The notes under the pieces: generated by a model
What the model was told of the DNA's origin: nothing
Database searches by the model: none
Seen by the model: the letters and a program-made list of their open reading frames with translations, nothing else
In this document: one piece after another, positions 1 through 64,000 of the stretch
Layout: every line of letters begins with the position of its first letter
Position numbering within the stretch: position 1 is the stretch's first letter
Position numbers and translations under genes: made by a program
DNA from: Diadema antillarum
Lineage: Eukaryota
NCBI RefSeq assembly: GCF_040938485.1
Contig: NW_027271042.1
Location: forward strand, 930,001 to 994,000
Length of the DNA stretch: 64,000 nucleotides
Direction of reading: 5' to 3'

Positions 1-668
1 AATAGCATCACCCAGTGTTACATATGAAAGGTTAAAACACATGTGTTGTTCTCATTCTATCTTTAGATAATCTTATGTTTGATTATGTCGATAACATGCA
101 ATAGTATTGGTACTGGTTTCCCAATTTGTATGACCCCTGCTGATTCACCAGTGCTTCTTGAATGCAATACTGTATTTATTAGTTCTTTAGCAAGCATTAT
201 TATCACTGTCTGCAAAAGTGAACTGTCATTGTCAATGCCATTGGTAAACGAGATTTGAATTAACTGAAAGAAAAAACACTGTTGAACGACCCTGAATTCT
301 TATGTACTTTGTTTATAATTAAAGACAAAAAAGCACAAAAAGATACCTTTTAGTACATAATGGAAAGTCATTTGTGCTTTCCTTTATCAAATTCATATAC
401 ATTCTTCTTTAATTTATGCAATATCTGAAAAAGTGTGATCACATGGGTCGCGGGTTAAATGTTCACTGGGGAGACATCAAAAAATCTGGGCATATTATGT
501 CATTGTAGAGACGGTTTTGTCAACAATGAGTGCTAGGTAGTAAACAGTTTTGGTGACTGTATAACATCATGCTTTCTTCTTCGTATTGTTTTGAAACTTC
601 GTTTTTGTCGTTATTTTTAAACCTGTTTATCTGAATCGTGACTTTTATCTTTTATCTTTTTTCGACAG

Positions 669-2476
669 TTTCTGTTGGGTTTTGGAAGCATCTCGGCCCT
701 GTGTGTAAAGAGTATTTGGACTCTGATATTACGAGTTTTGGATCCGACATTAACTGTGGTCAGAGTTTCTTCCACATGGGCCGCGCAAACCTGCTGTGTG
801 TGAGACTACCCGGATGGTCGACTTATTTTCCGGTTTGGAACTCGTCAGTCCCGTATTGCCGGGCAGAAGATGATGCAACAAACGGTCTGTCTTACTTAGT
901 TAGTTAACAATATGTCATACTTTAGCTCAAAGCAAACACATTTTTAAAGCTTATTAGTCAGAGTAGAGAAAGACACAATAGCTCATCTTGATTGAGAAGA
1001 CTGAACCGTGCTGGCTGGAATCATGATTTCATGATTCTATGATCTGCCGACAGATACTCCGTACACTATCTTCATCTCAAAAGAAAAGGAGAGAAGATTA
1101 AATAGACGAAGAAGAAGAAAATAAAATTTCATCCAAAAGGTCTGGAGAGCACAATTATGATAACAAATAGAGCTCAATAGTCTTGTTTCAAGACCTTGTT
1201 CACTAATGCTCAATGTTTAGAGACTGACTAAATTATTTAGTAATTCGTTCCTTCTGTCATTACTATTTGATTGGATATTGATTAACATGATATTATTTCT
1301 AACACGAATGCAGTGGTAGCCAAATACGACGGAGATGGTTGCTAACAGATGCAGCATAATCGAGGGGAGGGGGCACTTCAGCTCTTCCCACCCTCCCTCA
1401 AAAAGAAGAAGAAGAAGAAAAATCTATGACAAAAAAAAGATAATGCATTGTCGGAGAAACTGTTAAATATGGTAAAAAGGTTGAATTATAAATCTGATAT
1501 ACTTTTTGTGGCAAATATTAGACGGATAAAATCTTTAGCCAGAAATACAGGACAGGAGTGTAGATATACGTCATCTTACTGTATAAGATGGTCATAGAGG
1601 CACATTTTACTTTAAGAAAATAATAAGCGACCGTATGGTGACGTGTAGACTTGCAGAAAATAATCCGTTATCTTCAGCATAAATTGACCTTTATCCATCC
1701 AAAAGCTACATTATACTGTTGCACGAACTTCATAAAATTCATTGCCAGAAAATGGCATTTTAATCAAATTTTCATAACCCCTGATCATGACCCATGCCTC
1801 AACTTTCACCACTGTCATTTCATGCAACTAATGTTGCATTCTGAATATCAAATCTCCTTATTCAATATTATCTTACGTCGATATTCCGAGCTAGAATTGT
1901 GGCTGGATATTGCAATTAGATTAAAGAAAAGTGACGTGGGATCCTGACTTTAGATCTCTGAGCACTATCTGTTCAATGCAAAAATGGTCAATTAATATTG
2001 TACAATGTTAACCATCTAAACCCAATCAGGGCATACGTCTTATGTTGCTTGCCTTGACCGAGAACTATAAGAACATCCACAGTTTGTTTTTGCAAAATAT
2101 ACTTTACAAAAACTTAACAAAGGATTGCGATCTCGTGTTTCCAGGTAACAAAGTTTGATTTCATGACGAAGGTTCTATCTGATGTACCATTTCTGTTTCT
2201 TTAGGCCTGCAGACAAAGTTCATCGCACTGATTATTGGAACCCCTGTCTGTTTCGCAGCCATGATGCTTGCCATTTTATCTATTGCATGGTACATTCATC
2301 AGTGGAAAAAGTGAGTGCGACGATAATCAACTTTTTTTTTAGTATCTTCGTGTGTGTGTTTCCATATAGGTACCATGCGAATTACGTCTTGCAAGTATTG
2401 ATTTTAACCGAAAGGACGGAACACACAATTTCAGATAAATGTTTATCTATTACTGCCCCGAGCTCTGCCCTGTATA

Positions 2477-2516
<40 letters not shown>

Positions 2517-4100
2517 TTGTTATATATACGCACACGCAAAAAAGCCCTACAAAATATAGGAAGAAACGAAGGGCAATGGAATTTAAACAATCTTTCAACA
2601 TTTATAAGTAAAAAATAAAAAGAAATCAGTTTCATCTGTTTGAGCGATTTTGTATAAGGGAATTTCGCTATAGAATTTTAAGAAAAAGTTAATCATATCC
2701 AATAGTCGTTCTCACATGTATCGGTATTGAGATGTATTACGACGTATTCCCCTGACATTTTATCTTTCCTTCTTTTTGATCAACAGGAAATGTAGACGTC
2801 AGGAAGATTCAAATAAATCAGATACCCACTCATTGCGCTCTATCAATACCGATGCTCGCAAGGTGCATTGCTCTTTGCCGGAACGTCCACTCAACAAAAC
2901 AGGCGACGTCACAGTTAATCAGCAGAGCGAGGATCACGTCTACCAGAGCTCTGTAGAGGTGATCTCCGTTGATTATAATTATCGTTACGATAGTTGGTCG
3001 TTACTCTACGACCGAATTCTATGAAGTATTTAACTCTTTGTTTTATACCGCAAAATATTACTGACTTTAAAAATACACATTTCTCTTGTAGAACTTTCAT
3101 GTAAGGAATTTTTCCTCTTAAGTTCCCTAATAACTTAACTCATAAAGACGCCTATAATGGAGGGGTTTTGAAACATTCAAAAAAATAAAAAAATTTTCAA
3201 ACATCGTTTCATTTCAAATATAAAGTAGATGAAATTGGTATGAATTAGAGCTGCACTAAAATTTGTTTGATAAAGAGTTTTAAAAGAGTAGGCCTCGTGA
3301 TGTCATATTTTTCTTCACTGGATCTGGACGACACTCTTTATAGCAGCAAACATGTTGTATACACATTGTTCAGACACATTGTGTACCTATAGAATAAAAA
3401 TGAAAAGTCAATATCGGCAACCTGCATTAACATGCTTTCCTCTACTCATCGATTGCACTTGGCACAGGATCATAGTCATAAATCGGAATTGATCAACGAT
3501 CCAAAAGACTCGATTTCCCGGTCTCTCCAAGACTTCATACACCGAGATAGTACTGAAGACATCACGGAAGACATCGTGCAGTGTCAAGACACCACAGCCG
3601 ATGCCAAGAAAGGGCAATACATGAATGTGACAGAAAATGTGAAGAAAAAGAAAGGAGAAGTCAAGTTTGTTGAATGTATGGACTCGTCTGCAGCTGAAAA
3701 CGACGTTGATGAACACGGTTATTTGATTTCCAATGTAGGCATACGGAATGCTATGAATAGCGAACCTTCAGAAAACTTTGAAGATGGAAAGGCTCGTGAC
3801 AACTTTGACAGTGACCAATCTTTCGGAGAAGCAATGGGCAAAGGTTTAGTTAGGCATTCTAGACCAGGAGATAACAACGGTGCATGTGGGGTTACATACG
3901 AGGAGATTCCATCAACTTTGGACCAATCCGCGACCATCAGAGAACCGCCACTTGACCACGAGTACTCGACTATCGAGAGAAATAATGATTCTCATGCGAA
4001 GGGCATGAACAATGCTGTGTTTTCTGTTTCAATATCCTTAAGCAAGGACAGAGAAGAACACGAGTTGGACGAAAATGGGTATCTCCTTTTTGAAACATGA
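669..4100 (+). CDS. Receptor paralogue A, 3' part only (Sushi/CCP-like, TM, Tyr-rich tail); exons 1-5 presumably lie upstream of the window
   Basis: Exons with AG/GT boundaries and compatible phases: ex6 669-884 (SVGFWKHLGPVC...CGQSF...LLCVRLPGW...WNSSVPYC), ex7 2205-2310 (TM FIALIIGTPVCFAAMMLAILSIAWY), ex8 2787-2958, ex9 3468-4100 (stop TGA). Open throughout. Window position 1 matches the start of intron 5 in copies C/D. Confidence 0.85.
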
Positions 4101-6630
4101 TTGCGCTGGTGAAATCATAGAAGATCAGAATGTGAACTTGGACAAAGAAGAACCTTCCCTCCCCCACTCACACAGCAGTCCTAGAACAAATTAGTCTTCA
4201 CAGTCCGAAGTGGACGAAAGGTCAGATCAAAGTCAGATCATGTACGAGAGCATTCCTCTTAACCGAGAACTCTGGAGATGCTTTGATTTCTTTTCACTAT
4301 TCAGTCTGGACTAAAAGGAGACTTATGAAGGGAAGTTAATAACTCCATTGTTACACCCAATTTTTGAAGAAAAGACCAGTTAAACTCGACCTGTGTGGTC
4401 TATGAAATATTATAGAATTCAGGAGATACTTATCAATGTCCTGATTGATGATCATTTATACATTCATTTCATTTACTTCCAAATTCTTATTGAAATTACG
4501 AAGAACAAAGTGCAAATAACATTACATTACGTAACAGTATACATGTACAAGAAGAAAAAACACAATGGAGGGAAAGAGAAAAAAGAATAAAAAAGTAAAT
4601 TCAAAGAGAGAAATGGAAGAGCCAGCAGAGGCCATTGGCCTTTCTACGGCTGGACTCCCACTTGAGATTTTATGTAAGTTAAAAGATACGCTTAAAAAGA
4701 GGGAAAGAAAGATAAAATGATAGGGAATAAATTGACAAATATTCTTATCTCACTGCGAGAGCACATGAATCTTATAGCGAATAATAGTGCTGCGTTTTCA
4801 AAATCAAATCGTCTGGGAGGGGTAAAATCTGTGTGCAATAGCGATTAGAGTTTTTATCCTCTTACCACAGAATCATTTCCATGGCAGGTAAAATGGATTG
4901 AAGACAGCAGTAGCAAAAATTTAATTTGGAGCAGCTATAAGAGCAGCTGCGGAAATGAATAACATATAGGTTTATTCACGTAGGAATAGATTATGAGGAA
5001 TTTTTGTATGATAATGGTACATATGGAGAAAATCAGATATCAAATGAACTTATCTTTAGAATAATCTGTGTCATCTGTAATATTGTAGAAAAACAAGCTG
5101 TTACTAAAAAAAAAAAGAAACCATGAAGCATTACTTTACTCGAAGTTTGCCTATTGCAAAAACTGGCACATCTGTAGTATTTAACCCAATGTATGTTTAC
5201 AATTGTCATATCCACTGTAGTTTACATTTGAATAAGCTATATTAATGGTTGTAAAAATCGTAATTCTTTCATTACAACGTACTAACATTGTTCATATTCT
5301 CATTTGAATTTTTTGTTGTTGTTGAGCTCTTATATCTACATTCTGGTTATAGTCAAGAATGAGGCAATGTAAATATAGTAGGGTTCCGTTTCCACTTGCA
5401 TATAGACGTAATATAGAGAGACTACGATGTAAGATTTTTGTTATTGTAAGTAATACGAGTGTACCATTACACTCATATATGTTATCATACTCTCGCATGT
5501 ACTGTACATAGTACCTTACACACACACACACACATCAAGTAAAATGTATATACTTAGTACATTTATACGTACGATGGAAGCATACATGACACTGCATGAT
5601 GGCTTCATTTGATAATATGATCATGATAATAATTGGTTTTTTTTTGTCTCTGAAATGATGAACTATAACAGCGAATAATACTATACCACCTTAGATTAAA
5701 CGAATGCTTGAACAATATCGTCATGATTAAGGAGCTTTCGTTCAACCTTGACGTGCTCGAAACAAACAATCCTATATTGTTCCTAATCTTTTCACAAAAC
5801 GAAAGTACGAGGGATATGCTATAAAAACTATGGACATTTCGTGTACATAATAAAACCAAGCGATGATTGGCATTCTCATGTTGCTGTTGAAAATTCAGTC
5901 TATTGTTTTGTTGGAAGCTTTAGATATGTAATGGGGCTCCTAATTTAACTCTCTAATGTACGTGCAAGAAGTGTTTAAAAGTTTCACTTTGCCAGTTTGC
6001 GGGGTCAAGCTTTTTGTATACCTCGAAATAAGCAGGGATATTTTACATTGAGAAAGAGGCAGTTAAGAACTTCCTACTTTGGTTCAAATTTGACAAAATA
6101 TAGTTATATCAATAATAGCAATCCTAGCTCCATCTCAGTGCCTCTGGATATCAACGCACTCATGATATAAAAAACAAAACAAAACAAAACTAAACTAAAC
6201 TAAACAAAACAAAACAAAATAAAAACCTTCAGCCGATGAACAATAAGCTTACATATAAAATTTAGGTTGAAAATTTGTTTAATTTGAATGTTTGCTATAC
6301 AGCAAACGATCGCAATGTTGTATTATCAAAATATAAAACGCTATATGAATATAAATTTTTGAGTACTTCTTGAAAATATCATGGTACATCCTAAATTGGG
6401 TAGATTTCAGTACCAATTTATGAAATGGCGCTTGTAGACCTACTCCATTCGGCTGGACATGCGTTTGTGCGTTTATTCACGGAGGGAGAGCACAAGGTCT
6501 CCAGACCGTTCGGATTTGTTACAATATTTTCTGCCATTGGCTGTGTTCATCTTTGTCTGTTTTGATCCGACAATACATCACATGATAGCACGGACAGGTG
6601 ACATATTCTCGCTTTACACATTACTTTTAA

Positions 6631-7014
6631 GGGGATAGTACAGTATTGGTGGTGATAAGAATTGGGCTTTTAACGTTTTGCGAGATACCAAGAAAATACT
6701 TGTGATGATAGTACAGAGCATACCATTTTAAGATGAATTCAAAGTTTATTTGATGAAAATTGGGTTTGGAATGACTGAAACATCCAAACATAAAGTAAAA
6801 CAAAGCGATCGTAATAAAGTGTGGGTCCCACACGTCATCAGAATCGCTCTCTTTTGTGGATATCTCAGCCATTTCAAAACCAATTTTCATTAAATAAACG
6901 TTGAATTCCTCGTAGAATTACACGCTCTTTCATATTTTATAAGAGGTTTCTCATTATCTTACCACAAATGTTAGAAACCTGAAATTAGTTCTCAACCAAA
7001 ACTACACGGTCCCT
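6631..7014. mobile_element. Kolobok-like MITE in the intergenic spacer (copies at 31497-31880 and 47880-48263)
   Basis: TTAA|GGGGATAGTACAGTATTGGT ... ACCAAAACTACACGGTCCCT|TTAA: degenerate ~25-bp TIRs with purine termini and a TTAA site. Confidence 0.55.
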
Positions 7015-8392
7015 TTAAACCAAAGGAAAGAAATTTCAATATTTCTTTATATCATGAATATAGAGAGAGTTGACACCCTAAGATGTTTTCTTAACCAAAA
7101 ATAAATTCATTGTTCTCGCTGATATGATTTCGATGACTCGACAAAAAATCATTCACGTCTTCCTTAAAAAACAATTACAAGACTTTTACAGCCAGATTAC
7201 TAAGTGCCACTTTCCGAACGTCATATCCCTCACTTGTCGTGTTATGTTTTTAAGTGCTAATGACATTAGTAAGTATCAATTTAAATCTAAGTGATGTATC
7301 TCTACCCTTTTTGTCCTTTTTTGTTTTACACCATAACAAAATTACTCTTGCAAATTTTGATTCTTGGCAATACACAAACGGTATAAAATTCGAAGTGGAA
7401 ATGTATCTTTTTAATCTATACTATATTCTTCATGATGATAAAAGTCTGTCAACATAGCAAAATTGTAGACACCATGATGACTATTTCACCAATATCAAAT
7501 ATGAAGAAGTTTTTCTGATATTTAAGCTTCTACATTCTGAAATAATTCTACGACAAAAATCAAAACATTACAAAAAATAGAAAATATGATTTTAACCTAC
7601 AAATGGGCTTTGTCATAAAGCCAACAACGTTTTAACGGCACTCTACCCACTGGCACCTCATGTATTGAATACACACAACCCATGCACACACAGTGTACAC
7701 TTCAACCACATATTATAGTTAAATAATGTATGGTATACTTTGGATTATAAATTCCCTCTGCGATGTAACATATAAATCTAAAACGGCCTTTCCCTGCCTT
7801 TAATATTTCCATTGTGATAGAAATCAGATATTGATTCACTATGAATAAGAATTACTCTTCTTTGATAAAGCCAGTCAGCAATTGAGTACTGAGGTATGCC
7901 AGTGAAATAATAAAAAAAAAATCGCACTAACCTATATAGCAACTCATTAAATCCGGTGGATGTACAAAAGCCTGTTAAAAGGGATGATATACCTTTGGTT
8001 GAGATGCATGTTTCTAATTTTCCTGGTGAGATAACGAAAAACCTCTTATGAAATATGAAAGAGCACACTATAATTCCAAAAGGAGTTCAAAGTTTATTTG
8101 ATGAAAATGGGTTTTGAAATATCTGAGATAAATGCGGGGGATCACCGAAGTGATGCGGCTTTTTGAGTATGTTCCAAACGCAAACAGAAAAACTGACCAG
8201 AATGAATATCAATAATTAGTGGAAAATTGATCAAAGAAAATGGCATTTACCCCAAGTTGAATTATCCTTATGATAGGTTCAAGAGTGTGCACGTGTGTGT
8301 CACACACAAACATACTGCCATGGCTTCTAACCATTCGAGCACTGAGAATTTAGGGTTTTGGCAACGAACACAGAACTAGGGCTTTTTGTATG

Positions 8393-8760
8393 TCAGTCGG
8401 TACAGCGCTAGGCTAGCAATCAGGAGGTCTTGGGTTCGAATCCCTATGGAATCCCATTTTCTTTTCTCAATTTTCTACTAATAATTAACATTCGTAATGG
8501 TCAGTTTTTCTGTTTGCGTTTATTATATACTCTGTAATATTTCCTAAGTAGAATATTAAACAGAGGGGTGTAGGTTGATGTGTGAATTTTCTTTAATTTG
8601 TATCCCTTACAATAGAAATCATTTTGTAATATCTCAATTGGTGATCTATAATATAACAAACATGTCAAAAATTAAGGAACTGCGGATCTCAAACCTGTAA
8701 TCCACTGCTTTCCGGGCAGCGACACTACCATCAGGCTATCCGTGGTTGCTGGCAGTGACA
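8393..8760. mobile_element. Two tRNA-derived SINE head remnants (+ ~8393-8450; - ~8672-8760), repeated in each spacer
   Basis: B-box GGGTTCGAATCCC on +; A-box-like TAGCCTGATGG and B-box-like GGTTTGAGATCC on -. No intact acceptor stem. Confidence 0.45.
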
Positions 8761-9799
8761 TGTTTGTTAAATTAATGGTCAGCAGTTGCGATCTTACAAA
8801 TTTCATCTGTAGAGGGAGACAAATTGGTTTTTAAGTGTGGCAAAAAGTTAAAAGCAGAATCCTCATTTCAAGCTATACCATGAACATTATCATCCCTATT
8901 AATAAATAGACGTAAATCAGTTCCCCACACACATTGCTTTTCCTTAAAACCTCTCATGGTTTGAATAGATCATAAACAGCAATTTGGATTTCATATCAAA
9001 ACTGAAACACACCAACAATCTATCAGTCGTGAGGATTGTCGTGAGACAAAAACGGAATGAACGTGAACAATTCAAGTTAATGTCTTCGACTAAATACTAA
9101 TCACATGCTGTTCAGTAAATCGAAAGTGACTGGAAGACTATACTATACATGGCATTGTTTCTTGAAAATTGCCTATTCTCACGAAAAGATACAAGCATGA
9201 TAATCAGTTTTGTTTAGATTTTTAGATAGTTATAAAGGAAATAACAGGAAAGGTGAAATAGAAAAGGCAATCATGAAAAACCAGGAAAAACCGCCCAAAT
9301 AAGCAACACAAAACCAGTAAAGCAAAGGATCGAATGACATAGTCCCTTGAGATTTAGAACGTGAAGCATCATCCCGTGATCATAATTTGACAAATGATTA
9401 GAGCGAAATTAAAGTGAACGGTTGAAGTCTCACGAAATTCGACAGTTAAAAAAAATCATTAAATTGCAGTGTACAAGCATGTAATTTTAAGACGAAACGA
9501 TGGTGTTGGTTGGTAATCATGTACAGATGACAATGTCGTCGCTTTACAAGTCTATTGACTTACCATGCAACATATTATCACTGTTTTATTTTCAGAGAAT
9601 AAAATGAAAGGATAAGGCTGGACTGAACTGCATAATTCTCATTAAACTGTCGAGGAGTTGTACAAAATTCAGCAACGAACTTTCAAAGAGGATGGGCTTT
9701 AAATATTAGTAGAAAAATTTGTTGACAAAAACAGCTCTCTTCCCGTAACTTCCAAGTTATGCAGACTTAATTAACATAAGGTAATAAATAAAAGTTATG

Positions 9800-9990
9800 C
9801 TCAGACTAGGGAAATGTGCAGGTCAATGTGTTTTGCCCTTCAGCAAAGGCACTTTGTCCACATTGTTGCCCTTAAGCCAGGAGTATAGATGGGTAGGCTC
9901 TAACCGGCAGGATGAAAATGTTTATGTTGATTGATCAGCACAATATGCGCTCCCGTAAAATGGCGACTGGCTTTTGAATGCTTCCCAGGA
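9800..9990 (+). mobile_element. CORE-type SINE remnant upstream of each copy
   Basis: GCCCTTCAGCAAAGGCACTTTGTCCAC...CCAGGAGTATAGATGGGT resembles the CORE-SINE central domain. Also at ~34690-34880 and ~51110-51300. Confidence 0.35.
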
Positions 9991-10176
9991 AGTAAGAGAG
10001 TTGGACAGAAAATTAGTTTCACACAGCTACACAGTTTATGGCAGATGATACACATACCTTATGGGTTGCAAAGCATTGATGCGCACGCTATCTCGGCCGC
10101 CGTATCTCCAATGACACCAGCGATGACATTGCGTTATCACCGGTAATTGGTGAACTTGTCCACAGCGGACTGGAAA

Positions 10177-10275
10177 ACGTCACTTTCAACTGCACTCCCA
10201 CCGTATAATACTTTCACATTTCTACACCTGGAAGTGAATTGATTTGAGCAAAGGTATCTCCCATCGAGATGGGGT
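10177..10275 (+). promoter_or_regulatory. Candidate proximal promoter with IRF/ETS-like motifs
   Basis: CTTTCACATTTCTA (reverse complement GAAATGTGAAAG, ISRE-like) at 10211-10224, GGAAGTGAA (ETS/ETS-IRF-like) at 10230-10238, and palindrome CCCATCGAGATGGG, 80-180 nt before the ATG. Similar in C and D. Short motifs only. Confidence 0.3.
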
Positions 10276-11373
10276 CACTCTTTGATTATACGCGTTAAGA
10301 GGGACTAAAATAGAATCTATACATTCGTGAATTCTGGTCATAAAACAAAGATAGAAATGTCTCCCGTAGTCTGGTTGATTGCCTGTTTCTCGCTCTACCA
10401 GCCGTTGCTCACGTCCTCAAGCACGGAAAGTAACACGACATGTACGTATCTTTTCTTTTTCTTTTTTTTAATGTGGTAGTAGTGGTCTTTTGTTTAAGGA
10501 TATTTTCGCAGATCTTTCTTTCTTCTCAAGCCTTTTTTTTTAAATAAGCTGCTGAATGCATTGTTGTGAGAGAAAGAAATCATGTCGCACCTTGTTTAAT
10601 GTACTAGCCCCGGCCTTAGGTACGGACTGTAAACTTTCTTATATCATACAGCTGTAGTATAAGTCACTACAGTAATGTCTCCCTTAAAAAAGGACAGTGA
10701 ATAATAAGACACTATGCAGTAATGTTTGCTAAATGATACCAATCTTTCATTCATTGTGCCTGCAGATTTTACTCTCAACTGCCCGGGGAGGCCACTAACC
10801 CTCAGCATAAGGGGTGATAGAACAAACATCACCAACAGTATTTGGGTAATAAAAGCCCCTCCAGGACGGCGATTTCTCATTGAAGTTCAGTCTATCAAGG
10901 AAAGACTGATGAAATTTCATATTCAAGATGTCATATCCAACAGAACATTTATGACTGGGCCTGTGGATAAAACAGTCTCCGTTTTATCACTGACACATGA
11001 GATGAAAGTGCGTGTACATGGTACCATACATTATAATCCAGCGAATTTTAAGATGAATGTGACATGTTATGACGGTAAGTATCCATTGCCTTGTATGATA
11101 AGTATAAGTGTTTATACACTTTCTCCACGATCTTACTTGAGCAGCGGGTACAAATATTTCTATTTGGAGCTCACATTGTCTAAGTCTTCTGCCGAGAAAT
11201 AGATGTATGCATAGCTTTACTGAGGATAATAATATAATCCTCAGCACGCCTTTACTACGACTCAATGTATTATACACTGAGTCGTAGCAAAGGCATATTA
11301 ATAAAAGAACGTGATCTATCTTTTATTCCTCGAATACTACCCAGGAAACATTAGTCTCCTTTTGCCCCTCCCC

Positions 11374-11416
<43 letters not shown>

Positions 11417-14400
11417 AACAACGTTTTAGCAACGTTTCTCTGCCATATTTATGTTTCTAGTACTTGTAAAATAATTGTTATCATGTGTTTGTGTTTGTTT
11501 TTGATATTGGATACGGAGGTACCGAGGTATTAGCAGCCCACTACCCCGTCAGAAACAATTTTGAAAACCTCGAAGATTTGGATTGCATGCACACCCTACC
11601 TACTCTTTCGTGTCATCTACTTTTTGTTCACTTGCTCAAATCAGGAAGAAAACTTGCGAGCGAGCTCTGAATGAACATTGGCTCACGTAACAAGAAAGAA
11701 CTATTATTCAAATGAGGACTAACTCAGAACGCATTATAACAGTCCATGGATTGATTAATGTTTAATCGACAACAGTAATATACTGACTTACAACAAAATA
11801 CACGATTTCAAAAGTGATATCCGAAAAAGAAGTCTTGCCCTTAAATCTAATAACTTAAAACGGATAACTGATTGCAAACGTCCATAAGTTTATAATTTAT
11901 ATCATACCTATGTGACAGGAGAGGTGTCCATCCGTTTTCAGAATGGGGGAGGGGTAGGGGTGAAACAGAATGGATATCTTCGAGAAGGAGAAACAACTGA
12001 GCTGCAGCAGGGAAGGGAGGTGGACGGGATGGGGGATATAACCCTTTCCTACACGAGGGCCTTGCTGAAAATATAAATATCAAATATTTGTTTTAAAGCA
12101 TAATAAATGCGTAATCATTGATGGTAATGCTTGCAGCCATTTCTGATGACGTTATAATCATGATAAGACAAGTTTTGTGAAATTAGGCCTGCGAGAAAAG
12201 TTTAAGCATCTATACCAACATGTCACACAATTTACACTCACAGGTAAAACAATTAATGCTAGCCCAAATAGTGTAATTTCCCATCTTGGGAGCCATATTG
12301 GCGGTCATTCGGGAATGTAGTAACGGAAATATCAATATTAATCCTTTTTAAAAAGGCAGACCTAAACACAACATTAAATAAAAACCGGTACAGTCTAAAG
12401 CAACAAGTAGTTAATGGTAAGAGTATTGCTAATGAAATTAAAATCTAGCTTTTTAAAGCATAAAAAGACATGAAACAAAACAAAAATACAAACTGCCATA
12501 TTGAAAAAGAAAAACACTATTTATGAAACATGAAACAACAGCATTGGCACTGCTCACTTCTAGTTTAAAGGTAAAAGTATAAGTTCTCCTGTAAACGAAG
12601 GTTAGCATAAGGTAAAAAGTTAATAGTATAAAATATTACTTATTCTTAAACGATTGTCAAATCCTTATGTAGAGTATACTAGTACTCGTTTATTTTCAAG
12701 AGATACCATCGGTAAAGCTGGTTGGCGGATCCTCTCCCCTGGATGGCCTGGTGGTCCTGGAGTCAAACAGATATGTGTGCTATGATGGCTTTAACATCAA
12801 CGCTGCTGATTTAGTCTGCAGGGAGCACGGATTTCCAGCGGTAAAAGATTATTCGGCTAAACCTATTCCAAGTGCAGCTGCGTCAAAGAAAAATCGGCAA
12901 TTTTCATTTTATCAAGGTAACTGCAATGTTTAAGTATGCACTGATAATGTACTGCATAATATCACTGATATTTTCACTCCATGGTTGAATTCAGATGCAA
13001 AACGAAATAACAGATGATTATCTTAAAAACCTCTGTAATGCACCGAAATAGAATTGCACACTTTTTGATAACAATGTTGGACATACTCGAGTAAGTCTTG
13101 ACAGCGATCAGTGCAATGTGTTCTGGTATTTTTTTCCCCATATCCCCGATTCTCCTTTGCCAAATTTACATTGATATGAAGAAATGTTTATCATACCTCA
13201 GATTACCAATGTCGGAGTGCAAGTTTAAATGATTGCCTACGTGTATCTAAGGACACTGATTGTTTCTCGGACAGCGCTGTGAGAATCAGGTGCAGAGGTA
13301 AGATTAAAAATGAAAAGTGTAATGATACTGAATTACCGTACCACTGTACAGGTATATCATTTTTATTACCTCCGAGAGGTCATGTTTTCATTACCGTTGG
13401 TTTGTTCGTTCGTTCGTTTGTTTGTGTGCAAAATAACTCAAAAAGTAGTTAACAGATTGGGATGAAACTTGCAGGAAAGGTTGAGAATGACACAAGTAAC
13501 AAACGATTAATTTTGGTAGTCATCCGAGATTTTTGGGGAATTTATGAAGGATTTTTGATATTTTGGCAGGTAGGGTTAATGAACTTGGGAGTTCAGGCTG
13601 CACGTATTTGAGGTTTGCATGCGCGCACTAAAGTGCGTGCTCTAGTTTCTGCTGGGGAGAGGCGCGCCATGCAGCTGAGGGTTTATGACGTAACAAAGGC
13701 TTCTATATTGTGAAATCGGGCGACTTTCAGCACATGTTAATTTGTCATGCTATAAGTACGTATCTGCATTGTGCCGGGTGGAAATCACTGATACTGTATC
13801 TCTAATAGTCCAGGCGCAGGGACCCAGAAAAAATGACTTCGTTCAACCCACCCCGCAGAAAAGGTTTGACTGCATGGGGTGGTCGGTTGGACTCTCTGGA
13901 ACACCCCTAGGTAGTATGTGAGTCGAAATTGTGGTATCAATAAAATTTTACAGGCCATTTTAGTTGCGACAAGACCTTATTGTTCGAAAAAGAGTCTGCG
14001 CACGCCAAGACTACTACACGCACCACTAGCACTGCTACAGGCGCCAGTGCCAGTGGTGCGTGTAGTAGTCTTAGCGCACGCAGACTTTTTCCTCGGCAAA
14101 CAAGGGTTTTTGCCAGCAAACTCACTAGCTGGGGGCAGTGTAGTTTAGTTTCTAGCCGTTTTTATTTCGTGTATATTTTTTCCGAGTTGCAGCAAGCAGA
14201 GTGAGGTTGCATACCCAGTGATTGTGACCCCAAACCGTTCGGACGTCGCAATCACTTGGTATGCGCTTTCGCTCGGCTTAGCACAATAAAGTGGGCTTCT
14301 ACACATGCGCAAGCTGCAACTCGAAGAGATGAAAACGAAATAAAAACGACTAGAAACTAGACTGGGGTCGGTTACGGCTGGCACTGAAAATTACAACATA

Positions 14401-15258
14401 ATCACAGTTTTTGCAGTTATTTCATGAATAATTCCTCAAAACACCGTAAAACCATATGTTGCTAGAGATGTCAGCAAAACAATGGGATACATTGTAAGTT
14501 AAAATATTGTGCATGGTTACCATGGTAACCAGATGTATACAGGTGATTGATAATCCAAAAAATGCCTCCAACTGCTGCAAACTTTGGTATTTTTTGTTCA
14601 GTTTTTTTTTGTAGATAGGTGAATTAAAAACAAACATTTCTATTGATTATTGTTCAAAAAAGTTTTTTTCCTGTTGCCATGGCAACCAGTAATATCCAAT
14701 CAGGATTTAGCTGTCAATACTTAAGAACTAATGCCCATATTTTCAAAAAGCTCAATAAGCATGTCATTCTGCGTAATTGTACCATTTACAGTACTTTTAA
14801 CACATATTTGACTTCAAATTACAGGCAAATGTTGTTTCCAGCAATGTATAGACACAAAATTCCCTTCAAAATCTATGTTAATACAGAGAGCAAAGCCGAC
14901 GATATTCTGATATTAGCTTTTTAGAGTATAAATTTACAGAGAAATGGTTATTCGAAACAACCTTGGAAAAGAGCAGAAGAAAGCATTGATTGTTCTTGTT
15001 CTTAAAGGAAATTTATTCAAGACTGCAGATAAATTCCTTTCTAAAGAAGGAATATACACGTACACTGCATTATCCATCAATGGAATTAAAAGCGTACTTT
15101 TCGTTGGTAAACTATATATATTTGGACAACTTGTGGTGATATTTCATAATCAAGTTCGAATTACCAATTCTTTGTTAAATATGAATTCAATTTTTCATTT
15201 TTTGCTAAGCCTGTTACTAGAGCTCACAGTGTGATGGATTGACTTTCAGTACTTCGTT

Positions 15259-15303
<45 letters not shown>

Positions 15304-15997
15304 AGTATTTTAGCTTTATTTTTAACAAGTTTATTTGTGGATCGAGGTATTTGTGAATCAGGGTATTTTAAGGACGTCTCAGGGTCAGACAATTCAGACA
15401 ATCAGACAACTTTCTGTCTCAAATATACCATCAGCATTTATGTTTGTACCACACCAGCGTGCGATAAAAGTGAAAAAAATATCTCGAGTGTAAATACTTT
15501 TTCGTGCTTTTCGTGGACTGTAAGTGCACGAAATTTGAATCATTCTGTTTGTTATAGGCTATATCTAAAGTGTAGATACATTTTTTGTGCTTTTCGTGGA
15601 CTGTAAGTGCACGAAATTTGATTCATTCTGTCGATATAGGGTATCATTATTTGGACAACTTATGGTGATATTTCATAACCAAGTTCGAATCGTCAGTTCT
15701 TTGTTATAGATATGAATTTCTTGTTATGTCTGTTACTAGAGCTCACAGTGTGACTGACTTTCAGTACTTTGTTATACATTACAGTACAAGTTTTGTAACT
15801 TTTTTGTTCGACAATTTTATTTGTGGATCAGGGTATTTTAAGGACATTTCGGGCTCAGATAATTTTCTATTTTCCACAGTCATTTATAAGTTTGCCACAA
15901 CAAAGTAGGATAAAGTGAAAAAAATATCTGGAATCCAGACACGTTTGTTTATTTTGCCTTACGTGCTCATGATCACCCATTGTAGGTCGGGTCTTAA

Positions 15998-16977
15998 CCC
16001 TATAAAGCCCAAGCTATTTTGACCCCTTCCAGGCCCAAGGGGGGGGGGGGGGGGGCGGCACATTGTGCCCCCTACATAACTTCTTTATTATATGATGTAT
16101 GACCGTCATATTTGGCACATGGGTAGAGCAACTCATGCTCTACATGACCCAACATTTCTCAAGGTTACCCACTGAGGGCACTTTTTCCCAAAATATAAAA
16201 AATACACAGAAAACATGCTAAAATCATGTTTTTTCATTCTATTTCTTTATCCCCAGTAAATATGTTGTTATTCTATATTAATCATTTCCATATTTACTAC
16301 AAAAGAAGAGCAAGTCAACGTTCACTATTTGTTATGGTTGAAATTTCTCAAGGTCAACATGTGGGGGCGTAATTCATTACAATATAAAGAAATATATGAA
16401 ACCTATTACGTATTGCTTGGAATGGGTGCATATATTTGTATCACATTTCATATTTCCAAAATACTGAAATTTTAAGTTTACAGATTGATATTATGATAAA
16501 CAAATGATATTCCAGGCAAAGCTTGTGTGAAGATAACACAAAATAAAAAGGTAATCTTTGAAAAATGCTGTATTTTCGATTATTTCTATTATATCTATTG
16601 TTTGATGCTTATGTTATATAGAAAATAAAGGAAATAATAAGAAGACCATTTCAGGGTAATTCTCAACCATAATTACTTCACATTTCTTTCCTTTTGCAAA
16701 ACTATAGCCAAGAAAACCCCAATTTCATCCATAATTATATTGTTAACTGAAATTGAAACAGAAAATCATACAAAATCTGACTAACATGGTTGTCAGTTTA
16801 CGGTTGCCATAGCAAACAGGAATATCGGACATACCTAAATTATATATCAAAATGTTTGTAATAAGATTTTAGGAAAAGCCACCAAATTTGGTTGAAATCG
16901 GGTAAAGGGTTTAGGAGTGGCAAACGAAGATATGGTAGGGGGCACAATGTGGCCCCCCCCCCTTGGGTTTTATAGGG
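15998..16977. mobile_element. piggyBac-like MITE
   Basis: TTAA|CCCTATAAAGCCCAAG ... CTTGGGTTTTATAGGG|TTAA, with subterminal inverted GGCACATTGTGCCCCCTAC / GTAGGGGGCACAATGTGGCC. No coding sequence. Confidence 0.8.
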
Positions 16978-17176
16978 TTAAACTACCCACCTCAACACTA
17001 CAAAGTTAACCTGGATACTGCGGATAGGACCCCTAAGATTTTCCCTCATTCTCTCCTTAATAGCATTAATTCATTACTGCACGTTTTAATACAAATTTAC
17101 ATGTCATGACTTTTCATTTTATTTTTTTATTTCTAACCCTAGCTTACCAACGAAAAAGTACGCTTTTAATTCCATT

Positions 17177-18671
17177 TATTTATTTATTTATTTATTTATT
17201 TATTTCTAATCTTTTGTCAGGGTAGTCCATTCACCAATAAATAGTGGTCTTCCATGGAGCCCTGAATAATATTGATGAACATATGTACATTACATAGCAA
17301 AACGTATATACAGAAGATGACATAATACAGTGTAGATATATACCAGCGTACTGTACATTGCAAAGTAACATAAAAAGTACATGCCACAGCAAGAGTTCAC
17401 CAGAATGCCGAAATAACAATTAAAAACGCTATTTTTACAGGAATGATAAAGCCCAGAATGAATTTCGTGTGTTACTTACAAATAGCAACTTTGCTTAAAC
17501 AATCTCTTAAATGAATATATGGAAGAAGCTGATCTAATTGAATGATCTAGCCTGTTCCATTCAAGTATAGAGGACACGATTGGGCTGCACTTGTGACAAT
17601 CAGAGCGAGATCTTGGCACACATAGATTTCCACAGTCTATTAGCCTTGTATGATGTTCATGTACATCACTAGGCTTAACTAAGTGCACCTGAAGGTACGA
17701 AGGTGCTAAGTTATGGACGCATTTATATATCATCATAACGCGGCTGAAATCAAAACGTTTGTCTAGTGTCATCCATTTAAGACTTTTGAATAAATCAGCC
17801 GACGGTGTGTCATATGTTTTGTCCAAAATTATTCTTGCTGCCCTCTTTTGAATTTTTTCTAGCTTAGTTGTATGGTATTGAAATCTGTTTGACCAAGCAA
17901 CAGAACAGTAATCAAATTGTGGTAACACTAGACTATTATAAAGTAATTTTAGGGATTGTTGGGGCAAAAAGGCCTTCGCTCTCTTTATCATGCAGACACT
18001 TTTTTGGGTACGTTTACATACATTTTCGATTTGTTTAGACCATTTCAGTTCTTCATCTATCAAAACACCTAAACATTTAGTGAACTGAACTCTTTTAATC
18101 CGACTACCATCTAATGAAATACTGAAATTTTCAATTTTCCCGAGATTAGCACGGGAGCCGATAATCATGACAGAAGTTTTGTCAGTGTTAAGGACGAGCC
18201 GATTTTTCTTAATCCACCCCATTACTTTATTTAGTGCAACAGTTATCTTTTCTTCTTAAACTGTTGCGTCATTAGCACTGACAGTGAGGGTCGTATCGTC
18301 AGCGTACATATCTATAACACCTTCTGAAGTACACTCGGGTAGACTGTTGACATATATTGAAAATAAAAGGGGACCAAGAATTGACCCTTGAGGTACACCC
18401 AATTTAATAGTTGAAGGGTGGGACTTGGCTCCTTTGAATTGCGTCACTTGCTGTCTGTCACTTAAATAGCATTTAAACCAATCTACAGTCGTCTTACTAC
18501 ACCCTATACACTTTAATTTATGTAAAAGTAGGTCATGATCTACAGTGTCAAATGCCTTCCGAAGATCTATGAAGGCAACTCCAGAAATTTGATTATTATC
18601 TATATTCAAAGACCACTGATTCACAAGTTTTGCAAGAGCAGTTGATGTGGAATGAAATGGTCTGAAACCAG
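17177..18671 (-). mobile_element. 5'-truncated CR1/L2-group (Crack/Daphne-like) LINE, reverse transcriptase C-terminal half
   Basis: FIDLRKAFDTVDH, GVPQGSILGPLLF, YADDT (18624-18256), one in-frame TAA, then WIKKNRLVLNTDKT...CLGVLID (18222-17476). (AAAT)n 3' tail. ATT duplication at 17174-17176 / 18672-18674 inside the foldback arm. Confidence 0.92.
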
Positions 18672-20484
18672 ATTGATGGATAATGCAGTGTACGTGTATA
18701 TTCCTTCTTTAGAAAGGAATTTATCTGCATTCTTGAATAAATTTTCTTTAAGAACAAGAACAATCAATTGCTTTCTTCTGCTCTTTTCCAAGGTTGTTTC
18801 GAATAACCATTTCTCTGCAAATTTATACTCTAAAAAGCTAATATCAGAATATCGTCGGCTTTGCTCTCTGTATTAACATAGATTTTGAAGGGAATTTTGT
18901 GTCTATACATTGCTGGAAACAACATTTGCCTGTAATTTGAAGTCAAATATGTGTTAAAAGTACTGTAAATGGTACAATTACGCAGAATGACATGCTTATT
19001 GAGCTTTTTGAAAATATGGGCATTAGTTCTTAAGTATTGACAGCTGAATCCTGATTGGATATTACTGGTTGCCATGGCAACAGGAAAAAACTTTTTTGAA
19101 CAATAATCAAAAGAAATGTTTGTTTTTAATTCACCTATCTACAAAAAAAAAAAACTGAACAAAAAATACCAAAGTTTGCAGCAGTTGGAGGCATTTTTTG
19201 GATTATCAATCACCTGTATACATCTGGTTACCATGGTAACCATGCACAATATTTTAACTTACAATGTATCCCATTGTTTTGCTGACATCTCTAGCAACAT
19301 ATATATATATATATATGGTTTTACGGTGTTTTGAGGAATTATTCATGAAATAACTGCAAAAAAACTGTTATTATGTTGTAATTTTCAGTGCCAGCCGTAA
19401 CCGACCCCAGTCTAGTTTCTAGTCGTTTTTATTTCGTTTTCATCTCTCCGAGTTGCAGCTTGCGCATGTGTAGAAGCCCACTTTATTGTGCTAAGCCGAG
19501 CGAAAGCGCATACCAAGTGATTGCGACGCCCGAACGGTTTGGGGTCACAATCACTGGGTATGCAACCTCACTCTGCTTGCTGTAACTCGGAAAAAATATA
19601 CACGAAATAAAAACGGCTAGAAACTAAACTACACTGACCTCAGCTAGTGAGTTTGTTGGCAAAAACCCTTGTTTGCCGAGGAAAAAGTCTGCGTGCGCTA
19701 AGACTACTACACGCACCACTGGCACTGGCGCCTGTAGCAGTGCTAGTGGTGCGTGTAGTAGTCTTGGCGTGCGCAGACTCTTTTTCGAACAATAAGGTCT
19801 TGTCGCAACTAAAATGGCCTGTAAAATTTTATTGATACCACAATTTCGACTCACATACTACCTGGGGGTGTTCCTGGAGGTCCCATCTACCACTCTGTGT
19901 GGTCAAACCTTTTCTGCGGGGTGGGTTGAACGATCTCCTTAATTAAGGCCCGTACAGGAATTAGTGCCTTGACTATAATGGAAGAACAATTTAGATCAGT
20001 GGTGGAATTGAGCTGCATGCTTAGCGGAGGTCTGCGCTCTCAGAGTGCTTCTCTAGTTTATTCATTTTTTTCAGGAGGTTACTGGTTCGTATGTACCATG
20101 TAACAAAATTTCTGTAGTAAAATCGTAGACTTCAAAGCCAAGACAAAATACTCTGAATGGAAGAAGGAGTGTTTGCTGACTAATGAGACGCTAATACATG
20201 TTAAAAAAATGGATAACATAAGAAACCCCGTCGGAATTATGAAGACTTTTTGTTTCGGCTGTCCGAAGCACCTCTTGTGTGTTTTTATGAAATGACATAC
20301 TGTTTTGCCCAACCCTGTGGACGCTTGACTCACAAAACCGAATAATTATCTTCTGTACTGCTGTTTGTCTCTCTACTGATGTTTCAACCGTTTGTGTGGC
20401 TTAAATTTTGGAAATGAATTGCAAAAATTATTTATCTTCATATCAAAGCGTCGAAAGACTTTGATGTACATTAATCAACATAAT

Positions 20485-21728
20485 GCACTTGTCAATGTAA
20501 TGACTCACCCCACTACCCCCGGACATGGGTGCGTCATTTCCTCGTTTGGTCCGTCAAATTTGTGACCCAGGTGTTCGTCATTTTACCAGCTTTGTCCGTC
20601 AAATTTTTGACCGAGGGGTGCGTCAAAATCCCATCATTGTCGGTCAAAATTTTGACCGAGGGGTGCGTCATGGTACGTCACTTGGCTATGGAAAATAACA
20701 CGCATTATTTTGAACCGAGGGGTGCGTCATGGTACGTTACTTGGCTGTGGAAAACTGCACGCATTTTTGCACGCTACCGGTCCCCGCGTACGCGTCCCGG
20801 ATACACGTACCGCGAGTGAAATTACAGTGAGCGCTTTACCGCGGCAAGTGAAAATCAAAGTCGGGAAGCGTTTTGGAATAAGAGGAAAAAATGCTTGCCA
20901 GAATCTGGCAAGCAAAGAATTTAAAAGCCACCCTTTCTCCTTACATTTTCCCTCCAACAAACCCATGAAATCATGCATACTCAATCTCAAACCAGGGACT
21001 GTTCAGCGATGTAACAACTTAGTTCAATCTTTCCTGTCGAAACGGCAGCAAAAGAACTGCCTGCTGCATGCCATTTTCTGCTCGCGGGATAGCCCGACCA
21101 GCTGGCCAGACGCGCGCGCGACGTTAGATGTGCGAATCTCTACGTACAGCGACTAGTAGGCTGTAGTTACGCAGTACTCGAGCGGGAATGAATGCCGTGG
21201 CGTGGTGTGTACCTACCTGCGCTGCAGCAGTATGCATCCACCGCACTAGCAATGGCCGCGCACACACAGCGCAAATTCTGCACACATGTGATTGTCATGT
21301 ATGGATTGCATGCACAGAATACATACTACTATACGGAATACTATTATCGTAGCAGCAGCGTGATGTACGGTGAATGACAATACGGTGCTTACATGGTAAG
21401 GGAAACTTGCTGAAACTTTTACAAATTATGTGTACGAACCAAAAGAAAATGAAATTGCTTGAATAAAACGTATGCAAAAATCGTTTCAGTATTTACGGGG
21501 GTGCGTCACATGTACCGAGGATGTCCGTCACAAAAGTGACCGAGGTGTGCGTCACTTTCAACGTGTTGTCCGTCAAAAAAGTGACTGTGGTGTTCGTCAC
21601 TTGCAGCGTTATGTCCGTCAAAAAAGTGACTGTGGTGTCCGTCAAAAACCCCGTGTGGTCAGTCAAAAAATGACCATGACGCACCCATGTCCGGGGGTAG
21701 TGGGGTGCGTCATTACATTGACAAGTGC
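20485..21728. mobile_element. Unclassified TIR element (~55-bp TIRs, subterminal CGTCAAA/TGACCGAGG repeats)
   Basis: GCACTTGTCAATGTAATGACTCACCCCACTACCCCCGGACATGGGTGCGTCAT and its reverse complement at the right end. ATAAT (or TAA) duplication. Empty site CAACATGATTATGCC in C/D. Confidence 0.8.
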
Positions 21729-21885
21729 ATAATTATGCCAATGATACATTGGACATGATCAATAAGGACACTTGTCATTACAACCTAAACATGGGTCGGT
21801 TTGACAACATGATAGAAAAGATTATACTCTGCTGCCAGCAGCAAATAATATACATAAACACAGATATATCTTGCAATGACTTGTT

Positions 21886-21920
<35 letters not shown>

Positions 21921-22076
21921 AGTACAACGTGCAAACAAACAAATTTACACAAACTTGTGTATACCATCATTCTCTAATAATTTGTCTTACAAGGCGCGTG
22001 CTATGCTTTGAAGGATGGGTTTTTATTTTAAGTTCATGCTCGATTAATCCTTCGTATCGCTTTTTGGAGTTATAAT

Positions 22077-25000
22077 TCCCTTTAACAGCCATAGTTGTTA
22101 AAATGGGTTTACAGACGGCAGCTAACCTTTTACTTCACAGGAGCCGCCGGTAGGTGGCCAACCTTGGTGAGGCGTGGGAACGCGCACATACAATGTATTA
22201 TAATGTTGTTAATTTCAAACAGACCGCTTTGCGGTTATGATCAAAAATAGATTCGGGGTGGCGCGCACTCGAGTTAAGCGTAGCGGTTGGGAAGGGAAAT
22301 GCATACCCCCTTCATTATGCACTTGGTTTTAATGGAGATCGGTTCATTGTAGCTCTTGGTTCTGCATGATTTCATTCACCTATATTATTAAACCCCCTTT
22401 TTCGGGTTGTAACTGTTATTTGACCAGGACTTGGTATTAGGAATTACCTTCAAGTTGAAATGGCATATAACGGTAGGCCTACCTTTGCGGTGATTTCGAG
22501 TTCGGCCTAAGTTGTTTTAATCGCTATTTGTTCAATTTGTTCGGGAAGGAACAATCACTGATTTCGTTTGCAGCGGAAGCTCAAGCAGAGGGAGTAGCGT
22601 GCGAGTTCCGAGTCTAAGGCAGGGCGAGCCGTGGGCCCAGCCAATAGAGCCCGGCCGCCGTCAGCTCGGGCTGGCTACTAACGTTAGGAGGCCGGCATCG
22701 AGGGCAGAAGGTCATTCCAAGCTGAATGCAGGTGATGAGATGCAGTCCGGGGGCCCTGCAGTGGCCGGGCCTTCCGGGGAAGCTGTCGGTGACGGTATTT
22801 GGACAAGCTCAGCTAGAAGGATGTCTACATCAACTTCAACCTCATTCGACATGGGCAGCAAGCTCATCGGCTGCACCACCAAGGCCAGGGCCGCTGCATC
22901 AGAGACAGCTATGGCGGTATGGGCTGGCGGTGAGTTGCAAAGTATGCAAGCCTCTTGGCCTGTAGTAACTGGAAAATTAGTGTTTATAATGTTTTAACGT
23001 TAGTGGAGGAATGGAGCGAATGAGTTCACTGGCACTGGCATGGCTGTGGATGAAGTGGTGCAGGAGCATGATACCCCCTCGTTGATGACAATGGCAAGGG
23101 ATGAGTTGGGCTCCGTTGGCGTTGTTCCTTTGGTAGATATTATTGTAATATCAATTATTAAAAAAAAAAAATGCCCCAGCCCAAGGGGACGATATGATCA
23201 TGGTATTATGATTGCTCAGTATTAGTATTACTATTATTTTTAGAGGTGTTTGGTTCTTGAAACCTCTATTAAAACGTTAGTAGGCCGAGCCTAGGGCATA
23301 GCACCATAGGCCTACCATTCAGCTGCAACCACAACGCAGGGCCCCACGCATCACTTCCATTGAGCAATGGACGAGCGCCTTTTTGGTTTTTAATTGCATC
23401 CATTTAAAGCCGACAAACATTAATAAGGCACGTGACCTTGTTTAAGTGGACATGATATCGTGCGTACTGCTGCTAACCGTTAGGTTTGGGGGCTCTGGAT
23501 GATGGATAATGACACACAATGCCGCCGCCTCCATCAACACGAACCCACACGGTTGTGGGCCAGGATGGATACTTCTTACTCGTTATTCAAACGCGCAGGA
23601 TGCTCAGTCTTTATGGGAAGGTTGTTAGTAAAGCTTTTAAATGGGTATAGGTCTAGGCTAGGCCTAGGCCCCTTAAAAAAGGACAAAGAGTTATAGTTTT
23701 GTTGAGGAACTTGAAATTGGGGTATGGTTGTATAAAGTGTATGGGATAATAAACTGTAAAAGAAATTGTATTCGGCCGCATCGTAGGGCCTTTCAAAACT
23801 CCGCCATTTCATAATTTTGGTGTTCAGGCTGTGGGGTTGGTCCCAAAGGAGACCCCGGGCGAGTATTGAATGATTCATGGTTTAGTCATTGGGTAGTCAT
23901 TGGTGTATGTATGTTAAGTGTTGAGGTGAAATCAGCCTTTCGTCTGTTGCCAGTCTATTTTGGGGATTTTGAATTGTTAGGGATGTGCATTGTTAGTAAG
24001 TTTTATTATGACAGGTACATGCCCATGGGCTGTTTGATCGTTTGTTTAACCTTTGGAAAGTTCAACACGTTTCTTGAACTGAAGGAGGTCGCAGGTTCAG
24101 GAGACGTGTTGCATTGATTGGACGGCGTCTTTTTCGTGGGGACGTCGGCCGTTGAATATGGGCACCTAATGTATATTTTTTAGTCCACGTGCGAACGCCT
24201 TGGAAGTCTCCCTAGATCTAGCTATCTATTTCCCAGGTGAAGGTGGAAGGGTCGGTAACAACTATCAACTTATTTAATAGGCTTTGAGATAGATTTTGTA
24301 ATAGGTCAGGTGAGAGTGCCTCAAGGCCTCTGCTTTGAAAGTCAGCAGTAATCATGGTCAGAATGCGTTAATAGAACATGGTCAATTTCAACTTAATCTG
24401 AGAATCCTTTCATTGTTGTTGCTCTGGTGGTTTATGTACCTGTGTTTTGCCTCTTTCATGGCACAGCTAGCACGGCTCGAAAAGATTAAACGCTGGAATA
24501 GACCGTGGACTTCACAGCCTCTTTTTTCAGTTCACATTTTTCCAGAACGTGGCTTTCTTTTTAATATTTTGGTGGGATAGGGGCGTCCAAGTGAATTGAA
24601 TTACACATCATTTTAAAGCTTAGAGTCTGTTTTTTAGAATCTGTCCTTAACTAAAGATTCGTGTCTGCCCCCCCCCCCCCCCCTTTTGTTCGTTTTGTGG
24701 TGCAGGATCGCATCTGGAGCGCAAAGTATTCCATTTTTCTATTGGCCTAGACACATTTTGGGGCATTGGATTAGATGCCTATGTTTACGGCTTGTGGTCG
24801 TTGGGCAGATGGCTGGAAGGTGTCGGCATTCCGAGATATTCCATTGCCCCCTTTTTAAAATTTTCCCCCATTTTTGTTGGAATACATTTTTATGGGTATC
24901 TCACTTGGCTAATAAGTGAGTGTGTTTCGTCGGATAATCAGACCATGGTTGCAGTGATATTATTCACAGGCATCCAAATGTCCCTGGCCTTCGTTTAAAC

Positions 25001-26275
25001 ATGCAATTGTTGAGGGAGCTGGTGTAGTCATTTGTTTTTGTTATAACATACAATCTAGGGCGTGTTATTTTCTAGGCGTGCAAAAAATAAGATCGCTGAG
25101 GCTCTTTCTTGTTTTTAGAGCGAGTGTTTCTGGCAAATTGAAACGGGTTCAGATATGTACCCAACGCCTCCCCCGAGCCATTTATGGACGAATTTCAGCT
25201 AGAGTCGTTGGACTTAATGGGGAATTTAGGTTTTAAACACACATGCGATGTATTGGTCAGCACACGAATCATTTAGTAAGTTTTTTCGTAATTAATTTTC
25301 CAGGAGAATATGCATCATTTTTATTTGAATAGGTTCCATTAATCATTCTTATTTGTTGTCATTCCATTTGCGGTCTTCTGGGCCCCGTGTCATGAAAGTT
25401 GTCAGCGCTAGCGCTGACGAGTTGTTAGTCACTGAAAATTACCATAGTAACAGTCGGTGACAAGAGCGTCTCAACCAATCAAAACCAAATATTGAGATAG
25501 TCAGCGCTGGCTATATTTATGAAACATCCCACTGGGCGCCCAGATATGAATAGGCACTTCGGATTAGTCTGTCGGTTATTGGAGGGTGCCGTAGGCGGCG
25601 TTCTGGGACTGAGATGATGTCATTCTGTTATGTTCTTATATTATGGGAAGTTGCTTCCTTGTTCTACAAGGGTGCACGTTCTATGAAGCAGTGCTTTTCA
25701 TAGTTTTCTTAACAGTTGCTTTTTCGGGTTATGAGGTTTGGCGAATTAGCCAGTATCTTACGGTCAGCAACACTAACAGGAGCCAGCCTTAGCATGAACT
25801 AAAATGTATAAATTGAGTCTAAACCAAAGGTTAAAGGTTAAACGTTGCGTTCGATATTGTTTCATACAATCGGTGAATGAGGGATCAAGACAGTAATGAG
25901 GGGCATTATTTCTAAATTTGTAAGAATATATGTGCTGCCGGAAGTTTTGTTTTTGCTTTTCACTTTAGATCGGGCGGTACCAGCTGTGTTGATCGTTGGT
26001 GACTCCATGGTGTTTTGGGCCGAAGACAGGCAGCATCGGAGGGGAGCCGGACATGGGCCTTGGAGCCAGCGTGGCCTGGGAAGGCTGTAGAGGGCTCAAC
26101 CTGCGTTACGTGCCGGACGTAGTTCGTGGCCTCCTCCGAAGAGACAAGACCCTTCACCCAGCTTTTATTCTTATCCACCTGGGAACCAATGATATCGGTC
26201 GAGCCACGAAGTATGAGTTGCGCAAGCTAGTAGAGGACATTTTTCTGCTTCTTCATCTTCTTCTATTACGGTGAT
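22077..26275 (+). mobile_element. Degenerate Ngaro-type (DIRS/tyrosine-recombinase) retrotransposon
   Basis: RT remnants: GLVPKETPGEY*MIH (~23830), VKSAFRLLPV...FYYDRYMPMGC (23866-24117), LH*LDGVFF (from HYLDDFLF). RNase H remnant FSPIFVGIHFYG...SDNQTMVAVI (24792-24998). YR remnant AFxGLxRFGE (~25720-25750). SGNH hydrolase IVGDSMV ... IHLGTND (25975-26274). Many stops and frameshifts. Confidence 0.8.
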
Positions 26276-26282
26276 GTACTTG

Positions 26283-26397
26283 TATCTTCAGTCTGTTTGC
26301 TTTGATGTACAATTGTAAAGCGCCTTGAGCATTTAATCAAAGTGGAGAACGGCGCTATAGAAATTGTATGTATGTATTATTATTATTATTATTATAG
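26283..26397 (+). mobile_element. L2-type LINE/SINE 3' tail
   Basis: TGTAAAGCGCCTTGAGC...GGCGCTATAGAAAT followed by (ATT)n, the typical L2-derived 3' end. Confidence 0.6.
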
Positions 26398-26951
26398 AAG
26401 CAATGTCAGTGGATGTTTGCGGTGACGTTCTTTCACAAGGTAAATAAGTGAAAGTGTAGAAATGCTGTAAAAAAGTTTAATCATATATGAATCTTACATG
26501 TTGTTTACGGCAGATATTGGACGTATATAATCTTTAGCCAGAAACACAGGACTGTAATGTAGATATACGTCACCTTACTGCATAAGATGGGCAAAGATTC
26601 GCATTTTGCTTACCGTGTGGAGACGAGTGCACTTGTAGAAAATGATAATCCTTAATATCTTTAGCATAAATTGACTTCTATCCATCCACAAGCAACATTT
26701 CAGTTGCACTTTCATTGCTAGACAATAGCTTTTCAATCTGATTTTCGTGATCTTTGACAGATCGTGACCCCTTTACTTTCACCACTGTCATTTCAGGCAA
26801 CTGTTGCATTCACAATATTAAATCTTTTCACTCAATACTATTCTTTGTCGATATCCCGAGCTAAAATTGTGGCTGGAAATTGCATTTAGATTAAAGAATA
26901 TTGGCATTTGATATTGACCTTAGATCTCTGACCACTATCATTTCAATGCAA

Positions 26952-26983
<32 letters not shown>

Positions 26984-27502
26984 TAATAATAATAATAAAA
27001 ATAATAATGATAATAAGGTCTATGAATTGCGCTATGTCCAACATCTAAACTATAAGCAAGGCATACGTTTTACATTGCTTGCCTTGACCGAGAACTATTA
27101 ACATGATCAATAAGACCATTCACAATTTGTATGTTTGTTTTTACAAAATAAACTTTACAAAACCTCAACAAAGGTTAGCGGTCTCGTGTTTCCAGATTAC
27201 AAAGTTTTATTTCATGACGAAGGTTCTATCTGATGCATCATTTTCTGTTTCTTTAGGCCTGGAGACAAAATTCATCGCACTAATTATTGGAGCCCCTGTC
27301 TGTTTCGCAGCCATGATGCTTGCCATTTTATCTATTGCATGGTACATTCATCAGTGGAAAAAGTGAGTGCGACGATAATCAACTTTTTATTTTTAGTATT
27401 TTCGTGTGTGTGTTTCCATATAGGTATCATGCGAATTACGTCTTGCAATTATTGATTTTAATCGAAAGGACGGAACACACAATATCTATTACTGCTCCGA
27501 GA

Positions 27503-27657
27503 NNNNNNNNNNNNNNNNNNNNNNNNNNNNNNNNNNNNNNNNNNNNNNNNNNNNNNNNNNNNNNNNNNNNNNNNNNNNNNNNNNNNNNNNNNNNNNNNNN
27601 NNNNNNNNNNNNNNNNNNNNNNNNNNNNNNNNNNNNNNNNNNNNNNNNNNNNNNNNN
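27503..27657. other. Assembly gap (N run) at the position of the intron-7 (TA)n microsatellite
   Basis: 155 Ns; copies A and C have (TA)n here (2477-2512, ~43630-43670). Confidence 0.95.
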
Positions 27658-30600
27658 AAATATCGGAAAAACGAAGGGCAATTGAATTTAAACAATCTTT
27701 CAACATTTGTAAGTAAAAAATAAAAATAAATCAGTTTCATCTGTTTGAGCGATTTTGTATAAGGGAATTTCGCTATAGAATTTTAAGAAAAAGTTAATCA
27801 TATCCAATAGTCGTTCTCACATGTATCGGTATTGAGATGTATTACGACGTATTCCCCTGACATTTTATCTTTCCTTCTTTTTGATCAACAGGAAACGTAG
27901 ACGTCAGGAAGATTCAAATAAATCAGATACCCACTCATTGCGCTCTATCAATACCGATGCTCGCAAGGTGCATTGCTCTTTGCCGGAACGTCCACTCAAC
28001 AAAACAGGCGACGTCACAGTTAATCAGCAGAGCGAGGATCACGTCTACCAGAGCTCTGTAGAGGTGATCTCCGTTGATTATAATTATCGTTACGATAGTT
28101 GGTCGTTACTCTACGACCGAATTCTATGAAGTATTTAACTCTTTGTTTCATGCCGCAAAATATTACTTTAGAAATATTTGACTTTGAAAATACAGATTTC
28201 TCTTGTAGAACTTTCATGTAAAGACTTTTTTCCTTTTAAGTTCCCTAATAACTTAACTCATAAAGACGCCTATAATGGAGGGGTTATGAAACATTCTAAA
28301 AAAAGAGACATTTTCAAACATCGTTTCATTTCAAATATAACGGAGATGAAATTGGTATGAATTAGAGCTGCATTAAAATTTGTTAGATAAAGAGCTTACA
28401 AGAGTAGGCCTCGTGATGTCATATTTTCACTAGCTCTGGATGTCAATCTTTATAACAGCAAACATGCTGTATACACATTGTTCAGACACATTATGTACCT
28501 ATAGAATTAAGTGAAAAGGCAGTATCGGCAATCGATACCATGCATTAACATGCTTTCCTCTACTATTCATTGCATTTGACACAGGGTCATAGTCATAAAT
28601 CGGAAGTAATCAACGACCCAAAAGACTCAATTCCCGGTCTCTCCATGACGTCCTACACCGAGACAGTACTCATGACATCACGGAAGACATCGCGCAGTGT
28701 CAAGACCCCACGGCCGATGCCGAGAAAGGACGGTACATGAACATGACCGAAAATGTGAAGAAAAAGGAGGGAGAAGTCAAGTTTGTTGATTGTAAGGACT
28801 CGTCTGCAGCTGAAAACGACGTTGATGAACACGGTTATTTAATTTCCAACGTAGATCCACGTAGAGCTACGAATAGCGAACTTCCAGAAAATGTTGAAAA
28901 TGAAAAGAATGAGGACAACTTTGACAGTATCCAATCACTCGGTGACGCAATGGGCGGAGGTTTAATCATCCATTCCAGACCAGCAGATAACGCTGGTAGA
29001 TGTGGGGTTACATACGAAGAGATTCCATCAACTTTGGGCCAATCCGCGACCATCAGAGAACCGCCACGTGACCACGAGTACTCCGCTATCGAGAGAAATG
29101 ATTCTCATGCAAAGGGCATGAACAATGCTCTGTATTCCGTTTCAATATCCTTAAGCAAAGAAAGAAAAGAGGACGAGTTGGACGAAAATGGGTATCTCCT
29201 TCTTGACACATGATTGCGCTGGTGAAATCATAAAAGATCAGAATGTGAACTGAGACAAAGTAGAATCCTCCCCCGCCCCCAAAAGCAGTCGAAGAACAAA
29301 TTAATTTTCACAGTCCAACGTGCTCAAAAGGTCAGATCAAAGGTACGAGAACAGTCCTGTTAAGTTTAACGAAGACCTCTGGAGAGGTTTTCTTTTCACC
29401 ATTCAGTTTGGACTACGAGGTGTCTAATGCATGGAAATTCTTAACTCCACCGTTGTATTTAATTCCTGAAGAAAAAGACAGTAAACTCGGCCCTGTGTGG
29501 TCTGTGAAATTTCATAGCTTTTAGGAGATACTTATTAATGTCCTGATTGATGATAGGGTATAAATTGACAAATATTCTTATCTCACTGCAAGAGTACATG
29601 TATCTTACAGTATGGCTGTGTCTTCGAAACCAAATCGTCTAAGAGGAATAAAATCTTTGTGGAATAGAAACGAGAATTTCTATTCCTCTTGAAGAATCAT
29701 TGCCGTGGCGGAGAAAAAAAAAATGGATTGAAGATAACAACAGCAAAAGTTGATTGGGAGCAGCTATAAGAGCAGCGGGAATGAATGACCAATAGGTTTA
29801 TTCACGTTGGAATAAATTATGAGGAATGCATTTGTGAAAATCACATGAACAGAATCTAATATGATATACGTTTATCTTTAAGATAATCTGAGTCACCTCT
29901 AAAAGTGTATTTCTTTGGTTGTGCCTCATACTTTGTATGGTTATTGTAAACTATTGTACACTTGAATGCTTGCTCGTCAATATCGTAGAAAAACAAGCTG
30001 TTACTAAAAAAAGAAACCATTAAGCGTTACTTTACTCGAAGTTTGCCTATTGCAAAAATTGGTATATCTGTAGTACCTACACAAATGTATGTTTACACTG
30101 CATATTCACCATATAGTTTACATTTGAATAAGCTTTAATAATGGTTGTAAAAATCGTAATTCTTTCATTACTAACATTGTTTATATTCTAATATGCATGT
30201 TTTTTTTAAACTCCTATAACTACATTCTGGTTATAGTCAAGAATGAAGCAATGTATATTAGGGTTCCGTTTCCACTTGTATATAGACGTATAGAGAGACT
30301 ACAATGTAAGATTTTTGTTATTGTAAGTAATACGACTGTACCATTACACTCATATATGTTATCATCCTCTCGCATGTACTGTACATAGTACCTTACACAC
30401 ACACACATCAAGTAAAATGTATACACTTAGTACATTTATACGTATGATGGAAGCATACGTGACACTACATGATGGCTTCATTTGATAATATGATCATGAT
30501 AATAATTGTTTTTTTTTTGTCTCTGAAATGATGAACTATAACAGCGAATAATACTATACCACCTTAGATTAAACGAATGCTTGAACAATATCGTCATGAT

Positions 30601-31039
30601 TAAGGAGCTTTCGTTCAACCTTGACGTGCTCGAAACAAACAATCCCATATTGTTCCTAATCTTTTCACAAAACGAAAGTACGAGGGATATGCTATAAAAA
30701 CTATGGACATTTCGTGTACATAATAAAACCAAGCGATGATTGGCATTCTCATGTTGCTGTTGAAAATTCAGTCTATTGTTTTGTTGGAAGCTTTAGATAT
30801 GTAATGGGGCTCCTAATTTAACTCTCTAATGTACGTGCAAGAAGTGTTTAAAAGTTTCACTTTGCCAGTTTGCGGGGTCAAGCTTTTTGTATACCGCGAA
30901 ATAAGCAGGGACATTTTACATTGAGAAAGAGGCAGTTAAGAACTTCCTACTTTGGTTCAAATTTGACAAATATAGTTATATCAATAATAGCAATCCTAGC
31001 TCCATCTCAGTGCCTCTGGATATCAACGCACTCATGATA

Positions 31040-31071
<32 letters not shown>

Positions 31072-34000
31072 CAAAACAAAACAAAAACCTTCAGCCGATG
31101 AACAATAAGCTTACATATAAAATTTAGGTTGAAAAGTTTGTTTAATTTGAATGTTTGCTATACAGCAAACGATCGCAATGTTGTATTATCAAAATATAAA
31201 ACGTTATATGAATATAAATTTTTGTGTACTTCTTGAAAATATCATGGTACATCCTAAATTGGGTAGATTTCAGTACCAATTTATGAAATGGCGCTTGTAG
31301 ACCTACTCCATTCGGCTGGACATGCGTTTGTGCGTTTATTCACGGAGGGAGAGCACAAGGTCTCCAGACCGTTCGGATTTGGTTACAATATTTTCTGCCA
31401 TTGGCTGTGTTCATCTTTGTCTGTTTTGATCCGACAATACATCACATGATAGCACGGACAGGTGACATATTCTCGCTTTACACATTACTTTTATAAGGGG
31501 ATAGTACAGTATTGGTGGTGATAAGAATTGGGCTTTTAACGTTTTGCGAGATACCAAGAAAATACTTATGATGATAGTACAGAGCATACCATTTTAAGAT
31601 GAATTCAAAGTTTATTTGATGAAAATTGGGTTTGGAATGACTGAAACATCCAAACATAAAGTAAAACAAAGCGATCGTAATAAAGTGTGGGTCCCACACG
31701 TCATCAGAATCGCTCTCTTTTGTGGATATCTCAGCCATTTCAAAACCAATTTTCATTAAATAAACGTTGAATTCCTCGTAGAATTACACGCTCTTTCATG
31801 TTCTATAAGAGGTTTCTCATTATCTTAACAAAAATGTTAGAAACCTGAAATTAGTTCTCAACCAAAACTACACGGTCCCTTTAAACCAAAGAAAAGAAAT
31901 TTCAATATTTCTTTATATCATGAATATAGAGAGAGTTGACACCCTAAGGTATTTTCTTAACCAAAAATAAATTCATTGTTCTCGCTGACATGATTTCGAT
32001 GACTCGACAAAAAAATCATTCACGTCTTCCTTAAAAAACAATTTACAAGACTTTTACAGCCAGATTACTAAGTGCCATTTTCCGAACGTCATATCCCTCA
32101 CTTGTCGTGTTATGTTTTTAAGTGCTAATGACGTTAGTAAGTATCAATTTAAATCTAAGTGATGTATCTCTACCCTTTTTGTCCTTTTTTGTTTTACACC
32201 ATAACAAAATTACTCTTGCAAATTTTTATTCTTGGCAATACACAAACGGTATAAAATTCGAAGTGAAAATCTATCTTTTTAATCTATACTATATTCTTTA
32301 TGATGATAAAAGTCTGTCAACATAGCAAAATTGTAGACACCATGATGACTATTTCACCAATATCAAATATGAAGAACCTTCCTTATTTTCTTTTTCTGAT
32401 ATTTAAGCTTCTACATTCTGAAATAATTCTACGACAAAAATCAAAACATTACAAAAAATAGAAAATATGATTTTAACCTACAAATGGGCTTTGTCATAAA
32501 GCCAACAACGTTTTAACGGCACTCTACCCACTGGCACCTCATGTATTGAATACACACAACCCATGCACACACAGTGTACACTTCAACCACATATTATAGT
32601 TAAATAATGTATGGTATACTTTGGATTATAAATTCCCTCTGCGATGTAACATATAAATCTAAAACGGCCTTTCCCTGCCTTTAATATTTCCATTTTGATA
32701 GAAATCAGATATTGATTCACTATGAATAAGAATTACTCTTCTTTGATAAAGCCAGTCAGCAATTGAGTACTGAGGTATGCCAGTGAAATAATAAAAAAAA
32801 AAAATCGCACTAACCTATATAGCAACTCATTAAATCCGGTGGATGTACAAAAGCCTGTTAAAGGGATGATATACCTTTGGTTGAGATGCATGTTTCTAAT
32901 TTTCCTGGTGAGATAACGAAAAACCTCTTATGAAATATGAAAGAGCACACTATAATTCCAAAAGGAGTTCAAAGTTTATTTGATGAAAATGGGTTTTGAA
33001 ATATCTGAGATAAATGCGGGGGATCACCGAAGTGATGCGGCTTTTTGAGTATGTTCCAAACGCAAACAGAAAAACTGACCAGAATGAATATCTATAATTA
33101 GTGGAAAATTGATCAAAGAAAATGGCATTTACCCCAAGTTGAATTATCCTTATGATAGGTTCAAGAGTGTGCACGTGTGTGTCACACACAAACACACTGC
33201 CATGGCTTCTAACCATTCGAGCACTGAGAATTTAGGGTTTTGGCAACGAACACAGAACTAGGGCTTTTTGTATGTCAGTCGGTACAGCGCTGGGCTAGCA
33301 ATCAGGAGGTCTTGGGTTCGAATCCCTATGGAATCTCATTTTCTTTTCTCAATTTTCTACTAATAAATAACATTCGTAATGGTCAGTTTTTCTGTTTGCG
33401 TTTATTATATACTCTGTAATATTTCCTAAGTAGAATATTAAACAGAGGGGTGTAGGTTGATGTGTGAATTTTCTTTAATTTGTATCCCTTACAATAGAAA
33501 TCATTTTGTAATATCTCAATTTGTGATCTATAATATAACAAACATGTCAAAAAATAAGGAACTGCGGATCTCAAACCTGTAATCTACTGCTTTCCGGGCA
33601 GCGACACTACCATCAGGCTATCCGTGGTTGCCGGCAGTGACATGTTTGCTAAAAAAAATATTGATCAGCAGTTGCGATCTCACAATTTTCATCTGTAGAG
33701 GGAGACAAACTGGTTTTAAGGTGTGGCAAAAAGTTAAAAGCAGAATCCTCATTTCAAGCTATACCATGAACATTATCATCCCTATTAATAAATAGACGTA
33801 AATCAGTCCCCCACACACATTGCTTTTCCTTAAAACCTCTCATGGTTTGAATAGATCATAAACAGCAATTTGGATTTCATATCAAAACTGAAACACACCA
33901 ACAATCTATCAGTCGTGAGGATTGTCGTGAGACAAAAACGGAATGAACGTGAACAATTCAAGTTAATGTCTTCGACTAAATACTAATCACATGCTGTTCA

Positions 34001-35242
34001 GTAAATCGAAAGTGACTGGAAGACTATACTATACATGGCATTGTTTCTTGAAAATTGCCTATTCTCACGAAAAGATATAAGCATGATAATTAGTTTTGTT
34101 TAGATTTTTAGATAGTTATAAAGGAAATAACAGGAAAGGTGAAATAGAAAAGGCAATCATGAAAAACCAGGAAAAACCGCCCAAATAAGCAACACAAAAC
34201 CAGTAAAGCAAAGGATCGAATGACATAGTCCCCTGAGATTTAGAACGTGAAGCATCATCCCGTGATCATAATTTGACAAATGATTAGAGCGAAATTAAAG
34301 TGAACGGTTGAAGTCTCACGAAATTCGACAGTTAAAAAAAATCATCAAATTGCAGTGTACAAGCATGTAATTTTAAGACGAAACGATGGTGTTGGTTGGT
34401 AATCATGTACAGATGACAATGTCGTCGCTTTACAAGTCTATTGACTTACCATGCAACATATTATCACTGTTTTATTTTCAGAGAATAAAATGAAAGGATA
34501 AGGCTGGACTGAACTGCATAATTCTCATTAAACTGTCGAGGAGTTGTAAAAAATTCAGCAACGAACTTTCAAAGAGGATGGGCTTTAAATATTAGTAGAA
34601 AAATTTGTTGACAAAAACAGCTCTCTTCCCGTAACTTCCAAGTTATGCAGACTTAATTAACATAAGGTAATAAATAAAAGTTATGCTCAGACTAGGGAAA
34701 TGTGCAGGTCAATGTGTTTTGCCCTTCAGCAAAGGCACTTTGTCCACATTGTTGCCCTTAAGCCAGGAGTATAGATGGGTAGGCCCTAACCGGCAGGATG
34801 AAAATGTTTATGTTGATTGATCAGCATAATATGCGCTCCCGTAAAATGGCGACTAGCTTTTGAATGCTTCCCAGGAAGTAAGAGAGTTGGACAGAAAATT
34901 AGTTTCACACAGCTACACAGTTTATGGCAGATGATACACATACCTTATGGGTTGCCAAGCATTGATGCGCACGCTATCTCGGCCGCCGTATCTCCAATGA
35001 CACCAGCGATGACATTGCGTTATCACCGGTAATTGGTGAACTTGTCCACAGCGGACTGGAAGACGTCACTTTCAACTGCACTCCCACCGTATAATACTTT
35101 CACATTTCTACACCTGGAAGTGAATTGATTTGAGCAAAGGTATCTCCCATCGAGATGGGGTCACTCTTTGATTATACGCGTTAAGAGGGACTAAAATAGA
35201 ATCTATACATTCGTGAATTCTGGTCATAAAACAAAGATAGAA

Positions 35243-36267
35243 ATGTCTCCCGTAGTCTGGTTGATTGCCTGTTTCTCGCTCTACCAGCCGTTGCTCACGT
35301 CCTCAAGCACGGAAAGTAACACGACATGTACGTATCTTTTCTTTTTTCTTTTTCTTTTAATGTGGTAGTAGTGGTCTTTTGTTTAAGGATATTTTCGCAG
35401 ATCTTTCTTTCTTCTCAAGCCTCTTTTTTTTTAAAAATAAGCTGCTGAATGCATTGTTGTGAGAGAAAGAAATCATGTCGCACCTTGTTTAATGTACTAG
35501 CCCCGGCCTTAGGTACGGACTGTAAACTTTCTTATATCATACAGCTGTAGTATAAGTCACTACAGTAATGTCTCCCTTAAAAAAGGACAGTGAATAATAA
35601 GACACTATGCAGTAATGTTTGCTAAATGATACCAATCTTTCATTCATTGTGCCTGCAGATTTTACTCTCAACTGCCCGGGGAGGCCACTAACCCTCAGCA
35701 TAAGGGGTGATAGAACAAACATCACCAACAGTATTTGGGTAATAAAAGCCCCTCCAGGACGGCGATTTCTCATTGAAGTTCAGTCTATCAAGGAAAGACT
35801 GATGAAATTTCATATTCAAGATGTCATATCCAACAGAACATTTATGACTGGGCCTGTGGATAAAACAGTCACCGTTTTATCACTGACACATGAGATAAAA
35901 GTGCGTGTACATGGTACCATATATTATAATCCAGCGAATTTTAAGATGAATGTGACATGTTATGACGGTAAGTATCCATTGCCTTGTATGATAAGTATAA
36001 GTGTTTATACACTTTCTCCACGATCTTACTTGAGCAGCGGGTACAAATATTTCTATTTGGAGCTCACATTGTCTAAGTCTTCTGCCGAGAAATAGATGTA
36101 TGCATAGCTTTACTGAGGATAATAATATAATCCTCAGCACGCCTTTACTACGACTCAATGTATTATACACTGAGTCGTAGCAAAGGCATATTAATAAAAG
36201 AACGTGATCTATCTTTTATTCCTCGAATACTACCCAGGAAACATTAGTCTCCTTTTGCCCCTCCCCC

Positions 36268-36309
<42 letters not shown>

Positions 36310-39300
36310 CGTTTTAGCAACGTTTCTCTGCCATATTTATGTTTCTAGTACTTGTAAAATAATTATTATCATGTGTTTGTGTTTGTTTTTGATATTGGAT
36401 ACGGAGGTACCGAGGTATTAGCAGCCCACTACCCCGTCAGAAACAATTTTGAAAACCTCGAAGATTTGGATTGCATGCACACCCTACCTACTCTTTCGTG
36501 TCATCTACTTTTTTGTTCACTTGCTCAAATCAGGAAGAAAACTTGCGAGCGAGCTCTGAATGAACATTGGCTCACGTAACAAGAAAGAACTATTATTCAA
36601 ATGAGGACTAACTCAGAACGCATTATAACAGTCCATGGATTGATTAATGTTTAATCGACAACAGTAATATACTGACTTACAACAAAATACACGATTTCAA
36701 AAGTGATATCCGAAAAAGAAGTCTTGCCCTTAAATTTAATAACTTAAAACGGATAACTGATTGCAAACGTCCATAAGTTTATAATTTATATCATACCTAT
36801 GTGACAGGAGAGGTGTCCATCCGTTTTCAGAATGGGGGAGGGGTAGGGGTGAAACAGAAGGGATATCTTCGAGAAGGAGAAACAACTGAGCTGCAGCAGG
36901 GAAGGGAGGTGGACGGGATGGGGGATATAACCCTTTCCCACACGAGGGCCTTGCTGAAAATATAAATATCAAATATTTGTTTTAAAGCATAGTAAATGCG
37001 TAATCATTGATGGTAATGCTTGCAGCCATTTCTGATGACGTTATAATCATGATAAGACAAGTTTTGTGAAATTAGGCCTGCGAGAAAAGTTTAAGCATCT
37101 ATACCAACATGTCACACAATTTACACTCACAGGTAAAACAATTAATGCTAGCCCAAATAGTGTACTTTCCCATCTTGGGAGCCATATTGGCGGTCATTCG
37201 GGAATGTAGTAACGGAAATATCAATATTAATCCTTTTTAAAAAGGCAGACCCAAACACAACATTAAATAAAAACCGGTACAGTCTAAAGCAAAAAGTAGT
37301 TAATGGTAGGAGTTTTGCTAATGAAATTAAAATCTAGCTTTTTAAAGCATAAAAAGACATGAAACAAAACAAAAATACAAACTGCCATATTAAAAAAGAA
37401 AAACCACTATTTATGAAACATGAAACAACAGCATTGGCACTGCTCACTTCTAGTTTAAAGGTAAAAGTATAAGTTCTGTAAACGAAGGTTAGCATAAGGT
37501 AAAAAGTTAATAGTATAAAATATTACTTATTCTTAAGAAACGATTGTCAAATCCTTATGTAGAGTATACTAGTACTCGTTTATTTTCAAGAGATACCATC
37601 GGTAAAGCTGGTTGGCGGATCCTCTCCCCTGGATGGTTTGGTGGTCCTGGAGTCAAACAGATATGTGTGCTACGATGGTTTTAACCTCAGAGCTGCTGAT
37701 TCAGTCTGCAGAGAACTCGGCTTCCCAGCGGTAAAAGATTACTCGGCTCAACCTATTCCAAGTGCAGCTGCGTCAAAGAAAAATCAACGATTTTCACTTT
37801 ATCAAGGTAACTGCAATTATGCACTGATAATGCACTGGATATATCACTGATATTTTCACTCCATGTCTTGAATTCAGATGCAAAACGAAATAACAAGTGA
37901 TTATCTTAAAAACCTCTAGATGCACCGTAATGAAATTGTAAATTATTTTGATAACAATGTTGGACACACTCGAGTTAAGTCTTGACAGCGATCAGTGCAA
38001 TGGGTTCTTGTGTTCTTTTCCCCATATCCCCGATTCTCCTATGCCAAATTTACAGTGATATGAAGAAATATTTATCATACTTCAGGTTATAAATGTCGGA
38101 GTGCAAGATTTAAAGATTGCCTACGTGTATCTAACGACACTGCCTGTTTCTCGGACAACGCTGTGAGAATCAGGTGCAGAGGTAAGATTGAATATGAGAA
38201 GTGTAATGATATTGAATTATATTATTTTTCTTTTTTCATTTTTTTCAGGAGGTTAATGGTTTATATGTACCATGTAACCAAATTTCTGTGATATAATCGT
38301 AGACTTCAAAGTCATGACAAAATACTCTGAATGGAAGAAGGAGTATTAACTTGCTGGCTAATGAGACACTAATCACCAGGTGGGTTGGGAGGATGGCCTG
38401 AGGGCCCAAGTCATTTAGTTGGCTCATTCCAAACCCAGGCTGCCCAACCTGGTGCACCCTTACCACTCAAGTGTATGTTCTGATTTCGAAATATGTACTA
38501 TGAAATTTGTGAATGAAAGCCGAATTAATAATAATAATAATAATAATAATAATGATAATAATCCATGTAAAAAACTAGATATCTCGCTACGGCGACTGAT
38601 ATGCCTCCGCCATAATGCATGGTTCTCCATAGGTCTATAGTACAATGTCTTGACAATGTGTGATGACAGTTTCACACAATTGGCAAAATATTAAAATGAC
38701 AGGTTTGACACAAATGTGCTGAATGTTCACTTTCCTAGAACTAGGTTCAATTGGATGAATGATTAAAATGTTAGAGTGCAGGTATTTGGGGAACTGATGA
38801 TATTTACTTGACTTTTGACCCTTTTATAAGTTTATGCATTGAGTAATTTTCAAGGTATTGAGAAAAAGTATAATTTCAGTATCAAATGGGAAAACAGCAT
38901 TATCTATCCCTGGTCTTTGACCTTTGACCTCACAGTTCCAAAGAGGATCACTGTTAGGTTGAACATGCATAAATATGTAAGTTTCACGATGATACCTTGA
39001 GTTACTTTTGAGATATGGAGGAAAAAATGCAATTCAGCACTTTCACTTGACCTTTGACCTTTTGACCTTTGACCTTTTGGCAAGAAACTTCCCACAGAAT
39101 ATATATTGGGTAATACATGTATACATCAAGTTTAAAAAAAAACCTTCAGGCATTGCATAAATATAAGGAAAGTAGTGATATTTTGAGGAGTTGACCTTGA
39201 CCTTTGACCCCTGACCTTTGAACCATGACCCCCAACTTCCCTCGATAATCACTGCCCATTGGAACAAGCATATATACTAAGTTCCATGAAGATACCTTCA

Positions 39301-42300
39301 ACCATTTGCGAGATATGGAGAAAAACATGAATTTTAACCTTTTTTTCACTAAATAACCTGTGACCTTTGACCTTTGACCCCGTGACCCTAAAATCCAAAC
39401 AAAGTATTATCCCCTAGGATATACCCTCATACCAAGTTTGATGTAAAACCACCACACGGTTCTTGAGATATCGACAAAAACAAAACGGGACGGACGTACG
39501 GACGTACGGACGTACGGACGGACGGACGTACGTACGTACGGACGGACGTACGTACGTACGGACGGACGGACAACTCGAAAACATAATGCCTCCTGCCACT
39601 TCGTTGGCGGAGGCATAAAAATAAGTTGGATAAGATAAGACACCCCTTGTCAGAATTATGAAGACTTATTGTTTCGGCTGTACGGAGCACCCTTTTTGTG
39701 TTGTTTTGAAATGACATACTGTTTTGCCCATCCTTGTGGACGCTTGACTTCCTCTTAATTACCAAACCGAACATTATCTTGCTGTACTGCTGTTTGTCTC
39801 TCTACTGTTGTTTCAACCTTTTTTGTGGAATAAATTTTGGAAATGAATTGCAAAATTATTTATATTCATATCAAAGCGTCGAAAGACTTTTATGTACTCT
39901 AAGCAACATGATTATGCCAATGATATATTTGACTTTTCAACGCAATGCAATCATAATGGACACATGTCAATACAACCTAAACTTGGGTCGGTTTGACAAC
40001 ATGATAGAAAAGATTATACTCTGCTGTGTGTGTGTATGTGTGTGTGCGTGTGTGTGGAATAAAACGTGCAAACAAACAAAATCACTCTGACTAGCGTGCA
40101 CCATCATTCTCAAATAATTTGTCTTACAAGGTGCGTGCTATGCTCTGAAGTAAGGAGGGATTTTTTATGTTAAGTTCATGCTCGGTTAATCCTTTGTATC
40201 GCTTTTTGGAGTTATGATTTATAATTAAAAGGAGAAAAAGTTTCGTCAAACTAAAGCACTTAACGTGTTAGACAAAACAGTCTCACTTTGAAAAAAAAAC
40301 AAAAACTTTTTCCATCACATCTAAACAGCTAAACAGTGAGAACAAATCCCATTCTATAACATACACATAGCAGAGAAATTTTTATTTCAGTTTACATCAC
40401 AACTATCAAAACATATGCACAAACATTTGAAACTCAAATGACGAGATTGTTTGCCAGGGTTTAAAGGATTGAAGTTGACATCAATTCAAGATCTGTGTCT
40501 AATTTGCCTTTTATGAGTCTCGCCCTCCTCGTGCCATTCGTTAGTGCGAAGACATGCCCGTCATACATCCATGTTCATTACAAGTTTGCAAAACTCCTTC
40601 GTCTTTACGACTTGATCGGTCCGTTCCGTAGCTTAAATCTTCAGAACCTATTTATCAGGTTTATGATGTTTAAAATGTAACTGATCTAAATGAAAGCACC
40701 TCTTCTCTGAAGGTTACGAGTTTGCTTTTTAATTCTACTTCAACAATCGGGAATTTATGAAGGAAAAAAAATAACACCGAGAAAATGTCAGATGAGATGA
40801 TCAGAAACTATAAGGAACAAGAAATAGCTTACAGATTTTAATTATGTCATTCTACATTTCCGCAGAACCTGGATTTCTCGGATGCTACGTAGGCGATCAT
40901 CGTACTTTTCAGGATTTGGACGTTTCCAGCTTTAACGTTCATTCTGATGAAGAGTGTGTGTCAATCTGTAGATGGAAAAGTGGAAACCATGACATTGCTA
41001 TCGTTAAGGAAAGAAATTGCACATGTTATCAATCAGAAGAGTATGCTAACTTCAGTTCTTGCGTGAACAATACTCCTTACTGGACACCTCAAACAAAGGC
41101 AAAACCAGGCCAGGAAGTCCAGTGCTTGTATAACCGTGAGTATCACAGTAGTATCACCCAGTGTCACACATGAAAGGTTAAGAAACGTTTCCTGTTCTCA
41201 ATATTTTTCTCAATATAGCGTTATGATTGATGATGTTCATGTAGAAGTACTGTTTTTCAGTATTACCCTCGCTGATTCACCACTGCTTCTGGCATACAAT
41301 ACTATATTTTTAGTTCTTCAACAAGCATTATTATCACTATCTGATGTAAAGTGAACTGTTATCATAATTGTTTTAATATTTCAATCAGTTGGAACAAGGC
41401 TAAATTACTCAACCTTGAATTCTCATACTCCACACGTTGTTAAAGAAGAAACACCTTTTATTACATTTTGGAAAGTAATTTTGTATTTTCGGTGTTTTTA
41501 AAACAAAGTAACATGTTATTTCCTTTTTTATTTCTCATAGTACACACAGTAGTATCTTCTTTAATTCTCTATGTCTATAATAAATGTGTGATCACCCAAG
41601 TCATGGGTTAAATGTTTACTTGGACGACATTATCAGAAGATCTCGCCATTAAAAAAAGTCTAAATTGTAAAGGCAGTTAAGTCAGCAATGACAGAGATAG
41701 CTCATGTACACAGTTTGAAGATGATTGCATTATGCTTTTTTCATCCCAATTGTTTTGATACTTCGTGTTTTTTTAATGTCCTTAAATCTGTTTATCTGAA
41801 TCGTGACTTTTTTTTCCTTTATCGAAAGTTTCTGTTGGATTTTGGAAGCATCTCGGTCCTGTGTGTAAAGAGTTTTTGGATCATAATATTATGAGCTTTG
41901 GATCAGACATAATCAATTGTGGTCAGAGTTTCTCCAGCATCAGCAGCGCAAACCTTCTGTGTGTGAGACTACCTGGATGGTCGACTTATTTCCCGGTTTG
42001 GAACGCGTCAGTCCCGTATTGCCGGGCAGAAGATGATGCAACAAACGGTCTGTCTTACTTAGTTAGTTAAAAATATGTCATACTTTAGCTCAAAGCAAAC
42101 ACATTTTTAAAGCTTATTAGTCAGAGTAGCGAAAGACGCAATAGCTCATCTTGATTGAGAAGACTGAACCGTATTAGCTGGCATCATGATTCTGGGATTT
42201 GACGACAGATACTCCGTACACTATCTCCATCCCAAAAGAAAAGGAGAGAAGATTAAAAAGACGAATAGAAGAAAAGAAAATTTCAACCAAAAGTCTGGAG

Positions 42301-43633
42301 AGCACAATTATGATAATAAATAGAGCTCAATAGTCTTGTTTCAAGACCTTGTTCACTAATACTCAACGTTTAGACACTGACTAAATTATTAAGTAATTCG
42401 TTCCTTCTATCATTACTATTTGATTGGATATTGATTAACATGATATTATTTCTAACACGAATTAAGTGGTAGCCAAAATACGACGGAGTTGGTTGCTAAC
42501 AGATGCAGCATAATCGAGGGGAGGGGGCACTTCAGCTCTTCCCACGCTCCCTCAAAAGAAAAAAAAAGAAGAAGAAAAACGTATGACAAAAAAAATATGC
42601 ATTGTCGGAGAAACTGTTAAATATGGTAAAAAAGGTTGAATTATAAATCTGATATACTTTTTGTGGCAAATATTAGACGGATAAAATCTTTAGCTAGAAA
42701 CACAGGACAGGAGTGTAGATATACGTCATCTTACTGTATAAGATGGTCATATAGTTTAAGAAAATAATGATAAGCGACCGTATGGTGACGTGTAGACTTG
42801 CAGAAAATAATCCGTTATCTTCAGCATAAATTGACCTTTATCCATCCAAAAGCTACATTATACTGTTGCACGAACTTCATAAAATTAATTGCCACAAAAT
42901 TGCATTTTAATCAAATTTTCATGACCCCTGATCGTGACCCATGGCTCAACTTTCACCACTGTCATTTCATGCAACTAATGTTGCATTCTGAATATTAAAT
43001 CTTCTTATTAAGTATTATTTTATGTCGATATTCCGAGCTAGAATTGTGGCTGGAAATTGCAATTAGATTAAAGAACAGTGACGGGGGGTCCTGACTTTAG
43101 ATCTCTGAGCACTATCTGTTCAATGCAAAAAAGGTCAATTAATATTGTACAATGTCCACCATCTAAATCCAATCTGGGCATACGTCTTATGTTGCTTGCC
43201 TTGACCGAGAACTATATGAACATCCACTGTTTGTCTGTTTGTTTTTACGAAATATACTTTACAAAAACTTAACAAAGGATTGCGGTCTCGTGTTTCCAGG
43301 TAACAAAGTTTGATTTCGTGACGAAGGTTCTATCTGATGTATCATTTTCTGTTTCTTTAGGCCTGGAGACAAAATTCATTGCACTAATTATTGGAGCCCC
43401 TGTCTGTTTCGCAGCCATGATGCTTGCCATTTTATCTATTGCATGGTACATCCATCAGTGGAAAAAGTGAGTGCGACGATAATCAACTTTTTTTTAGTAT
43501 CTTCGTGTGTGTGTGTTTCCATATAGGTACCATGTGAATTACGTTTTGCAAGTATTGATTTTAACCGAAAGGACGTACACACAATTTCAGATAAATGTTT
43601 ATCTATTACTGCCCCGAACTCTGCTCTGTATAG

Positions 43634-43671
<38 letters not shown>

Positions 43672-45255
43672 CAGTTGTTATATATACACACACGCAAAAA
43701 AAACCTACAAAATATAGGAAGAAACGAAGGGCAATGGAATTTAAACAATCTTTCAACATTTGTAAGTAAAAAATAAAAAGAAATCAGTTTCATCTGTTTG
43801 AGCGATTTTGTATAAGGGAATTTCGCTATAGAATTTTAAGAAAAAGTTAATCATATCCAATAGTCGTTCTCACATGTATCGGTATTGAGATGTATTACGA
43901 CGTATTCCCCTGACATTTTATCTTTCCTTCTTTTTGATCAACAGGAAACGTAGACGTCAGGAAGATTCAAATAAATCAGATACCCACTCATTGCGCTCTA
44001 TCAATACCGATGCTCGCAAGGTGCATTGCTCTTTGCCGGAACGTCCACTCAACAAAACAGGCGACGTCACAGTTAATCAGCAGAGCGAGGATCACGTCTA
44101 CCAGAGCTCTGTAGAGGTGATCTCCGTTGATTATAATTATCGTTACGATAGTTGGTCGTTACTCTACGACCGAATTCTATGAAGTATTTAACTCTTTGTT
44201 TTATACCGCAAAATATTACTGACTTTAAGAATACACATTTCTCTTGTAGAACTTTCATGTAAAAAATTTTTCCTCTTAAGTTCCCTAATAACTTAACTCA
44301 TAAAGACGCCTATAATGGAGGGGTTTTGAAACATTCTAAAAAATAAAGACATTTTCAAACATCGTTTTATTTCAAATATAAAGTACATGAAATTGGTATG
44401 AATTAGAGCTGTACTAAAATTTGTTTGATAAAGAGTTTTAAAAGAGTAAGCCTCGTGATGTCATATTTTTCTTTACTGGATCTGGACAACACTCTTTATA
44501 GCAGCAAACATGTTGTATACACATTGTTCAGACACATTGTGTACCTATAGAATAAAAGTGAAAAGTCAATATCGGCAACCTGCATTAACATGCTTTCCTC
44601 TACTCATCGATTGCATTTGGCACAGGATCATAGTCATAAATCGGAATTGATCAACGATCCAAAAAACTCGATTTCCCGGTCTCTCCAAGACTTCATACAC
44701 CGAGATAGTACTGAAGACATCACGGAAGACATCGTGCAGTGTCAAGACACCACAGCCGATGCCAAGAAAGGGCAATACATGAACGTGACAGAAAATGTGA
44801 AGAAAAAGAAGGGAGAAGTCAACTTTGTTGAATGTATGGACTCGTCTTCAGCTGAAAACTACGTTGATGAAAACGGTTATTTGATTTCCAACGTAGATCC
44901 ACGTAGAGCTACGAATAGCGAACTTCCAGAAAATTTTGAAAATGAAAAGAATGAGGACAACTTTGACAGTGTCCAATCACTCGGTGAAGCAAAGGGCAGA
45001 GGTTTAATCATCCATTCCAGACCAGCAGATAACGCTGGTAGATGTGGGGTTACATACGAAGAGATTCCATCAACTTTGGACCAATCCGCACCCATCAGAG
45101 AACCGGCACGTCACCATGAGTACTCGACTATCGAGAGAAATGATTCTCATGCGAAGGGCATGAATAATGCTCTGTATTCTGTTTCAATATCCTTAAGCAA
45201 AGAAAGAGAAGAGGACGAGTTGGACGAAAATGGGTATCTCCTTCTTGAAACATGA
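35243..45255 (+). CDS. Receptor paralogue C, complete: SP-CUB-SRCR-WSC-Sushi-TM-Tyr-motif tail, 700 aa
   Basis: Exons 35243-35327, 35659-35967, 37591-37806, 38086-38181, 40866-41135, 41829-42047, 43361-43466, 43945-44116, 44626-45255. Sum 2103 nt = 700 codons + stop; all introns GT-AG; no internal stops. An alternative ex1 donor 12 nt upstream has the same phase. Confidence 0.88.
35659..35967 (+). CDS. Exon 2 of copy C: degenerate CUB-like domain
   Basis: SIWVIKAPPGRRFLIEV matches the CUB CxWxIxAPxGxxIxLxF segment. VTVLSLTHEIKVRVHG and NFKMNV match the C-terminal CUB strands. Phase 1-1. Paralogues at 10766-11074 and 52131-52439. Confidence 0.6.
37591..38181 (+). CDS. Exons 3-4 of copy C: group A-type SRCR domain (6 Cys, split over two exons)
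   Basis: VKLVGGSSPLDGLVVL...VCYDGFNLRAADSVCRELGF follows the SRCR VRLVGG...VCDDxW...A.VVCRxLGF pattern. Exon 4 CRSARFKDC...ACFSDNAVRIRC follows C.G.E..L..C...C.H..DAGVxC. Confidence 0.85.
38573..39620 (-). mobile_element. Helentron/HINE (DINE-1-like) element in C intron 4
   Basis: On the - strand: TTTTATGCCTCCGCC...GGCAGGAGGCA 5' inverted repeat, (CCGT/ACGT)n microsatellite, TGACCTT repeats, 3' GGCGGAGGCAT plus hairpin TCGCCGTAGCGA plus CTAGTT. Absent in B (empty site ~20197-20214). Confidence 0.7.
40866..41135 (+). CDS. Exon 5 of copy C: WSC-like domain
   Basis: FLGCYVGD...EECVSIC...AIVKERNCTC...C matches WSC YLGCYxD...xxCxxxC...AG...xCxC. The protein sequence in copy D (57482-57751) is identical. 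Confidence 0.7.
41829..42047 (+). CDS. Exon 6 of copy C: Sushi/CCP-like domain
   Basis: Four Cys, and FGSDIINCGQSF...ANLLC...WNASVPYC follows the CCP FGxxVxYxCxxGF...LxC...WxxxxPxC pattern. Paralogues at 669-884 and 58436-58654. Confidence 0.6.
43361..43466 (+). CDS. Exon 7 of copy C: transmembrane helix
   Basis: FIALIIGAPVCFAAMMLAILSIAWY (uncharged) followed by the basic stop-transfer run WKKKRRR across exon 8. Confidence 0.85.
43945..45255 (+). CDS. Exons 8-9 of copy C: acidic, low-complexity cytoplasmic tail with Tyr motifs and no catalytic domain
   Basis: HVYQ, QYMNV, DENGYLISN, VTYEEI, EYSTI, ALYSV, DENGYLLLET-stop; conserved across paralogues. Confidence 0.8.
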
Positions 45256-48200
45256 TTGCGCTGGTGAAATCATTAAAGGTCAGAATGTGAACTGAGACAA
45301 AGTAGAATGCTCTCCCGGCCCCCAAAAGCAGTCAAAGAACGAATCAATTTTCACAGTCCAACGTGCTCGAAAGGTCATATCAAAGGTATGAGAACATTCC
45401 CCTGTAAACCCAGAACCCTGGAGATGTTTTGATTTATTTTCACTATTCAATCTGGACTATGAGTTGACTAATGCAGGGAAGTTTATAACTCCATTGATAC
45501 ACCCAATTCTTGAAGGAAAGACCAGTTAAACTCAACCTGTGTGGTCTATGAAATTTTATAGCATTTAGGAGACACTTATCAATGATTGATGATCATTTAT
45601 AAATTCATTTCATTTACTTCCAAATTTTCATTAAGATAACGAAGAACAAAGTGCAAATAATAACTTTACAGTAAGTAAGAGTATACATGTGCAAAAAGAA
45701 AAAAAAAAACACAATGGAGAGAACGAGAAAAAAAAAGATTAAAAAAGTAAATTCAAAGACAGAAATAGAGGAGCCAGCAGAGGCCATTGGCCTTTCTACG
45801 TCTGGACTCCTACTTGAGATTTTACGTACGTTAAAAGATACACTTAAAAGGAGGGAAAGAAAAATAAAATGATAGGGAAAATATTAACAAATATTCTTAT
45901 GTCACTGAGAGAGCAAATGAATCTTATAGCAAATAATATTGCTGCGTCTTCAAAATCAAATCATCTAGGAGGAGTAGAATCTATGGTAGGTGCAATAGCG
46001 ATCAGAATTTTTAATTCCTCTTACCACAGAATCATTTCCATGGCAGATAAAAAATGGATTGAAGACAACAGTAGCAAAAATTTATTGGGAGCAGCTATAA
46101 GAGCAGTGGAAATGAATAACTAATAGGTTCATTCACATAGGAATAAATTATGAGGAATTCAAGTATAATAATAGTATGGAGAGAATCAGATATCAAATGA
46201 ACTTATCTTTAGGATAACCTGTGTCATCTGTAAAAGTATATTTATTTGGTTTTGCTTCATACTCGTTTTGTTTGTATGTTTATTGTAAACTATTGGACAC
46301 TGCATGCTTGCTCGTCAATATTGTAGAAAAACAAGCTGTTACTAAAAAAAAAAAAGAAACCATGAAGCATTACTTTACTCGAAGTTTGCCTATTGCAAAA
46401 ACTGGCACATCTGTAGTATTTAACCCAATGTATGTTTACAATTGTCATATCCACTGTAGTTTACATTTGAATAAGCTATATTAATGGTTGTAAAAATCGT
46501 AATTCTTTCATTACAACGTACTAATATTGTTCATATTCTCATTTGAATTTTTTGTTGTTGTTGAGCTCTTATAACTACATTCTGGTTATAGTCAAGAATG
46601 AGGCAATGTAAATATAGTAGGGTTCCGTTTCCACTTGCATATAGACGTAATGTAGAGAGACTACGATGTAAGATTTTTGTTATTGTAAGTAATACGAGTG
46701 TACCATTACACTCATATATGTTATCATACTCTCGCATGTACTGTACATAGTACCTTACACACACACACACACATCAAGTAAAATGTATATACTTAGTACA
46801 TTTATACGTACGATGGAAGCATACATGACACTGCATGATGGCTTCATTTGATAATATGATCATGATAATAATTGTTTTTTTTTTGTCTCTGAAATGATGA
46901 ACTATAACAGCGAATAATACTATACCACCTTAGATTAAACGAATGCTTGAACAATATCGTCATGATTAAGGAGCTTTCGTTCAACCTTGACGTGCTCGAA
47001 ACAAACAATCCTATAATTTATTGTTCCTAATCTTTTCACAAAACGAAAGTACGAGGGATATGCTATAAAAACTATGGACATTTCGTGTACATAATAAAAC
47101 CAAGCGATGATTGGCATTCTCATGTTGCTGTTGAAAATTCAGTCTATTGTTTTGTTGGAAGCTTTAGATATGTAATGGGGCTCCTAATTTAACTCTCTAA
47201 TGTACGTGCAAGAAGTGTTTAAAAGTTTCACTTTGCCAGTTTGCGGGGTCAAGCTTTTTGTATACCGCGAAATAAGCAGGGACATTTTACATTGAGAAAG
47301 AGGCAGTTAAGAACTTCCTACTTTGGTTCAAATTTGACAAATATAGTTATATCAATAATAGCAATCCTAGCTCCATCTCAGTGCCTCTGGATATCAACGC
47401 ACTCATGATATAAAAAAAAAAAACCAAAACCAAAACAAAACAAAATAAAAACCTTCAGCCGATGAACAATAAGCTTACATATAAAATTTAGGTTGAAAAA
47501 TTTGTTTAATTTGAATGTTTGCTATACAGCAAACGATCGCAATGTTGTATTATCAAAATATAAAACGTTATATGAATATAAGTTTTTGTGTACTTCTTGA
47601 AAATATCATGGTACATCCTAAATTGGGTAGATTTCAGTACCAATTTATGAAATGGCGCTTGTAGACCTACTCCATTCGGCTGGACATGCGTTTGTGCGTT
47701 TATTCACGGAGGGAGAGCACAAGGTCTCCAGACCGTTCGGATTTGGTTACAATATTTTCTGCCATTGGTCATGTTGGTTGTGTTCATCTTTGTCTGTTTT
47801 GATCCGACAATACATACAATCATTTTAACTGATAGCACGGACAGGTGACATATTCTCGCTTTACACATTACTTTTATAAGGGGATAGTACAGTATTGGTG
47901 GTGATAAGAATTGGGCTTTTAACGTTTTGCGAGATACCAAGAAAATACTTATGATGATAGTACAGAGCATACCTTTTTAAGATGAATTCAAAGTTTATTT
48001 GATGAAAATTGGGTTTGGAATGACTGAAACATCCAAACATAAAGTAAAACAAAGCGATCGTAATAAAGTGTGGGTCCCACACGTCATCAGAATCGCTCTC
48101 TTTTGTGGATATCTCAGCCATTTCAAAACCAATTTTCATTAAATAAACGTTGAATTCCTCGTAGAATTACACGCTCTTTCATGTTCTATAAGAGGTTTCT

Positions 48201-51200
48201 CATTATCTTACCAAAAATGTTAGAAACCTGAAATTAGTTCTCAAACAAAACTACACGGTCCCTTTAAACCAAAGGAAAGAAATTTCAATATTTCTTTATA
48301 TCATGAATATAGAGAGAGTTGACACCCTAAGGTATTTTCTTAACCAAAAATAAATTCATTGTTCTCGCTGACATGATTTCGATGACTCGACAAAAAAATC
48401 ATTCACGTCTTCCTTAAAAAACAATTTACAAGACTTTTACAGCCAGATTACTAAGTGCCACTTTCCGAACGTCATATCCCTCACTTGTCGTGTTATGTTT
48501 TTAAGTGCTAATGACGTTAGTACGTATGAATTTAAATCTAAGTGATGTATCTCTACCCTTTTTGTCCTTTTTTGTTTTACACCATAACAAAATTACTCTT
48601 GCAAATTTTTATTCTTGGCAATACACAAACGGTATAAAATTCGAAGTGAAAATGTATCTTTTTAATCTATACTATATTCTTTATGATGATAAAAGTCTGT
48701 CAACATAGCAAAATTGTAGACACCATGATGACTATTTCACCAATATCAAATATGAAGAACCTTCCTTATTTTCTTTTTCTGATATTTAATCTTTTACATT
48801 CTGAAATAATTCTACGACAAAAATCAAAACATTACAAAAAATAGAAAATATGATTTTAACATACAAATGGGCTTTGTCATAAAGCCAACAACGTTCTAAC
48901 GGCACTCTACCCACTGGCACCTCATGTATTGAATACACACAACCCATGCACACACAGTGTACACTTCACTTCCACCACATATTATAGTTAAATAATGTAT
49001 GGTATACTTTGGATTATAAATTCCCTCTGCGATGTAACATAATAAATCTATAACGGCCTTTCCCTGCCTTTAATATTTCCTTTTTGATAGAAATCAGATA
49101 TTGATTCACTATGAATAAAAATTACTCTTCTTTGATAAAGCCAGTCAGCAATTGAATACTGAGGTATGCCAGTGAAATAATGATAATAAAAAAATCGCAC
49201 TAACCTATATAGCAACTCATTAAATCCGGTGGATGTACAAAAGCCTGTTAAAGGGATGGTATACCATTGGTTGAGATGCATGTATCTAATTTTCCTGGTG
49301 AGATAATGAAAAACCTCTTATGAAATATGAAAGAGCACACTATAATTCCAAAAGGAGTTCAAAGTTTATTTGATGAAAATGGGTTTTGAAATATCTGAGA
49401 TAAATGCGGGGGATCACCGAAGTGATGCGGCTTTTTGAGTATGTTCCAAGCGCAAACAGAAAAACTGACCAGAATGAATATCAATAATTAGTGGAAAATT
49501 GATCAAAGAAAATGGCATTTACCCCAAGTTGAATTATCTTTATGATAGGTTCAAGAGTGTGCACGTGTGTGTCACACACAAACACACTGCTATGGCTTCT
49601 AACCATTCGAGCATTGAGAATTTAGGGTTTTGGCAACGAACACAGAACTAGGGCTTTTTATAGGTCAGTCGGTACAGGGCTGGGCTAGCAATCAGGAGGT
49701 CTTGGGTTCGAATCCCTATGGAATCCCATTTTCTTTTCTCAATTTTCTACTAATGAATAATATTCGTAATGGTCAGTTTTTCTGTTTGCGTTTATTATAT
49801 ACTCTGTAATATTTCCTAAGTAGTTCCCTTTAAAAAAAGAAGATAATATTAAACAGAGGGGGTGTAGGTTGATGTGTGAATTTTCTTTAATTTGTGTCCC
49901 TTACAATAGAAATCATTTTGTAATATCTCAATTGCTGATCTATAATTTAACAAACATGTCGAGGAAAAAAAGGAACTGCGGATCTCAAACCTGTAATCTA
50001 CTGCTTTCCGGGCAGCGACACTACCATCAGGCTATCCCTGCATGGTTGCCAGCAGTGACATGTTTGTTAAATTAATGGTCAGCAGTTGCGATCTTACAAA
50101 TTTCATCTGTAGAGGGAGACAAATTGGTTTTTAAGTGTGGCAAAAAGTTAAAAGCAGAATCCTCATTTCAAGCTATACTATTAACATTATCATCCCTATT
50201 AATAAATAGACGTGAATCAGTCCTCCACACACATTGCTCCCTTTAAACCTCTCATGGTTTGAATAGATCATAAACAGCAATTTGGATTTCATATCAAAAC
50301 TGAAACACAGTAAACAATCTATCAGTGGTGAGGATTGTCGTGAGACAAAAACGTCATGAACGTGAACAATTCAAGTTACTGTCTTCGACAAAATACTGAT
50401 CACATGCTGTTCAGTAAATCGAAAGTGACTGGAAGACTACACTATACATGGCATTGTTTCTTGAAAATTGCCCATTCTCACGAAGAGATATAAGCATGAT
50501 AATCAATTTTGTTTTAAATTCTAATAATGTCAAGGAAACAACAAGTAAGATGAAATAGAAAAGGGAATCATGAAAAACAGAAAAAACCCACCCAAATAAG
50601 CAACACAAAACCAGTAAAGAGGCAAAGGATCGAACGACATAGTCCCTGGAGTGATAGAACGTGAAGCATCATTCCGTGTTCATAACTAAGTTGATAAATG
50701 ATTACAGCGAAATTAAAGCGAACGTTCGAAGTTTCACGAAATTCGACAGTTAACAAAAATCATGAAATTGCAGTGTACAATCATGTAATTTTCAGACGAA
50801 ACGCTGATGTTGGTTGGTAATCATGTACAGATGACAACAGATGATGATGGCTTTGCAAGTCTACTGACTTACCATGCAAAATATTATCACTGTTTTATTT
50901 TCAAAGAATAAAATGAAAGGATAAGGCTGGACTGAACTGCATAATTTTCATTAAACTGTCGAGGAGTTGTAAAAATTCAGCAAAGAACTTTCAAAGAGGA
51001 TGGGCTTTAAATATTAGTAGAAAAATTTGTTGACAAAAACAGCTCTCTTCCCCTGACTTCCAAGTTATGCAGACTTACTCAACAAAAGGTAATAAATAAA
51101 AGTTATGCTCAGACTAGGGAAATGTGCAGGTCAATGTGTTTTGCCCTTCAGCGAAGGCACTTTGTCCACATTGTTGCTCTTAACCCAGGAGTATAGATGG

Positions 51201-51665
51201 GTAGGCCCTACCCGGCAGGATGAAAATGTTTATGTTGATTGATCAGCATAATATGCGCTCCCTTAAAATGGCGACTGGCTTTTGAATGCTTCCCAGGAAG
51301 TAAGAGAGTTGGACAGAAAATTAGTTTCACACAGCTACACAGTTTATGGCAGATGATACACATACCTTATGGGTTGCAAAGCATTGATGCGCACGCTATC
51401 TCGGCCGCCGTATCTCCAATGACACCAGCAATGACATTGCTTTATCACCGGTAATTGGTGAACTTGTCCACAGCGGATTGGAAGACGTCATTTTCAACTA
51501 CACTCCCACCGTATAATACTTTCACATTTTTACACCTGGAAGTGAATTGATATGAGCAAAGGTATCTCCCATCGAGATGGAGTCACTCTTTGATTATACG
51601 GGTTAAGAGGGACTAAAATAGAATCTATTCATTCGTGAATTCTGGTCATAAAACAAAGATAAAAA

Positions 51666-64000: not shown

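What the first reader, a model, noticed from the sequence alone, without database searches (positions are those of the whole stretch)
37591..42047. Copy C ectodomain is a recombinant: switch points fall inside exon 3 (B-like to D-like) and exon 6 (D-like to A-like)
Seen: C matches B through the spacer, exons 1-2 and exon 3 up to YVCYDGFN (D has LAGGPSLL...DSDRYL). It then matches D (LRAADS..CRELG, AQ, NQRF; intron 3; identical exon 4 and 5 proteins; shared HINE). In exon 6, C starts D-like (extra Ile in SDIINC, FSxISSAN) and ends A-like (YCRAEDDATNG), and intron 6 follows A rather than D. Inference: unequal crossover or gene conversion is shuffling half-domains between paralogues, a known route to receptor diversity in immune gene arrays.
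Basis: partly seen in the sequence, partly recalled or inferred. Interest (0 to 1): 0.7.

Follow-up and report, generated by a model that had tools for sequence, protein, structure and literature searches.

The report
Mosaic sea-urchin receptor gene from paralogue exchange
One gene in a tandem array of sea-urchin surface-receptor genes is a patchwork of pieces copied from four neighbouring copies, a real but familiar way for such gene families to reshuffle themselves.

Summary
Copy C (an intact 9-exon, 682-codon CUB-like/SRCR/TM receptor gene model, window 35243-45255) changes its nearest relative sharply. It is B-like up to 37665 and D-like from 37686, inside exon 3. It stays D-like to about 41992 and is A-like from 42017, inside exon 6. 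Max-chi2 permutations (0/2000), segment trees (96-100% support) and AU tests all reject a single topology.

Refinements:
- The near-identical D tract (~99%) ends at 41322/41323 in intron 5. From 41323 to 41990, C is about 8% from D.
- A third switch, A-like to E-like, lies in exon 9 (44878|44892), outside the flagged range.
- Other copies switch partners too. A second array on contig C558, probably the other haplotype, lacks B and C. Other copies also switch in exons 3 and 9.
- A ~1.25 kb high-copy repeat shared only by C, D and D' marks the tract as moved DNA.

Best reading: non-allelic homologous recombination, meaning D-lineage-to-C gene conversion plus older exchanges or unequal crossovers. 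An assembly chimera is unlikely but not excluded, because only short contigs could be laid. I found no sign of positive selection. This is a known mechanism in a new family and species.

The parts
29980..37665 (+). Block 1 of copy C: spacer, exons 1-2 and the 5' third of exon 3. B-type (97-100% to window 5079-12775).
37666..37685 (+). Breakpoint 1 interval, inside exon 3 (SRCR domain, codons ~153-160 of the model), at the conserved ...YVCYDGFN stretch.
37686..41322 (+). Block 2: 3' part of exon 3, intron 3, exon 4, intron 4 and exon 5. ~99% identical to D (window ~54270-57939) and to D' on contig C558. C, D and D' are equidistant.
38376..39620 (.). ~1.25 kb very-high-copy interspersed repeat in intron 4. 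Within the arrays it is present in C, D and D' only; B has the empty site.
   Evidence: (contig depth 1e4-1e5)
41323..41992 (+). Block 3: intron 5 and the 5' part of exon 6. D-related but ~8% diverged. No closer copy exists anywhere in the assembly.
41975..42016 (+). Breakpoint 2 zone, inside exon 6 (codons ~356-371). The last D-type site is 41992; the unbroken A-type run starts at 42017.
42017..44878 (+). Block 4: 3' end of exon 6, intron 6, TM exon 7, exon 8 and the 5' part of exon 9. A-type (92-100% to A, window ~854-3720, and to A').
44879..44891 (+). Breakpoint 3 interval (outside the flagged range), inside exon 9 at the DENGYL tail motif (codons ~558-562).
44892..46200 (+). Block 5: 3' part of exon 9 and the downstream spacer. 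E-type (97.5-99.5% to gene E, just beyond the window's 3' end).
35243..45255 (+). Copy C gene model. Exons: 35243-35315, 35659-35967, 37591-37806, 38086-38181, 40866-41135, 41871-42047, 43361-43466, 43945-44116, 44626-45255. All introns are GT-AG. CDS 2049 nt, open, 682 codons.
   Evidence: Exons were joined only inside a script to count the frame.

Best explanation
Copy C is a genuine recombinant paralogue, made by non-allelic homologous recombination inside a tandem array of CUB-like/SRCR/TM receptor genes of the sea urchin Diadema antillarum.

Most recent step (inferred): a ~3.6 kb ectopic gene-conversion patch (37686-41322) was copied from the D lineage into C.
- It starts in the conserved core of the SRCR-coding exon 3 and ends in intron 5.
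- It carried along a repeat insertion.
- It happened about as long ago as D and D' split (~0.9% divergence).

The other blocks record separate exchanges of different ages, by conversion or unequal crossover:
- B-type head: ~1% from B.
- D-related intron 5 and exon 6 start: ~8% from D.
- A-type exon 6 end to exon 9 start: ~4-5% from A.
- E-type tail end: ~1.7% from E.

Exchange boundaries cluster in exons, probably because exons are the best-conserved homology islands between paralogues whose introns differ by 15-35%.

Shown: the mosaic, its breakpoints, the incongruent trees and the intact reading frame. Inferred: the direction, the mechanism (conversion or crossover) and any effect on recognition.
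For: Breakpoints and topology:
- Site-by-site patterns and max-chi2 give 0/2000 permutations at both breakpoints.
- Segment trees have 96-100% support.
- AU tests reject the alternative groupings.

The D-type tract:
- C and D are ~99% identical from 37.7 to 41.3 kb, including 812 nt with no difference.
- Flanks are 72-92% identical.
- In 3.5 kb of the tract, C, D and D' carry 16, 13 and 17 private substitutions.
- The repeat at 38376-39620 is shared by C, D and D' only, and B has the empty site.
- D and D' keep D-type flanks on both sides, while C's flanks are foreign. B's body, where it exists, lies outside the D/F clade. This points to D-to-C transfer.

No better donor exists elsewhere in the 1.75 Gb assembly.

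Locus context:
- The second array on C558 (A'-E'-D'-F', 96-98% to D, E and F) lacks B and C.
- The assembly holds both haplotypes, with BUSCO duplicates at 84.4%. So copy number varies at this locus.
- Other copies also switch partners in exon 3 (D/F/D'/F' quartet, 37434-37813).
- Others switch in exon 9, with four distinct points between 44636 and 45034.

The C gene model is open with canonical splice sites.

The C-specific block 41345-41797 is present at 100% identity in a contig of a second sample from a different study (X1 record 7).
Against: - No single molecule spanning both breakpoints was seen. Only short Logan contigs were available.
- The assembly has ~11x HiFi coverage and is unpurged.
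- In run X1 several C-private letters flanking the tract were not seen: 37293, 37309, 37314, 37535 and 42071. So C's exact flanks are confirmed only by run X2, which may come from the assembled individual.
- The abutment of the B-type and D-type blocks within 20 nt needs either one crossover or two tracts ending at the same spot.
- The 41323-41990 block has no close donor.
- No RNA evidence shows that C is expressed.
Confidence: 0.85

Rival explanations
1. Assembly artefact: copy C is a chimera stitched by the assembler from reads of different paralogues or of the two haplotypes, and no such gene exists.
For: - The assembly is an unpurged hifiasm build with ~11x HiFi coverage and 84.4% duplicated BUSCOs.
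- Spacers between copies are 98-100% identical over kilobases, which is where mis-joins happen.
- Read laying gave only short contigs and could not phase the breakpoints.
- Some C-private letters are absent from run X1.
Against: - All switches are in register and sit where the parental types differ within tens of bases on both sides. An overlap assembler needs kilobases of near-identity to jump.
- A jump inside the 3.6 kb tract would itself require C to carry the D-type tract.
- Block 41323-41990 is unique to C in the whole assembly. It is found at 100% identity in a second sample.
- Window 27658-52717 has no N run.
- No contig laid across 37314-37930 showed a deviating letter.
- The gene model stays open with canonical splice sites.
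Confidence: 0.07
2. Reverse direction or origin: C's arrangement is the older one and its neighbours are the acceptors. Alternatively, C arose as a fusion gene by one or two unequal crossovers (deletion or duplication products) rather than by patch-wise conversion.
For: - Copy number differs between the two arrays, 6 genes against 4, with B and C absent from C558.
- The reciprocal-looking pairs (A,D') and (D,A') in the tail block show that crossovers do occur here.
- The B-type and D-type blocks abut within 20 nt, as one crossover would give.
- C, D and D' form a star in the tract, so direction is not fixed by distance alone.
Against: - A single duplicating unequal crossover predicts the order body-donor, hybrid, head-donor. 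The observed order is B (head type), C, D (body type).
- C has at least four boundaries, and its blocks differ in age from 1% to 8%.
- D and D' have D-type sequence on both sides of the tract, whereas C does not.
Confidence: 0.07
3. No exchange: the pattern reflects uneven divergence rates or convergent selection on the protein.
For: Exons are under constraint, and some sites inside each block disagree with the block's majority.
Against: - Most informative sites are intronic or intergenic.
- Indels and a 1.25 kb repeat insertion follow the same block pattern.
- Trees are incongruent at 96-100% support, and AU tests reject the alternatives.
Confidence: 0.01

Closest known systems
Interlocus (ectopic) gene conversion and unequal crossing-over in clustered immune-type gene families, for example sea-urchin Sp185/333 (SpTransformer) clusters (PMC8634487, PMC1988830). 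Vertebrate KIR/MHC and plant R-gene arrays are cited from general knowledge.
   Same: - Tandem paralogues.
- Mosaic genes whose blocks have different nearest relatives.
- Copy-number differences between haplotypes.
- Exchange invoked as a source of repertoire diversity.
   Different: - The gene family is unrelated to SpTrf. These are multi-exon CUB-like/SRCR/TM receptors with ~16.6 kb units, not two-exon SpTrf genes flanked by microsatellites.
- Boundaries here fall inside exons 3, 6 and 9.
- No evidence of positive selection or immune induction was obtained.
Sea-urchin SRCR superfamily expansions (PMC10855680; Pancer 2000, PNAS, as listed in the references of PMC8634487).
   Same: - SRCR-containing receptors are mostly arranged in tandem clusters: 70% of 359 S. 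purpuratus genes.
- CUB, WSC and Sushi are among the commonest partner domains.
- Tandem duplication and exon shuffling are proposed as drivers.
   Different: - That survey does not mention gene conversion (0 occurrences). It gives no breakpoint-level evidence.
- Here the species is Diadema antillarum, and the exchange is mapped to within 20-40 nt.
- In my searches only the SRCR part has profile support, and it is just under Pfam's cut-off.
- The exon 5 module looked PAN/apple-like rather than WSC in the atlas search (score 0.88, a lead only).

Membership tests
Recombinant (gene-conversion / NAHR) paralogue | Abrupt, statistically supported change of nearest relative along the sequence | tested here: met
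   Max-chi2 is 101.8 (37665|37686) and 378.7 (41974|41977), with 0/2000 permutations each. A third switch lies at 44878|44892.
Recombinant (gene-conversion / NAHR) paralogue | Well-supported incongruent trees on either side of each breakpoint, with alternative topologies rejected | tested here: met
   Segment trees have 96-100% support. AU p values are 2.4e-5, 0.004, 1e-85, 1.7e-6 and 1e-4. The 41260-41990 block has only 5 taxa, so its placement rests on distances.
Recombinant (gene-conversion / NAHR) paralogue | Signal carried by non-coding sites and rare structural markers, not only by protein-coding sites | tested here: met
   Introns 3-4 are ~99% identical between C and D. The 1.25 kb repeat is shared by C, D and D', with an empty site in B.
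Recombinant (gene-conversion / NAHR) paralogue | Identifiable donor lineage whose flanks are of the same type as the tract | tested here: met
   D and D' are D-type from exon 3 to exon 9, while C's flanks are B-type and A-type. No better donor exists in the assembly.
Recombinant (gene-conversion / NAHR) paralogue | Physical confirmation by single molecules spanning the breakpoints | tested here: inconclusive
   Only Logan short contigs were available, and none is shown bridging a breakpoint. No contradicting letters appear at the junctions. The C-specific block 41345-41797 is present in a second sample.
SRCR superfamily receptor | SRCR domain recognised by a curated profile | tested here: inconclusive
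Exon 3 alone gives PF00530 at E 1.8e-5 and 25.4 bits against a cut-off of 26.1, matching profile positions 1-70 of 100. Exon 4 alone gives no hit.
SRCR superfamily receptor | Type I membrane layout (signal peptide, ectodomain modules, one TM segment, cytoplasmic tail) | tested here: met
   Read directly from the exon translations: a hydrophobic N-terminus in exon 1, a ~25-residue hydrophobic stretch followed by basic residues in exons 7/8, and a long tail exon. No predictor was run.
CUB / WSC / Sushi accessory modules claimed for this family | Profile or feature match of exons 2, 5 and 6 | tested here: inconclusive
   Pfam gives no hit at E<=1 for exons 2, 5 and 6. The atlas search gives exon 2 as CUB-like (0.94, 22 of 30 hits) and exon 5 as PAN-like (0.88, a lead only).

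The most novel reading that the evidence does not exclude
The array may work as a cassette-exchange system. Recurrent exchange zones in exon 3 (SRCR core) and exon 9 (DENGYL tail motif), and once in exon 6, cut the unit into modules. These modules are promoter + signal + CUB-like + half SRCR; half SRCR + exon 5 module; TM + proximal tail; and distal tail + spacer. They are re-assorted between paralogues and haplotypes far more often than a uniform placement of breakpoints would give. That would point to true recombination hotspots, or selection for modular re-assortment, rather than a mere homology-island effect.
Probability: 0.3. Interest if true: 0.55.

Novelty: new member of a known kind. 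Interest (0 to 1): 0.4.

Why it matters
Sea urchins lack antibodies and rely on hugely expanded innate receptor families. How those families diversify is known in detail mainly for Sp185/333.

This locus gives a breakpoint-level example for the SRCR-type receptors. It shows an intact hybrid gene built from four neighbours, copy-number difference between what are probably the two haplotypes of one animal, and exchange zones that recur in the same exons.

It is a useful test locus for measuring ectopic conversion rates and for asking whether chimeric SRCR domains change ligand binding. It also warns annotators and population geneticists of Diadema antillarum, a species of conservation concern after mass die-offs, that orthology in these arrays holds only block by block.

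Tried and rejected
- **Read laying.** I ran it on 37000-42600 with four runs. All are short Logan contigs, so phasing across the breakpoints was impossible. Depth in the exon 3 and exon 6 bins comes largely from family-wide conserved words.
- **Better donor search.** I searched the whole assembly for a better donor for each block. None was found. The 41323-41990 block has no relative closer than ~90%.
- **Pfam.** Exons 2, 4, 5, 6, 7 and 8 gave no hit. The only hit to exon 9 (Uteroglobin, E 0.058) is noise.
- **'HINE'.** It does not occur as a peptide motif in any frame of A to D.
- **Repeat at 38200-39800.** A tRNA scan, looking for a SINE head, found nothing. The repeat's class is unassigned.
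- **dN/dS.** I looked for diversifying selection. Values are mostly 0.15-0.85, and only exon 2 reaches ~0.8-1.4. There is no clear positive selection.
- **Homology-island idea.** Breakpoints 1 and 2 lie in the best-conserved 30-nt windows of their exons. Breakpoint 3 lies on a local peak, not the global one. This is suggestive only.
- **Single unequal crossover.** Rejected as the sole explanation. It predicts the wrong gene order and too few boundaries.
- **Full history of the two arrays.** I did not resolve it (order A-B-C-D-E-F against A'-E'-D'-F').
- **Joined exon model.** It was used only inside scripts to check the reading frame.
- **N runs.** 27503-27657 and 52718-52873 were left untouched.
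Full report
**Setting**

The window is G000:C154:930001-994000. G000 has 1,754,659,819 bases in 2,963 contigs. That equals the HiFiasm v0.4 assembly of Diadema antillarum described in bioRxiv 10.64898/2026.05.24.727502 (1,754,675,526 bp in 2,964 scaffolds) minus a 15.7 kb mitochondrial genome. The preprint reports 84.4% duplicated BUSCOs, ~11x HiFi depth and 2.52% heterozygosity. The D. setosum genome is 886 Mb. So the assembly very probably contains both haplotypes.

**Array map**

Self-comparison shows a tandem array with units of about 16.6 kb. In window coordinates:
- A is present only from intron 5 onward (1-~4500).
- B runs from ~10.7 to 29.5 kb. It is disrupted by a 6.7 kb insertion (13335-20057) that carries a reverse-transcriptase fragment (PF00078, E 1.6e-22). 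It has lost exons 5 and 6.
- C runs from 35243 to 45255.
- D lies ~16.6 kb further on.

Fetching the flanks shows the array continues as Z-A-B-C-D-E-F on C154. A second array, A'-E'-D'-F', lies on contig C558. It is 96-98% identical to D, E and F over 5-11 kb stretches and has no B or C. Exon-level relatives are scattered on at least eight more contigs, so this is a large family.

**The gene**

For C I derived a nine-exon model. Every intron is GT-AG, and the 2049-nt reading frame is open with only its terminal stop, giving 682 codons. The exons were joined only inside a script to count the frame.

Domain evidence is uneven:
- Exon 3 matches the Pfam SRCR profile over positions 1-70 of 100 (E 1.8e-5, 25.4 bits, just under the 26.1 cut-off).
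- Exon 4 carries the rest of the cysteine pattern.
- Exon 2 looks CUB-like (0.94) and exon 5 PAN/apple-like (0.88, a lead only) in the atlas search.
- Pfam finds nothing for exons 2, 4, 5 and 6.
- Exon 7 encodes a hydrophobic span followed by basic residues.
- Exons 8-9 encode a long tyrosine-motif tail.

**Checking the observation**

In a B/C/D alignment, informative sites are almost all C=B upstream of 37665 and almost all C=D from 37686 onward. Max-chi2 puts the breakpoint between 37665 and 37686. On the left, 89 of 95 sites are B-type. On the right, 5 of 51 are. Chi2 is 101.8, and 0 of 2000 permutations reach it.

In an A/C/D alignment, C is D-type up to ~41992 and A-type from 42017. Max-chi2 is 378.7 at 41974|41977, again with 0 of 2000 permutations. 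Exons 4 and 5 of C and D are identical at the nucleotide level.

**Refinements**

- C and D are ~99% identical only from 37686 to 41322. They have no difference at all from 40511 to 41322. From 41323, in intron 5, divergence jumps to 8-10%. The exon 6 switch therefore separates an older D-related block from an A-type block. The recent tract ends in an intron.
- In the tract, C, D and D' are equidistant, with 16, 13 and 17 private substitutions in 3.5 kb. The transfer is about as old as the D/D' split.
- A ~1.25 kb repeat (38376-39620) has contig depth of 1e4-1e5 in public runs. Within the arrays it occurs only in C, D and D', and B shows the empty site. This rare marker shows the tract moved as DNA.
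- A third sharp switch, from A-type to E-type, lies between 44878 and 44892 in exon 9 at the DENGYL motif. It is outside the flagged range.

C is therefore at least a five-block mosaic: B | D | old-D | A | E.

**Formal tests**

Maximum-likelihood trees by segment:

| Segment | Grouping | Support |
|---|---|---|
| 36400-37665 | (C,B) | 100/100 |
| 37686-38380 | (C,D,D'), B outside | 96/98; 100/99 |
| 40600-41250 | C identical to D | - |
| 41995-43300 | (C,A,A') | 100/100 |
| 43300-44790 | (C,(A,A')) | 100/99 |
| 44800-46200 | (C,E) | 100/100 |

AU tests reject C+D+D' upstream (p 2.4e-5), C+B in the tract (p 0.004), C+D+D' after exon 6 (p 1e-85), C+E+E' before exon 9's switch (p 1.7e-6) and C+A+A' after it (p 1e-4). 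One topology does not hold along the unit.

**The wider pattern**

C is not special.
- In the tail-end block the pairs are (C,E), (B,E'), (D,A') and (A,D'), all at 100/100.
- Quartet and triplet scans place the partner switches of B, D, C/E and A at 44636-44688, 44860-44868, 44872-44892 and ~45033. That is four distinct points in one 630-nt exon of a 16.6 kb unit.
- The D/F/D'/F' quartet changes from a within-array pairing (DF|D'F') to DD'|FF' between 37434 and 37813, again in exon 3.
- Breakpoints 1 and 2 sit in the best-conserved 30-nt windows of their exons. Breakpoint 3 sits on a local peak.

I infer that exons act as homology islands where exchange between otherwise divergent paralogues can start or resolve. 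A true hotspot is not excluded.

**Mechanism and direction**

D and D' have D-type sequence on both sides of the tract, whereas C does not. B's body, where it exists, lies outside the D/F clade. The simplest account is an ectopic conversion patch of ~3.6 kb from the D lineage into C, on top of older exchanges.

A single duplicating unequal crossover predicts the order body-donor, hybrid, head-donor. That is the reverse of B-C-D, and it also gives too few boundaries. Still, the six-against-four gene difference between the arrays and the reciprocal-looking (A,D') and (D,A') pairs show that crossovers also occur at this locus.

**Artefact check**

The only read data I could lay were short Logan contigs. 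They neither bridge nor contradict the junctions.
- Run X2 reproduces C's private letters.
- Run X1 comes from another sample and study. It lacks several of those letters, but holds the C-specific block 41345-41797 at 100% identity.

All switches are in register, at places where the parental types differ within tens of bases. An overlap assembler could not create that. There is no N run between 27658 and 52717. I put the chance of an assembly chimera at about 7%.

**Function**

dN/dS between gene types is mostly 0.15-0.85, and only exon 2 approaches or exceeds 1. No RNA run holding the stretch was found. That exchange produces useful receptor diversity therefore remains an inference.

**Comparison with the literature**

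Gene conversion and unequal crossing-over are the accepted diversifiers of clustered sea-urchin immune genes such as Sp185/333 (SpTrf) (PMC8634487). SRCR genes of S. purpuratus are 70% tandemly clustered, with CUB, WSC and Sushi among their commonest partner domains (PMC10855680). That survey never mentions gene conversion. This is a new, well-resolved member of a known kind.

**Verdict**

Novelty is modest, and I score interest at 0.4.

Noticed in passing
window 44626-45255, and the homologous exon 9 of A, B, D, E, A', D' and E': Exon 9 (cytoplasmic tail) is a recurrent exchange zone. B, D, C/E and A each switch nearest relative at a different point within ~400 nt: 44636-44688, 44860-44868, 44872-44892 and ~45033 in C coordinates.
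   Followed up: partly
G000:C558:1428000-1500000 (loci L024-L028, L033-L038): A second array, A'-E'-D'-F', is 96-98% identical to D, E and F of C154. It has a different gene order and no B or C. It is probably the other haplotype of the same individual, so B and C look hemizygous.
   Followed up: partly
window 38376-39620: A ~1.25 kb interspersed repeat with internal ~170 nt sub-repeats and a short tandem run. Contig depth in public runs is 1e4-1e5. There is no tRNA-like head, and its class is unassigned.
   Followed up: partly
window 13335-20057: A 6.7 kb insertion in intron 4 of copy B carries a reverse-transcriptase fragment on the minus strand (18259-18708, PF00078, E 1.6e-22). B also lacks exons 5 and 6.
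   Followed up: partly
window 35240-37434 and homologues: Upstream of exon 3, D pairs with F and D' pairs with F', that is, within each array. Downstream, D pairs with D' and F with F'. This suggests promoter and head regions are homogenised within each array.
   Followed up: partly
C154:927650-930000 against C558:1430600-1441000: A and A' are ~2% apart in the TM and tail region. In exons 2-5 they have synonymous divergence of 0.27-0.31. So this supposed allelic pair is itself a mosaic.
   Followed up: no
window 41323-41338: In run X1 the only contig covering these sites carries D's letters. It abuts the C-specific contig 41345-41797 with a 30-nt overlap. The 3' edge of the D-type tract may therefore differ between individuals.
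   Followed up: no
window 27503-27657 and 52718-52873: Two N runs of 155 and 156 bases, in B's intron 6 and in the C-D spacer. Neither lies inside copy C.
   Followed up: no

What the first reader, a model, noticed from the sequence alone, without database searches (positions are those of the whole stretch)
43945..45255. Cytoplasmic tail is a conserved multi-phosphotyrosine scaffold (ITIM-like pair, Grb2-type site, duplicated DE[N/H]GYL)
Seen in A, C, D (and out of frame in B): YMNV or YMNM; DE[H/N]GYLISN and a C-terminal DENGYL(L/I); VTYEEI or IVYEEI; and YSTI exactly 22 residues after the YEEI tyrosine in every copy, while the spacers diverge. A has lost one Tyr (NAVFSV vs NALYSV), C has gained one (ENYVDE), D has gained one (SIYSS). 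Known: (I/V/L/S)xYxx(I/L/V) is the ITIM consensus, pYEEI is the optimal Src-SH2 ligand, and YxN binds Grb2. Inference: paralogues may differ in which SH2 effectors they recruit (SHP2-type vs Src/Grb2).
Basis: partly seen in the sequence, partly recalled or inferred. Interest (0 to 1): 0.7.

Follow-up and report, generated by a model that had tools for sequence, protein, structure and literature searches.

The report
Tyrosine-motif tail of sea-urchin SRCR receptors
The flagged stretch encodes the disordered cytoplasmic tail of one of four tandem SRCR/Sushi membrane-receptor genes of the sea urchin Diadema antillarum, and its tyrosine motifs are the best-conserved positions across a large tail family found so far only in Diadema, so it is probably a phosphotyrosine docking or sorting scaffold, though no biochemistry supports this yet.

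Summary
Partly confirmed. One polarity is wrong: SIYSS in D is the ancestral state, lost in A, B and C.

Within the window's own cluster the motifs are not measurably better kept than the spacers (p=0.44), and these tails are recombinant mosaics.

The genome holds at least 157 matches to this tail exon, down to about 30% identity. In that deep family the tyrosine columns are the slowest sites (0.86 vs 0.52 conservation, p=5e-5; tree-aware p=9e-5). The 22-residue spacing holds in 29 of 32 tails.

The family consensus is YMDM (PI3K-type). The Grb2-type YMN(V/M) is a local derivative. DExGYLxL resembles a hemITAM, and Y(E/Q)(E/D)I matches the signalling motif of vertebrate WC1/CD163c-alpha SRCR co-receptors.

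Some relatives repeat the C-terminal module 12 or more times in one exon. A profile search of 1.84 billion proteins found 27 hits; all 10 looked up are Diadema.

AlphaFold predicts a disordered tail. No phosphorylation, binding or expression data could be obtained. An earlier scan note (s1-208734) flagged a similar receptor cluster on another piece of this genome.

The parts
43361..43466 (+). Copy C transmembrane exon. A hydrophobic span (FIALIIGAPVCFAAMMLAILSIAWYI) is followed by HQWKK. The exon ends two bases into a codon, before a GTGAGT donor.
   Evidence: The acceptor follows a polypyrimidine tract at 43359-60. The same junction appears in the RefSeq family models P0004 and P0005.
43945..44116 (+). 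Copy C first cytoplasmic exon. It holds a basic stop-transfer KRRRQ and the tyrosine in HVYQSS (44093-44110; HIYQN in relatives).
   Evidence: The AG acceptor and GT donor are conserved in A-D. The exon is identical in B and 99% identical in A.
44626..45255 (+). Copy C last exon: 209 codons plus the stop. Motif positions: YMNV 44776-87, ENYVDE 44854-71, DENGYL 44866-83, VTYEEI 45049-66, YSTI 45121-32, NALYSV 45166-83, DENGYL 45223-40.
   Evidence: AlphaFold2 predicts no secondary structure (mean pLDDT 52.5).
2787..2958 (+). Copy A first cytoplasmic exon.
3468..4100 (+). Copy A last exon: YMNV, DEHGYLISN, VTYEEI, YSTI, NAVFSV (Tyr to Phe) and DENGYLLF.
27892..28063 (+). Copy B first cytoplasmic exon, identical to that of C.
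28585..29213 (+). Copy B last exon, 629 nt. A 1-bp deletion near 28631 gives a stop at 28738 in the acceptor frame. All motifs lie out of frame and YSTI reads YSAI. Probable pseudogene.
60892..61063 (+). Copy D first cytoplasmic exon (HVYQNS).
61503..62135 (+). Copy D last exon: YMNM, DENGYLISN, IVYEEI, YSTI, ALYSVSIYSS (the ancestral double Tyr) and DENGYLIL.
37563..42067 (+). Copy C ectodomain exons that place the tail on a receptor: SRCR (about 37584-37814), WSC-like (about 40865-41086) and Sushi (about 41807-42049).
   Evidence: Pfam SRCR scores 25 bits on the split exon. The annotated relatives P0011, P0012 and P0025 map collinearly on these exons. Full-length relatives carry SRCR and Sushi domains.

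Best explanation
The region encodes the roughly 270-residue, intrinsically disordered cytoplasmic tail of a type-I SRCR/WSC-like/Sushi membrane receptor of Diadema antillarum. The tail is one member of a large family, found so far only in Diadema, whose shared element is a string of short tyrosine-centred linear motifs.

Family consensus, in order:
- HIYQN
- YMDMSG
- DENGYL(I/L)SNV
- (I/V)YE(E/D)IPS
- a YxxI tyrosine exactly 22 residues after the YE(E/D)I tyrosine
- PLYSVSIYSSK
- DENGYLVLE
- in most members, a further YV(N/E/D)M, LYE(N/D) and (T/V)(V/I)YESIP

Most likely mechanism (inferred, not shown):
1. Ligand-driven clustering of the ectodomains lets Src-type kinases phosphorylate these acid-flanked tyrosines.
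2. The phosphotyrosines then dock SH2 proteins.
3. YE(E/D)I would dock a Src-family kinase. Together with the +22 YxxI it could dock a tandem-SH2 SHP-type phosphatase.
4. YMxM would dock PI3K p85.
5. YxN would dock Grb2/Drk.
6. DExGYLxL would dock a Syk-type kinase, in the manner of a hemITAM.

The window's copies A-D carry a shortened tail that stops right after the second DENGYL. Their YMDM has changed to YMN(V/M). They differ among themselves by blocks shuffled through recombination.
For: Shown here:
- Gene structure and membrane topology fit a TM exon followed by a tail.
- At least 157 genomic matches to the tail exon were found, and nearly all of those listed have an open frame.
- In 32 tails of 30-76% identity, Tyr columns have mean top-residue frequency 0.86 against 0.52 elsewhere (Mann-Whitney p=5.5e-5; none of 100,000 permutations reached it). 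The +3 position scores 0.80.
- Tree-aware Fitch counts on 79 tails give 5.4 changes at Tyr columns against 13.4 elsewhere (p=9e-5). The slowest columns all lie in D-E-x-G-Y-L-x-L, Y-M-D-M-S-G and D-E-N-G-Y.
- Tyr is the best-conserved residue class.
- The 22-residue spacing holds in 29 of 32 tails.
- The C-terminal module is amplified 12 or more times in one 1394-aa open frame holding 68 Tyr.
- AlphaFold2 predicts disorder: pLDDT 52.5, pTM 0.16, with only the two DENGYL motifs reaching 73-80.
- The genome encodes candidate readers. Two SH2 exons plus a PTP exon lie collinear on C495. Two SH2 exons plus a Tyr-kinase exon lie collinear on C1524. Several SH2-kinase loci also exist.

From the literature:
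- Phosphorylation of YEEL in WC1 is required for its signalling, and all CD163c-alpha-like SRCR receptors share Y(Q/E)(D/C/E)(I/L) (PMC2906472).
- Dectin-1 has DEDG followed by a hemITAM that signals through Syk (PMC11624271).
Against: - There is no direct evidence of expression, phosphorylation or SH2 binding.
- Within the close cluster the motifs are no less variable than the spacers (p=0.44).
- dN/dS among A-D is only 0.52-0.66.
- In 17 nearest D. setosum / D. antillarum pairs, Tyr columns differ 10.6% against 15.9% elsewhere (p=0.078).
- All the motifs also fit tyrosine- or dileucine-based sorting signals.
- ITIM and YxN consensus matches are common by chance.
- The candidate SHP-type and Syk-type genes were inferred only from exon collinearity.
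Confidence: 0.68

Rival explanations
1. The conserved motifs are mainly trafficking signals rather than phosphotyrosine docking sites. YxxPhi motifs (YEEI, YSTI, YLVL, YMDM) would bind the AP-2 mu2 subunit in unphosphorylated form. E-N-G-Y-L-(L/I) would act as an acidic dileucine signal [DE]xxxL[LI]. Together they would drive endocytosis and lysosomal delivery of ligand, as expected for scavenger receptors.
For: - Every conserved Tyr motif fits YxxPhi.
- Both DENGYL copies of A-D fit [DE]xxxL[LI].
- The ectodomain is scavenger-receptor-like.
- CD163A carries a tyrosine-based tail motif, YREM. PMC2906472 says it is unknown whether that motif is phosphorylated, and cites work on the endocytic properties of CD163 tail variants.
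Against: - A dileucine signal does not need the near-invariant G and Y at its x positions (G 0.95, Y 0.88).
- The family consensus YLVLE has V, not L or I, at the second position.
- Seven to seventeen sorting signals per tail, and 12-fold module arrays, are hard to explain by sorting alone.
- Acidic residues upstream of the Tyr and the exact YEEI and YMDM matches are typical kinase and SH2 grammar.
- The two roles are not exclusive.
Confidence: 0.17
2. There is no specific function. The motifs of A-D look conserved only because the four copies are recent duplicates homogenised by gene conversion, and this cluster may be decaying.
For: - Motif columns are as variable as spacers in the close cluster.
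- dN/dS is 0.52-0.66.
- B is frameshifted.
- The neighbouring copy E has DEHGHL, and A has lost a Tyr.
- The tails are mosaics of three segment types.
- A-D lack the C-terminal extension that most relatives have.
Against: - Deep-family conservation of the same columns is strong.
- A, C and D keep open frames and intact splice sites.
- The D. setosum orthologue P0001 keeps all six last-exon Tyr motifs.
Confidence: 0.1
3. The YEEI / YSTI pair is a canonical ITAM for a Syk-type kinase.
For: Both are YxxI motifs at a fixed spacing.
Against: The tyrosines lie 22 residues apart. An ITAM has 6-12 residues between its two YxxL/I motifs (established definition). This spacing is that of tandem ITIM/ITSM pairs bound by SHP-type phosphatases (my recollection of PZR, PECAM-1 and PD-1, not checked here).
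Confidence: 0.03

Closest known systems
WC1 / CD163c-alpha (SCART) multigene SRCR co-receptors of vertebrate gamma-delta T cells
   Same: - Type-I receptors with SRCR ectodomains, encoded by tandem multigene arrays.
- Their tails share a Y-(Q/E)-(D/C/E)-(I/L) motif whose phosphorylation (YEEL in WC1) is required for signalling (PMC2906472).
- The Diadema family has Y-(E/Q/H)-(E/D)-I at a conserved position.
   Different: - No detectable sequence homology between the tails. The profile search returned 27 proteins, and the 10 looked up are all Diadema.
- The Diadema ectodomain has one SRCR plus WSC-like, Sushi and CUB-like modules, not long SRCR arrays.
- The Diadema tail has many more Tyr motifs.
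- Common descent and convergence cannot be told apart.
hemITAM of Dectin-1 / CLEC-2 (DEDG followed by YxxL)
   Same: The most conserved element of the family is D-E-x-G-Y-L-x-L. It has the same acidic pair, Gly, Tyr and +3 Leu. Some members read DEDGYLL. Dectin-1 has 'DEDG followed by a hemITAM' that signals via Syk (PMC11624271).
   Different: - The third acid is usually N or H.
- The motif lies at the C-terminus of a type-I receptor, not the N-terminal tail of a type-II C-type lectin.
- It occurs twice per tail. The internal copy has Ser at +3, and copy A has Phe at +3.
- Syk binding is untested.
CD28 YMNM and PDGFR/IRS-type YMxM sites
   Same: - Copies B and D read YMNM, a combined YxN (Grb2) and YxxM (p85) site like that of CD28 (my knowledge).
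- The family consensus YMDM fits the p85 SH2 YMxM rule.
   Different: A and C read YMNV and so lose the +3 Met. The context is unrelated and no binding data exist.
CD5 / CD6 (SRCR receptors with long multi-tyrosine tails acting as signalling scaffolds)
   Same: An SRCR ectodomain joined to a long disordered tail with many docking tyrosines (my knowledge of CD6 and CD5; not checked in a paper here).
   Different: No sequence relation was detected. CD5 and CD6 are single genes, not a family with more than 150 tail-exon matches.
Tandem ITIM/ITSM receptors (PECAM-1, PZR, SIRP-alpha, PD-1)
   Same: A (V/I)xYxxI site is followed by a second YxxI at a fixed 22 residues. That distance suits a tandem-SH2 phosphatase (spacing shown; comparison from my knowledge). 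An SHP-type gene is present in the genome.
   Different: The second site lacks the ITIM/ITSM residue at -2. The ectodomain is not of the immunoglobulin superfamily.

Membership tests
ITIM | (I/V/L/S)-x-Y-x-x-(I/V/L) | tested here: met
   VTYEEI in A, B and C; IVYEEI in D. 51 of 60 family tails hold at least one such match. A shuffled tail gives one 30% of the time.
ITIM | The second site of the 'pair' also fits the consensus | tested here: not met
   HEYSTI and HDYSTI have H or D at -2. It is a plain YxxI.
ITIM | Phosphorylation-dependent recruitment of SHP-1/2 or SHIP | not testable with these tools
   Only the presence of an SHP-type locus is shown (two SH2 exons plus a PTP exon on C495).
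ITSM | T-x-Y-x-x-(V/I) | tested here: not met
   Not present in A-D. TVYESI occurs only in the C-terminal extension of other family members.
ITAM | Two YxxL/I motifs separated by 6-12 residues | tested here: not met
   The tyrosines lie 22 residues apart in 29 of 32 tails.
Grb2 SH2 site | Y-x-N | tested here: met
   YMNV/YMNM in A-D, and HVYQNS in D. The family consensus and the D. setosum orthologue read YMDM, so the site is derived.
PI3K p85 SH2 site | Y-x-x-M (YMxM) | tested here: inconclusive
   Met in B and D (YMNM) and in 50 of 60 family tails. Not met in A and C (YMNV).
Src-family SH2 optimal ligand | pY-E-E-I | tested here: met
   Exact YEEI in A-D. Expected in 0.4% of shuffled tails. 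Phosphorylation is untested.
hemITAM | Acidic DEDG patch immediately before a single YxxL | tested here: inconclusive
   The C-terminal DENGYLLL (B, C) and DENGYLIL (D) fit except for N in place of the third acid. A has F at +3. The internal DE(H/N)GYLIS has S at +3. The D, E, G, Y, L and L columns are 0.88-0.95 conserved.
hemITAM | Syk recruitment by dimerised receptors | not testable with these tools
   Only a candidate tandem-SH2 tyrosine-kinase locus on C1524 was seen.
WC1/CD163c-alpha SRCR co-receptors | SRCR ectodomain plus a Y(Q/E)(D/C/E)(I/L) motif in the tail | tested here: met
   SRCR exon in copy C and SRCR in full-length relatives. YE(E/D)I in 53 of 60 tails. Motif definition from PMC2906472.
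WC1/CD163c-alpha SRCR co-receptors | Detectable sequence homology of the cytoplasmic domain | tested here: not met
   The profile search of 1.84 billion representatives gave 27 hits, and the 10 looked up are all Diadema. The word search with a full-length member gave 60 hits, all Diadema.
Acidic dileucine sorting signal | [DE]-x-x-x-L-[LI] | tested here: met
   E-N/H-G-Y-L-I and E-N-G-Y-L-L/I in A-D. The family consensus of the second copy is YLV, a weaker fit.

The most novel reading that the evidence does not exclude
D-E-x-G-Y-L-x-L is an invertebrate hemITAM-type module. On this reading a single acid-flanked YxxL recruits a Syk-type tandem-SH2 kinase to clustered SRCR receptors, and in some Diadema genes it has been multiplied into arrays of 12 or more units. 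Together with the WC1-like Y(E/Q)(E/D)I site, this would mean that SRCR co-receptor signalling through Src/Syk-type kinases either predates the echinoderm-vertebrate split or was reinvented with nearly the same motif grammar.
Probability: 0.15. Interest if true: 0.8.

Novelty: new variant of a known kind. Interest (0 to 1): 0.58.

Why it matters
Sea urchins have very large innate-immune receptor repertoires, but how their SRCR receptors signal is largely unknown.

This work defines a concrete, testable signalling tail:
- It is shared by dozens of SRCR/Sushi receptor genes in Diadema.
- Its motif grammar closely parallels vertebrate immunoreceptors: Src-type YEEI, PI3K-type YMDM, a hemITAM-like DExGYLxL, and a fixed 22-residue tyrosine pair.
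- It shows natural variation: motif loss and gain, block shuffling, truncation and 12-fold module arrays. These variants could serve as ready-made mutants.

Diadema antillarum is a keystone reef grazer that suffered mass die-offs in 1983-84 and 2022 (PMC13511894). Its recognition-receptor families are therefore of practical interest. The proof comes from the wider family.

Tried and rejected
- Pfam on the tail exons gave nothing significant (Uteroglobin, E=0.078).
- The ESM Atlas feature search gave no usable lead (best score 0.78).
No expression or splice-junction evidence was obtained.
- An IQ-TREE site-rate run first failed on the thread count and then timed out. It was replaced by FastTree plus Fitch parsimony.
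- The shallow tests were not significant: close cluster p=0.44 and 17 cross-species nearest pairs p=0.078.
- The ITAM reading was rejected on spacing.
- A literature search for DENGYL hit only e-mail addresses.
- Searches for sea-urchin SRCR with ITIM, and for coelomocyte Syk/SH2, found nothing relevant.
- Complex prediction was not used. The proposed binding depends on phosphotyrosine, which it cannot model, and the candidate SH2 partners are unspliced multi-exon genes.
Full report
**What is in the window**

The window is G000:C154:930001-994000 of a 1.75-Gb assembly in 2963 contigs. Three lines of evidence identify the species as Diadema antillarum.
- The tail of locus L016 is identical to the RefSeq protein P0002 of D. 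antillarum.
- The contig lengths attached to D. antillarum XP_ models equal those of G000 contigs.
- A preprint describes a 1.73-Gb, 2,964-scaffold D. antillarum assembly (10.64898/2026.05.24.727502).

A self-comparison shows four tandem repeat units. Each ends in a homologous last exon:
- A, 3468-4100
- B, 28585-29213
- C, 44626-45255
- D, 61503-62135

The flagged interval 43945-45255 is exactly the last two exons of copy C plus the intron between them.
- The TM exon (43361-43466) ends two bases into a codon, before a GTGAGT donor.
- Base 43945 completes that codon.
- The exon 43945-44116 ends in phase 0.
- The last exon starts in phase 0 after a CAG acceptor.

The same junctions are used in RefSeq models of relatives. 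The hydrophobic span followed by HQWKKKRRRQ places the roughly 270 residues downstream in the cytoplasm. This is an inference from the positive-inside rule.

Upstream exons of copy C encode SRCR, WSC-like and Sushi modules. The annotated relatives P0011, P0012 and P0025 map collinearly on them.

**Checking the observation**

- YMNV in A and C; YMNM in B and D.
- DE(H/N)GYLISN in all four.
- VTYEEI in A, B and C; IVYEEI in D.
- YSTI with its Tyr exactly 22 residues after the YEEI Tyr. B reads YSAI.
- NALYSV, which reads NAVFSV in A.
- A C-terminal DENGYL(L/I) followed directly by the stop.

Copy B's last exon is one base short. The acceptor frame stops after 51 codons at 28738, so every motif is out of frame.

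- The Phe in A is a loss.
- The Tyr in ENYVDE of C is a gain. The family has Asp there.
- SIYSS in D is the ancestral state, with Tyr in 79% of tails and in the D. setosum orthologue. A, B and C lost it.

Consensus matches by themselves are weak evidence. Shuffled copies of the C tail contain an ITIM consensus 30% of the time and YxN 50% of the time. YEEI appears in 0.4% and DExGYxx(L/I) in 0.15%.

**Is the conservation more than recency?**

Within the cluster the answer is no. Nine close tails were compared: A-D, a fifth copy just outside the window at C154:1006635, three copies on contig C558, and the D. setosum protein P0001.
- 16 of 36 motif columns vary, against 83 of 175 other columns (p=0.44).
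- dN/dS among A-D is 0.52-0.66.
- The intron upstream of the last exon is 97% identical between A and C, while the exon has dS 0.15.

The protein alignment shows why. The tails are mosaics of three N-terminal, two middle and three C-terminal block types, recombined in different combinations. The Tyr differences travel with the blocks.

The decisive evidence comes from the wider family.
- A six-frame search of the genome with the C tail finds at least 157 matches, down to about 30% identity. Nearly all of those listed have open frames of 200-350 codons.
- The count is inflated by unmerged haplotypes. Many hits come in near-identical pairs on two contigs.

Three tests on diverged tails agree.
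1. In an alignment of 32 tails at 30-76% identity (A2), the seven Tyr columns have mean top-residue frequency 0.86 against 0.52 for the rest. Mann-Whitney gives p=5.5e-5, and none of 100,000 random column sets reached it. The +3 position averages 0.80.
2. Tyr is the best-conserved residue class.
3. A tree-aware count (FastTree plus Fitch parsimony on 79 tails under 97% identical, from both Diadema species) gives 2-9 changes at Tyr columns, mean 5.4, against a mean of 13.4 elsewhere (p=9e-5). The slowest columns are D, E, G, Y, L and L of the terminal motif, Y, M, D, M, S and G, and D, E, G and Y of the internal motif.

The 22-residue distance holds in 29 of 32 tails.

Between 17 nearest D. setosum / D. 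antillarum pairs, Tyr columns differ 10.6% against 15.9% elsewhere. This is a trend only (p=0.078).

**What the family looks like**

The consensus tail is given under Best explanation. Most members continue past the second DENGYL with YV(N/E/D)M, LYE(N/D) and (T/V)(V/I)YESIP.
- Last exons of family members hold 5-17 Tyr. The window's copies hold 5-7 there, or 6-8 in the last two exons together.
- The window's copies stop directly after the second DENGYL, as does the D. setosum orthologue P0001.
- The Grb2-type YMN(V/M) is therefore a local derivative of a PI3K-type YMDM. P0001 still reads YMDM.

In two loci (L066 on C134 and L067 on C578) a single open frame of 1394 or 874 codons repeats the C-terminal module 12 or more times. 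One unit runs through EY(A/V)NI, NDPLYSTSIY and ELD(A/E)NGYLVLE. The longer frame holds 68 Tyr. RefSeq models P0006, P0007 and P0023 show 6-9 such stretches.

Full-length models carry SRCR and/or Sushi domains.

**Structure**

AlphaFold2 on the tail, using the family alignment, gives mean pLDDT 52.5 and pTM 0.16 with no helices or sheets. Only the two DENGYL motifs rise to pLDDT 73-80, each with a small beta-bridge around the N-G turn.

**Taxonomic range**

- A profile of the 32 tails searched against 1.84 billion representative proteins returned only 27 hits. The 10 looked up are all D. antillarum or D. setosum.
- Word searches with the tail and with a full-length member (60 hits) also returned only Diadema.
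- Fast-evolving disordered tails may escape detection in other echinoids, so 'restricted to Diadema' means 'as far as HMMER can see'.

**Mechanism**

What is shown: a disordered, acid-rich tail whose constrained positions are tyrosines and their +1 to +3 neighbours, at fixed spacing, on a receptor with a scavenger-type ectodomain.

What is inferred: phosphorylation by Src-type kinases and docking of SH2 proteins.

The genome encodes plausible readers.
- Two SH2 exons and a tyrosine-phosphatase exon lie collinear on C495, with an allelic copy on C644. This suggests an SHP-type gene.
- Two SH2 exons and a tyrosine-kinase exon lie collinear on C1524. This is a Syk-type candidate, but the SH2 exons are 22 kb apart.
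- Several SH2-kinase loci are also present.

The motif grammar has documented vertebrate parallels.
- WC1 and all CD163c-alpha-like SRCR receptors share Y(Q/E)(D/C/E)(I/L), and phosphorylation of WC1's YEEL is needed for signalling (PMC2906472).
- Dectin-1 has DEDG followed by a hemITAM that signals through Syk (PMC11624271).

The main rival is that these are YxxPhi and acidic-dileucine sorting signals for an endocytic receptor. This is not excluded and may coexist with signalling. However, the near-invariant Gly-Tyr inside the putative dileucine signal and the 12-fold module arrays fit docking better.

**Comparison and novelty**

No paper found here describes this family or its tail. It is a new variant of a known kind: an immunoreceptor-style tyrosine-motif tail on a multigene SRCR receptor family. 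It is closest in logic to WC1/CD163c-alpha and CD5/CD6, but no sequence homology to their tails was detected.

An earlier scan note on another piece of this genome (s1-208734) independently flagged a similar receptor cluster with tyrosine-motif tails.

**Limits**

- Exons were searched one at a time by reference.
- The candidate SH2 partners were not assembled, and no complex prediction was attempted.

Noticed in passing
L066 (G000:C134:641800-647000, minus strand) and L067 (G000:C578:188000-192000, minus strand): Single open frames of 1394 and 874 codons hold 12 or more tandem copies (about 68 aa each) of the C-terminal tail module (EY(A/V)NI, NDPLYSTSIY, ELD(A/E)NGYLVLE). They hold 68 and 42 tyrosines. 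They are probably two haplotypes of one gene.
   Followed up: partly
window 3468-4100, 28585-29213, 44626-45255, 61503-62135; also L002, L003, L006, L008: The tails of the cluster are mosaics of three N-terminal, two middle and three C-terminal block types in different combinations. For example, one C558 copy combines a C-like start with a D-like end. The A-C intron is 97% identical, but the adjacent exon has dS 0.15. This points to gene conversion or unequal crossing-over inside the last exon.
   Followed up: partly
G000:C154:1006635-1007261 (L002) and G000:C154:908166-908777 (L011), just outside the window: The tandem array continues beyond the window. A fifth close copy lies downstream (89% identical to C, with DEHGHL, so a Tyr to His change in the first motif). 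A diverged member (55%) lies upstream.
   Followed up: partly
window 13839-15081 and 18672-19933: A 1.26-kb inverted repeat at 96% identity lies in the spacer between copies A and B. It may be the arms of a mobile element.
   Followed up: no
window 27503-27657 and 52718-52873: Two runs of N (155 and 156 bases). These are assembly gaps or masked stretches. They were left untouched.
   Followed up: no
G000:C495:42172-61953 (+) and G000:C1524:521753-549170 (+): Collinear SH2-SH2-PTP exons suggest an SHP-type phosphatase. Collinear SH2-SH2-tyrosine-kinase exons suggest a Syk-type candidate. These are possible readers of the tail motifs.
   Followed up: partly
window 43600-43700: A TA-rich microsatellite lies in the intron between the TM exon and the first cytoplasmic exon of copy C. 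It reads as YIYIYI in translation.
   Followed up: no
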